The position numbers and the translations under genes were made by a program. A stretch of DNA of 64,000 nucleotides from Leucoraja ocellata (Eukaryota): NCBI GenBank assembly GCA_036785375.1, contig JAWMAR010000882.1, positions 186,001-250,000 on the forward strand. The letters are read 5' to 3'. Under the pieces are notes generated by a model. It was not told the origin of the DNA and ran no database searches. It was given only the letters and a program-made list of their open reading frames with translations. Below, piece by piece: positions 1-64,000 of the stretch. How positions within the stretch are numbered: the first letter of the stretch is position 1; the number at the start of each line of letters is the position of its first letter.

Positions 1-772
1 TAAAGGGTTGTATGCACCCCGCTTCGTCCTTAGTCCTTGCTTTGCTTTGCCCAATGATTTCACTGTAACGACGATGAAACTCTGAGGATGTGTAATATGA
101 TATTCAACATTATCTCTCAGGCCTGAATCGTTCCATTATTTTTGGACTTGCTGGTGGGATGGATTTAATGCAGGAAAATTATAAATCATTACAACAGTTT
201 CCAAAGTTGAGGTAATGAGCAGTATTGTCGGGTTTTAGTCCCCAGTGCATGGATGACGGTGGACACCAACAATAGGGTTGAGAATTTAGTTAGTGATTGT
301 TGTCCTTTGCCCCTCCCTAAGTGCACAATCTCGTGAGATTCTTGACCAGTTGAGGTTTGGCTACTATGAAGCTGTAATCATTCTGAGTTTAGTTTATTGT
401 CAATAAAAATTGAATAAATAATGATAAAAGTTAACATTACATGGTACAGGAAGATGGAACCATTTAGTCCTCAAGTTTATTCGTTTAGATCATGGCAAGT
501 CCCCACCTTAACTCAATTTTTCAGTTCTATGTTATCCTTGGTACCCTTCCCAAAAGCTTCCACCATGCAAATTGAATTCAACTGCAGCATTGAGTGACAT
601 CTTGTATGGGCCTAGTGTAATAGATCGTTGTGTTGGCTATTAGTTTTCTGTGAAACCTTGTTTCTCTGCAACTGTTTGTGTCGAGGTTGACAAGGGTTTT
701 GTCAACTTTTGGACTTTTGATTGTGTTATCTAAATGAGCTGGAATTAATGCAATATTCTATTTTTGTGACAG

Positions 773-832
773 ACTATTCTGGGAGAGACACATGAGGAAG
801 AGGATGAAATTTTACCACGCAAAGATTATGAG
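773..832 (+). CDS. CLCN6: CLCN6 coding exon 2 (TILGETHEEEDEILPRKDYE)
   Basis: AG at 771-772, GT at 833; translation matches the ClC-6 N-terminus (human TILGETQEEEDEILPRKDYE). Exon 1 is not in the window. Confidence 0.93.
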
Positions 833-1016
833 GTATACATTAGCCTGGTGTAAAGGTGCATTCAATTTTCACTTCTTCCTGTCCACTGCACACCTGCTGC
901 ATATAATACTCCAGGGTAGGAGTGAAACAGACAATGGTGCAATGTTCTGCCCTCCATCCCACATTTTCTCATTACTTTCTATTTTCCTCAACCATACTCC
1001 ATGCTGGGATAGACTC

Positions 1017-1185
1017 TAAAAGCTGGAGTAACTCAGCAGGTTAGACAGCATCTCTGGAGAAAAGGAATAAGTGACGTTTTGGTTCGAGATCCTTCTTCAG
1101 AGTCTGAATAGTCTGACCCGCTGAGTTACTCCAGCTTTTTGTGTCTCTCTTTGGTTTAAACCAGCATCTGCAATTCCTTCCTACA
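1017..1185. mobile_element. Palindromic Penelope-terminus-derived element
   Basis: aaaagctggagtaactcagc...gctgagttactccagctttt inverted arms; same family as the 13400-13506 tail. Confidence 0.75.
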
Positions 1186-3065
1186 CTCCACAAGCTGGGA
1201 GTTGAGCAGGGAAACTGCTTCTATATTTCTGTGGTGCCACAGATGTCTTTAGGTAAGATTTATGAACTGTAGTAGGCCATCTGTTTGTTTAAATAATTTA
1301 ATTACTCCACCTTTGTTCAAATTATTTTTTCCCTACATTCGGAGGAATCGTTTTCACCTGAATAGATGTTGCTCCTTGTATATAGATGTTGTAACCTGCA
1401 TGCAATGAAACTCTCTTTAAAGAGACTTCTTTATAATGATTAAAGTGCCGGCGTGTAATGCATACACCAGCAGGTCTGTTTTTGCTGAAAATTCCCCTGA
1501 ACATTACCTTCACGTGGTCAACAGAATGGCAGTGATTCAAAAGCAGCAATAGGGAGACGGAATAGATTGGTGCACCCTTATTGTGTGGCAGTGTAGACGT
1601 CTGCTACAGGATAATATTATAACTCAACCTGATACAATCACAGCTTCAATCCAATCCAGACCTGTGGTCTTTTATTGCTCTCAGGCTGGTACGTGATTCA
1701 TAGCCAAATCCCATTTTGATGGGGTTGCATTGGAGGGAATACTAGGTTTTTGATCTTCCCAGTATGTACATATTGTATGTATATATTGGTGTTATCCATC
1801 CAGAAGCTGGAGAGATGGTTACTATTATAATGAAACCTCCTTAGTCTCAAAACATTTTTGAGACCTGATCCTATCAGACTTGCAGAAACAAGGAATTTTA
1901 GGCAGTAGGCCCGGCCTGTGAGTGGCCGGGATCCGGTGATAGGCCTCGCCTGTCAGACTTATCACCTAACCAGACCCTACAGCACTATATACCCTTAAAA
2001 TAGCTTTCTGGTAATTCTCTAATTTAATACCAAAGAGTGAGATGCAGACTGGAATTTAACTATGGGAATTGATTAGTTATTGCACAGAATAACGTATTGG
2101 TGTGAATTACACGCAGAAATCCAATTGAGTTTGTGTGGTTTATGTACAGAATATGTACAAGCAATGGGATCAGTTAGCAATTATTCAGGCTATCAACAGA
2201 TAATAAAGGATAATAAATTATAACTTTTAAGTGAGTTAGTTTCTAGGCATATCACTGTTACATGACAATACTTTGATGCTAATTTTCTACATTCCATGTA
2301 CATCACAGTTTGTCTTTTAATTAATTATTCTTTTGTTGTATGCTTCACTGTGCGTTTCATGATTGCAGTTAATGGCGCACAGTTTAATGATAACGCAATG
2401 CATTGGATTTGTAATTTTATTGTACTTATGCCCAGTTTGTTCCCTATTAGCTGAAATATGATTGTTCTGCCTATTATTAAAAATAAAAAGACTAAATACA
2501 TATGAGGAATAGTGGGGAACCAGGGTCCAGGGAAACTGAGGAACTTAAAAGAATCAAAATTAGTTCATAAAAAAAGTTGCACTGATGTTAAATGCTGATA
2601 ATTCTCTTTCTGGAACAATGCCATCAGATTAAAGGATGTGGATGCAACTCCACCTATTTGAAGAAGGAAGAGAAGATGGGGAACTGCAGATTTATTAATC
2701 TGATATAAATTGTCAGGAAAATCAAATTTTAAAATAGAAGTAAATGTATTTAAAAAAAATATATAACTATTAGACGGCCATCATAAATTTATGGACTGAA
2801 ATTGATACATGTAAAGGATGTAAGTGGAAGGGTAAATACAGGGAAAATACTGGCATTACCACAATTAGATATTCCAACAGTTTTCAATAATGTGCCACAG
2901 GAAAGGTCGTAGGAAAATATATTAATATGGATGGAAATTGTTTAAAGTTCAGAATAAGAGGAAGAATAAAATGGTGGGTAATCTCATTGAAAAACAAGTC
3001 AAGTACTTGTCAGAATGGAAACTGAGAACCAGTTTCCTTTTGCAAAAGAGTATAATGGAGCATGA

Positions 3066-3269
3066 AGGTAGATAAAATGCTGGAGAAACTTACCGGGTGA
3101 GGCAGCATCTATGGAGCGAAGGAAATAGGCGACATTTCGGGTCGAGACCCTTCTTCATACCCGAAACGTTGCCTATTTCCTTCGCTCTGTAGATGCTGCC
3201 TCTCCCGCTGAGTTTCCTCAGCATTTTTGTCAACTTCGATTTTCCAGCATCTGCAGTTCCTTCTTAAAC
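3066..3269. mobile_element. Palindromic Penelope-terminus-derived element
   Basis: About 70-bp inverted arms around gggtcgagacccttcttca. Confidence 0.8.
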
Positions 3270-3528
3270 ATAATGGACATAAACTTAAACAAGATATCGG
3301 CAAAAGCAACTGGCAGTTTAGGAGATAAATTTTATTTGCAATTTCAAAGAGGTGAGGGTACGCAGTTGTTGAATATATTCTGGGGTCACATAATTAGAAT
3401 TTTGGGCCCTTAATAGAATAAAACTTTGGGGGAATCAAGCTGGAAAATAGAGTTGGCTTTGTGGATCAACCAAGATTGTGTTAATTTGCGGTGCCACTAT
3501 TTCTTATAATTTTATGTTCTTTTGGCAG

Positions 3529-3594
3529 AGTTTGGATTATGATAAGTGCATCAATGAGCCATATTTGGAGGTGCTGGAAACACTGGATAACAAG
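3529..3594 (+). CDS. CLCN6: CLCN6 exon 3 (SLDYDKCINEPYLEVLETLDNK)
   Basis: cag|..|gt boundaries, 66 nt, in frame; ESLDYD motif across the exon 2/3 junction. Confidence 0.95.
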
Positions 3595-5787
3595 GTGTGT
3601 AAAGCAACAGCTATTATACCTTTTTTCTTGTCACCATTACTTTCTCAGAAGCAGGTAAAGATCTTGGAAAAAATAAATTCAAAAGGCTAACATTCTAAAT
3701 AGAAGAGGTTTCTATTCTAATTGGGGACATGGGAGTTAATAAAGGGAAAACAGTGACAAAATATAGGTTGAAGGGTTACTAGATTTTCAATAGACAATGT
3801 ATTTTTGCTCGTTCATGGTATAACAGCACATTCACTATTTCTAAATCTGGTGAACATAGGTTCATTTGCCTGGCTTTACATTTTTTCTTGGCCTTTGAAA
3901 ATCTTGAGTGTCCTGTATGGCGTACAAAAAAACGATCTTGCTGTCTCCCCCAGGATGTGGATAGTAATGGCAATGAATGTCAAAAGTGGGTGTTGAGCCA
4001 CTCCTGTGGAGATGGTCTTTGACAACTGAGCACTCGTGATTTTCTGAATTGGATTGAAACATCCCAGCCCGACCCTCAGAAACATGAGTACAGAAACTAA
4101 GCTGATACTCTAATATTAAGAGAATGTTGGAGGTAGAATTACTTGAATGAGATGTTAAGTCCATGCCCATTGCACCAGATATGAACAGCTGATCCTATCT
4201 CAACATCTTAAAAAACATAAGGAAGGTTGTCTGGTCTAGTTTGATATTCACTCCTCAGCAAATACCTCTAAGAATGATTATAATGCAAAATCTTACTGGG
4301 AGAATATTATCTGTATTTTTTCCTTGCACCACACTGAAACACCAAAGGGAAACCTGAGGTTGTGAGTGTTGCTTTGTAAATTGGTGTGTTTTTATCTGAT
4401 CTATAATTGTAAAGATTACATTATTATAAAATCACTCCTCCAGAAGATTGACTTGCACTTTTTTCTGAGTAACAGCAACTTATGTAATTGAATATAAATT
4501 TATAATCAATGTTAGGAAACACTTTAAATGATATATTACACAATAATACTTAACTTTATCCACAGAATCTATTGGGTTTATGATTCCTTTCAAAATTGTT
4601 TTTAATTGGAAGGCTTTTCCTCACACACTAACCTTGTTATACTGATTGTATTGGGAAGGGTGATTATAGGGTGATGGGTTGTATATATGACTAAGAGATA
4701 CTGTATAGTGTATGAGGGTTTTTTCTTTTATTTTTTCTTTTTTTCTCTTTTTTGTATGGTTTTGTAAATATTTGATTAGTGTATAAATGTAAATAATTTG
4801 GTGTACATATAGCTGCTGGTGTACATATGGTGTACATATAGCTGCTAAATTTGTATAAGATAATTATAAGCAGTTGAATAAGGGGTGGGAATTAATAAGC
4901 TTTGGCTTCTTCCTCCTTTTCGGACACATACGATTTTATTTATAGATATTGTTTATGACACTATATAAATATTCTTGTTTTGTTTTTTGTATGCTGTTTC
5001 ACACTTGCTTTTTATTCTTTTATTCTGTTCGAAATAAAGAATTAAATAAATAAATAGATAAATGTGGATTGATTTATCCTAATCTTGAGTTGAATTTGGA
5101 GTGTGCAGCTTGACATGATTGCAAGATACGTAATTTCCTAAGGTACACCCAGTCAACTGTGCTAATAATATTTATAACCTAGAAACAAGATCCCCCTCAT
5201 CGATTGATGGATCAAGGTTAATTATGTCACTGCTGATCTATAACACAATGCGTTTGCTTGTTTGTTTTCTTAATTCTTTTATGCCTTATTTTAAGAAATA
5301 CTATCAATTAATTCCACCTCCTGTCACTCTACAAAGAAGGCCAGTCGCTTATTGGGGGAAGGGAATTACATATTTCTACTATTTTTACTGTGAAAAATCC
5401 TTTATAACATAACTGATTTAATATTATTGAATTAAATATTACCAAATTGAAAATAAACAATTAAAATAAAATTGAAATACCTGTACTCAAGATGGCAATC
5501 AGCACCTGTGGTGAGCAAACAGGATATGAAACCTGCAATGTACACACACCAGAACTCTTTCACTTTCACATTTGCTGACTCTTGAGGTTTTTTTTAGCAT
5601 TTTGTCGTTTTGTTCCAAACTATAATTAGACAAATACTTCAAATTTGTCACAGCTCAACCATTCTACACTACATCTCCATTGTTAATTCCAGTTTGTTTG
5701 CTTTAATCAGAGTGAGTGTGTATGTGTGTTTGTATTTCTTTGGTTTATCTGATCTGTGTGTATGTTATCTTTGTTTCATTTGAACAG

Positions 5788-5853
5788 AGAGTCAGGAGAT
5801 ATGAGGCGGTGAAATGGATATTGGTATTTTGTATTGGAGTCTGCACTGGTTTG
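5788..5853 (+). CDS. CLCN6: CLCN6 exon 4 (RVRRYEAVKWILVFCIGVCTGL)
   Basis: cag|..|gtaagt, 66 nt, in frame. Confidence 0.95.
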
Positions 5854-7160
5854 GTAAGTGAATTATTGATCATAGTATATGTTGGTTTGTGTTTAATATA
5901 AAATAGGCAAAACTGACAACTTCAGGGTCTGCTCCTGAGATTTCTGTATTACTGATGAATAGGGTAGCTCACGTTATCATTCATGGACAGCTGATTGACC
6001 CCTGGTATCAAGGAGCAACTGGAACAGCTGTGATATTGTGCATTCAGAGTGCAAGTGCTAAACTACTAACCCTTGGTAATTATCACAATGAGCCTTATCT
6101 TTCTACTGTTATGCAATTGTAAATCTTTATCCCACTTTGACCTGCCTTAATTTAGCTGTCAATTATTATACCGTCCCAGAAAGTGCAGAATGTCATTCTA
6201 GGTTTTGTTTATTGATTCTACAGATTATTGGTTCCTTGTTCAGAATTGTTTATTTTTGTCCGTGTTTTTAAATGTTGCTCCTGTATTTGCAGTCTTCTCT
6301 AGCACAAAAGCGTCTACTTCAACTTGGTATCTGTTTTCCTCCTGTGATAATGGCAATGGGGGGAAAGATTATTGTACTTCCAAGCGAGAGGTCCCTCTAT
6401 GACTAATCCCTTCAGCTCCTCCATGATCACTAATTTTACTTTTCGATAAACATAACATATCTACAGGATAAATGGTGGGGCCGGATCAAAATCATGGCTG
6501 GTCTTCTACCTCAGGACAATTATTACTGGACTATTCCCAGATACCTAGGTTTCATCCAATATCCAGAAATCTTTTGATCTCAGTTTTGAATTAACCTGTA
6601 TCTCCTCAGTCTTGGGTGTAGCAAACTTCGTATGTTCACCATCCTCTGAGTGAAGAAATCTCTCCTTACCTTCATCCTAAACAGTCTATTCCTTAATTTC
6701 ATATTTTGACCTTTGCTTCTGGACTCCAGAAGCAGAGAAAAGTTTCTTATTACATCCAATCATTCTAAACCTGTAAAAATGTTGTCAGCAAGACCTAAAC
6801 TTGCTCTGTTCCAGAAGTGTGGGAATAAATAGATGCTCCAGGTTGGCAAGCCAATACTCGTGAACTACGAGGGGAATTGGCACTTTGGCCCCAGCTATTC
6901 ACAATGTACATCATCAACCTTTGGTGAGCGACCCCTTGTGCAGTACCATTTGGACTAGATTACGTGTTCACATGCTATAATGATGCTTGAAACCAAGATC
7001 ATGACAGGAGTGCTACCAACTAATCGATACTGATTTAATAGAAAAGTTAACCGGGAAAGCCACAAAAATGTATTTGACAGTTAATAAACTGTCAGTCATC
7101 ACTTCGTGGTCATGTTTCATTAACTTATTTTGAATGACTGTTTCTATCCCATTGTTTTAG

Positions 7161-7227
7161 GTTGGGCTCTTTATCGATTACTTTGTTCATCTCTTCCAAA
7201 ATCTCAAGTTTCAAATTATTGGGCGAT
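7161..7227 (+). CDS. CLCN6: CLCN6 exon 5 (VGLFIDYFVHLFQNLKFQIIGR)
   Basis: tag acceptor; 67 nt; ends at donor GTATCCTTT. Confidence 0.92.
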
Positions 7228-7568
7228 GTATCCTTTAACTTGTGGTAATGTCATGACTGGAGGATAAACACTGCACATCATACTGAACCTGCAAACGACA
7301 TCCGCATCCTAAGAATGAATGAATTAAAAAAATGTGACTGATGATGATTTTTAAACCTTCCACATGCCAGACAAGCTATAAATTGCCCTCTGGAAGTTAG
7401 CCTTGCTACATTCTTTAAAAGCTTTTCAAATATCCCAGGTTCTGTTGTCTGATTTTATCGCCTTGTGACAACAGCTTCCTTGCTCTGCTTTTGTAGAAAG
7501 AAACTGTGATCTTGAAGGTGGTTTGATTTCTGATTGCTATACATTTTCCTTGACTTCTTGCTCTTCAG
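7228..7568 (+). other. CLCN6: U12-type (minor spliceosome) GT-AG intron of CLCN6
   Basis: 5' splice site GTATCCTTT at 7228-7236; U12 branch point TTCCTTGAC at 7546-7554, 14 nt before the intron end at 7568 (CAG). Confidence 0.9.
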
Positions 7569-7675
7569 CGGTGGAAGATTGCAGCGAGGGAGGTTGTCTT
7601 GTGCTCTCCCTCCTTGAAATTCTGGCATTCAATATTGGTTTCATCTTCTTGGCCAGCCTGCTGGTGCTGATTGAG
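7569..7675 (+). CDS. CLCN6: CLCN6 exon 6 (SVEDCSEGGCLVLSLLEILAFNIGFIFLASLLVLIE)
   Basis: 107 nt, phase fits exon 5; transmembrane helix similar to ClC-6. Confidence 0.95.
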
Positions 7676-7959
7676 GTAAAAACTTGCAAACATGTTCCCC
7701 AACACACGTGACTTGCTAAAAGCTTTGCATCAAATAGGAAACTTAAACTATATGAGGTAGCAATGGCATGATGCTTCATGTCAAGTGAATACTCGTATAT
7801 TGTTTATTTTATGTTGCTGAATGCTCACGGGGGTTACATATCTCTGTTTTCCTTCAGAAAAGATGGTTTTGTACAGTTTACAAAAGGATATTCTTTGACT
7901 GACTTTATTATCTGCCCTGGGAAGGATGTAATTTTGAAAGACCTCTGTTTGCTTCACAG

Positions 7960-8086
7960 CCCATTGCAGCTGGATCTGGAATTCCTGAAATCAAATGCTA
8001 CCTAAATGGGGTGAAGATTCCTGGGATTGTCAGGCTGCGGACCCTGGTCTGCAAAGCACTGGGTGTGCTCTTTTGTGTGTCCGGAG
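7960..8086 (+). CDS. CLCN6: CLCN6 exon 7 ([42 protein letters not shown])
   Basis: GSGIPE CLC selectivity-filter motif; cag|..|gtaa. Confidence 0.97.
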
Positions 8087-8953
8087 GTAAAGAACATTTG
8101 TTTCTTCATCAGATACAAGCAGAGCTGAAATATGCCAAGTCTCATTATGATTACCAGCAACTAAAGAAAATGAAACGCTGCAGATTATACGCAGAGGGTT
8201 AATCAGGATGAAGACACATAAATGACGATATTTTGGATGGAATTTTCAATAAAATATTCTGTTCTTGTGTTTGTAAAACCCAGATACAGCTTTATGTACA
8301 AACAGCACTGTGTCAATCAGCTGTCTTGTAATCTGCTTAATTTGGCACTAATGGAGTTCAGACCTCTGCCAAAGTAAATTATTAAATAGTTCAGGTGGTA
8401 AAATTGCATTTGTTTAGGAATTAACCCATGACTCAGTAACTCGTGTTAAATAAACTCCTGTGCTTTTGGATCAGTTTCAACTTATCTGTCTCCACAATGC
8501 ATTTATTATATACTCGCTGAGGTGTTGATTTAATTTTAATGGAGCTCTCTGCAAATAACAGAAGGGTTGCATGTGATTTGGCAAAGAGTGATGACTGTTT
8601 GGGGTTTACTTTGTGTCTGGTGGGTCATTTACTCCACCTGGGTGTTGCTCATTTCATGTGCAAGATGAAGAGCAAATAATTTTAATACTGAGGAGCATTT
8701 TAATTTACAACATCATTTATATTAAAAATATCTTGACAATAAATAGGATGCTTCGTTGGTCTGACGGCACACTTATTTTTACTAGACCTGGAAAACCTGG
8801 GAGATGGGGGATTAATTAATGCATGAAATATTTCTTCCCATTTTCTGATATGAGAGGACACTTTGTCCTTTTGTTTCTTTTGGTGAGAATGCTTCCACAT
8901 TAGTGGGTATTAGTTGCTGCCTGTATAACCTTCCAGATTTCTTTACTTTCCAG

Positions 8954-9021
8954 GATTATTTGTGGGGAAGGAGGGTCCAATGATTCACAGTGGAGCTGTG
9001 GTGGGAGCAGGGCTACCTCAG
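8954..9021 (+). CDS. CLCN6: CLCN6 exon 8 (GLFVGKEGPMIHSGAVVGAGLPQ)
   Basis: GKEGP gating-glutamate motif; cag|..|gtaagt. Confidence 0.97.
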
Positions 9022-9139
9022 GTAAGTAAGCAAAGATACTTCTGACATTTAATCTGATTTACGTATAATATATTTGGTACATTATAATGTTTCATCCCCC
9101 AGATGATCATCTTAAATGTCCCTCTTCTTAAATCTTCTT

Positions 9140-9283
9140 CCCACCCCCCCCCCCCCCCCCCCCCCACATCAGTCTGAAGAAGTCACCCATTCCTTCGCTC
9201 CATAGATACTGCCTCACCCGCTGAGTTTCTCCAGCTTTTTGTCTACCTTCGATTTATCCAGCATCTGCAGTTCTTTCTTAAAC
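9140..9283 (+). mobile_element. Penelope 3'-terminal fragment with poly-C run
   Basis: catcagtctgaaga...gctgagtttctccagc...cagttctttcttaaaca. Confidence 0.7.
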
Positions 9284-9979
9284 ATCTTAAAGGTCCATGT
9301 TTTTTTTAAATTGGATTCTTCTACTAACATTTCTATTGGTGACTTACAGAATCGTCTTGCATGTTATGACACACCGCACCCCACCGCCAGTCATTTTTGG
9401 TGTTGCAATAAAATCATTGTATATATGATCAGAAGTTACCCTCCTTGTGATTTATCTGGGTAACTGTTTCAGTGTGTTTACTGATTTCTACTTGGAAAAA
9501 GAGTAAAGTAATGAGTGGGTGGGATCTGATTTGTCTTTGTCTTCAGTTGAGCTCATGCTGGATACATGTCATTATCTAGAACACTAATCAGCATGTGGTT
9601 CAGCCACTGCCAAAAGGAATTTAACTCTGCAGGACTCTGAGATGCAAGAAGCATGTTGTCTATTGCAGAATAACATGGGAATACAGCAGTGATAATCTGC
9701 GAGTTTTGAGTATTAACACTTTTTTTCTGGACTTTGGTATCTGTCCAGTGTCTTGGTGTGTGACAGCAGTTCTGTAAATGTACTTTAGTGTTTGTGATGG
9801 TGTTTAATTTATGATATTCTTTGACTGAAGAAAAAGGAAAATTATCAGATTCTGTTTTTTGTACAAAAATGAAGTTTGGCTCCGTAGATCAGGGGTGGTT
9901 TTGTAAACCAGGGGGCGTATATGAACAAATCTCACTCGGGCCTATTGAGATTTTAGGTAGATAGTGGTCAATAGGGTTT

Positions 9980-10570
9980 AGTGCATTGACCATTGAGTAT
10001 AGAGGTTAAGTTGTTATGTTACAGTTGTATAAGACGTTGGTGAGGCTGTATTTGGGGGGCTGTGTCCAGTTACAGTCACCATGCTATAGGAAGGACGTTG
10101 TTAAGCTGGAAAGACTACAGAGAAGGTTTATGAGGATGTTGCCAGGACTTGGAAGTCCTGAGTTAAAGGGAGAAGCTGGGCAGGCTAGGACTTTATTCCT
10201 TGGAGCACAGGGAACTGAGGGATGACCTTATAGTGGTGTATAAAATCATGAGGGTAATAGGTAGGGTGAATATACAGTCTTATACCCAGATTAGGGGAAA
10301 CAAGAACGAGAAGACGTAGGTTTAAGATAAGAGGGGAAAGATTTAATGGAAATCTGAGGGGCAACTTTTTCCACACAGTGGGTGGTTGGGCCAGAGGAGG
10401 TAGTTGAATGATATACTATTAAGAACATTTAGAAGACATTTGAACAGGTACATAGATAGAAAAGGTTTAGTGAATTTTTTTGCCAAATGTGAGCAGGTGG
10501 ACTAGGGGGATCTTGGTGGACAATGGCAAATTGGATTGAAGGGCCTGTTTCTGTGTTATAATGACTCTGT
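9980..10570 (+). mobile_element. CR1 LINE 3' fragment
   Basis: MLQLYKTLVR...YRKDVVKLERLQRRFMRMLPGL, CR1 RT C-terminus. Confidence 0.85.
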
Positions 10571-10787
10571 TAATTGCTCTGGCCAGGAGGTATTGATTGA
10601 GTATGGTGAAATGTGGACTGAGAGGAAATATTGAACTGTGTGGGCTGTGGAGGTGTGGCAGAGAATTAGGATTGGGGGTGCAGTGTGTTGTGGTGCAGAG
10701 TGAGGTGGATGGAGTGATTTTCAGGCTCTTGCTGTGTTTTGCTTTGTATCTGATGCTTGCTTCGCTTTTTTGCCTCTTCTGGTACAG

Positions 10788-10846
10788 TTTCAGAGCATCA
10801 CTTTCCGCAAGATCCAGTTCAACTTCCCTTATTTCCGCAGTGACAG
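10788..10846 (+). CDS. CLCN6: CLCN6 exon 9 (FQSITFRKIQFNFPYFRSDR)
   Basis: 59 nt, cag|..|gtag, matches ClC-6. Confidence 0.95.
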
Positions 10847-12094
10847 GTAGGAATCCTCGTCTCCAAAATAGGAAATGTTATTGAAATACAATATATTTCT
10901 ATTAGTTTAAGCTTGCAGAGCCACAAATCTCTCCACTGTTTTCAACCATTCTTATTTAGAACTCAGTCATTTGATTGCTGTCTGTTAAGTTGTTATTAGC
11001 CATACTGAAGAATAAAAATGTAATGTGCGCTTGTTGTCACCGCTGTGAAAATCTGTTTTGTTCCGCGTTTAGAGATAAATTTTGTTAGATCAAGGCTTGA
11101 AGAAATGTATAGAATTGTTAGCTATTTAATTAATTTATTGCATTTGAGGTAATGTGAAATAAAACTTCAATGTTCTTAGTTTGTTGCTGAATACTATAAC
11201 CTTGAAGGGTTATGGCTAGACCATGATTTGTGGTATTTTACTCTGGGGGGGGGAAAAAGTGCTACATTTGGAATTGCATATAATGGAACCAAATTTAACT
11301 TAATTGCTGTAAATTAATGGCCCTTTTAATCTTGTCAGTAAATCATTTTGCATTGGTTTCAAAAGTCCTTCTGAAGAATTTCAGGAAAATGTTTATGTTA
11401 AATGCTAGGTAAACTAGCCCAATTATGTGTAGCGCTGAACGATAGAAGTTGTATTTCATTATGATTTAATGTATATAGTTTATTTTAGCAACGGAACATT
11501 GCTGTGGGGTCTCAAGGTGGACACTGATGTATACACAACCATAGAGAGCGATGGGGAGGTGGCACCCTGTTCAATAAGCATATTGATACAGAATATTGTG
11601 TTATGTGGAGCAAATTCACAGCTTCCACTGAAGTGCAGGATGAGGTTAAAATTTCCTCTGAGGCGAGCCATTGCATATCTTTGGCAAACATCACAATGTC
11701 AATAGAAGAGATTGAGGTGCATGTTGCACATTTGCTGTTTGAACTAGGGATTACCATCTACCACCGTAAAATAAAATAACATTTTCTGATTGTGCAACTG
11801 CAATCCACATTAAAGTGATGCCCTTATTACGTTCAATGGACTTTGATTAATGGGGAATTCAGGAATCTTGTATCTCATTATTGCAGATATAGATGGAGTG
11901 TAGATCTGCCTCCAAGTTGCTCCTGATTAAGCTCAATGAATCCATAGTGGAGGCAGTTTGGGGTCAGATTGCCCACTTTCACGAAGCAGTGAATTAAAAC
12001 TCCCTACTAGTTGGATAATGTTGTCTATGGTTGGATTCTCCACTAATGTGGGATCCTGTGAAACTGACACTTACAGGCTATGTTGGCTTTACAG

Positions 12095-12227
12095 GGACAA
12101 GCGAGACTTTGTCTCGGCAGGGACAGCAGCAGGAGTTGCTGCAGCCTTTGGGGCTCCGATTGGAGGGACACTCTTCAGTCTGGAGGAAGGATCCTCTTTC
12201 TGGAACCAGGCACTAACCTGGAAAGTG
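12095..12227 (+). CDS. CLCN6: CLCN6 exon 10 ([44 protein letters not shown])
   Basis: FGAPIGG and FSLEE (proton glutamate) motifs; 133 nt. Confidence 0.97.
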
Positions 12228-12660
12228 GTGAGTAAGACTGGTTACTGTCAGACGCAGGTAGCAAGGGGAAAAGAGTTCAAGTTTTCATAGAATGTTTTTG
12301 TTGGGTCATTCGCAGGCTGGGGTGCAAGATGGGATGTTGGTAATCTTTGTGAGTTGCAGGCGATACAATAGTTTGCATTGCCAGGTTTTTGGAGGCGAAA
12401 GTATGTGACCATGGTGTTTGTAGATACAAAGCACTACAGATACTGGAATCTTGAGCGTGAGTCAAAGTGCTGGAGTAACAGCAGGTCAAGTAGCATTTCT
12501 GGAGACATGGATAGGTGATGTTTTGGGTCAGCATCCTTCTTTGGAATATGATGTTTGTTTTAATGGGGCATGCTCAATGCAGAGCTGTAGTATTTTGGCT
12601 GGAGTTCTGTGATAAGTCATGGTCCTATATTTTGACAATTTGCTCTTCTCCATTTTCTAG

Positions 12661-12774
12661 CTCTTCTGTTCAATGTCTGCCACCTTCACGCTGAATCTGT
12701 TCCGCTCAGGTATCCGCTACGGGAGCTGGGGCTCCTTCCAATTGCCAGGGCTGCTTAACTTTGGTGAATTCAAG
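12661..12774 (+). CDS. CLCN6: CLCN6 exon 11 (LFCSMSATFTLNLFRSGIRYGSWGSFQLPGLLNFGEFK)
   Basis: tag|..|gt, 114 nt. Confidence 0.96.
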
Positions 12775-12899
12775 GTATTTTGTTAATTTCATTATTTTTT
12801 GTAACAGCCTTAACTTGGTATCTGAAAAAATGTGTCCAATTTGTCAATAATTTAACGATATTTGAAATTTTACTTATTGAAGTAGAATAGCCTCAATAA

Positions 12900-13506
12900 T
12901 ACTTACCCTAGGACCATGACCCCACTGACGAGCACCAGGCCACCATATCTAGCACCATTACCGACTTCATCAATTTCCACAAAGGTTCACCTGTATCTCC
13001 TCGAACCTCATCTACTGCATTCGCTGCTCTAGATGTCAGCTGATTTACATCGGGGAGACTAAGCGGAGGTTGGGCGATCGTTTCGCCGAACACCTCCGCT
13101 CAGTCCGCAATAACCTACCTGAACTCCCGGTGGCTCAGCACTTCAACTCCCCCTCCCATTCCCAATCTGACCTCTCTGTCCTGGGTCTCCTCCATTGCCA
13201 GAGTGAGCAACACCGGAAATTGGAGGAACAGCACCTCGTATTCCGCCTGGGTTGCTTGCGTCTGGATGGCATGAACGTTGAATTCTCCCAGTTTTGCTAG
13301 CCCTTGCTGTCTCCTCCCCTTCCTTAACCCTCGAGCTGTCTCCTCCCATCCCCCGCCCTCGGGCTCCTCCTCCCTTTTTCCTTCCTTCTCCCCCCCACCC
13401 CCCCATCAGTCTGAAGAAGGGTTTCGGCCCGAAACGTCGCCTATTTCCTTCGCTCCATAGATGCTGCTGCACCTGCTGAGTTTCTCCAGCATTTTTGTGT
13501 ATCTTC
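12900..13506 (+). mobile_element. Truncated Penelope-like element (GIY-YIG endonuclease C-terminus plus 3' pLTR) in CLCN6 intron 11
   Basis: Reading FTCISSNLIYCIRCSRCQLIYIGETKRRLGDRFAEH...PVAQHFN...LEEQHLVFRL..GMNVEF; flanked by 12-bp direct repeat TAGCCTCAATAA (12888-12899, 13507-13518). Confidence 0.88.
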
Positions 13507-13919
13507 TAGCCTCAATAAATAGTGCTTTCACCTTGGAGTCAAACCAAAAGTTAGGATCAAGACTCTCTTCTGAAACTTGAGCACAAAATTGATACTGACA
13601 GTTCAGTGTAGTATTTAAGTGATTGCATGTCATTGTCAAAAGTGCTATTGTTTGGATGAGAGATTAAATCAAAATGTTGTGACAGCCTTGGTTGGCCAAG
13701 AGGGGTCCCAGGACTTGGAAAAAGGATTTCTCTATTTCACTTGTCCCTAACCAAAATTACTAAGAACAGATTATCTGGTTATCTTCATTTCTGTTGTGAG
13801 ATTTTTAAGGGCATGAAAGATTCAAATTGCACATGTCTATCCATCAATTCCCATGTTTGTCTTTGCTCTGTTTCTGTTTCCCTGTGCATGCCTTATGCTC
13901 TAACCACTTGCCTTTTTCA

Positions 13920-14530
13920 TGATTCAAGAGATTCAAGATGGGTTTATTGTCACTTGTACCATAAGGTACAGTGACATTTGAGTTACCATACGGCCACGCG
14001 GAATGAAAAGCAGTAAGACACACAACCCATAAAATAAAATTTAACATAAACATCCATCACAGCGGCTCCCCACATTCCTCACCGTGATGGAAGGCAATAA
14101 AGTCCAATCTCTCTCTCTTTCTTCTCCGTGGTCGGGGCTATCGAACCATCCTCGGTCGGGGCCATCAAAGCTCCCGCAGCCGGCGATCTGAGGCCCTCGG
14201 GATCCCCACAGTCGATCCTGGCACGGGGATCGCAGCTCCACGATGGCAAGTCCGCGCCGCTCCTGTGTTGAAGCACCGGGTCGGTCTCCAGGAAAGGCCG
14301 CACTGCTCCACGATGTTAGGCCTCAATGGAGATACGACACGGAAAAAATCGCATCTCCGTCGAGTTAAGAGATTGAAAAAAGTTTCCTCCAAACCGTCCT
14401 CCCCACCCCCACACAAAACAAACCAAGAAACACCAAAACGTACTTTTAACACATACTTAAAATAACAAAACAGAAAGAAAAGACAGACAGACCGTTGGCT
14501 AGGCAGCCATCATTGGCGCCCCCTTGTTGG
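13920..14530 (-). mobile_element. Non-autonomous retroelement with a LINE-type 3' tail
   Basis: Minus strand ends gtgacaataaa plus short tandem tail like the Rex1-type fragments; GC-rich interior without credible coding signal. Confidence 0.55.
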
Positions 14531-14842
14531 AGCGTTCATGTGCTTGCTTGCTCTCTGGCACATTTTCGCACTCTACCATAGTCCTAAGTTAAGTCTGACT
14601 GCTAGATGTTTCGGATTTCTTATCTTAACATCAATGGCTATGATGTGCATGTTTTCTCAATCTATTGCACGATGTTTTCAATATTTCCTGTACTGATGCT
14701 TGACTCTTGGTAAACCTATTGCAATTTGTGTTGGTGGTCGAGCTGTTCGTTGTACACGTGAGCTGGATTGTGAATGTCTTTCAAAGCTTCATTGATTCTC
14801 AGTTTCAATATTTGACTTGTTGCTATTGCCATTGTCTTTAAG

Positions 14843-15009
14843 TGTGCAGATGGAGACAAGAAGTGCCATCTGTGGACGGCGGTGGACCTAGCATTCTTCA
14901 TTATCATGGGCTTGATCGGTGGACTTCTGGGAGCATTGTTTAACTGTTTGAATAGAAGGTTGGCAAAGTACCGCATGCGAAATGTACACCCAAAGGCTAA
15001 GTTTGTCCG
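14843..15009 (+). CDS. CLCN6: CLCN6 exon 12 (CADGDKKCHLWTAVDLAFFIIMGLIGGLLGALFNCLNRRLAKYRMRNVHPKAKFVR)
   Basis: aag|..|gtaag, 167 nt. Confidence 0.96.
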
Positions 15010-16114
15010 GTAAGCAATGGTCACTAAGAAAGTTCTTGACATTTTAGATTTCACAAACTTAGACCATATTCCAAATTATTAATCTTTTAACCTTATTCAG
15101 ACTACTCCTGATCATGCTGTACTTGGCCAGAGTAGAGTTGCACAGGTGCTGGTTGTCCCCCAGTGCCCCAATCTTCTACTTGTTTATTATTCATTTTCAG
15201 GATCTGGGTTTTGCTAGCAAGGCCAGCATTTGTTGCCCGTCCCTAATAGTCCATGAGAAGGTGGCGCTGCAGTCCTCCAACCTGAAGATACTTCCATGGT
15301 GATGTTGGGGAGGGAGTTCCAAGATATAGCCACTGCGATTTAGAAACCAGGTACTTCCTAGTCAGGATGGTGCAACTTGGAGGAAAACTTCCAGATGGTG
15401 GCGTATCTATGCACTTTCTGCCTTTATCCATCTTGGTGGGAGAGGTCATGGATTTGCTAAGTTCTGCTGGAGTAGTCTAGGCAAGTAAAAGTGGTACGTT
15501 TTCTTGATGGTACTCACTGCAGCCATTGTGCACTGCTGGTGGAAGGCATGAATCTTTAGCCTCGGGGGGGGGGGGGGGGGGGGGGCAATTAAGCGGGCTG
15601 CTTCGTCTTGGATGGTAACATGCCTCTTGTGAGTTGTTGGTGCTACATTCATCCAAGCAAATGTACACCAAGTCCTTGAATTGTGCCTTAGCGTGTTGGT
15701 TGGTGAGTCAATGCTGCAGGATAGCCAGCTTTTGGCCTGTTTATCATTATGGAATTTTTGCCTGGTTTGACCAATGTTTTGGCTGACAATGACCCCATGA
15801 CATTGATTATGTGTGTTACTAATTACAATAAATGTAAGGAGTAGGTGATTAGACTGATGTTGAAGATGGGCATTGCCTGGTACATTGGCATGAATGTTAC
15901 TTGTCACTAATCAGCATGTGCTTAAATTTTGTCTGGCTCTTACTGCATGCAGAGACGGGTTAATACTTTTGCTGAGGAGTTATGAACAAGGGCAATCGTA
16001 AATACTTGTGGCTTTTTGATGCCTGGAAGATCATTAATGAAACAACTGATGGTGGTTTGGCCTAAAGCAACGCTCTGAGGAATTCCTGTAGTTATGTCTT
16101 GTGGTTGGGTCAAT

Positions 16115-16380
16115 TTAGTTTAGTTTAGAAATATAATGTTTATACAGGCCCACCGAGTTCGTGGCGACCAGCATTCACCCAAACACGAGGTCTATCTTAC
16201 ACACCAGGGACATTGTACAGAAGCCAATTAACCTACAAACTTGTGCATCTTGGAATATGGGAGGAAACCCACACTGTCACAAGGAGAACGTACAGACTCC
16301 ATGCAGACAGCACCTGTAGTCAGGATTGAACCCAGGTCTCTGTAAGGCAGTAACTCCACCGTTGCAATGGTGTGCTGCCC
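16115..16380 (-). mobile_element. tRNA-derived SINE
   Basis: B-box-like gggttcaatcctgac, ggagtctgtacgttctcc core, (TAAAC)n tail. Confidence 0.7.
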
Positions 16381-17669
16381 CAACCACCAACTTCTCTTCC
16401 AACAACCAAGTACTCTTCCTTTGTGTGAGCTGTGACTCCAAACACTGAAGTGTTTTCATTCTGCTTATTGACTTCAGTTTTACCTGGGCTTATATGCCGT
16501 ACCTGGTCAAATTCTGTCTGAAGTCAAAGACAGTCACTCACCTTCCCTCCAGAATTCAGCTTCTTGTCCATATTCAGACTAAGGCTGTGCTGAATCTGGA
16601 GCATTGTGTTTCTGGCTAAACCAACATTTTACTGTGTAAATATTGCTGGATAGCGCTGTCAATGATTTATTCTGCAATTTTGGCAGATAGACTTAACCAG
16701 ACAGTAATTATTTGTATTTGGTGTTCTGTCTTTTGTGGACAGGACAGAGCATGGCAATGTTCCACATTGTGTGGTAGATGCCAGTGTTGGAACAGCTCTG
16801 TTGGAGGCTCTTCTCAATCTGGAGAATAGGTCTTTGATTCTGCAGCTAGCATATTTCTTGGCTGCCTTTTCAATATCCAGTGTCCTCGGCTACTGCTTCC
16901 ATCACTTAAAACAAATTGAAGTAAGAGGAAACTTGCATTTGTGATGGTAGGGTTCTGAGGTGTTCCTCTATTTGACACTTCTATGTTTGCAATTGCAGTC
17001 TCTTTAGCACCCACATGCTGAGTCCTAACGTTGGTGAGGATAGGGATGTTTTATGGAGTCTTCTCCCATTTGGTATTTAATTGCCCACTGCCATTCACAA
17101 CTAGACATGGTAGGACTGCAGAACAACAATCTGATCCATTGGTTATAAGATTGAATAGTTCTGCTAAGGACGTGGTTTCTGTTTGGCATGCAAATAGTCC
17201 TGCATTGCAGGTCACTAGGCTGTTGCCTGGGGGACTTCTCAGCAGATCATTTTGCATTTATGAACTAGCATGGATGCCCTTGCTTGAAGATGGTGGTGTG
17301 AGAGACGTGCTGGAATGAGATTTCACGGAGACTGTAAATATCATCACCAGGCTACCTCTGTGAAAGACATTAAAGAACAAGATCAACCTAGACATTCGTT
17401 TTTAATTTACGTCTTCCAACCTGTTATTCTTAGTTCAGGATGACTATGTAGGGTTTTTTTTGTCACTCGATCTTGCCCTACTCAATTTTTGTGGTGGCGT
17501 GCAATACAAACTTTCTTCTTGAGAGATGGGTGTAAACCACACATTGAGTATTGTTTTAAATCCGGTCCCCGTGATGAAAATGCTGAAAGAGTTGGGCATA
17601 AAAAATCTGTAGAAAATAAGTTGACGCATCATGTGAAAGTTTATCATCACTGTCTCTGTTCATCTTCAG

Positions 17670-17790
17670 GGTCCTGGAGAGTCTGTTAGTTGCTATGGTT
17701 ACAACGATGGTCATTTTTATAGCCTCTGTGACTTTGGGAGAGTGTAGGGAGATCCCTTCGCACACACACAGCAACAATGTAACACAGCAG
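17670..17790 (+). CDS. CLCN6: CLCN6 exon 13 (VLESLLVAMVTTMVIFIASVTLGECREIPSHTHSNNVTQQ)
   Basis: cag|..|gtgagt, 121 nt; contains an N-glycosylation sequon NVT. Confidence 0.94.
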
Positions 17791-18376
17791 GTGAGTGTCA
17801 TGTGCATGAATACAGTCTTGTATTCTTGGGGAAACTGGGTTGTTTGCGATAATTTTGGGGGAGAGGAAATGTTTTAGGTTCACTGTTATCTTGATGATTT
17901 TAGCGGACACCATTGGTTTTATTTCCTTCCTACTAACAGTTGTTGCTGTCAGCATTTTCAATAAGAATCATATTGACAATAGCAAACTAATTTTTAAGCA
18001 AAGTAAGAAAGGGCTTTTATTTAAGGTGTACGTGTTCAAAATTGTTAGCGTTCTGACACCATCAGACTTGAGCATTTTGTGAGATCCTTTTACAATTAAA
18101 AAAAAATGAAGCTTAATTAAAATGATGGCAACTGAAAAGTTGGGGCCACTCTTGTGATTACTCACTCTCTGATTGGTTTCCCTAGTGTAGGGTAGACTAT
18201 ATAATATGGGCAGATGCTAATGTCGGATTTCCAGCATTTTCTGCTCTTACTTTAAATTTCTGGCAATGTTTTGTTTTTGGATGGATCCACTGGATCGCAA
18301 ACAGCAGCTCCTGTAGCTGAATTAATCCTGCTACTTTGCAATCTGTTGTAAAATACTTCAATTTAATTTCCCTCAG

Positions 18377-18503
18377 CCAGCTGGAGAGGATGTGAATTCC
18401 AGCATCAAAACCTTTTTCTGTCTCAATAATACCTATAATGACATGGCTACTTTGTTCTTCAACCCACAAGAGACTGCCATACTCCAACTATTCCACCAAG
18501 ATG
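18377..18503 (+). CDS. CLCN6: CLCN6 exon 14 (PAGEDVNSSIKTFFCLNNTYNDMATLFFNPQETAILQLFHQD)
   Basis: cag|..|gtgagt, 127 nt. Confidence 0.94.
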
Positions 18504-18942
18504 GTGAGTCACAGCAAATTTGGTGATGTAATTTGCATTTGTTTTGGCTCCATGTAGTAAATGTCTGCTTGTAAGGGAGGGGGGTGGGAAGAGGGAGAGG
18601 GCAGGGAAAATGTGATATTTAAAACCTGATTTTTGTTGCAGGCAAGTTAAAGAGATCGATAAATTGAATTAAGATCTGAGTGATACAGCAGACTCGAGAG
18701 GCTAAATGTTCTCTAGTTCTGTACCCTCACAGACGACTGGTTCCAATTCGCTGGGCAATTTTATTACTCATAAATAAAGAGAACAGATGCCGCAGATTAG
18801 TTGATAGTTAAAATTATTCATCTGATCCAGGTGTATATACAGACTGGTCTAGCCAATGTGTCATGCAATGTTTAATGTTGGATCGGGTATAGGATTTTGC
18901 TCTTTTCTAATATCAACTGTTCAACTGCTTTTGTTCTCACAG

Positions 18943-19096
18943 GAACCTTCAGTCCTGTCACTCTGAGCATTTTCTTTGTTCTTTACTTTATTCTGGCCTG
19001 TTGGACATATGGTTTATCTGTCCCCAGTGGACTCTTTGTGCCCTCGCTGCTGTGCGGTGCTGCCTATGGTCGACTTGTGGCAAATATTCTGAAAAC
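18943..19096 (+). CDS. CLCN6: CLCN6 exon 15 ([52 protein letters not shown])
   Basis: GLFVP CLC motif; 154 nt. Confidence 0.97.
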
Positions 19097-19466
19097 GTGA
19101 GTGTTGTTTGGATATGTTTAGTGCAATCTGTGTCTGTGGTGACTGCTATTATTTCATGATTAATGCAAATGTTGGATGTGCAATGAGTTGCAACAAGCAT
19201 CTGATTACATGCAGAGGAACAGGCATCACAAGTATATATTTCACATCTAAGGATAAGGGAAGGGATTTAAAAAAAAGACAATGTGGTTACATTGCAGACA
19301 AAAGTTGGGTGGTTCAAAATACCAAATGCTGGAGGAACTCAGCAGGCCAGGCAGCATCTGTGGGGGGAATTGATGGACAGGTGACGTTTTCAGTTCATAC
19401 CCAGTGTTATTGCAATGTATTAGATGTAATTGCTTTCAAGAGATTTTTTCTTTTAAACTGCCCCAG

Positions 19467-19626
19467 GTACATCGGGATGTCTCACATCTATTCTGGAACT
19501 TTTGCTTTAGTGGGAGCTGCTGCATTCCTTGGGGGTGTGGTTCGTATGACCATCAGTCTCACCGTCATTCTCATTGAATCAACCAATGAAATCACATATG
19601 GATTGCCCATCATGGTCACATTGATG
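19467..19626 (+). CDS. CLCN6: CLCN6 exon 16 ([53 protein letters not shown])
   Basis: 160 nt, cag|..|gtag. Confidence 0.97.
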
Positions 19627-20412
19627 GTAGGTCCATTCAGTGGGGTTGGTATGAAGGTTGGGAATTGATTTTCTCTGCGCTGCTGCAAATTAATGGAACG
19701 CTTGAATAATCTTGCAATTGTATTATTGAGGAAGAGTTGGACAGCCTGTGCTCGGTTTGACTATGGAATTTGGAAAACTAAATGACTTGACTGAAATACT
19801 TAAGACCCTGATGGATTTTGATTGTGTGGATGTACTGAGGATCTTTCCTGTTGTGGGAAAACATACAATTTGATGCCAATGTTTAAAAATAAGTGGGTGC
19901 CTATTTTAGACAGATGAGTTGAAGTTTTCCCCTCCTAAGGGTCATCAGTCTTTGGAACCATCTTCCTCAAAGGCATTGAATAATTTTAAAGCAGAGGTAA
20001 ATAGATTCTGGATGGACAAGGGGGTAAAGGGTTACAAACAATAGGCAGTAATATGGGGTGGAAGTAAAAATCAGATCAGTCTTGATCTTATTGAATGCTG
20101 AGCGCCTTATCCTTCTGAATTGTTATGTTCATAGATAAATGGTAAATGTCAGGCTGGAATATTGGCACTGTCAGAATTAGAGGTAGCTATATGCATTTCC
20201 AATTGCAGCTGCACTTACTAAATAGTTGGTAAAATATCTGGAGCTATGGTTTCAGTGACCTCTGAGCTGCCTTATGGGCAGTGGAGTCACGAGACTGTGA
20301 TGCTTAATAACAATTAGACTTGATCTGCAAAGTACCAAATGCTTCTAACTTTTGGCTTCAGTTACATTTTTTTTCCAAAGATTTTCATCCTTTTCGCTTC
20401 ATGTTTCTCCAG

Positions 20413-20519
20413 GTGGCAAAGTGGACTGGAGATTTCTTCAATAAAGGAATTTACGACTTGCATGTGGCACTTCGGGGTGTCCCATTGCTTGAATGGGAGA
20501 CTGAGGCTGAAATGGATAA
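20413..20519 (+). CDS. CLCN6: CLCN6 exon 17 (VAKWTGDFFNKGIYDLHVALRGVPLLEWETEAEMDK)
   Basis: 107 nt; includes the anion-coordinating Tyr (GIY). Confidence 0.96.
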
Positions 20520-20714
20520 GTAGGTGTTAATCATTTAAGACTCTTGTCAGCAAAGATCTATAGCGAGCAGGATATTTGCTTGTCAGATAGTTAACCCATG
20601 GGATCAATTAATGAATTAGCAATTGGTTGGGTTTGATTTAAAATCATGGTTTGCCTATTTGACCGATGCACATAACGCCAATTTCATTTCTCATATTTGA
20701 ACATTCTCATAATC

Positions 20715-20760
20715 TCGCTCGCTCTCTCTCTCTCTCGCTCGCTCTCTCTCTCGCTCTCTC
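20715..20760 (+). repeat. (CT)n/(CGCT)n microsatellite
   Basis: ctcgctcgctctctctctctctcgctcgctctctctctcgctctctc. Confidence 0.85.
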
Positions 20761-20769
20761 AGTTTTATA

Positions 20770-21047
20770 GTTCACAACTATGTATCCCTCTTGGGCTCAC
20801 ACCTGTCTTTATCCAACAATTTGCTCATCAGGGACCCCCCTCACCTGAGGTCATATGTTGCCGGCCTTGATTTGTCCTGCCTCTTTCACTTCCAGTTTTT
20901 TTACTGCTCACTCTACAACAATCAATCTGAAGAAGAGACCCAACCGAAACATCACCTATCCATTTTCTCTAGAGATGCTGCTTGACCCGCTGAGTTACTC
21001 CAGCACTTTGCGTCAATCTTTGATATAAATCAGCATCTGCAGTTCCC
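20770..21047 (+). mobile_element. Penelope 3' fragment
   Basis: ctgaagaagagacccaaccgaaacatcacc...gctgagttactccagcac. Confidence 0.65.
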
Positions 21048-21443
21048 TTTTTATCACCTAACACCCATGTTTAAAAAAGCCAAAGACTTAGTTCTGAGAA
21101 ATGAAATTATTTCTCTTCTCCGAATTCTTCGGATCTATTGGTTGCAATTTATTGTGTTAGAGACTTCATTGAAGGCATGGAGAAACAAATCCAAGGAAGG
21201 TTTTTAAGACTAATGTGGTAGTTGCTGATGCACCAGATGTCAGGGTTCTTGCAGAGTAATATGATGGCTGTATCAGGGGGTACCTCTCTGATTTCAGATT
21301 TCCCATTCACATTGAGCATATTGTAACAGGTGGGGCAGTACAGTGGCTCCAGTGTATATTTGACGAGGCTCATGGGAATACATTGTAAAATAAACCCCAA
21401 GTTTGAAAGAATGGAATTTAATTTGATGTATGTTCAATCTCAG

Positions 21444-21630
21444 GTTGACAGCCAGTGATATCATGGAACCAAATCTAACCTACGTCTATCCCCATACCCG
21501 GATCCAATCATTAGTCAGTATTTTGCGCACCACAGCACATCATGCATACCCTGTCGTCACGGAAAATAGAGGGAATGAGAAGGAATTCATGAAGGGAAAC
21601 ATCCTCATCAGCAACAATATTAGATTTAAG
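21444..21630 (+). CDS. CLCN6: CLCN6 exon 18, CBS1 start (LTASDIMEPNLTYVYPHTRIQSLVSILRTTAHHAYPVVTENRGNEKEFMKGNILISNNIRFK)
   Basis: 187 nt, cag|..|gtaa. Confidence 0.96.
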
Positions 21631-23389
21631 GTAAACTTCCATTAGTATGATGTCAAGCGTTTAATTTGCATATGCACTGGGAGGCAAAGAATGAAATTCT
21701 TACTTGCTGAAACTTTACAGGCACGTTAATGCAACAACACAACAAATAATTTGTGGTTGTATATTTATCAGATATTCCAGGTAACCAGACAATAGTAGTG
21801 TAAACTAAAGTGCTTAGTGCAACCTGTACAAACTCCATACTAGTTTGGTCCTGAGGTAGGTTTATGGTTGGGGTTGTGCGGGATGATTTGAAAGCCTGAT
21901 GGTTGATGAGAAGAAGTTGATGGGAGCACAGCAAATGCAAGCATGGTGCAAGTGATGTCACCAGATGTGTCTTAGATGTGTGGAGTATGGTCCCTTGCAA
22001 CAAATTATAATTAAGCCCTTGGGATAGTGACACTTTTCAGCTTTGGGATGACATTGGGAAACGGTAGATATTAGGATATTAATATTGATAGAAAGCCAAG
22101 CAGTTGGATTATATTTAGATTGCTGTGGCGATGAAAGAAATGGGCTAAATCACCACATTTTATGCCATGAATTTCATTAGCGCTTTTTATGATCTTGGGT
22201 GTCTCCAAGACAATGTAGTTTAAAGAACAGCATTTCCTATGCATACCGTAGGATATCAGGAAATTCATCATTACACATGGCATGTTCCCACAAAACAGAA
22301 ACAAAATTAATGATGAAGTGATTGGTTTTGATGACATTGAATCATAAACACTTATTCCAGCTGATAAGGTTAACCACAGTTATTTCATATGTATCAATTG
22401 TAGTAATCTGATTCTGAATGGCTGCTGCTTCACTGATGCCAAAATCAAACCTGTAATGTCAGTATATGTCTTTCACTAACTTGTATAACTGCAATTTCAA
22501 AAGAAAGGGAGGTAAATATGAAAATAGCAATAAAGCTTGGAAGGCAGAGGATAGGGGTAAGTTTAAGAAAGAGACAAAATTTCTCAAACGGGGAAAGGCT
22601 AGTTTTACAGAGACATGATTTGGCAAAAATGGCTAGAAATAGCTACTTCCAAGTAAATCCATGTCAAATCTATGGAACGTTCATATTGACCTTATTTCCC
22701 ATTAGTTCAGCGACCCACAATTGGATAATTGGTTAAAGGATTAGAGTGGAGCTAATGTGTTTAAGAAGGAACTGCAGATGCTGGAAAATTGAAGGTACAC
22801 AAAAATGCTGGAGATACTCAGCGGGTGCAGCAGCCTCTATGGAGCGAAGGAAATAGGCTAATGATCCTTTTCAACCAGAAGTTGGAGCAGGTTGAAGCTA
22901 GATGTTATCAGGTAGTAGAAACAGAAATCATTTTGACAGATGAACATCAAAATAATGCTAGTGCTGGAAATCTTAAAACAAGACACAAAATTCTGGACAT
23001 TTGCAGCAGACCAACTGCATTTTTTACCCTGTTTCTCTGCCCACAGATGTAAGATTACTTGCTGTGTTATTCCAACATTTTCTGGTCTAATTTTAAAAAA
23101 AAAGTCAAATCTGTAACTGCAAATCAAGAAGAGGGAAAAGTGAAGAGGGTAGATAACTTTTGAGTACGACAAAGACAACATGGGCCAAATGGCAATCACC
23201 TGTGCCTGAAATTTCTGTGATTTCATAAAGTTCTGTGCAGTAGTGGTTGTAGCCACTAGAGTGCGCTTGTGATCCATCATTTCCCTGATTGAAGTTTCTC
23301 TCAACTTTCACCTTCTTGAAGTTCACTTGTATAATTGCTTGTGTGTTGTGAGACCACTTGTGGATTATAGACTTTATTTTCTCTTTAAT

Positions 23390-23915
23390 CGGTCGCCCAA
23401 TTATAGGAAGGATGTCAACAAAATAGAGAGAGTACAGAGGAGATTTACTAGAATGTTGCCTGGGTTTCAACAACTAAGTTACAGAGAAAGGTTGAATAAG
23501 TTGGGTCTTTATTCTCTGGAGCGCAGAAGGTTAAGGGGGGACTTGATAGAGGTCTTTAAAATGATGAGAGGGATAGACAGAGTTGATGTGGACAAGCTTT
23601 TCCCTTTGAGAATAGGGAAGATTCAAACAAGAGGACATGACTTCAGAATTAAGGGACAGAAGTTTAGGGGTAATATGAGGGGGAACTTCATTACTCAGAG
23701 AGTGGTAGCGGTGTGGAATGAGCTTCCAGTGGAAGTGCTGGAGGCAGGTTCGTTGGTATCATTTAAAAATAAATTGGATAGGCATATGGATGAGAAGGGA
23801 ATGGAGGATTATGGTATGAGTGCCGGCAGGTAGGACTAAAGGAAAAAAGTTGTTCGGCACGGACTCGTAGGGCCGAGATGGCCTGTTTCCATGCTGTAAT
23901 TGTTATATGTTATAT
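23390..23915 (+). mobile_element. CR1 LINE 3' fragment (young)
   Basis: Open frame SPNYRKDVNKIERVQRRFTRMLPG...RRRLRGDLIEVFK...TRGH...QRVVAVWNELP; short tandem tail. Confidence 0.9.
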
Positions 23916-24980
23916 GTTAATCAGACACTATAACAATACAGCTGCTACTTTCACCAAGGAAGCTATGAAATTGACAAGCTTCTTTTGGCATTTGTGCAAT
24001 GATATTTCTATTAACCAATGTAACATGGAGCCCATAGCTTATTTTTGTTTCTGCAAGCTAAAAATGCTTTTAAAATTACCTTTATTTTTGAAAATGGTGA
24101 AATAACTTATGCAAGTCTGAAACTCTCTGGCCCATAACCCCCTTTTCCCCATTGACACAATTATTTTGTAACTTAATTCTCTATAAGATGAGATTTCTCA
24201 GGATTGCAGCTGCCTTGTTACAGCAGAGCTTCCTGTATTCCTTAAATCTTTGTTTTTCCACCTTTTATGATATGTAAAGCTGGCCTCCAGCACATTCTGT
24301 CTTAATATCTCCTTGTGACTGAATTATCTTTGATATTGTTTCTCTTTGCATGTTAAAATGTTCAATAAATGCAGGTTGTTGCATTGAACATTCCATTCTC
24401 TGAGGTAGAGTCCAGCCTTATTGGCCTTCCAAGTATTATGCTGCAAAATCACATTTCCAATCCAATGCCAAGTGGGATCGAAGAATTTGTTCATTTCAAT
24501 AGGAATTCCTGGCCTCTGAATTGGGCATAAATTACTTTCTTTTCACATTTTAAATTATTTCCAAGTATTTTCATGTGCTTTAATATATTGAAGTTAAGTT
24601 ATTGAGAGGATGCTGGGTTTTAGCCATTGCATATTCATCTGTCAGAACCTGTCAGATTCTGCAAGTGGAGCATCCACTGTATTGGCTGCTGAGAGCTTGC
24701 TGCCTGACTCTAAGATGCAGAGGATCAGCAGGATAAATTCTCTAGATCTGATCAAGATGAGTTGTGGTTGTTGGATCTGTTCCAGGTGAATTTGGCCTAT
24801 GCTGCCCTTGAATGAAAAGTCTATCTTGGTGTTAATGTATGATTCTTGCTTTATAAGGGGTTATGCAAGGTTAGGACTGTTAGCCACAATAAAGGTATAG
24901 TCAGAGTTGACATCATTAGTTGTAAAGACTTGTTTTTACATTTTTGTGTGTGAGGTTCACGGTCTGTTTCGTCATTATAG

Positions 24981-25138
24981 AAATCAAGTGTATTGACTCG
25001 AGCTGGAGAACAATACAAGCGGAGCCAGTCAATGAAATCCTACCCATCAAGTGAGCTGAGGAATGTTTGTGAAGAACTGGTGAACACAGAGGTCGCTGAG
25101 GACAAAGAGGACATTTTACAACAGATGCTGGAGCGTAG
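24981..25138 (+). CDS. CLCN6: CLCN6 exon 19 (KSSVLTRAGEQYKRSQSMKSYPSSELRNVCEELVNTEVAEDKEDILQQMLERR)
   Basis: 158 nt; ClC-6-specific inter-CBS insert. Confidence 0.95.
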
Positions 25139-25324
25139 GTTGGTGTGGTTGATTCACCAGTCATTTCTTTTGGAGCCCACATTCTCACGACAACTAAATT
25201 ACTTAAACATTTAGACTAATATCTTGCTGGGTAAATGGCTGAGTGGAGTACAGCTTATTTTGTGCTTGGAGTTTTGATATTTCAGAATTAATTTTCCTTG
25301 CGCTGTGCCTGAATGTTTGTAGTA

Positions 25325-26353
25325 CAGGTGCACAACCTTTTATCCGGTGTTCCGGAAACCGAAAAACTCCGAAAACCGGCCATTTTTTCCAGGATGTCGT
25401 CTGCACACCAAAGCTCGCGTTTGACGCCAAACTTGACCCGAAACGACCCACGGTCAACCCAGGTCTGTACTACTGGAGCGGCTGCCTCCTCCCCGGAGAC
25501 CGGGGAGACACTTAAACATCTGTAAATCATTGCTTAAATGTTAGTCAGTTAGTTTGGAGGGCTTTTATGTGAAGGGGGGGTTGAAGGGGTAAACTTTAAT
25601 TCTTAGTCCCCTACCTGGTCGGAGAGACGGGGAGCGGTCAATGCCTTACCGGGTCGCCGTGCAGTAAGCTCCGCAGCGCTGTGGCTGCCAACTCCCAGCT
25701 GGGGCTGCGGGCGGCGCCGGTTGTAGCTCCGACCCCGGCAACTCTACCCCTGGCTGCGGGGCGCTCCAAATCCAGCGCCGCCCGCGGCCGGACGCCCCCC
25801 ACCCCAGCTCCGCAAATGTTGGGAGTCGGCGGCGTCGCAGCGCTGGGATACCAGCGGGAAGCGGGCAATGCCTTACCGGGTCGCCGTGCGGTAAGCTCCA
25901 GGGCGCTGAGGCCGCCTTCTCCCAACATTCGCGGAGCTGGGACTGCGGGCGTCCGGCCACGGGCGGCGCTGGATTTGGAGCGCCTCGCAGCCAGGGGTCG
26001 AGTTGCCGGGGTCGGAGCTCCAACCGGCGCCGCCCGCGGCCGGACGGAGCCCCCAGCTTCGCGATGTTGGGAGTCGCCGACCAGGTAGGGGACTAAGAAT
26101 TAAAGTTTCCCCCTTCACCCACCCACCCCACCACCACCTCATAAAATCCCTCCAAACTAACTGGCTAACATTTATGCAATGATTTACAATGATTCCCCGG
26201 TCTCCGGGGAGGAGGCAGTCGCTCCAGACTTTTCAAGCCGCCCGCGCTACCTACCTAATCTACGCTAAAAATCTTCCATTCGGAAATCCGAAAATGTCCG
26301 AAATCCGACAAGTGTCTGGTCCCAAGGCTTTCGGATAAAAGGTTGTGCACCTG
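25325..26353. mobile_element. Non-autonomous Tc1/mariner-pogo-like DNA transposon in CLCN6 intron 19
   Basis: Perfect 22-bp TIRs CAGGTGCACAACCTTTTATCCG (25325-25346; 26332-26353), TA on both sides, no transposase ORF, GC-rich repetitive interior. Confidence 0.88.
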
Positions 26354-26795
26354 TACTAATATATATGCAGCAAATGGGTTAGTTCCTTATTGGTTACAAT
26401 CCTTGACAGGATGTCCGGGTGCAGGAAGACTTGAGTGATAATATAAATGAGAAATGCCAGGTGGCCACCTTTCACCGTTGTCCAATGTGATGCCATGTGC
26501 TGTCTGGTAGTCCAAGGCCAATAAATTACACATTTTAAAGTAGCTTTTGAAGAAATGTTATTTATTTTTTTAGTATGGACTCAAGATCATGTCATGGGCT
26601 GTCTTAGAATTTTGTTTAATGGGTTTCTAGTGTAGTAAAAGGCTTTTTGAAATTTTGGCGATGTTCTCTGAAATGTATCTGCATTTTTGCACCATGTCCA
26701 CAGAGATTATTTTAAACATGAGTATGTTTTGTAATTGTCCTGCACAACCTTTAAGTGTACTCGCTCAGTTACTGCCTGCCTTCCTGTTTGTGCAG

Positions 26796-26952
26796 ACACG
26801 TCCCGTATCCAAATCTCTACCCTGACCAGTCTCCGAGTGAGGACTGGACAATGGAGGAGCGCTTTCGACCGTTAACTTTTCATGGCATTATTCGGAGATC
26901 GCAGCTGGTTACCTTACTCGTACGTGGGGTTTGCTACTTAGAGACCCATTCA
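26796..26952 (+). CDS. CLCN6: CLCN6 exon 20 (HVPYPNLYPDQSPSEDWTMEERFRPLTFHGIIRRSQLVTLLVRGVCYLETHS)
   Basis: 157 nt, cag|..|gtaagt. Confidence 0.96.
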
Positions 26953-27820
26953 GTAAGTGCACAACAAAACTCTTGTACTTCCATTTAATAAAATGCTGAA
27001 TTTTAAGAAATATTCTTTGGAAATGTTTATAACTTTTAATGGAATGTTTTGAGCGATGGAGAATTTATTATAGTTAAACATAACTAGTTACTAGGGCTGA
27101 TATATAGTGGGCTAGGTAAAGTTAGTTTGCAATTTCTTTTAATTTATATTGCGACAATTATGAAGAAGCAATGTAGTTACTGGGGAAGTTTGTTCAGTTG
27201 TATGTCAGGCAAAGGAAAATGCAACATTTGAAAGGATTAGCATTAAACATGCATAAAAATAGTTAAAGACCACAGACTTCATGAATGGTACTGAAATAAT
27301 AAAGATATGAATGCCCCGTTTGGTGGAATACACAGAATGCACAAATAGTATTTAACTACCTGGCAAAAATTACAGTAGAGAACATACTAATTAAATGGGG
27401 CAGCACTCTCCACGGCCATTATAATGCTGAGGAAACAAAGGCTGATCTCCCGAGTCATGGGTTGCATGATGAAAAGCTTTGTGTTTCGAGCGTTGGAAGG
27501 AGGTATCTACTATTAACCAAATAGATAAAGTGGAGTGGCCTGAGAAATGGGGAATATACCAAAACACAAACCAGCAGATAGCCATAAATGGGTCAGTTAG
27601 AGTTTGGACCCACCTTTTGTACCATTTACACAGAGTTCATTCTGCATCAGTAGGATTTACTTGAGAAACAGTTGCAGCAACAGTGCAGAAATAGGAATTA
27701 TTATAGCTAGGTGATGAAAAATATAGGAAATAAATTATTCTCACCTTTAATTATCTGTTGTAGTATTTTCTCTTGTGTTTCTGGGCTACTTGGCTCAGTC
27801 TTGTTCTCTCTGCTTTTCAG

Positions 27821-27928
27821 AGTTCAACGCAACCACGGCTATCGTACTCTGAAATGACCGAAGATTATCCACGATATCCTGATGTTCATGACCTTGATCT
27901 GACTCTCCTCAATCCTCGCATGATTGTG
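27821..27928 (+). CDS. CLCN6: CLCN6 exon 21 (SSTQPRLSYSEMTEDYPRYPDVHDLDLTLLNPRMIV)
   Basis: 108 nt, cag|..|gtaagt. Confidence 0.96.
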
Positions 27929-28191
27929 GTAAGTGTTTGTTCACGTTGCTGCTTCAAACAAAGCATTAATCAACAGCTGTCCCTGATCTTGGTGGTTTAC
28001 TTTTATGCATCTGTGACAAGAAATTGCTTTCAAAAGTGTGGGGAGAGACGAGCTTGTAAGAAACAATAGATTGGTTGAAATTGGTTGCTAGCACCACATT
28101 CTGACATCACTCCTTTCCACACATCTATATTGTTAGTCTATATGAGAATGTAATCAACCAGAACATTTGTGCCTTGTTTCAGCATCCTTAG

Positions 28192-28372
28192 TTCAGCTAG
28201 TGGAGCTGCTGCCTCACAATGCCAGAGACCCAGGTTTGATTCTGATTTTGAGTAGAGTTTGTATGTTCTCCCTGTAACCACATGGGTTTCCTCCGGCTGC
28301 TCCGGTTTCCTCCCACATCCCAAAGACGTGCGGGTTTGTTGGTTAATTGGCCTCTGTAAATTACCCCTCGTG
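28192..28372 (+). mobile_element. tRNA-derived SINE
   Basis: gctgctgcctcacaatgccagagacccaggtttgattctga...ggtttcctcccacatcccaaagacgtg. Confidence 0.75.
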
Positions 28373-28990
28373 TTTAAGAATGCTGTGGTCCCCATCTCAT
28401 GATTAGCACAAAGTCTGACCTATTGGGGAAGTAGGTAATTCCCTTTTCATGGCTCTCCCAGTAATGCATAGCAAATTCAGCTCGGATATACATGCTCTGT
28501 ATCCTTTCTCTCCCCTCCTGGTGCTGGTGGAGCCCTCCTTTCCTCCTGTCATAGTCAGGACTTGGGAAATCAATCTGCCATGGAATGGCGACAGTCACTT
28601 TGAGTGTCATTGTCTTATCCACCAGGATCCTTGTTGATTTATCAGATCTACCCATCTAATCCTTAACATCATTTTGTGCTGGATATCTTAATCCCTTGGG
28701 CAAGAACACTTCCTTGAGATATTTTAGTTCATCTCTACAACCAGGCATCCTTCCTCTTGCAGAATGTCAATATTAACAATTCCTTCTTTTCCACCCCTGC
28801 TCCCACCAAAGATGCTGCTGGACCCACTGAGTTCCTACAGCAGAGTTTTGTTTTTTTTTGAAATCGTAGCATGAGTTGGAGCAGTTTCGCATTTTGTGCC
28901 AAAGCTGGTCATTTGTTGGACAACAGTTTACAAATGGCTGTCTCTGATTGTCAGATATCTATTTTGAACTAGTTATCTTCTCTGCAATAG

Positions 28991-29116
28991 GATATCACAC
29001 CGTACATGAATCCTTGTCCATATACAGTCTCGCCAAGCACACACGTGTCTCAGGTCTTCAACCTGTTTCGTACCATGGGACTGAGGCACCTACCGGTGGT
29101 CAATGCAGTAGGAGAG
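28991..29116 (+). CDS. CLCN6: CLCN6 exon 22, CBS2 (DITPYMNPCPYTVSPSTHVSQVFNLFRTMGLRHLPVVNAVGE)
   Basis: 126 nt, tag|..|gtgagt. Confidence 0.96.
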
Positions 29117-29585
29117 GTGAGTTGCGGGCCCGGGGTTTCCTGATTATATATAGGATCGGTGGGAATTGTACCGGGAAATTTGTCAGTTAGTTGGTTGGAT
29201 GAAGCTAAACAATGGTGGCGTTTAGTGGTTCAGCATTTGGGGAAGGCAACTGGGTGAGTGGTGTGAGAGATTTCAGTGGAGGTATGTCCATTTGTCTATG
29301 GAGATGCTGAATTCCCTCCCTGAAAGGACACAATCATTGGTTTCCCTCGAATTCCCTACAGGAATTTGGGTCGAATGTTTGGGTATTTCCTCAAGCGACA
29401 TTAATGATATCAGTTTACAAGATTATGCAAATGGTCATGTGTTTAAAAGAAAAAGATTGATCTATTTTTTTTAAAAAGGATCTCATTAGATAACGGGAAG
29501 ATGAGAGGCAAGGTAGTTTCTGCAACTTTGTGTGTGCTTGAGCAGTTAAAAATCTTACCAAAATTTCAAATTTTCTTTCCTTTAG

Positions 29586-29666
29586 ATTGTTGGAATCATC
29601 ACAAGACATAATTTGAGCCACGATTTTCTATTGATGAAACTGCGCCACCACAACATGACAATCTGA
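29586..29666 (+). CDS. CLCN6: CLCN6 last coding exon 23 (IVGIITRHNLSHDFLLMKLRHHNMTI-stop)
   Basis: tag acceptor at 29583-29585, TGA at 29664-29666; C-terminus aligns with ClC-6. Confidence 0.95.
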   Translation: MVGIITRHNLSHDFLLMKLRHHNMTI

Positions 29667-30284
29667 TTCTCGCCCTCATGGTGCAACATTCCCGACACCT
29701 CTGCCACACATTGCAAAGGCAATGATTTTCGAGGCCATCTGAAAAGGCAGGATATTCTTTGGCATCAGTCCTCTCACCCATCTGTTCATGAACAATTGCT
29801 GAAGGGTGTATGTCCCCAGTCGTTAGCCTATATAGTTTGCAGCATTGCTTATCTGTTCAGTCCATGGCTCGTTCGCTCGCTCGTGTGTCAGGCGATGTAG
29901 CTCGCTGTTGGCTTCTGTCGTCGTCCAACATGTTGACAGAATTGTTGCCCGACGCGTCACAGAGCGCATCGCGTCGTCGCTTCCAGGGATCACCACGAGG
30001 AGGATTCTGTCATGATCACTAAATGTTTCCGTGGCTGAATGTTATTAATTGTGGAGCTAGTTTGTTCTCAAGTGAGGCAGGCAGCAGTGAAAGGGAATGA
30101 TTTATTCTGAGGTAAATTACTACAGTTTGGACCTCCCTCAGGCCTGAGAATTTTGTCACAAAGGCAGTCGATTGAACACTATGTGGTATTTGGGAGATGG
30201 TCGACGCTGCATTTTCTCGTATCAAAGGGACGTCTCAAAACATGAAGCACCAACTATACAGTAAATGGAGTAATTTACTAATGG

Positions 30285-30510
30285 AAACACAAGGAACTGC
30301 AGAATCTGGAATAATGTGCAAAGTGCTGGAGGATCTCTGGGTCCGGCAGCATCTGTGGAGAGAATGGACAGGCAACATTTTGGGTCAGGAGCCTTCTTTA
30401 GACTGCGATCTCCAGTCTGAAGAAGGGCCACGACCCGAAACATTGCCTGGACATCCCCTCCACAGATGCTGCCTGGCCCACTGAGTCACTCCAGCAATTT
30501 GAGTTTTGCA
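30285..30510. mobile_element. Older palindromic Penelope-derived element downstream of the CLCN6 stop
   Basis: Diverged inverted arms; ctgaagaagggccacgacccgaaac at 30417-30441. Confidence 0.7.
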
Positions 30511-30639
30511 CAATTTGCTAATGGAATTATTGAGAAATAGATTCATATTTCCGTCAGTTTGTTTTTAACACTAAATTTGTGAATTAACTGAATAATGTAC
30601 TTCAGATAAATTTGTCGCTTGGCACAGACTCAGGGGTTC

Positions 30640-31075
30640 GGTTTATTAAAAAACGCAGACAGTAATTTCTCGTAATACGGTTTCCAGTTAAATGGAGCGA
30701 GTGTTGACCATGTACAAAGCGGATGTCTTATTGATATTTACCTTAGGACTGTCCTTATGCTAAAATTCTCCGGGGTTCTCCATGCCCTTGTGAGAATCAC
30801 TCACAAGGGCGACAACACCAGCGAAAGCACGGGCATTAATGAAGTTATTCTCTGACGCAAGGTTCAAACCTGAGCCATCTGTATCCCAAGAGCATAATAT
30901 AATGTCATAACAATATTGAATAACATAGAGGAAAGTGGGTCACCCTGCTTCACCCTAAATAAGAATGCTCCCGGTCCTAATTTTTGCATGTTCAATAAAA
31001 GTATCCATGTTCATATCAACCCCCATCCTGCCAAGAGTTTTAACACCATTGAGATCAATAAAAACCATGGCTGGA
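30640..31075 (-). mobile_element. Decayed R2-like non-LTR reverse transcriptase fragment
   Basis: Ordered motifs AMVFIDL, RVKQGDPLSSMLFNIVM (30956-30906), INARAFAGVVALVSDSHKGM (30840-30781), VNINKT; frameshifted. Confidence 0.65.
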
Positions 31076-31279
31076 TTTTTGTGATTCTTCTTGGCCCCTG
31101 TTATTAAGGGATTTTAATTGGCAATATTTTGATTACAACTAGGGGTGCTGTGACAAATCTGTTCTGACTAATATGTTCTGACGAGGGTGAGTGAATTAGC
31201 TAGTCATTTGGCTCAGATTTTAGGAAAATCTCTCCACGCATGTTTCATTTGAGCAGCTGAGAGGTGGAACAGCACAGGA

Positions 31280-32860
31280 ATTTTAAAAGGCAGCAGTCAG
31301 CATCCTGGGGTGACTGCTCCTAGTGGTGTATAAAAGGAAGGCAGGTGGCCATATTGTGAGAGGCTGTTGAGGTGCAATGATTTGTTGAAGGTATTGACTT
31401 GTGAGGCTTCTGTGAGGAGGCTGAGGAGAGGCTGTCGGCAAGACAGGGCAGTGTTTTCTTTTGTGTAACTCTTCCTTGTTAGTGCAGTAGAGATGACATT
31501 TAGGGCACTTGAATGCTCCTCCTGCAGGATGTTGGAAGTCAGGGATACTTATAGTATCTCTGAGGACCACACTTTGGGATCGGACTGCAGGAAGTGGAGC
31601 TGTTACTGGTCAACCTCACTATTATCTAGGAGAATTAGAACATATTTGGTAGGTGTTATGATGAGGTGGTCATGCATTGGGTACAGACAGCAAGTGGATG
31701 GTAAAAGGAGTAGGCAGCAACTACTGTGCAAATTTGACACAGTAGCAAAAGATATGAAATAGATAGATTGAATATTGAGCAAAGGATTAAAAGAGACTCG
31801 AGTGCAGTGATTTCCAGATTACTCCCAGTGTCACGTGCTATTAAGGGTAGGACTAGAAAGATAGGTGATGAACTCGGTGTGGCTGGGACGTTAGAGCCAT
31901 TACTGAGATTTGACTAAAGGAGTGATAGGTTGCAGATGATACTAAAGTAGATGAAATCTTAGACAGTGATAGTGGGGATCAAGAGTCTTGATCAGCTGTG
32001 CAAGTGGGTTAAGGAATGGCAAAAGGAGTTTATTTCAGGTAAGTGTGAGGTGTTGCATTTTAGGAAATCAAACCTAGGCCCTTCCTTCACAGTGAACAGT
32101 AGCGCTCTGGGGATTGTTGCAGTGCTGAGCTATCCAGGCGTACAAGTACATAGTTCCCTGAAAGTGGCATCACAGGTAGATAGGGTGGTGACAAACGGGG
32201 TACTGATTGTGGATGATCAGCCATGATCACATTGAATGCTGGCTCGAAGGACAGAATGGCCTACTCCTGCACCTATTGTCTATTGTTTATTGTCTATTGA
32301 CAAAGATTGGCCTTCATCAGTTAGGGTAGTGAGGATAGAAGTTGCTTTAGTTGTACAATGTGTCGGTGAGGCTGCACATGGAGTATTGTGTTTAGTTTTG
32401 GCACCCCTGCTTTAGAAAATAAATAATTTAGCTGGAAAGAGTGCAGAAACAAATTGTGAGGATGTTGCCAGGACTAGGGAGACGTAGTGCAGGCTAGGAG
32501 TTTATTTCTTGGAGCTCAAGAGGCTTAAGGGGTGATCTTATGAGGGGAACACACTGGGTAAATGCACAATTTTTCCCCTGAGAGTTGTGGAAATCAAAAA
32601 CATAAGGCTTAGGTTTAAAGTGAGTGGGAAATATTTACTAAGAACCTGAGGGGCAATATTTTTCATGCAGAGTGGGTAGATATATGGAATGAGCTGCAAG
32701 AGGAAACAGTTGGGACAGATACCATAACATTTAAAATACATTTAGACAGATACATGGATTGGAAAGGTTTAGAGGGAAATGATCCAAACGTGGTGAATGG
32801 AACAAGCTTAGATGGGGCATCTTGGTTGGCTTAGACGTGTTTGGCCAAAGGGCCTCATGA
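31280..32860 (+). mobile_element. Decayed CR1 LINE (ORF1 Cys-rich start plus RT fragments)
   Basis: ECSSCRMLEVR ORF1-like piece; DQLCKWVKEWQKEF..KCEVLHF RT piece; CR1 3' end. Confidence 0.75.
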
Positions 32861-34164
32861 TTTTAATATATGAAAATTGTGGTTAGAGAAATTTCTGTTG
32901 TTAGTTACCATGACAGATTGGTCTGAAGCTTGCCATCATGCAGTTACTGTAATTTCCATGGTAAAGCAGTTGGTGGAGCTGGACATCAAGTTATAACAAT
33001 AGATGCAAATAAAGTATTGCATTTTAGCACTACATTAGAATTTTTTTTTTTTTTTTTGGTTACAGTTGCAATTGCAACGGATTTCTCCCTTGCTGTGAAG
33101 GAGAAGAGAGGCTAAGGTGATGGAAGATAAATTAACTGTTAATGTGCAAAATAATACACTAAAATTGCTGGGAATAAGTGAGAAAAGGGAGCTGCTGGTT
33201 GATGTTTTGTGTGAAGGAAGCTAGTGATTCAACCATCTCTGCCACTTTGTCTTGGCTGGTGTTACTGTTTGAGCTGAGCCTCCACCACCACCTCTATTAG
33301 TTTAAGGGAAGTGAGGTTTGGGAGAGTATCGAGGCAGGGTTATTCTTCTGTTTTATACAACTGAAAGACAATGCCAATTGAAAAATTAAATGGACCAATG
33401 AAAGGTTAAACCACGCAAAGGAAACCTCTGAGCTGCTGGATCATAAAATGAAAGGGAAAATTTGAGATGCCCTTTTAAATTCAATTCCCTTTTAAATTCT
33501 GTTTTTTTAATAGGGTTTTTTGTCTTCGATTATAAAATGTTTTAAGTAATAATGGGACATTATGTGTTTTTATTAGAAGTCTTAAGTTTTATTTTCAGTA
33601 TGTTCATTGCACTTAATCTGCCATGACTGTCACCTAACATCATTTTGATACAAGTTTATTGTGCAGTCCTTGTGGGATCTGTACCCTGTGTAAAAATAGC
33701 CATTGGTACCAACAGTATTTACATTTTCATGTTTCAGATATACTTATGGTGTGTGAGCTTTGGGCCATCTGCAATAATCAAAAGCAAAATATCATTACAT
33801 TAATAATGGGTCCAGATGATTACTGCTGCTTATTACAAAGCAGTTCTGTTTTTTTAATATGGGACAATGTAGAATTCCTGGGAACCTGGGTTGTTATTTG
33901 GGTGAATCCCAGCCTGGTTTCTGAGCCAGAGAATAACTTTATTTTTAACACGGTTTTGTGATGCTTAAATTAGGCTGGATCTACTTTCTATAGATTTGTC
34001 ATGTCAGCACCTAGTTGCAACAGCCCTCCACAAAATCCACCCTAATTCTCGCAGACACCCAAAGTTGCAACATAACTTTGGATTGTCTAATTGTTGCCCC
34101 CCATTTATGGCATCACCTATCCTTCATCCATTCACTTACCATGTAGCACTGGAATCAAATGCGT

Positions 34165-34458
34165 CTTAAGAATAAGGGGGAAATCCTTTAAAACCGAGAT
34201 TAGAAGAACGTTTTTCACACAGAGAGTGGTGAATCTCTGGAACTCTCTGCCACAGAGGGTAGTTGAGGCCAGTTCATTGGCTATATTTAAGAGGGAGTTA
34301 GATGTGGCCCTTGTGGCTAAGGGGATCAGGGGGTATGGAGAGAAGGCAGGTACGGGATACTGAGTTGGATGATCAGCCATGATCATATTGAATGGCGGTG
34401 CAGGCTCGAAGGGCTGAATGGCCTACTCCTGCACCTAATTTCTATGTTTCTATGTTTC
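34165..34458 (+). mobile_element. Young CR1 LINE 3' end
   Basis: LRIRGKSFKTEIRRTFFTQRVVNLWNSLPQ; (TTTCTATG)n tail. Confidence 0.88.
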
Positions 34459-35504
34459 ATGCCAGGTTCCAGTAATTCATTAACATTTGCAACGGCTGAA
34501 AACGGTTCCTGAATCTTCAGGCTTGCAGCATTTCAAAGAATGCAAAAAAATGACTTCCTGGTGAGTAAGGTAGCCATAGGTTCCAGTTTCTACCTATGTT
34601 ACAATTGTCTGTAAAGCCTTGAATACTCAGAATGATGGATATTAAGTTGCTGCCACCAGAATATTATATTGTTGTGTTTGCACTCATTATTTTATGCATT
34701 CATTGTTTCACATCAGAAAGCTTCTGAAGCTAAATGTAATTCTCATTTATTTTTTTTATTCCATGTTTTTAAATGTTCTGTTCGTATCTTTTATTTTTAA
34801 GATTAGGTGACAGTAAAATAAAACATTCCCATTTGTGGTGTTGGGGGTGTCAGTTCAGAATTTTTATTTTCCACACATCGAGGATTTCTGAAGTAAGTGG
34901 ATGTTATAGGGATTTTTATATACTCCAGTTCCTTGGACCTTACAAATAGCATAAACTCTACATGATTACCCTTGAGTTGAGAAGATTGCAAATTCTGGTT
35001 AAATTAGTAGTTAGTGAAGGCTCATGTTAACTTTGCTCCTGAGCTCTACCTACATTTATGACGCTCAGAGCCCCATGTGCTCTTTTAAACATTTTCCTTA
35101 ACTTGCCAGGCTGGTAATACGGGCAACTGGATTAAGAATCGGACATCCAAATCCCACCATGGTGAACTTTCAATCTAATTTCAGTTAATCTGGAATTTAC
35201 AAAACTAGTGGGTTATTAATTAAAAAACAAACCTAGTTCACTCATGTCTTTTGGAAGGCAGTCTGCTATTCTTATGTACTCTGACTTGTATGCAACTGCT
35301 TCATTATTATTGTTTTAAAAAGTGCAACCTGCAAAGATGAATATACAACTCTATTTCTTCATCCAAGCCATTTGTAAAGATGTTAAGATCTCAGCAGAAG
35401 TACACATGGTAGTGCCTTGAGCCGGCTCCACCATTCCTCAAGATCGGGGTTGATCCAGTCTAGGTTTGAACACCATTTTACTGCTCTCTTCAAATGACCG
35501 CATT

Positions 35505-36590
35505 CAGAGTAGTGAGGCTGAATTTGGAGTATTGTCTTCAGTTTTGTTCACTCTGCTGTAGGAAAGGTGCCATGAAGCTGTAAAGATTGCAGAGATCATT
35601 TAAGAAGATCGAGGATATGAGCTATTGGGAAAAGCTGGACAGGCTAGGACTTTATTCCTTGGAGTGCAGGAGGGTAAAGGGTGATTTTATAGAGGTATAT
35701 AAAATCATGAGGGGAATAAATAAATAGTAATCAATTTTTTTCCCAGAGGAGGATAATCAAGAACCAAGGGCATTGATTTAATGAGAGAGGGGAAAGATTC
35801 ACAGAGGATGGTGGGTATATGGAACTCACTACCAAAAAAACTAGTTGAGGAATTACTGAGGGATAGGATTAGTCTACACTGGGAAAGACAGGGTACATCA
35901 ATGATAGCATGACTTTGTTAGGGCAGTAAAATTGTTTGATCAATTTGAGAATAAATGTGTTGATGAAATCAATGCTGTTATAACTCACATGGAATTCATA
36001 GAGCATTACACAAATCCCACGATTAAAAATTGGTACTAAAGGTTACAGCCTATGTGTTCCAGAGCAAGTTGGTAAATTGGATACAAAATTGGCTTGGTGA
36101 TGGGAAGCCTGTTGCCAGTGGTGTACCACAGGAATCTGCTTTTACATTCAATTCTGAATTATTTATATAAGTTTGTACTAAATTGAAGTTGCTGATGAGG
36201 TAAAAATTGGTGGTGGTGTTGATATGACAGTGACCAGGATCATTGTTGCAAGAGGGAGTTGATATATCTTCAAAGGTGGATACAAATGTAATCATTTGGG
36301 GAGATTAATAATGGCAAGGTATGCATAAATGAGTAGTAAAATCCTAGCAGTATTGAGGAACAGAGGAACCTTAGTGAGCAAGTCCAAGAAAGTCACAACA
36401 AATGTAGATTGGGTTTTGAATAAGGCAACTGAGATGTTAGCTTTCATTGGCTGGGGCCAAAAATGTGAGACACCATTTTTATGGAATATAGTGTAAGCCA
36501 TGTATGTATATTGCTTGCAGTTTTGGTCACCACACTACAGGAAGGACTTGACAGGAAGGTGCAGAAATGGTGCAACAGATGTTGGCTGGA
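35505..36590 (+). mobile_element. Decayed CR1 LINE fragments
   Basis: Degenerate WIQNWL, SGVPQ and RT C-terminal motifs. Confidence 0.65.
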
Positions 36591-36599
36591 CTTGATTGA

Positions 36600-36886
36600 T
36601 TGAAAGACGCAGATCGGAAACAGGCTATTCGACCCACCGAGTCCACGCTGCCCATCGATCACCTGTTCACAGTAGTTTTATGTTCTCCCGCTTTCTAATC
36701 CACTCCGTGGAGCAATTTACCGAAGTCAATTAACCTGCAAACTCGCCCGTCTTTGGGATGTGAGAGGAACCCCACGCTGTCACTGTCACAGGGAGAAAGT
36801 ACAAACTCCACACTGACAGCGGCCGAGGTCAGGATCGAACCCGGGTCTCTGGCGCTGTGAGGCAACGGCTCTGCCAACTGTGGCGG
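36600..36886 (-). mobile_element. tRNA-derived SINE
   Basis: cctcacagcgccagagacccgggttcgatcctgacctc head on the minus strand. Confidence 0.75.
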
Positions 36887-37019
36887 AGGCTGAGAGAATT
36901 GTATTTTAACGATCAAACTTTCTAAGGCGACGTGGCTATGATTCGCTGCACAGTGACCTGTTGCACCACAGTCATTGGGAATCGAACAGAGGATTGACGG
37001 GACCCAAAAGGTGACTGGG

Positions 37020-37560
37020 AGTCTGGATACACGATGGCGCGGGTTCGGGTTAGAGGGCGGGGCCGTGAGGCCGGCAGCTGTGCGAAGTGAGGCCGGTGTC
37101 TAGTCAGTGCGCGCCTTGTGTCCGGGGCGTCGCTAACGTCCAGGACTTGACCAAGGGTCAGAAGGTACAAAGCAAGTGGACAACCATTCTTGTTCTGGGA
37201 CTCATTCAGGGACACGTCGTGGGGGCTGCTCCCTGCAGGCCCGGCCCGCAGCCTCGCCCTCTCCTCAGGGCAGGGTCGGACCTCCTCCCTGTGAGCCCGA
37301 CCCTCGCCCTCTCCTCGGGCCCGGCCCGCAACCCATGTCCTTCCCCCAGGGATAGAGTCGCAGCCTTCTCCCGGGGCAGGATCAGAGCTCTCCCTTCCAC
37401 CCGGTCCAGGGCTCCCCTTGCAGGCCCGGCCCGCAGTTGCCCGCGCATTTGGCGAGGTAACATGCCGGATGAACCCTGAATCCCCGCGGGTCGGGCCTTG
37501 AGTAAGGAACCCACTAACGTCGCGTGTCCACCCCCTCCACAATGGTGCATGGCCCGCCGA
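37020..37560. other. GC/CpG-rich island of unknown function
   Basis: High GC and CpG density, GC box GGGCGGGG near 37054, three copies of GGCCCGGCCCGCA. Confidence 0.55.
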
Positions 37561-37744
37561 ATTACTCCAGCACTTTGTCTCAAGGTTTTAGCTTTACTTT
37601 GTGAACTAAAGTGGCAGGAAATGTTATGCCAAGGTGCTGACAATGCATTTACAATTGACGAAAAGGCAAAGGTGTGAAATAATCTGAAACGGAATCCCGA
37701 GGAGGTTAAGCACTTGAAATGACGGACTAAAAATAACCCAAGAG

Positions 37745-38126
37745 CAAGTTTCCTTTAAATTTTATTCTGCAATGAGTCCACACACTGTGTCAACATTTAC
37801 TGAAACGAGCAATTCAACTGATGGCTGTGTTTAATCTGCACATGAGTTCGCAGCAAGTGACTGACCGTCAGTGCCATAGCAACAGAAAATCAAACACGCT
37901 ACAATAAATAGTTTAATAATTAATATAAATAGAATTAAATATGGTTTAAATAGCAGCTGACACTGTATGTACATTAAGGATTTAATCCCAGTTTGTAAAC
38001 AGTCTACAGGTGGGAAACTACTCGCCGTCGGTCGGAGATAGTGGAGCAAAAGGTCGGAAGAGTGAGCTGAATGCGGGAAGATTGATGAGCAGGCGGTGCC
38101 GGCAGTGTTGCTCTTGGAGTCAGACC
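37745..38126 (-). other. NPPC: Probable non-coding exon 3 (3' UTR) of CNP gene A
   Basis: Strong acceptor TTTTTCTCTCCCATTCCCAG|GG at 38127/38126; four ATTTA within 37905-37951; AATAAA at 37766-37761. End position approximate. Confidence 0.7.
37761..37766 (-). terminator. Polyadenylation signal AATAAA, CNP gene A
   Basis: tttatt on the plus strand, downstream of the ARE cluster of exon 3. Confidence 0.55.
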
Positions 38127-38247
38127 CTGGGAATGGGAGAGAAAAATCAACTGTGTGAGTTAAGGAGCCAATGCCCACAGTACAAAATCTAACATGGGAA
38201 TTTTAACACCCACCATCTAAAATTGCTTTAGCAACTTTGTATTAATA

Positions 38248-38449
38248 TGTTTAAGAAGGAATTGCAGATGTTGGAGCAATCGAAGGCACACAAAAATGCT
38301 GGAGAAACTCAGCGGGTGTGGCAGCGTCTAAGGAGAGAAGGAATGGGTGACGTTTCGGGTCTAGACCCTTCTTCAGACCCGAAACGTCACCCATTCCTTC
38401 ACTCCATAGATGCTGCCTCACCCGCTGAGTTTCTCCAGCATTTTTGTCT
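38248..38449. mobile_element. Palindromic Penelope-derived element in intron 2 of CNP gene A
   Basis: Inverted arms caaaaatgctggagaaactcagcggg / cccgctgagtttctccagcattttt. Confidence 0.8.
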
Positions 38450-39472
38450 TGTATTAATAGGTGATGGGATTCACTGGGATAAGCTTTCTTTCCCACTAAA
38501 AGTCAGCATTTACAGTTTCTTGTATCACCACGAAGTGAGAGGAAACTGGTGATACCAATAAAGGATAGCAACAATGAGCTGATTGTACGGATAGGGAGAG
38601 AGAGGGGAAGGTGGTAGTAGGATTACAATTGGCGCAGATAGCTGGTGGCACAGCAGGGGGTTCAAGACATTGTTACTTTTAATGGAGGTTGCCTTGCCAG
38701 GGCTTCTATCCTTCAGGTAAAGAATATTTACGAATTAAGTAATCAGGAAGTACGAGTAACAGATCAAATATCCGGGATCCAGAACACCAGAGTCAATCGG
38801 AGTTAAAATTAACTTAATCAGTTTGGGTGTGATGTGTGTTTCTCTTCAAACATGTTGAGAATGGAAGGGCACTTTAATATGGCAAAACTATAAAAAAAAT
38901 GCAAGATCCCTAATTTAGTGACATATGGACGAGTTGCATATCCAGCTATTGTTGCTTGTTCCTGCAGAATAGGGCAAGCAGTTACCTTTCATGGCGAAAG
39001 GAGAATGATGAATGATTAGTAAGATGGGAGTGATCAATAAGGCACGGATGCTACGGTTAAGGTGACGGGGCGATGGGTTAGGAGAGGACGTGAGAGAATG
39101 GGCGGTGGTGACCGTGGGTGGGAAGCGGGGGTAGGACGAGCTGAAGGGACGTGTCCAAGGTGCTGAAATTGAAGTTTAAGGTAGGTTTGCAATGTTTTTT
39201 CTCCGAATTGTAGGGAATACATTGTGATTATTTACTGAAAACTCATTGTATGAATGCCTTTCAAATGAGACGAGAGCGGCACACTCTTTCGCCGACCAGT
39301 TGTACACTGATAAAGAACTGCAGTTCAAGTTACATATTTTAAGCAATCGTTTCCCGCGGTAGCCGGAAAACAGCTAACTTATTTACTCTGAACGGCCTAT
39401 ATTTGCTTTCCCAATTGGCCACATGCTCCCTGACGATATCTCGCAGTGTCCCACTTACCTTGACGCAAGTCG

Positions 39473-39730
39473 CTAGCAGCCCAGGCCGCTCATGGACCCG
39501 ATTCGATCCAGTTTCACTCCAAAGCAGCCCCGAGATCGTCCCTTTTTGCTTCTGCGTCGAAATCGGAGGGGGCTGGTGTTGAGGTCTTGAAAGATTCGCG
39601 CGAGGCTGGCAATCTCCCGGGGCTGGTTATCGTTGAAATCGGACCGGGACGCGGCTGGGGGTGCTTCATTGGTCAGGTCCTCGGAGGTGGAGTAGCGGCT
39701 GAATTCGCCTTCCAGCAGTCTGCTCAGAGC
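39473..39730 (-). CDS. NPPC: CNP gene A exon 2: [85 protein letters not shown]-stop
   Basis: Manually translated, 258 nt in frame with exon 1; 17-residue ring CFGxKLDRIGxxSGLGC, stop directly after the second Cys, KK site before the 22-mer; donor GTAAG 14 nt after the stop. Confidence 0.95.
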
Positions 39731-40487
39731 CTGGGAACAAGAACAAACCGTAAGGATTGAGAGGTCGGATTTAATTGTCCACTGTACGCATTGAATGTAA
39801 AACTGAACAGGAACAGGTCATTTGGCCACAATGCCAGTGCCGAATATGATGCCAAGTTAAACTAATCTCCTCTGCCTGCATGTTATACATATCCCTCATT
39901 TTCCGCACATCTTCGTGCCTCTTAAACATCACTATCATATCTACCTCCACCACCATCCCTGACCGCGCGTCCCAGCAACCCATCACCCTCTGTATAAAAA
40001 AAAACATGATTCGCACATCTCCGTTAAACTTTACCCATGTCAGGGGAAAGCTATTGTGACTTGTATTGGAATTTATATCAAGTATGGCGCCAACCTGGAG
40101 AGAGAGGTAGCTGACATTTCCAAACGCCGATTAACTCAGCCGCGATTCATTAGGTGTGAAGCGACCCCCGAAGCACCAGTTCCTAACTAGGAATCGGTTC
40201 ATGATTGCTGTTTGGTCGACCACTACTACCAGAGACACTTCCGTTCATCGGAAAGGAAATGTCCGAAATATCACTCGCACACGATCAACAGTTGAAATGT
40301 GCTGGTTTTTTTTTTTTACCTGGTCAACAGTCACAGTGAGGCACGAAATACATCACTGGCCTCGCTTTGTCCAATCTCACGGATCGCCCATTACGGAGAG
40401 GTCTAGACCGCTGTGGCCATTGGAACTGATTCAATGGCCAGAGTTTGGTTTGCTCTGTTGTTCCCTAGATACTGTTGGACATCTTAC

Positions 40488-40577
40488 CTGTAAATCTTCA
40501 TCGGAGCTCGGTCTGGCGTCAACCTGGAAGAGGAGCAGAAGCAAGAGTCCGCAGTAGAAGTTCACGTTTCCGCTCAT
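40488..40577 (-). CDS. NPPC: CNP gene A (CNP3-type), exon 1: MSGNVNFYCGLLLLLLFQVDARPSSDEDLQ
   Basis: ATG at 40577-40575; hydrophobic signal peptide with probable cleavage at VDA|RP; donor CAG|GTAAG at 40488/40487. Confidence 0.93.
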
Positions 40578-40665
40578 CTCTGAGCTTCTGATTGGATTGG
40601 ATCTCGGCGCTTCAAACTCTCCGCTCGCTGCCTCTTTTCCACTGCCTCTGTGCTGCGACTCGGTC

Positions 40666-40795
40666 TCTTTTATTGCTCTCCTGGCTGACGTCATCCCACC
40701 GCGAATTACCACCCTGGTTATTAATAAAGCCATCACCTCCCCGTCACTTCTCTGAGATAAAATGAATAGAAAATGTGGTAACATTTCCACGTGTC
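40666..40795 (-). promoter_or_regulatory. Proximal promoter of CNP gene A
   Basis: TATA-like AATAAAA 40674-40668, CRE TGACGTCA 40686-40693, MEF2-consensus TTATTAATAA 40718-40727, GATA AGATAA 40755-40760, E-box CACGTG 40788-40793. Confidence 0.65.
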
Positions 40796-42131
40796 ACTAG
40801 TTGAGATGGTCTGTACGTGAGTTAGTTTATGTGGCGATGCCAGTCACTGCCATCTGAGCGTTGTCATTTTAAGCCGACTTTTAAATCAATTCACTTTGAG
40901 CATCGTGGACAAGCGAATGCCAGATCTTTGGGCTGCCCTGATAAATGCGAGTCGAAGTGAACGCATTGCATTGCTCAAAGCTCACCTGACCGCCGATTAC
41001 CACAGGGACATTTTTTTTGTTCATTAAGATAAATTACTCGGTCGAATTAAGCTGCTTTCATAGTACAAAATACTTACAAGGTAGGCAGTAATTAGTCACT
41101 AGCGGATCCAGTACTTCTTGCTTTATAATGCAATATGCTCGGAATTCGCCACTATCAGCTAACTTTGGCCACTGTCTATGTTCAGGCATTAGTAATGCTC
41201 AACCTTTTGGATAGCTCAAAGTGTAAAATCGGCACTTTCTGCGTTCAGGTGGAGGAGTAGAAATAGTTGGGACAAATGTCACAGCAATTTAACCTGTGAC
41301 TGGCGTTTTAGTCAGAGGGTGGTGAATCTGTGGAATCCATTGCCACAGAAGGCCGTGGAGACCGTCACTTGATATTTTTAAGGCAGAGATCGATAGATTC
41401 TAGATTAGTACGCGTGTCAGGGGCTATGGGGAGAAGGCAGGAGAATGGGGTTAAGAGGGAAAGATAGATCAGCCATGATTGAATGGCGAAGTAGACCTGA
41501 TTCTGTTCCTATCACACACAAGAAAAAAACATTTTCTTTAACCAGCGATCGGGAATGATTAGTCGCAATCAAATTCCCTTCGCCCCGGCATGTTATTTGG
41601 CATCTGGACTAACAGGGACAGTGGAGAGTGTCACCATTTGTAACATAGTCACTAAAAGGAGAGCTGGTGGGTGGACTCAGTGTGTCAAGTAGTATCAGTG
41701 GAGGGAGATGGACAATTGACATTTCAGGGGACCCTTCACCTGGTCTTCCAGTAGTTTCCCTTTTTTTTGCTCCAGATGCCAACATCTGCAGTCTGGTGTA
41801 CCACGTTAATATTTTTTGTTATGGATTGGACCTGTCTGTATTTACAAGTGCCACGGACAGAAAATTAAAAACAAATGATCGTGATGCTCTTTGGGATACA
41901 CCACGGTTGTGAAAATCATGTACCAATCAGGCTTAATCTTTCTTTCAATTCGCTCCATCGCTTATATGAAATTTGTGTGTATTACACAAAGTGTTGGAGT
42001 AACTCGGTGGGTCAGGTACCATACATGGGGGACATGGGTAGGTGACGTTTCGGGTGGGGACCCTTCTTCAGACTCAAGGAGTGTGCGATTTACTCGTGTG
42101 GCTTTGAACCAGAAAAGGCGATTTAAACCAG

Positions 42132-42298
42132 AAGGTACACAAAAATGGTGGAGAAACTCAGCGGGTGCAGCATCTATGGAGCGAAGGAAATAGGCAACGT
42201 TTCGGGACGAAACGTTGCCTATTTCTTTCGCTCCATAGATGCTACTGCACCCGCTGAGTTTCTCCACCATTTTTGTGCACCTTCGATTTTCCAGCATC
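42132..42298. mobile_element. Palindromic Penelope-derived element
   Basis: Near-perfect about 70-bp stem centred on gtttcg-gga-cgaaac. Confidence 0.8.
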
Positions 42299-43044
42299 AG
42301 CTTAAACGATTGAAACCAGGCTCATTAGCGAAATGATAAGCCGACGGTAGGATACCCAGAGTTTGGGTGACGCGCCAGGATTCATTAAACCAGGCACATA
42401 AGTGGGATGACTTTGAGTTGTGACAATGGAAGTCCTTACACTCGCTGTAACCTTTTAAAGAATTGACAGTGGAAGTCTGAGCCGCATGGAATGTTTCGGG
42501 AGTTGTGTCATAACTTGGTAGATTCACACTGCAGCTCCATGACAGGAGATAATTGGATGGCGAGATCTGATAAACAATGTTCTGTGCAGTCTCCCATAGT
42601 CTTGTATCAAACGCTATACTCAAAGAAACTTTATTTAGAATTTTATTTCCCTATTGAATACAGTTTACTTCAATTAATATCAGTGAATTTTAGTTCACGG
42701 CCCAATTGAGCTGTTTGATAGCGGGGTATGTTTGTGTCGCATCATAATGTTCTTAACTTTAAATAAATGCGCAGGATTCTGATGCCTGTCTGGCTGGGAG
42801 ATTTGGAAGTGTGTTGGAATATGCGGGGTTAATGTGTGTTATTTGCAGCAATGGGGGCAATGCTGACTTCTTGCCATCTTTTCGACCTCATCGTATCTAA
42901 TTTTTTCTGGAGAAACAAACACTTATTGGTAACACGTCATCCATCTGGGCACCCATAACCTGATTTTGTTTGTTTTTTAATTTACATCCAAACTATGAAA
43001 TGTTTTTGCCAGGCTACTTTATATAGACATTGATCGATTAATAT

Positions 43045-43570
43045 TGAGAGTCATACAGAATGGAAACAGGCCCTTCGGCTCAACTTGCCCACGCCGATCA
43101 ACATGCCCTATCTATATTGATCCCACCTGCATACTTTTAGCCCATATCCTTCTAAACCTATCCTATCCTTGTACCGGTCCAAATGTGTTTTAAACATTGT
43201 GATAGCACCTGCCTCAATTACCTCCTCCGGCAGCTCGTTCCATAGACCTACCACCCTTTGAGTAAAAAGCCCCTCAGCTTCCTATTAAATCTCTCGCCCC
43301 GCATCAAACCGATGTCCTCTGGTCCTTGATTCCCCTACTCTGGGTAAAAGGCTCTGTGCATATTCCTTATCTATTCCCCTGATGATCTTATACACCTTTA
43401 TAAGATCAGCCCTCGTTCTCCTGCGCTTCATGTTATAAAGTCCTAGCCTGCACAAATCTCCCTATAACGCGGGCCGTCTAGTCCAGCAAAAGAACGTCGT
43501 TCCTATCACAGAGTGACCAAAACTCAACACAATACCTCAAACGTGGCCCCACCGATGTCTTGTACCTCTC
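43045..43570 (-). mobile_element. CR1 LINE 3' fragment
   Basis: Reverse complement of a CR1 RT C-terminus (RYKTSVGPRLRYCVEFWS) and 3' UTR. Confidence 0.75.
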
Positions 43571-43949
43571 TTGGGTAAGAAGTATTGAAGTGCAACCGCG
43601 TTCATTTCCAGAAGTACAGGAATGAGGAAGGGTGGGGATGGGACACTTCTGTAGCCTGTACTTTGTAAGCTCGTGTGGCAACATTGGCTCCCGCCGGTCC
43701 ACAAATGGAGGGAAGAGGGGAGGTGGGAGAAGAGTGGTGCCGGGGGATTCGGGGCAAATTTGGGATGCCCGGGTTGTTGCAGATATCATGTTTGTGTGAT
43801 TTCGCCGTCGAATAAAGCAATAATGTTATTTGGAGGCACAAAGAACTGCAGATGCTGGAATCCTGGCCAAAACACAATGTGCTGGAGGAACTTAGCGGGC
43901 CAGGCAGAATCTGTGAAGGGTCGGGATAGATTGACGAGGGTTTAGTTGG

Positions 43950-44237
43950 GAGATGCAGCATGGAAACAATTTCCTCGGCCCTCCGAGTCCACGCTGACTA
44001 TTGATCACACCAATTCTCAGTAGTTCTATGTAATCCAACTGTATCACTCACTCCTTACATGCCAGGGGGCGATTTACAGAGGCCAATTAACTCGCATGTC
44101 ATTGGGACATGGGAGGCAAGCGGGGCACTCAGAAGAGACCTACGTGGCCACAAGGAGAACGTGCAAACTCCATACAGGCAAGATAAATCCCGGGTGTCTG
44201 GCGCCGTGAGGTCCACCAGCTGCGCCACTCCGTGCCC
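43950..44237 (-). mobile_element. tRNA-derived SINE
   Basis: Same family, diverged. Confidence 0.7.
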
Positions 44238-45129
44238 GAAGGTGGGGAATTGAATTGTAATAATGGAATGACTTCCGCCACTTTGACCCGAAGTATTGAT
44301 CACATCCGAAATTGCTGGGGGCTCTTTTTCACGACTGTTGCCTTCAGCCACCCTCAACCTGACAGGGCATGTTCACCAGATCAGCAGTTGCTAAGTGTCT
44401 TCTGAGCAAATAAGTGAGGCGAACGTTTATTAAGGTGTACCTGCAACTAAAGAAAAGATGACCTTGCTACCAACCCCGACTAGGAACCATTCTAAAGTTC
44501 ATGGGCAACATCAATGTTCAGATGGGGTTTGGGATGTTGCAGTGTAGGAGAAAGAAAGATCTCTTCAGATCCACCATGATCATTACTCCATGCCCACGGC
44601 ATGGACGAAATACTTTAATAATCTCACCTGAGAATGAAAAGTCAGTGAAGATGCAGCACATCCCACCTCCAAACAACTGGAACAGCTGCTGGGCACAATA
44701 TTCCATGTTTAATCCCCCATTTTGTGAATATTAATCTTTATAAACCATGACATTCTAAGCATCCCTGTAGCCCATCATAAGTCCTCTCAACAGTTGTCCC
44801 CGCGTCTCATTTCACACAGACCCCAGCTACTAATTCCTTGAATACAAATGACACAAACACATTACACTAGCCTTCCCATAGAGGATAATGTGACACGGTC
44901 ACCAATAGCAACAACAGAATGGCGATGCTTAATAGGCTTCATTGGCTTAATGTTACAGAGGAGAGTATCTGGACTTTAAAAACAAATACATTTGACAAGG
45001 TCCCACACAAGAGATTAGTGTGCAAAATTAGAGCACATGGTATTGGGGGAAGGGTATTGACATGGATAGAGAACTGGTTGGCAGACAGGAAGCAAAGAGT
45101 AGGAATTAACAGGTCCTTTTCAGAATGTC

Positions 45130-45640
45130 CAGGAACAACACTGGGATTGTCAAACGGGCCCATCAGCAATTGCACTTCCTGAGGAAACTCAAACAGGCCT
45201 CACTCCCCACCAACAACCTCAGGACTTACTACAGGGGCATGGTGGAGTCTGTACTCACGTGCTGCATAAACACGTGGTACTCCAACTGCAACTGCTCAGA
45301 CAGGAAGGCTCTGCAGAGGGTAGTGAGGGGAGCAGAGAGGATCATTGGCGTCTCCCTACCCTCGGTACAAGAACTATTCCAGAGCCGCTGTCTGAAAAAA
45401 ACTCTGAGAATAACTAAGGACAAACTGCATCCCATCCACACACACCTTGGTCTCATGCCATCAGGCAAGAGATACCGTAGCATCAAAGCCCGGACTACCA
45501 GACTGCTCAACAGCTTCCTGCCACAGGCTGTGAGGCTGCTAAACAATCACTCTGTACTCACAGTCACCCGATTCTGCAGCTTTGCATTGACATTTTAATA
45601 ACTCTGGCACTGGCCACTCAAATCAGCTGCCCTGGACATT
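45130..45640 (+). mobile_element. Rex1/Babar-type LINE RT C-terminal fragment
   Basis: AHQQLHFLRKLK...ESVLTCCINTWY...LQRVVRGAERIIG...LMPSGKRYRSIKARTTRLLNSFLPQAVRLLN. Confidence 0.85.
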
Positions 45641-45649
45641 TAAATGATT

Positions 45650-45822
45650 GGTTGCTGGTGTTGAGGGCCAGGTTATTGCGCTGGCACCATATGGACAGTT
45701 GCTCGATCTCTCTTCTATATTCGGACTCATCCCCATCAGTGATACGCCCCACAATGGTGGTGTTGTCAGCGAACTTGATGATGGAGTTCGCACTGTGGTT
45801 GGCTACGCAGTCATGGGTATAA
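45650..45822 (-). mobile_element. Rex1/Babar-type RT core fragment
   Basis: LYTHDCVANHSANSIIKFADNTTIVGRITDGDESEYR (FADD-like motif). Confidence 0.85.
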
Positions 45823-46823
45823 AGTATTTTCCTTTGTATGGATAGAGAGTGGAAAGTTAACATTAAAAATATCATCACTCAGTTTTATGCACCCAGTTAC
45901 CAGATCAGATACTATAAGTGAATATAATTTAGTCGTTATCTTGGAGGTACGATTAACACATGGTAGGACACAGGCATAAGGAGCTTACAGCCAAGGCAAT
46001 ATGTAAGGACAGCACTGGTTGCAGCTCTCCTGAGGTCAAGGATGTAGACAAATCATAATGAATCAGAGTTTGAGTCTAGGTAGAGTGAACAGGAAAGAAC
46101 TATTCCCTTCACCTATGGAGTCAATACCTAAAATGCACAGCTTTAAGGTAATGGAAGACAATGTTTTCACCCAGTGGAGGAAACGGCCAAGAACTAAGTA
46201 TTGAAAAGGAAGGAAAGGGTAGTAAATTGTTAGCAACTCAATAAGTGTTGAGTTGAACACTTGACGTTCTCTGGCCTAGGAAGGTTGTGAGGAGAAAGCT
46301 AGGCTATGGAATTACGCAGTTCCTTTCGCCTGCAATGTTCGCAGTCACTGAATGGCTTATATGGTCATAAACTTAAATGATATAATGATTCGGTTAATGT
46401 GCCAACATCATTATACGAGGAAGAAATGTCCCCAGTGTTATATTGAGGAACGACCATGGGCATTGGGTACTCACTACAGTCCCCCACAGATTATTTGGGA
46501 AATGCATTAGATTATGTAATCTGTTGCCAAATTTTGCCCCGTCAGCAGGCATTTAATGTTGGAATCAGATCAATGTTGACACCAGTCTGTTCACACCTCT
46601 GCCCACACTAGATAAAGTCTGGCATCTATATTGTGCTTTTAAAGCATATAACCTAATTCTGAGCAAGCAGGTGGGTCTGAAATCATAGATTGCAACAACA
46701 AATATGTTGCTGGACACGATTCTATAACTTTATTGGACACAGTTTGTGGTTTAGTACAATTTTAATTCCTCCCGGGGGAACAATTTAATATATGTAAATG
46801 AAAGGGAATGGAACATGTATTTC

Positions 46824-47165
46824 ATAGAAACATAGAAATTAGGTGCAGGAGTAGGCCATTCGGCCCTTCCAGCCTGCACCACCATTCAATATGATCATGG
46901 CTGATCATCCAACTCAGTATCCCGTACCTGCCTTCTCTCCATACCCTCTGATCCCCTTAGCCACAAGGGCCACATCTAACTCCCTCTTAAATATAGCCAA
47001 TGAACTGGCCTCGACTACCCTCTGTGGCAGAGAGTTCCAGAGATTCACCACTCTCTGTGTGAAAAAAGTTCTTCTCATCTCGGTTTTAAAGGATTTCCCC
47101 CTTATCCTTAAGCTGTGACCCCTTGTCCTGGACTTCCCCAACATTGGGAGCAATCTTCCTGCAAT
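46824..47165 (-). mobile_element. Young CR1 LINE 3' end
   Basis: GRLLPMLGKSRTRGHSLRIRGKSFKTEMRRTFFTQRVVNLWNSLPQ; nearly identical to the 34165-34458 copy. Confidence 0.88.
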
Positions 47166-48224
47166 CTTCCTAATTTCCATAGCCAATTCTTTCTCATATT
47201 CCAAAGGCTCTTTAGTTATCGTGCATCTGGAATTAGGGTATCAGGGGTTATGGGGAGAAGGCAGGAGAATGGGGTTAGGAGGGAGAGATAGCCACGATTG
47301 AATGGCGGAGTAGACTTGATGGGCTGAATGGCCTAATTCTGCTCCTTTCACCGATTAACTAATTATTAAAGAATGTAAAACAAAGAGGAATGCCCCTGGA
47401 GCTCTCCTATTTCTAAATTCCTTTCAAATGACGATTTAAATGCTGTTTCTAAGTTTAGTGACCATTGCAACAAGCAAGCTTCTGCCCCATTGCTGATGGA
47501 TGAGATTGTTCCAAATTCTTTGTCTATCCCCTTCCAATAAACGGAGATATTCGAATTATATTGAGTCATATGAGGTGCACAAAGCATCAATCCCATTGGC
47601 AGCAATGCTGTGCTCAACAGCCAATCGTTCCTAAAGCTCAACTTTTGTTGCCGAACTTTAATGATCTCTCAAACATGGAATGCAAAACAACATAAACAAC
47701 ACGTCAGTTTTTTTGGCATTGCTTTATTATTGTCAACGTACCGAGATACAATGAAACACTTAGTTCTGAGTGCTATCCAGGTTAATCACATCATACACGA
47801 GTACAACTGGTAGTGCAAGAAGAGAAAGGAAACAGAGTGCAGAATATAGTGTTACAGCTACAGAGAAAGTACTGGTGAAAAGTGCAAGGGCCGCGACGAG
47901 GTAGATCGGGAGATCGGGAATACATCCTCAGCATATAAGAGGTCCGTCCACCAGTCTGATAACAGCGGGAGGGAGCTTTTCTTGAATTTGATGGTAGGTG
48001 CTTCTGAGAGATGGGATTGGCCGTGGTGTGTATGCGGGGTCATTGATTATGTATTCCTGGTCATTGCTTATGTTGGCTGATTTCCCGAGGCAGCGTGAAG
48101 CACAGATGCGGTCGCCTCAACAAGCTCGATGCATCTTCATAACTATCTAAGGTGCCGGGATGGAAGTATTATCATTTATAAAGTGGTTTCAATTGTTACT
48201 GGTGATGTTTTTATCAACCCCTTC

Positions 48225-48792
48225 TTATGCTTTGTGCTTTTATTGTACACCCACCTAAAAATGAAAAGCATGGTGAACTATCGATCTTCATCCCACACCC
48301 TCATGAAACAACATTGATTTTCAATGGCAAGGATTAGCCAAAAGTAAATGAAGGATGTTTTCATATCTCACACACTGAAGATGTCATGAACAAAATTCAG
48401 CATCGATGGAAAAGTACAAATAAAATAAATAATGTAGTGTTAGCGTGTCCTGGTTATTTTTACAACTACTGGCTTATTTTGACTTCAACATCAAGTGCAC
48501 TAACTTCGCGTTCCAACAGTTAGACGAACATCACACAGATGAGTTTCAAATAAATACATTTCTCTTAAATTAATATAAATAGCTGTTCATACAAACAAAA
48601 ATTAAATTCGGGAACTTTTACACGATCCTATTAAGGATGGTTGCCAGCGAAATCAAACTTGTAAACATCCTACGGTGTCACTAGAGCTTAACAATAGGTT
48701 TGCAGAAAACGAGTCGAAAGAGCTGTTGTGGAAGTAAACTTTGAAGTGTGGAAAGTGCGTTGTCCTCGCTGTCCCGCGCTTTCACTGAAGCC
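48225..48792 (-). other. Probable non-coding exon 3 (3' UTR) of CNP-like gene B
   Basis: Acceptor TTCTCTTTTCTTTTCCAG|GG at 48793/48792; six ATTTA including TTATTTATT (48432-48424); AATAAA at 48244-48239. End position approximate. Confidence 0.7.
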
Positions 48793-49370
48793 CTGGAAAA
48801 GAAAAGAGAACGTCAATTTCATATGTTGCCTCAGATTTAAAACCTAATGATTGTTTTAATCGTGATTTGATTCAAATAGAGTGAGGATTCAAGAATGTGC
48901 ATAATCGGGAAAGTTGCACTTTAACCTCCCTTATACATCCCTTCCACAAAAAGCATGTTTGCATGTACTCCTTTCATTTTCTACATCTAGACAATGAAAC
49001 AAACATCATTCTTTGCCCTTTAAGAAAGCTTTCTTTGAGTTGAGAGTGAAATACCAGTTATCTCCAGAGTTTGCCACCTTCTCTATTGTTTTCAGCCAAC
49101 TTCAAGTTGCAAACGTGATTGGTGGAGTAGCAGGAACGTTGTTTCTATGGTATTCCTACCATTATTCTAGACCTCCCAATAGTTGGCCCACTGTTAATAA
49201 TTTGCTAAACTAAATTTATTTTACATAATGTACATGTAACCTTTTTTTTAACCAAAAATTTCGTTAATTACACCCAACCGGTAACTGCTTTCATTTTAAA
49301 CTTAAAGTAAACGTGATCGGTGAAGAGTGATACTTGCACAATTAGAGATCTCTTACCTAAAGTGACACGA

Positions 49371-49688
49371 TCAACATCCCAGGCTACTCATTGCACCAAT
49401 TCTATCCAGCTTCATTCCAAAGCAGCCTCGAGATGACCCTTTCTTACTTCTGCTCCTGGATCTGAGAGGACCGTTGGCAATGTCTTGGAGGATTCTAAGC
49501 AGGGAACCATCAGAAACGGTGTGTCTGCTTTCGAGGTCCTGCGAGTCCCTGTCCCATCCTCGTTCCAGTTCACGTTGGCCATCTTGCAGGTGGAAGGAGG
49601 TGTCGATTGGTGATGTGTCGTCTGCTTCGGCTTCGGCTTCTTCATCAGTCAGAAAGCGCTCAACTTCCTCCAGTCGTTGAGTCAAATC
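49371..49688 (-). CDS. CNP-like gene B exon 2: DLTQRLEEVERFLTDEEAEAEADD...PLRSRSRSKKGSSRGCFGMKLDRIGAMSSLGC-stop
   Basis: Acceptor TTTGCAG| at 49689/49688; 318 nt in frame; natriuretic ring with no C-terminal tail; donor GTAAG 14 nt after the stop. Confidence 0.95.
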   Translation of the reverse strand, partial: DLTQRLEEVERFLTDEEAEAEADDTSPIDTSFHLQDGQRELERGWDRDSQDLESRHTVSDGSLLRILQDIANGPLRSRSRSKKGSSRGCFGMKLDRIGAMSSLGC

Positions 49689-50695
49689 CTGCAAATCACA
49701 GGAATGAGGAGAGTCAACTTCGTAAACTTCCAAGTACATGTTAAACAACCTGAACTAAGAGCATGAAAACAAATTAAAGAGCTGGATATGTAATCATGAC
49801 AGAACAATGTAGGGCGGGTCTGTTGAAATATATCTATCAAATGCGGCATTCCCACTACCATGTAGTTGTGTTCTATATGGATTTTTAATGACCGCCAATG
49901 TAGAACTTTTTAAATAAGACTTTTTATAAGAAGATATTCATCTTAAATTGATGCTATCCCTATTTTGGATAGGACATGTAATATGTCGAAATCGTCTCAA
50001 AATTTCTTCTTTTTTCAAATTCGGTTGTTAATCACGATTGAGAAAGGACTGTTTTCACCTGACGGCCAAACTTATAGTTCAGCTCTGGTTAAATGATAAG
50101 TACATGCCGTGATACTCAAAGATAAACGTGGGCCAGCGCGTCTCTTGTCGCGGGAGAGTCATTCTGACCCATTCTTTGTAATGAGAACTGGTCCTTGACT
50201 TCTGACTGAAGAATTGACAATGACATCTTTTACTGAAAATACCAAAGAGTATTTCTGGCTATAACTTTTTGTTTGGGTGGAAAGTAGGTGTTCACACGTA
50301 CAGCGGGCAGTGCAAAGCCCGCGATCTCTCGAAGGAGCACGGTGCCACAGCAGTACCGGGTAGATTGTGCTGAAATCTGACAATACTTGTCAATAAGACC
50401 GCAGTTTTCTCACCGTAGACTGAGCATTACATAGCTCAATGCTCTGCTCGGACCCCAGCGCTGGTGACACAGCCTTCAAGCTCCTTCACCCAGACGCTGG
50501 CCAGTGAGATAACAATCACAGTAATCCCTCCAGATCTTTGGCGAATATTGAAAACATTGCATAAAATTGCAGTTAGTTCAATGCTAAATAGCAGTGGCTG
50601 CGCGGTCCACGTTTTACCATGGCACAAGGCTCAAAGCGAAAGAGCGAATATTACGAGCAGTGATTCCTATAGCAGGAGTGAGAGCTCTCTCTTAC

Positions 50696-50785
50696 CTGGA
50701 GGTTTTGCTGGGCACTGGGTCTAGCGTGGACCTGGAGGAGAAATGCAAGCAGGAGCCCGCAGCAGTGAGCTGTGTAGATGCCCAT
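50696..50785 (-). CDS. CNP-like gene B exon 1: MGIYTAHCCGLLLAFLLQVHARPSAQQNLQ
   Basis: ATG in strong Kozak context (AAGATGG); 90 nt like gene A exon 1; signal peptide VHA|RP; donor CAG|GTAAG. Confidence 0.9.
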
Positions 50786-50884
50786 CTTCTATCTATCTAT
50801 CTGCTTTCTTGTCGATACCTCGTCTGTTCGCCTTCGATCTTCTCTCCCTCAGGGATCGGTTTCTGACTCCAGTTCTTTTCCCGA

Positions 50885-51001
50885 GACTTTTATCCTTCCC
50901 GGGCCGACGTCACGTGGCCGAGGATTGTTATCCCAGAATTAAATCAGTCTCTTTCCGTCACTGACGAGAGATAAAGGGTTAGGAGAAATTGCCTTATAAG
51001 T
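50885..51001 (-). promoter_or_regulatory. Proximal promoter of CNP-like gene B
   Basis: GATAAA at the TATA position 50894-50889; CRE-like TGACGTCG 50912-50905 overlapping E-box CACGTG 50911-50916; GATA sites 50928-50932 and 50969-50974; near-CArG CCTTATAAGT 50992-51001. Confidence 0.65.
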
Positions 51002-52294
51002 TCCAGCTATGCAAAGTATTCACTATCCGAGATGTTTTGCTCACACCGGTAGTAAGTGCATGATTGAGTAAGTATGCATGTGGATCTGGCAAAGGATTTC
51101 ATAACATTTAATACAAATAGTTGAACAACAGATCCCATTACAGCAAACAATTCCAAAGTTGCGTTTCTGGTCTCTTTGACAGTTAAAATAAATTATAAAT
51201 TCAATTTAGGGAAATATTTTAGTGAAATGTGGAGTTCCAAGGATGATAAGTAACAATTAACAATTTTAGAGTTGAGTGCGTTGGCAAATGACAATTCAGG
51301 TTCAGAACCGGTTACAAGCTAGAATGTAGAGCCTGCTATTGCAAGCTGAACCTGCCAGAAGTGGTTGGGGGGGGGGGGGGGGGGGGGGGGTTATGCTTAG
51401 ATGAAGACATAGACGGAAAAGGAAGAAAAACAAACCATTCAAAGTAAAAAGAGTTATAAAATCGGAGCAATAGAAGGTGGATGAGAAAAAATAATCTGGA
51501 AGTTAATAAGAAGTTTCCCACCCTGCTGCAGCTACTCTGGTGTGTGATGTTTGTCAGAAAATGTTTGATAAAAAAAACATGATTCAACGTTATTTGTAAT
51601 TGGGAATCAGTAAACAATATTTATTTGAAGATTTGGAGGATAGGAACAGTGCTGTGCATTTAAAAAAAAAAATGAAATGATTCAATTTATTGTCATTGTC
51701 AGTGTACAGTACAGAGACAACGAAATGCATTTTTAGCATCTCCCTTGAAAGGGAGACACAGGGCGTCGCGGTGTGCCCGCGCCTGCCGCCGTACATTCCA
51801 TTACAGGCAAAGGTGGGTGAAGTGTCTTGCCCAAGGACACAACGACAGTATGCACTCCAAGCGGGATTTGAACCGGCTACCTTCCGGTCACCAGCCGAAC
51901 TCCTAGCCCATTGTGCTATCTGTCGCCTTTTAGAATCTTCCGTCTATTTCAGCAGAAAATTAAATTATAGCCTAACTTCAGAAATTTGCTTTTGTCTCAT
52001 GTCCAATGTAGAATAACAGTTTTTCTACATTGGACATGAGAACTTTGGATGGATATCTGCAATGTTCTCATTTAATACATACATTCCGGGGATGGAAACA
52101 CATAGTCCTTGGGACCAATACACATGAATGCTATTATTGCCTTCATTTCTGTAATTTTGCTGATATTCATTTTGGTGAGCCTCTGTCTGTCTCTAATCTC
52201 ACTTGATTCCTGTTTTGCTGTAAATATTGGCTCAACATATTTCACTTTCTTTTCAATATTCACATTATTACTTTTTATAGGATTGCATTTTTTA

Positions 52295-54205
52295 GTTTAG
52301 TGTATTATTGTCACATGTACCAAGGGACAATGAAAAGTTTATGTTTGCGTGCTACGCACTGAAAGGAAAGACTATACATGGCTATACATGATTACATTCA
52401 AGTCATCCACAGTGCACAGATAAAGGATACAACATCTAGTGCAAGATAAAGCTCGGTTAAAGATAGTTAAACATTCTCCAGAGGTAGATGGGAAGTCAGG
52501 ACCACAATCTATCTGATGAGAGGACCACTCAGTTGCTTGATAACAGCTAGGAAGAACCAGTCCCTGAATCTGGAGAGATGCATTTTCAAACTGCTGTACC
52601 TCCCACCCAATGGGAGATGGGAGAAGAGGGAGTGACTGGGGTGTGACTAGTCCTTGATTATGCTGGTGGCCTAGCCGAGGCAGCATGAGGTGCAGATGGA
52701 GTCAATGCCAAGGAGATTGGTTTGGGTGATGGTCTAGGCTATGTCCACAACTCTCTGCAATAGCTTGGGGTCTTGGATGGTGTTGTTCCCAAAACATCCC
52801 GATAAAAAGCTATCTACGGTTTATCTGTAGAAGTTAGTTAAGGTTATTGGGGACATGCCGAACTTCCTAAGCCGTCACAGAAAGTATAGATGTTGGTGTG
52901 GTGGGAGAGGCGTTGGTGTGCTGTTTGAAGTGTCCGTGTGAAGTATTTTTCTACTAAGTATTCAATAAAAAGTATTAATTTTTATACTCATTTTTTCGCG
53001 ATTGTCTTTTTTATTCTCTCTAATTATTCCTCATATCTTCACCAGTCATCAAGATCTAACATAGATGTACCAAATTTTTCTTATTAACCAATTTGCCTTA
53101 TGTATCTTGACCACATTGCATCGTAATAAATGTGAGATGACTTTGACTGAATGTTCGTTGTAGGTTTATTATAGTCACGAGTACCGATTTACAGCAAAAG
53201 GTTTTGCACCCTATCCAAACAGATCAGATAATACTATACATAAATACAATTTAGTTAAACTCATGTACAATAGATCAAGCAAAGGGGAAGATACAGAGTG
53301 CAGAGTATAGTCCTCACTATTGTAGCACATCAGTTCATAGACAAAGTCCAATGTCCATAATGGGGTAGAGGAGAATTGGTCAGTGCTGTATGGAAGGAAC
53401 GTTGAGATGCCTGATAACAGAGGGGAAGACGCTGTTCCTCAGTCTGGTGTTGTGTTCTTTCAAGCTTTTGTGTTGGCATTTTTCCTCTGCAGTGTGAAGT
53501 GCAGACGCAGGCAATGGTCGGATGTCTGGTCTAGACTAGGCTACAACTCTCTGCAATTCCTTGCAGTCTTGAGCAGAGCTGTTCTTCAAACAAGCTGTGA
53601 TGTAACCCGACAGAATGCTTTCTATAAAAAAGAAAGGCCTGAAGAAGGGTCTCCACCTGAAACACCACCTATCCATGTTGTCTAGATATGCTGCCTGATA
53701 TGCTGAGTTTCTCCAGCACTTTGTGTCTTTTTGGGTAAACCAGCAACTGCAGTTCCTTGTTTCTACAAAATGCTTTCCATGTTGCATATGTAGAAGTTGG
53801 TAACAGTCATTGGAGACATGCCGAATTTCCCCAGTCTCCTGAGAATGTAGAGGTGTTGGCTGCCACATCAATGTGGTTGATCCACGACAGATCATTGGCA
53901 ATATTAACAGTAAGGAATGTGAAGCTAGCTCTCAAGTAGTTCCACTTAGGCACCATTGATACTAATTCGAACATTCTTCCTGAAGTCAATAACTAGCACT
54001 TTCATCTTGCTGACATTCAGGGAGAGGTTATTGCCCTGACACCATGTTACTAAGTTCTCTATCTCCCTCCTGTACTCTGTCTTGTCATTGTTTGTGATTC
54101 GGCCACCACCGTGGTGTCATCTGCAAACTTGAAGATGGAGTTAAAGCCAAATTTGACTCTACAATTCTGAGTGTATAGGGAGTATAGTAGGGGACTGAGA
54201 ATGCA
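52295..54205 (-). mobile_element. Cluster of decayed Rex1/Babar-type LINE fragments with an inserted Penelope fragment (about 53636-53765)
   Basis: FLTVNIANDLSWINHID, ESILSGYITAC, LQRVV motifs; LINE-type tails. Confidence 0.7.
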
Positions 54206-57200
54206 TGCTTGCACTAAAAATTGAGTGGGGAGAGCCTAAAGATGTCTGTGAATACCTCTGCCAGCTGATCCTCATGGATCCTGAGTACACGGCCAGGGAC
54301 TGTAACTTTAGTAGCTGGCATAAACGTATTTCTATAAAAAGGAATTACAGAATTATACTGTCAAAGAATGAATCTCGCCTGGTTTCCACCCTCCTTAGTT
54401 GGTCCTCAGACATAGTGAATGAATTTTGGGGGTTAAGAATTCCAGGTGTTCAGTGTTTACTGAGTACAAGATGCTGCAGCATCTTCAACTATACTTAGAC
54501 ATGGGAAACTTGCAGATTACATTCACTTCACAGGGGTTTAGGACTGCAGAATGGGGAAAGTACTTTTTTAATAAATATGTAGTTTAATATCAGAAAGATT
54601 TCCATTTTTTAATATTTTAATTGTATTTTTAATTTTTAATTAAAAAACATTCTGAAAAATAAATTGAAACATTTCCGGGTCATAGATATTTAAAGTCTAT
54701 TTATAAACCTTTTGGCTCTGACTGAAAGGCTGGTCCCTTCAACTTTCACCTTTTCACAAGTTCACAAGTTATAGGAGAAGAATTAGGCCATTCGGCCCAT
54801 TGAGTCTACTCCGCCATTCAATCATGGCTGATCTCTGCCTCCTAATCCCATTTTCCTGTCTTCACCCCATAACCCTTGATATCTATTCTAATCAAGAATT
54901 TGTCAATCTCTGCCTTAAAAATATCAACTGACTTGGCCTCCACAGCCCTCTGTGGTAAGGAGTTCCACAATTTTATCAATGTCAGTGTGGATGTTGGGAA
55001 TGATGCCTGGTGCTACAGGCAATCCCCTTCATCCTGGTCTTCCTCCAGATGGACCAGGTGTATTTGGCATGTTGTGTAAGAAGGAATTGCAGATGCTGGT
55101 TTAAACCGAAGATAGACACAAAAAGCTGGAGTAACTCAGCGGGACAGGCAGCATCTCTGGAGAGAAGGAATGGGTGCGTTTTTGGACGTGAACCTTCAGC
55201 ATGTTGACTGATCTCAATCCCCATTTAGTGGAGTGATGGTCCATCCCGAGTAATTTATTTGCCGACAATCCCTGTTTCTCCATTTCAGGGGAGGAGAAAA
55301 ACAAAGAAGCCACAAGTGTAAGATAATCACCATGAAATGCAAAGGGAATGCAGAAAAATACTCTCAACCTAAAGACTCATAATAATTTGGAACTCAAGTC
55401 CACAAGTGTTGGGAGGGATATGAGGGAATCGACAGGTGAGATATGGATAATGTGAAGGCAAATGAGATTAGTTTATCTTGGCAGTATGTTCGGCATAGAC
55501 ATTGTAGGCCAAAGAGCTATGCCTGTGCTATACTTTTCAATGGTCTATGATGGAGATGAATTACATAAATGCATTTATAGGGAAGTTGCAGAGTGTGTAG
55601 GAGTGAAGAAAAAAAATGATTCTATTGCTATTGCTAGATGAGGAATGTTGGGATGAATGTTGAACATAAATTGGATTGATCGATACACACAGACTACACT
55701 GAGCTATATTTCCTGCATAAATTGTGTAATTATATTAGCTATCGCTTAATTAACTGATAGAAATTAAATACATTGCTGATAAAAGAAAATCCTTTTCACT
55801 CACAGGAATTGAAATATCCAGTACTTGTAATTCCTTTAAAATGGCACGGGTGCTTAAATGATCTAATGAATCAAATTAAGTAACTTTAAATTAACAGGGA
55901 ATGGGTATTAGAAATTTGAACCACATAAATACGATTATTTTTTCGTATAAAATGCAGCTTGGCACATAAATCTGTGCGATGGTGAGTTATTTGTCATATG
56001 AAATGTGATATGCGGAGGAAAGGAATATGTATTAGTTGTACTGCCTAACATAGATAATAGCATGAATTTTACCAACATTTTAAATAACAATATAAAAAAA
56101 AAACAAGCCACGCATTTACAAATTCTAATATACAAAGCTGCATCTCACAGATACAATTTTTTATTGCTAATCTTCAAAGAGGTTAAATTGTGGAGGTTAA
56201 AATGTGGTATCCATGTAAATAATGGAACATTTCCCATAACAAAAATTCTCCAGCTGTTGTTCCGGAGAGCTTCTTGAATTTTGATAGTGTGTAGGTTGAT
56301 GCTGTTAGTTGTATCCTTTGGATCTCACTAAGTGGTCAGACACTAAATGCACATAACTGCTCAATTGCTGTGCTAGTGATATAATTACAGTACATTTGCT
56401 CAGGAACACTAGAAAAATGTAGTGCCTATTTAATTCAAAGGTCGGAGTAAACAGAAATATCAGAAAGCCAACTCATAATTTCAGCATTCTCAGAAACATG
56501 TATGTTTTGCTGTGTTGCATCTACACAAAAAATCTGCAATCATTATAATAATAATAAATAGCAGAATAATTTAACAACCTGTAATGGCTGTTCCAAAAGA
56601 CTATTGTCTATTTTTCATATGATCTCTGGCGATTTTGATAATAGCTTTTCATAATATGTGCAAAATCCAGCTTGATGTCACAATACTTACAGTAGGTTTA
56701 TCACAGTGTGGTATAATGTACAGCTCACAGTGTGCCTGATCTAATCCCATCTACCAAGAGAAATTCAAAAGCCATCAATGTATTTGAAAAAGTCAAATGT
56801 ATCTGACTTAATTTTGTCTTGAACTTTGATTTGTTTTATGTACTCCACGGTTATAAAAATGAATAATGGCCATGGTTACATTAATTTGATTTATCACCTT
56901 CATTAACTTATTGTTATCCTGATTTCCTTATGCTTTAGGGTTTCACACCAATGAACAAAATCTTGTAACAATTTCCATTGTTACAAGAAATGACTTTCTC
57001 CTTTTCTTAATATTCACAATACAGGACCTAGAACAGTTCATGATTAATGTACCAATTATGCTGCCAGCTTGTCTTTTTACATTACAATCAACTTTATTTT
57101 CTCTTTCTAAACAATTTTGACTAGGTTCCTTCATTTACCAACTTTTATTTTATTTTATTTAGATACAAGCATTTCCAGTAAGCCTAACATTTGTTGTCCA

Positions 57201-59339
57201 TCCACAACAGACTTAAAAAAAGTCCTGACATCGTGTTAAAGTAATGTTATCCCTGAAGTAAAGATATTCTAATGTTGCTGTTGGGCATAGAGTTCCAAGA
57301 TTTTGATCCAGTGATGGAGGAGTAGTGATATATATTGTATCCACAACAAGAAGATGGAGGAAAGTTGGAAGTTGTGATGTTCCACTCTGGAGCCTAGCTG
57401 TCAACCTACGCAGGGGGCCCAACTATAGATGATGGATTGGGTAGGCGTTGAATAAAGTACTAAGTTCTTGACCTCAGGTGAGATTGGGCTGGATGTGCTT
57501 TCCATAAAAAATGAATCACCACTGTTTACCTCATGGTTGGGTGTCATTATGATCAGCCATGATCACATTGAATTGCGGTGCTGGCTTGAAGGGCCGAATG
57601 GCCTACTCCTGCACCTACTGTCTATTGTCTATTCTATCAGGTGTATCCAGGATAGGGGAATCTCCACAGAGGTGTGACTGGTTCTGCAGCATAAGCCTTC
57701 AGTACAATGACCAAGATGTTATCAGGACCTCATATTTGACAGCCTGGCATCAGATTTCACTGAGCTTTCATGGGTGACCACTAATGTGGAATTGTTTTAA
57801 CTACTTATTGACTTTCTTGGATTTTAACCATGAAATGTCACATCAGTTAACATAGATTACTCCACAAATAATTCTACTAAATTGCAAACTTGCTATTTCA
57901 TTTGACCTCTACTCTGTTTAGATGTGCATCAATGGCATCACATGAGAATCATTTTGATCCAATACCTTTGTGATCATTCCACAAGTTTTCTAATTGCATG
58001 TCCTCCTGAAAATATAGCAGACTTATATATACAGTACTTCCAAAAAAATGCTTAAGGGAAAGAGATTTAAGGCATCTAGTCCAAGTACCTAATTTGCATT
58101 TAATTTCCAGAACTCCTTCTGCAAAATTGCTTTATTGTTGATTATTGAATTAAAATGATGGGATTCAGTTTTTCTTGTTCATTAGAATGATTAACATTAT
58201 CAGCAAGCTCTGCGCCACAAAGAATGCCGTTGATTTCAAAATCAGTTTAATAATGGAGCAAATAATTAGCTGTCTTGTGAGTTATTACAAGCTCTGGTTA
58301 ATTACTGCAGTTTCCTGTGTTCACTTTAATAAGTGGTGTTTTTAAAGTCTAAACCTGACTTTCTAAGCAGCTGGAAATATTTTAATTAAACTTTTAATAA
58401 TCAAAAACAAGTTCATTAAATTTGAATAATTATTTCTGGATTAAAATTATTTATTCACCTTTATTATGTATGATAATAATAGTCAAACATAATTTTCTGA
58501 ATCAAACACATTGATGATTTAGGGAGAGAATCAATTATTTTAATAGTATTTGGGAAGTCTCCAAGAGTTAGGAGATGGCTTTCCATGAATCATGAGCAGG
58601 GAGAACTAATACACCGTCACTTTTTCATTAAACTTCAATTACTGAGATATGTTGGCTTATTTGCACAAAAATGAATGGATTGCATCTTCAATTCTCAGGT
58701 TACAGTTATCTTGCAGCATGTTTAGTAATTAATGGTGCACTTGGACTGAAGCTAAAATGGACTGTTGTGTTGTATTATGTGGTGTGGTGCTTTTGTCCAG
58801 GTCCTGCTTCCAGCTTACATCAAATCTTTTACCAGCTCAAGCAATAGGTGGGGGACATAATTAAGTACTTACGTTCCAGGACTTGAAATTGTTCTAAAGG
58901 ATTTTGAGCCAAATAACTTATTTGGACAGATACATGGAAATGGGCCAAAGGCGGGCAAATAGCTTAGATCACCATCATGGTCAGTGTGGACAAGTTGGGC
59001 TGCAGGGCCTGTTTCTGTGCTGAATTACTCCATAACTAAATGAATTTATTACTTATCGTCTCATCTATTTGACAGCTCGGCTAGCACAGTTTTTGTTACA
59101 CAAATTGGAAAATAGTAATCTGAAACAGAAAGAATGGTTGTAGCAGAACAAAGCTTAAGACAAAGATTTTAAAATAACTAAAGCTCGCCAGGCATCAATG
59201 AATGCTGCATTTCTGCAAGGGTGCTTTGAGCATATTTTTGAGTCTTTTCCTTCGTTTGCCTAATAATCTCAACCCGTGACAGGGCTTGATTGGAGTTTAC
59301 GATTCGAGAGAATGTTGTTAGCATGGTAAGCATTCTAGC

Positions 59340-59856
59340 GGGTGGCTTGCTTTGGGAACAGCTCCATCAATGACCACAAACAATTGCATCAAATTGTGGA
59401 CGCAGCCCAGACCATCACACAAACCAACCTCCTTTCCATTTACTCCACTTATACCTCACGCTGCCTCGGCAAGGCCAGCAGCATAATCAAGGACGAGTCA
59501 CACCCTGGGCCTCTCCTCGCCTCGCCCATCGGACAAAAGGTGCAGAAGTGTGAAAACGGACACCTTCAGATTCTGGGACAGTTTCGTCCCAGCTGTTATC
59601 AGGCAACTGAATCATCCTACCACAACCAGAGAGCAGTCCTGGACTACTATCTACCTCCTTGGAGACACTCGGACTATCTTTGATTGGACTTTACTGGCTT
59701 TACCTTGAACTAAACGTTATTCCCTTATCATGTATCTATATACTGTAATTGGCTCGATTGTAATCATGTATTGTCTTTCAGCTGAATGGTTAGCATGCAA
59801 CAAAAGCTTTTCACTCTACCTCGGTACATGTGACAATAAACTAAACTGAACTGAAA
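59340..59856 (+). mobile_element. Rex1/Babar-type LINE 3' fragment
   Basis: ACFGNSS..DHKQLHQIVDAAQTIT..SRCLGKASSIIKDESHPG; tail gtgacaataaactaaactgaactga. Confidence 0.8.
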
Positions 59857-60648
59857 CTGGTAGAGGAGATTAGTGTTAGTTTACTTATCCTTCCAGTGCG
59901 GAACTTTGCAGAGAACTCATTGGTGGCATTTGTCCAATGGACTGAAGGCCTGGGGTGTAACAGCAGAGAAGAACCATACTGTGATATATTGAACAAAACA
60001 GTATAATTCTGATTCGACTAACCTTTCTTTGACCCATCAGATCTAACTGCCAACATGAGATACCTGTTCACCAACTTCCTTTCTTGGGAGAGATCTTTCT
60101 GGCCCCATCAGATGACTGGGCTTTTCCACAGATATTTACTGACCCGCTAAAGATTTTCTAGGTTTTGTTTCAGAATTAAAGCATCTGCAGTTTTTACATT
60201 TAATAGAACGTTCCCAGGGATGCGCAACTTCTGCTATGTAGATAGACTGGAGAAGCTGGGAATGTTTTCCCAAAAGCAGAGAAGGTTGAATGCTGGTTAG
60301 AGGCACAGGTAGTTATAATCATGAAGGGCCTTGGCAGGATAAAAAGTGCTAAGGTAGACAAAAATGCTTCAAACCATCATGTAATTAGCTCACATATTCA
60401 GGCAATATCATCTTCCTTTAGAAGGTTATCTAATTGAAATGTTAAGATGATTAAAGTTCAAAGGTTAGACAGAGAGAGAAATAATTTCCTTGGTTCTTAA
60501 TATGCAGAAATTCGACAACACTAATCCACAATCTCAGCCACGATTATCTTCTATGGACTATGTTTTCGATTTCTCTACCGTCTTCGGTTTTGGTCTATTA
60601 TGGTTACATTACATTACTGTTATCAATTTATTGTATTATTGATTATAG

Positions 60649-60825
60649 TGTAGTGACGCCTGCTGGCGCACGCAGGTATCGAACCCGGCGTTCGGAGGCC
60701 GCAGTCACGTGACTCGGGAGGGGCTGCTTGTTTTCACACGGCAGTTCAGCACTGACCAGACGTGTCAAGAGAGCCTGTAATCTGAATTTGTTTAACAATT
60801 CAGTGTCGTTCTTGCGACCACCAAA
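60649..60825. mobile_element. Putative solo LTR (Gypsy-like)
   Basis: Starts TGTAGTG, ends CACCAAA (imperfect inverse), flanked by 4-bp duplication ATAG; CpG-rich within an AT-rich LINE tail. Confidence 0.5.
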
Positions 60826-60860
60826 ATAGTATATTTATTTGCGTGTTATTACATTAATGG

Positions 60861-61110
60861 ACATGGGGGGCACGGTATGGTGGAGACGCCCCTCAAATTA
60901 AATTAAGGGAAGGTATCCCATGCCAGGGGGCCACAGAGTGGCACGGGTGGGGGACTGTTTGGTGAAATTTGAAAAATGTAAAAAAAATTGTACTGAAAAA
61001 ACTTGTATAGTCTCCGAAAATGTCGGATGAATTTTGTTTGTTTGAATGGTTCAGGAATTGTACATATTTATCAATGAATAAAGTCTATTTTGAAATAAAA
61101 AAAAAAAAAA
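60861..61110 (+). mobile_element. 5'-truncated poly(A)-tailed retroinsertion (L1/Tx1-like)
   Basis: AATAAA plus A-run at the 3' end; perfect 16-bp TSD GTTATTACATTAATGG (60845-60860, 61111-61126). Confidence 0.8.
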
Positions 61111-61620
61111 GTTATTACATTAATGGCCTTGTTAAGCTGCAGTAAGTAAGGGATTTCATTGTTCCGTTGCAGGTACATATGACTCTTGCCTTGACTTGTC
61201 TCTTTATTTTCTCTTGACATAAACTTACAACTGAAGCCGGGCTATTCAGTGTTGATATCACAAGCATTCCTCCTCAGAAAACCAGTCGAAATTTGCAACT
61301 TTCTTCCCGAAACAATACATTTGCAAGCTGGAGGTCTATCAAAACTGAATTGGATAGAAGTTTGACACAAAATGCTGGAGTAACTTCAGTTTCAGTCTAA
61401 AGAAGGGTCTCGACCCAAAACATCACCCATTCCTTCTCTCCAGAGAAGCTGCCTGTCCCGCTGAGTTACTCCAGCATTTTGTGTCCACCTTCGATTTAAA
61501 CCAGCATCTGCAGTTCCTCCCCTCGCATTATGTCTGAGGAATTATTGCACTACACTTCATTTCACACATCAGTAATTCAGCATTAATGGGATGAAGTAAA
61601 GTGAACTTACAGTAAATTAT

Positions 61621-61804
61621 TTAAGAAGGAACTGCAGATGCTGAAAAATCAAAGGTAGACAAAAATGCTGGAGAAACTCAGCGGGTGAGGCAGCATCTAT
61701 GGAGCGAAGGAAATAGGCAACGTTTCGGCACGAAACGTTGCCTATTTCCTTCGCTCCATAGATGCTGCCTCGCCCGCTGAGTTTCTCCAGCATTTTTGTC
61801 TACT
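61621..61804. mobile_element. Palindromic Penelope-derived element with 14-bp target-site duplication
   Basis: Stem 61655-61803 with 3-nt loop; TTACAGTAAATTAT at 61607-61620 and 61805-61818. Confidence 0.85.

Positions 61805-64000: not shown

Follow-up and report, generated by a model that had tools for sequence, protein, structure and literature searches.

The DNA analysed here (the window) is a 64-kb stretch of the genome of the skate Leucoraja ocellata. A six-frame scan for natriuretic-peptide ring motifs across the whole window passed only two genes, both on the minus strand, which we designate A and B. The gene order in this skate genome is MTHFR, a CLC chloride channel, A, B and KIAA2013, with MTHFR located just before the start of the window and the DUF2152/KIAA2013 gene approximately 76 kb upstream of B. 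The channel is taken to be CLCN6 because MTHFR adjoins the window. CNP3 adjoins CLCN6 in fishes, and KIAA2013 is presumably a further neighbour of the natriuretic-peptide locus; A and B lie at the position characteristic of the CNP3 lineage, flanked by MTHFR, CLC exons and KIAA2013. The human cluster reads MTHFR-CLCN6-NPPA-NPPB in the title of a reference listed in PMC5852170, and by its gene order the A/B locus of the skate appears to be the same locus.

Gene B is an intact three-exon gene (ATG at 50785) encoding a 135-aa tail-less CNP precursor (Table 1). The initial annotation had described an intact 135-aa prepropeptide gene about 10 kb upstream of A in the same orientation, with the architecture of A and a 22-mer of its own. 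Reading of the ORF bore this out: gene A is situated 10,208 nt downstream of B on the same strand, both genes have a 90-nt coding exon 1, a splice donor 14 nt past the stop codon and a UTR-only exon 3, and the 22-mer is present at the end of the precursor.

Table 1. Features of genes A and B and of the neighbouring channel gene in the window.
Feature	Position	Strand	Remarks
Gene B proximal promoter	50887..50974	-	Seen directly; aligns with gene A promoter; putative function
GATA-type TTATCT, gene B promoter	50974-50969	-	Seen directly
AGTGACGG block, gene B promoter		-	Seen directly
CRE-like TGACGTC, gene B promoter	50912	-	Seen directly
TATA-like GATAAAAG, gene B promoter	about 50894-50887	-	Seen directly
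Gene B coding exon 1	50696..50785	-	90 nt; encodes a signal peptide predicted to span residues 1-21, then the start of the prosegment
Gene B intron 1	49689..50695	-	1007 nt, GT..AG
Gene B exon 2	49357..49688	-	Prosegment, basic processing region, mature peptide, stop and 14 nt of 3'UTR; transcript contigs of X1 and X2, raw reads of X19
Gene B basic region RSRSRSKK	49440..49463	-	Furin-type R-X-X-R and dibasic site; predicted cleavage
Gene B predicted mature 22-mer	49374..49439	-	17-residue disulfide ring, no C-terminal tail
Gene B TGA stop	49373-49371	-	GT donor exactly 14 nt further on
Gene B intron 2	48793..49356	-	564 nt; skipped in X2 transcript contig
Gene B exon 3	48225..48792	-	No coding sequence; 3'UTR with six ATTTA motifs and an AATAAA at 48244-48239
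Gene A	37766..40577	-	Classical elasmobranch CNP (CNP3 type), 115 aa, ATG 40577
Gene A exons	exon 1 CDS 40577-40488; exon 2 39730-39459; exon 3 from about 38126	-	
CLC chloride channel exons	11940..29200	+	Extent partly mapped; 2 of 3 tested ORFs match Pfam Voltage_CLC; more exons near 21.5 and 29.0 kb

The N-terminus of the gene B precursor is hydrophobic, with the hydropathy peak at residues 8-11 (9-residue windows), and signal cleavage would follow residue 21, judging from isolated 115-aa shark prohormones that start at the equivalent RP. The signal peptide and the basic site preceding the ring mark B, at the level of sequence, as a secreted prepropeptide. The 17-residue Cys-Cys ring carries the FG..DRI..LGC consensus, and the RefSeq ortholog, which differs by 1 residue, matches the Pfam family PF00212 (ANP) with an E value of 7.7e-14; in the genome-wide PF00212 search the score was 54.2 bits against a cut-off of 27. 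Given this match and the presence of only two ring motifs in the window, the assignment of B to the natriuretic peptides is not a matter of chance. Among the PDB matches of the 22-mer, CNP was the best (1jdp_H, E value 8.5e-06, 17 of 22 residues identical), followed by BNP (0.017) and ANP (0.023), and an ESM Atlas search with B returned CNP clusters only; the prepropeptide is disordered (Atlas pTM 0.17). Ring positions 9-11, which are x-K-L in the CNP type and have a role in NPR-B selectivity, read M-K-L in this skate.

The heart CNP classically cloned from sharks corresponds to gene A: the clusters of its relatives include the cloned or isolated CNPs of sharks and rays (P55208, P23259, P41319 and Q2MH71/73/74) and the chimaera sequence BAE75880. 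The elasmobranch cardiac CNP resembles B in strand, exon layout, promoter and UTR blocks and the tail-less 22-mer, and the two genes are adjacent. The overall identity of their precursors is 52% in skates and ranges from 44 to 62% across 121 pairs; the divergence of the prosegment, described as strong in the initial annotation, is therefore better called moderate. The 135-aa length of B and some records with 'prohormone-like' names had suggested that B itself might be the classical cardiac CNP, but the classical records fall within the gene A clade (100/98-99), whereas B forms a separate clade of chimaera, sharks and batoids. The B records bear genome-annotation or transcript-type names, and none of those seen is named as an isolated peptide.

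The likeness between A and B extends to non-coding sequence. The promoters align with a score of 42, against a mean of 17.8 for shuffled sequences, and 0 of 3000 shuffles reached that score; the 3'UTRs align likewise (3 of 3000), and no similarity is left in intron 1, where 943 of 1000 shuffles scored as high. The shared promoter and 3'UTR blocks show what is probably a shared regulation under selection, and the duplication is not datable from them. The ATTTA count of exon 3 of gene B was equalled by 15 of 5000 shuffles. Like B, the ANP, BNP and VNP genes consist of three exons, of which the last is short, and an ATTTA-rich UTR, as found in B, is a trait of BNP. GATA-type promoter sites, also present in B, are a BNP trait according to PMC4671672. 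Gene A likewise has a UTR rich in ATTTA and a GATA site upstream, so neither feature singles out B. Exon 3 may be longer, reaching a second AATAAA at 47728-47723; transcript contigs of the runs X1 and X2 reach 47731 and 47775, respectively, in a stretch that also attracts repeat reads.

Transcript evidence was obtained by comparing 4 of 24 listed runs with the window, X1 and X2 being presumed to be RNA. In X2, a contig of 481 nt runs directly from exon 2 into exon 3 (48348-48791 joined to 49356-49390, with a 1-base ambiguity) and lacks intron 2, and a contig of X1 departs from the genomic sequence at the exon 2 donor. In X19, raw reads on one strand fall on the three exon bins of gene B at depths of 0.27-1.83, against 0-0.04 in the intron bins; gene A has a similar coverage pattern at depths of 1.55-4.05 in the same run. 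X15 gave zero reads on exon 2 of gene B. A 983-nt public contig encodes the full 135-aa ORF, which spans 1415 nt from ATG to stop in the genome, and intron 1 must therefore have been spliced out. Taken together, these contigs and reads establish that gene B is transcribed and spliced, so that the lack of any spliced transcript, named in the initial annotation as the mark of a pseudogene, does not apply.

Contig C23 carries A and B a second time, flanked by the same genes, in blocks of 96-99% identity. A recent duplication of A and B within this genome was considered and rejected, as the C23 blocks are read as the other haplotype. The C23 copy of B has an intact ORF and splice sites and differs from the window copy at four amino acids. 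No further natriuretic ring was detected between B and KIAA2013 on C23. A hidden tailed ANP/BNP gene was also sought: there was none among at least 121 PF00212 candidates scored genome-wide, and none near B in 150 kb upstream on C23 or 30 kb on C882. Two weak matches on contig C231 lie inside a reverse-transcriptase-like repeat.

Full-length orthologs of B were found in 20 species, comprising 7 batoids, 12 sharks and the chimaera Callorhinchus. The duplication is thus not confined to batoids, the case in which the initial annotation would have given up the proto-BNP reading. Automated annotation as CNP-like had been suspected there, and gene B is indeed already in RefSeq under an automatic name: the 'C-type natriuretic peptide-like' models XP_055515003, XP_038629186 and XP_042199463 correspond to gene B, and the skate protein differs from that of the window at 1 of 135 residues. 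A search for functional descriptions of these models found none. The longest contig has the same length for the A and the B record in 17 of the 20 species (3 were not checkable), the records often having neighbouring accessions, and one chimaera gene model fuses B and then A. Since the chimaera carries both genes, the pair is older than the chimaera-elasmobranch split. In a search with a gene B profile, B sequences scored 187-263 bits, chondrichthyan A sequences 124-177 bits and bony CNP3 types at most 118 bits; no record named ANP or BNP was among the best 120 of 313 matches.

None of the 20 B orthologs has a C-terminal tail, all ending at the ring cysteine. K10 is present in all 20 and L11 in 19, and the RxKK-type site is retained in 19, the corresponding site in Narcine being RSRK. 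The 22-mer of B differs from that of A in having Asp19 in 12 of 12 sharks and the chimaera (0 of 7 batoids) and Gly in place of Arg4 in 11 of 12 sharks; this skate keeps Arg4 and has Met9 and Ser19. The 22-mer is also the more variable of the two, with 12 distinct forms among 20 B records against 8 among 23 A records, and 9 against 2 in 11 matched species. This variability, together with the low read depth and the four amino-acid differences between the assembly copies, might be expected of a redundant copy in decay or a pseudogene. We consider this very improbable, as the ORF and splice sites are intact in both copies, the full ring is retained in 20 species, one identical 22-mer is common to 8 sharks, the transcripts are spliced, and the promoter and UTR are conserved.

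The origin of B was addressed by phylogenetic analysis of the precursors. With a lamprey outgroup only, A and B grouped together with a support of 100/99, and of 99/96 after removal of the last 30 residues, and the AU test rejected a grouping of A with bony CNP3 (p 0.0225 and 0.025). These early AU results overstate the case, because they rely on a single long-branch lamprey outgroup, and were superseded by tests on a larger tree of 53 rows, which also took in CNP1-, CNP2- and CNP4-like sequences and three precursors with a tail. The larger tree comprised 10 of the 20 B and 9 of the 23 A records and 25 others, hand-picked as full-length-looking from 150 of 199 representatives. All three tailed-looking rows were entered; they are long-branched and were classed by tail motifs, and we take them to be one ANP-like, one VNP-like and one BNP-like. 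The outgroup classes CNP1, 2, 3 and 4 are likewise to be read as our assumption. The repeat-rich row P0336, presumably a lizard venom-type precursor, was nested in bony CNP3 and counted with it, and we assume that the 'CNP 1-like' records of birds, reptiles and amphibians are CNP3.

In the 53-row tree A and B remained together with a support of 86/88, which is below the starred level, and in 429 of 500 bootstrap trees; A grouped with CNP3 in 0 of 500. A grouping of A, B and bony CNP3 appeared in only 266 of 500 trees, given the presumed outgroup classes. Bony-vertebrate CNP3 (e.g. coelacanth H3AI27) resembles B in its tail-less ring and similar precursor length and supplies the next-best profile matches, but is only 30-51% identical to B and forms a clade of its own (97/95). 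As a single constraint, A with CNP3 was not rejected (p-AU 0.16 and 0.23 in the two alignments). Every full topology that survived the AU test groups A with B.

An alternative is that the gene ancestral to ANP, BNP and VNP survives in B as a tail-less ortholog, the tandem duplication of CNP3 having taken place before cartilaginous and bony fishes diverged; the likeness of A and B would then stem from slow evolution of both or from early homogenisation. Early gene conversion between the tandem copies could indeed fake an A+B clade. B occupies the same genomic slot as ANP, BNP and VNP, upstream of the CLCN6-proximal gene, its MTHFR-CLC-A-B-KIAA2013 order matching the human one with B in the NPPA/NPPB slot, and the A/B duplication goes back at least to the divergence of the chimaera. 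A GATAAA stands at the TATA position of B, which we assume to be a BNP trait, the literature checked having given no confirmation. NPPA and NPPB are derived from CNP-3 according to PMC5852170. A constraint joining B with the tailed rows was by itself not rejected (p-AU 0.38 and 0.27 in the two alignments), and among 500 bootstrap trees the VNP-like row grouped with B in 23 and with A+B in 90. Against these points, the AU test rejected the complete topology ((A,CNP3),(B,tailed)) in both alignments (p 0.010 and 0.031), B joined all tailed rows in 0 of 500 bootstrap trees, and unlike ANP, BNP and VNP, B has no C-terminal tail in any ortholog and has a CNP-type ring with CNP as its closest PDB match; the ATTTA-rich UTR and upstream GATA site that recall BNP are shared by A. 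The same full tree was left standing by the SH (0.089 and 0.34) and KH (0.072 and 0.064) tests. We regard this alternative as unlikely. Between the two origins offered in the initial annotation, the trees thus favour a chondrichthyan-specific CNP3 duplicate over a tail-less sister of ANP/BNP, a preference that the AU test and the bootstrap trees support and the SH and KH tests leave undecided.

A further reading holds that A and B are together co-orthologs of the whole bony CNP3 and cardiac cluster, or are nearer to the tailed peptides than to bony CNP3, so that gene order would not imply one-to-one orthology. Neither ((A,B),tailed) against CNP3 (p-AU 0.27 and 0.65) nor ((A,B),CNP3) with the tailed rows outside (0.63 and 0.62) was rejected, and a PLR motif before the basic region is present in A, B and 2 of the 3 tailed rows and absent from the bony CNP3 rows shown. 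A+B with the tailed rows appeared in only 37 of 500 bootstrap trees, however, a grouping flagged for long-branch attraction, and B would still be a chondrichthyan duplicate, the framing being altered more than the identity. We judge this reading improbable.

Gene B is thus probably a tandem duplicate of CNP3 from the chondrichthyan stem, likely to be co-regulated with A and to act via NPR-B and cGMP with a divergent 22-mer. The shared GATA-, CRE- and TATA-like promoter would drive B together with A, probably in the heart among other sites. Removal of the 21-aa signal would yield a 114-aa prohormone that may circulate whole or be cut at RSRSRSKK to release the 22-mer closed by its disulfide; furin processing of human proCNP is described in PMC13663181. 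Because B has no tail and a CNP-type ring, its 22-mer is expected to act on GC-B-type and clearance receptors. According to PMC11000733, shark CNP acts on receptors of these types; the heart releases it when volume expands, it drives salt secretion by the rectal gland, and its Arg4 and position 9 are important. As Arg4 is reported to be important, the Gly4 form of shark B is expected to be weaker, and the form of this skate keeps Arg4. The substitutions, which are Gly4 and Asp19 in the majority of sharks and Met9 and Ser19 in this skate, may confer a potency or clearance unlike that of A, and B would then be a modulating second ligand rather than a new receptor system.

To our knowledge, CNP has been considered the only natriuretic peptide in elasmobranchs. 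Our literature search found no publication describing the gene B paralog, with an earlier mention possible in subscription papers, and a term search of the main text and one supplement of the elephant shark genome paper (PMC3964593) gave 0 matches. Gene B is apparently a real and ancient hormone paralog that has so far been uncharacterised. This finding has its impact within comparative endocrinology only. In PMC11000733 the salt and volume physiology of sharks is framed around one heart CNP; with a second conserved ligand beside A, changed at positions reported as relevant to rectal-gland secretion, earlier immunoassays and heart extracts may mix two hormones. If B did descend from the ANP/BNP ancestor, the cardiac cluster would date to the first jawed vertebrates, and cartilaginous fishes would preserve the two-gene CNP3 cluster, the duplication having come before the tail and the switch to NPR-A. 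As a chondrichthyan CNP3 duplicate, B would represent a parallel experiment to the origin of ANP and BNP, in which the same locus was duplicated and the tail was never gained.

At the 3' end of gene B, the second CNP-like paralog, two poly(A) signals lie approximately 520 nt apart and contigs extend as far as the distal signal, which suggests an isoform with a longer 3'UTR (coordinates are tabulated below). The precursor of the skate gene A, the classical elasmobranch CNP, is 115 aa long compared to 131-139 aa in most relatives, owing to deletions in the prosegment, and its 22-mer is a form of its own (Arg2, Ser16), unlike that of a closer relative, Rhinoraja, in which gene A has the standard form.

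Coordinates of the features in the window and in the skate genome (G000)
Feature	Loci	Sequence	Coordinates
Gene B, poly(A) signals		window	47723-48244
Gene A, precursor		window	39473-40577
Inverted pair of natriuretic-peptide genes and truncated third copy	L005-L007, L040-L043	contig C135	3,344,141-3,369,300
Ring-like motif, rejected	L014	contig C231	2,415,012
Ring-like motif, rejected	L015	contig C231	3,481,702

Elsewhere in the skate genome, an inverted pair of short, intact-looking natriuretic-peptide genes (each ~100 aa, ~92% identical) was located together with a third copy truncated at its 5' end. The mature region of the pair is very basic and the ring is non-canonical, with F-R replacing F-G and a Lys near the ring end; the protein representative P0327 has a near-identical ring. 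Two further matches, below the Pfam cut-off, were rejected as a chance ring-like motif within a reverse-transcriptase-like repeat.

Asp at ring position 19 also occurs in the bony-vertebrate-type CNP3 precursor P0197, which nevertheless clusters with bony CNP3 and not with gene B. One chimaera model and two shark models at the A/B locus are faulty (P0135, P0166, P0167): the chimaera model fuses B and A into a single 330 aa 'nppal', and both shark models of gene B have lost the ring through annotation error. Such errors may be the reason gene B was overlooked.

In the carpet sharks Stegostoma, Rhincodon, Chiloscyllium and Hemiscyllium (P0164, P0165, P0193-P0195), the divergent mature region is that of gene A, with a basic N-terminus and Asn/Asp19, and gene B retains the common shark 22-mer. 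Judging from these sequences, a role swap between A and B is possible in this group.
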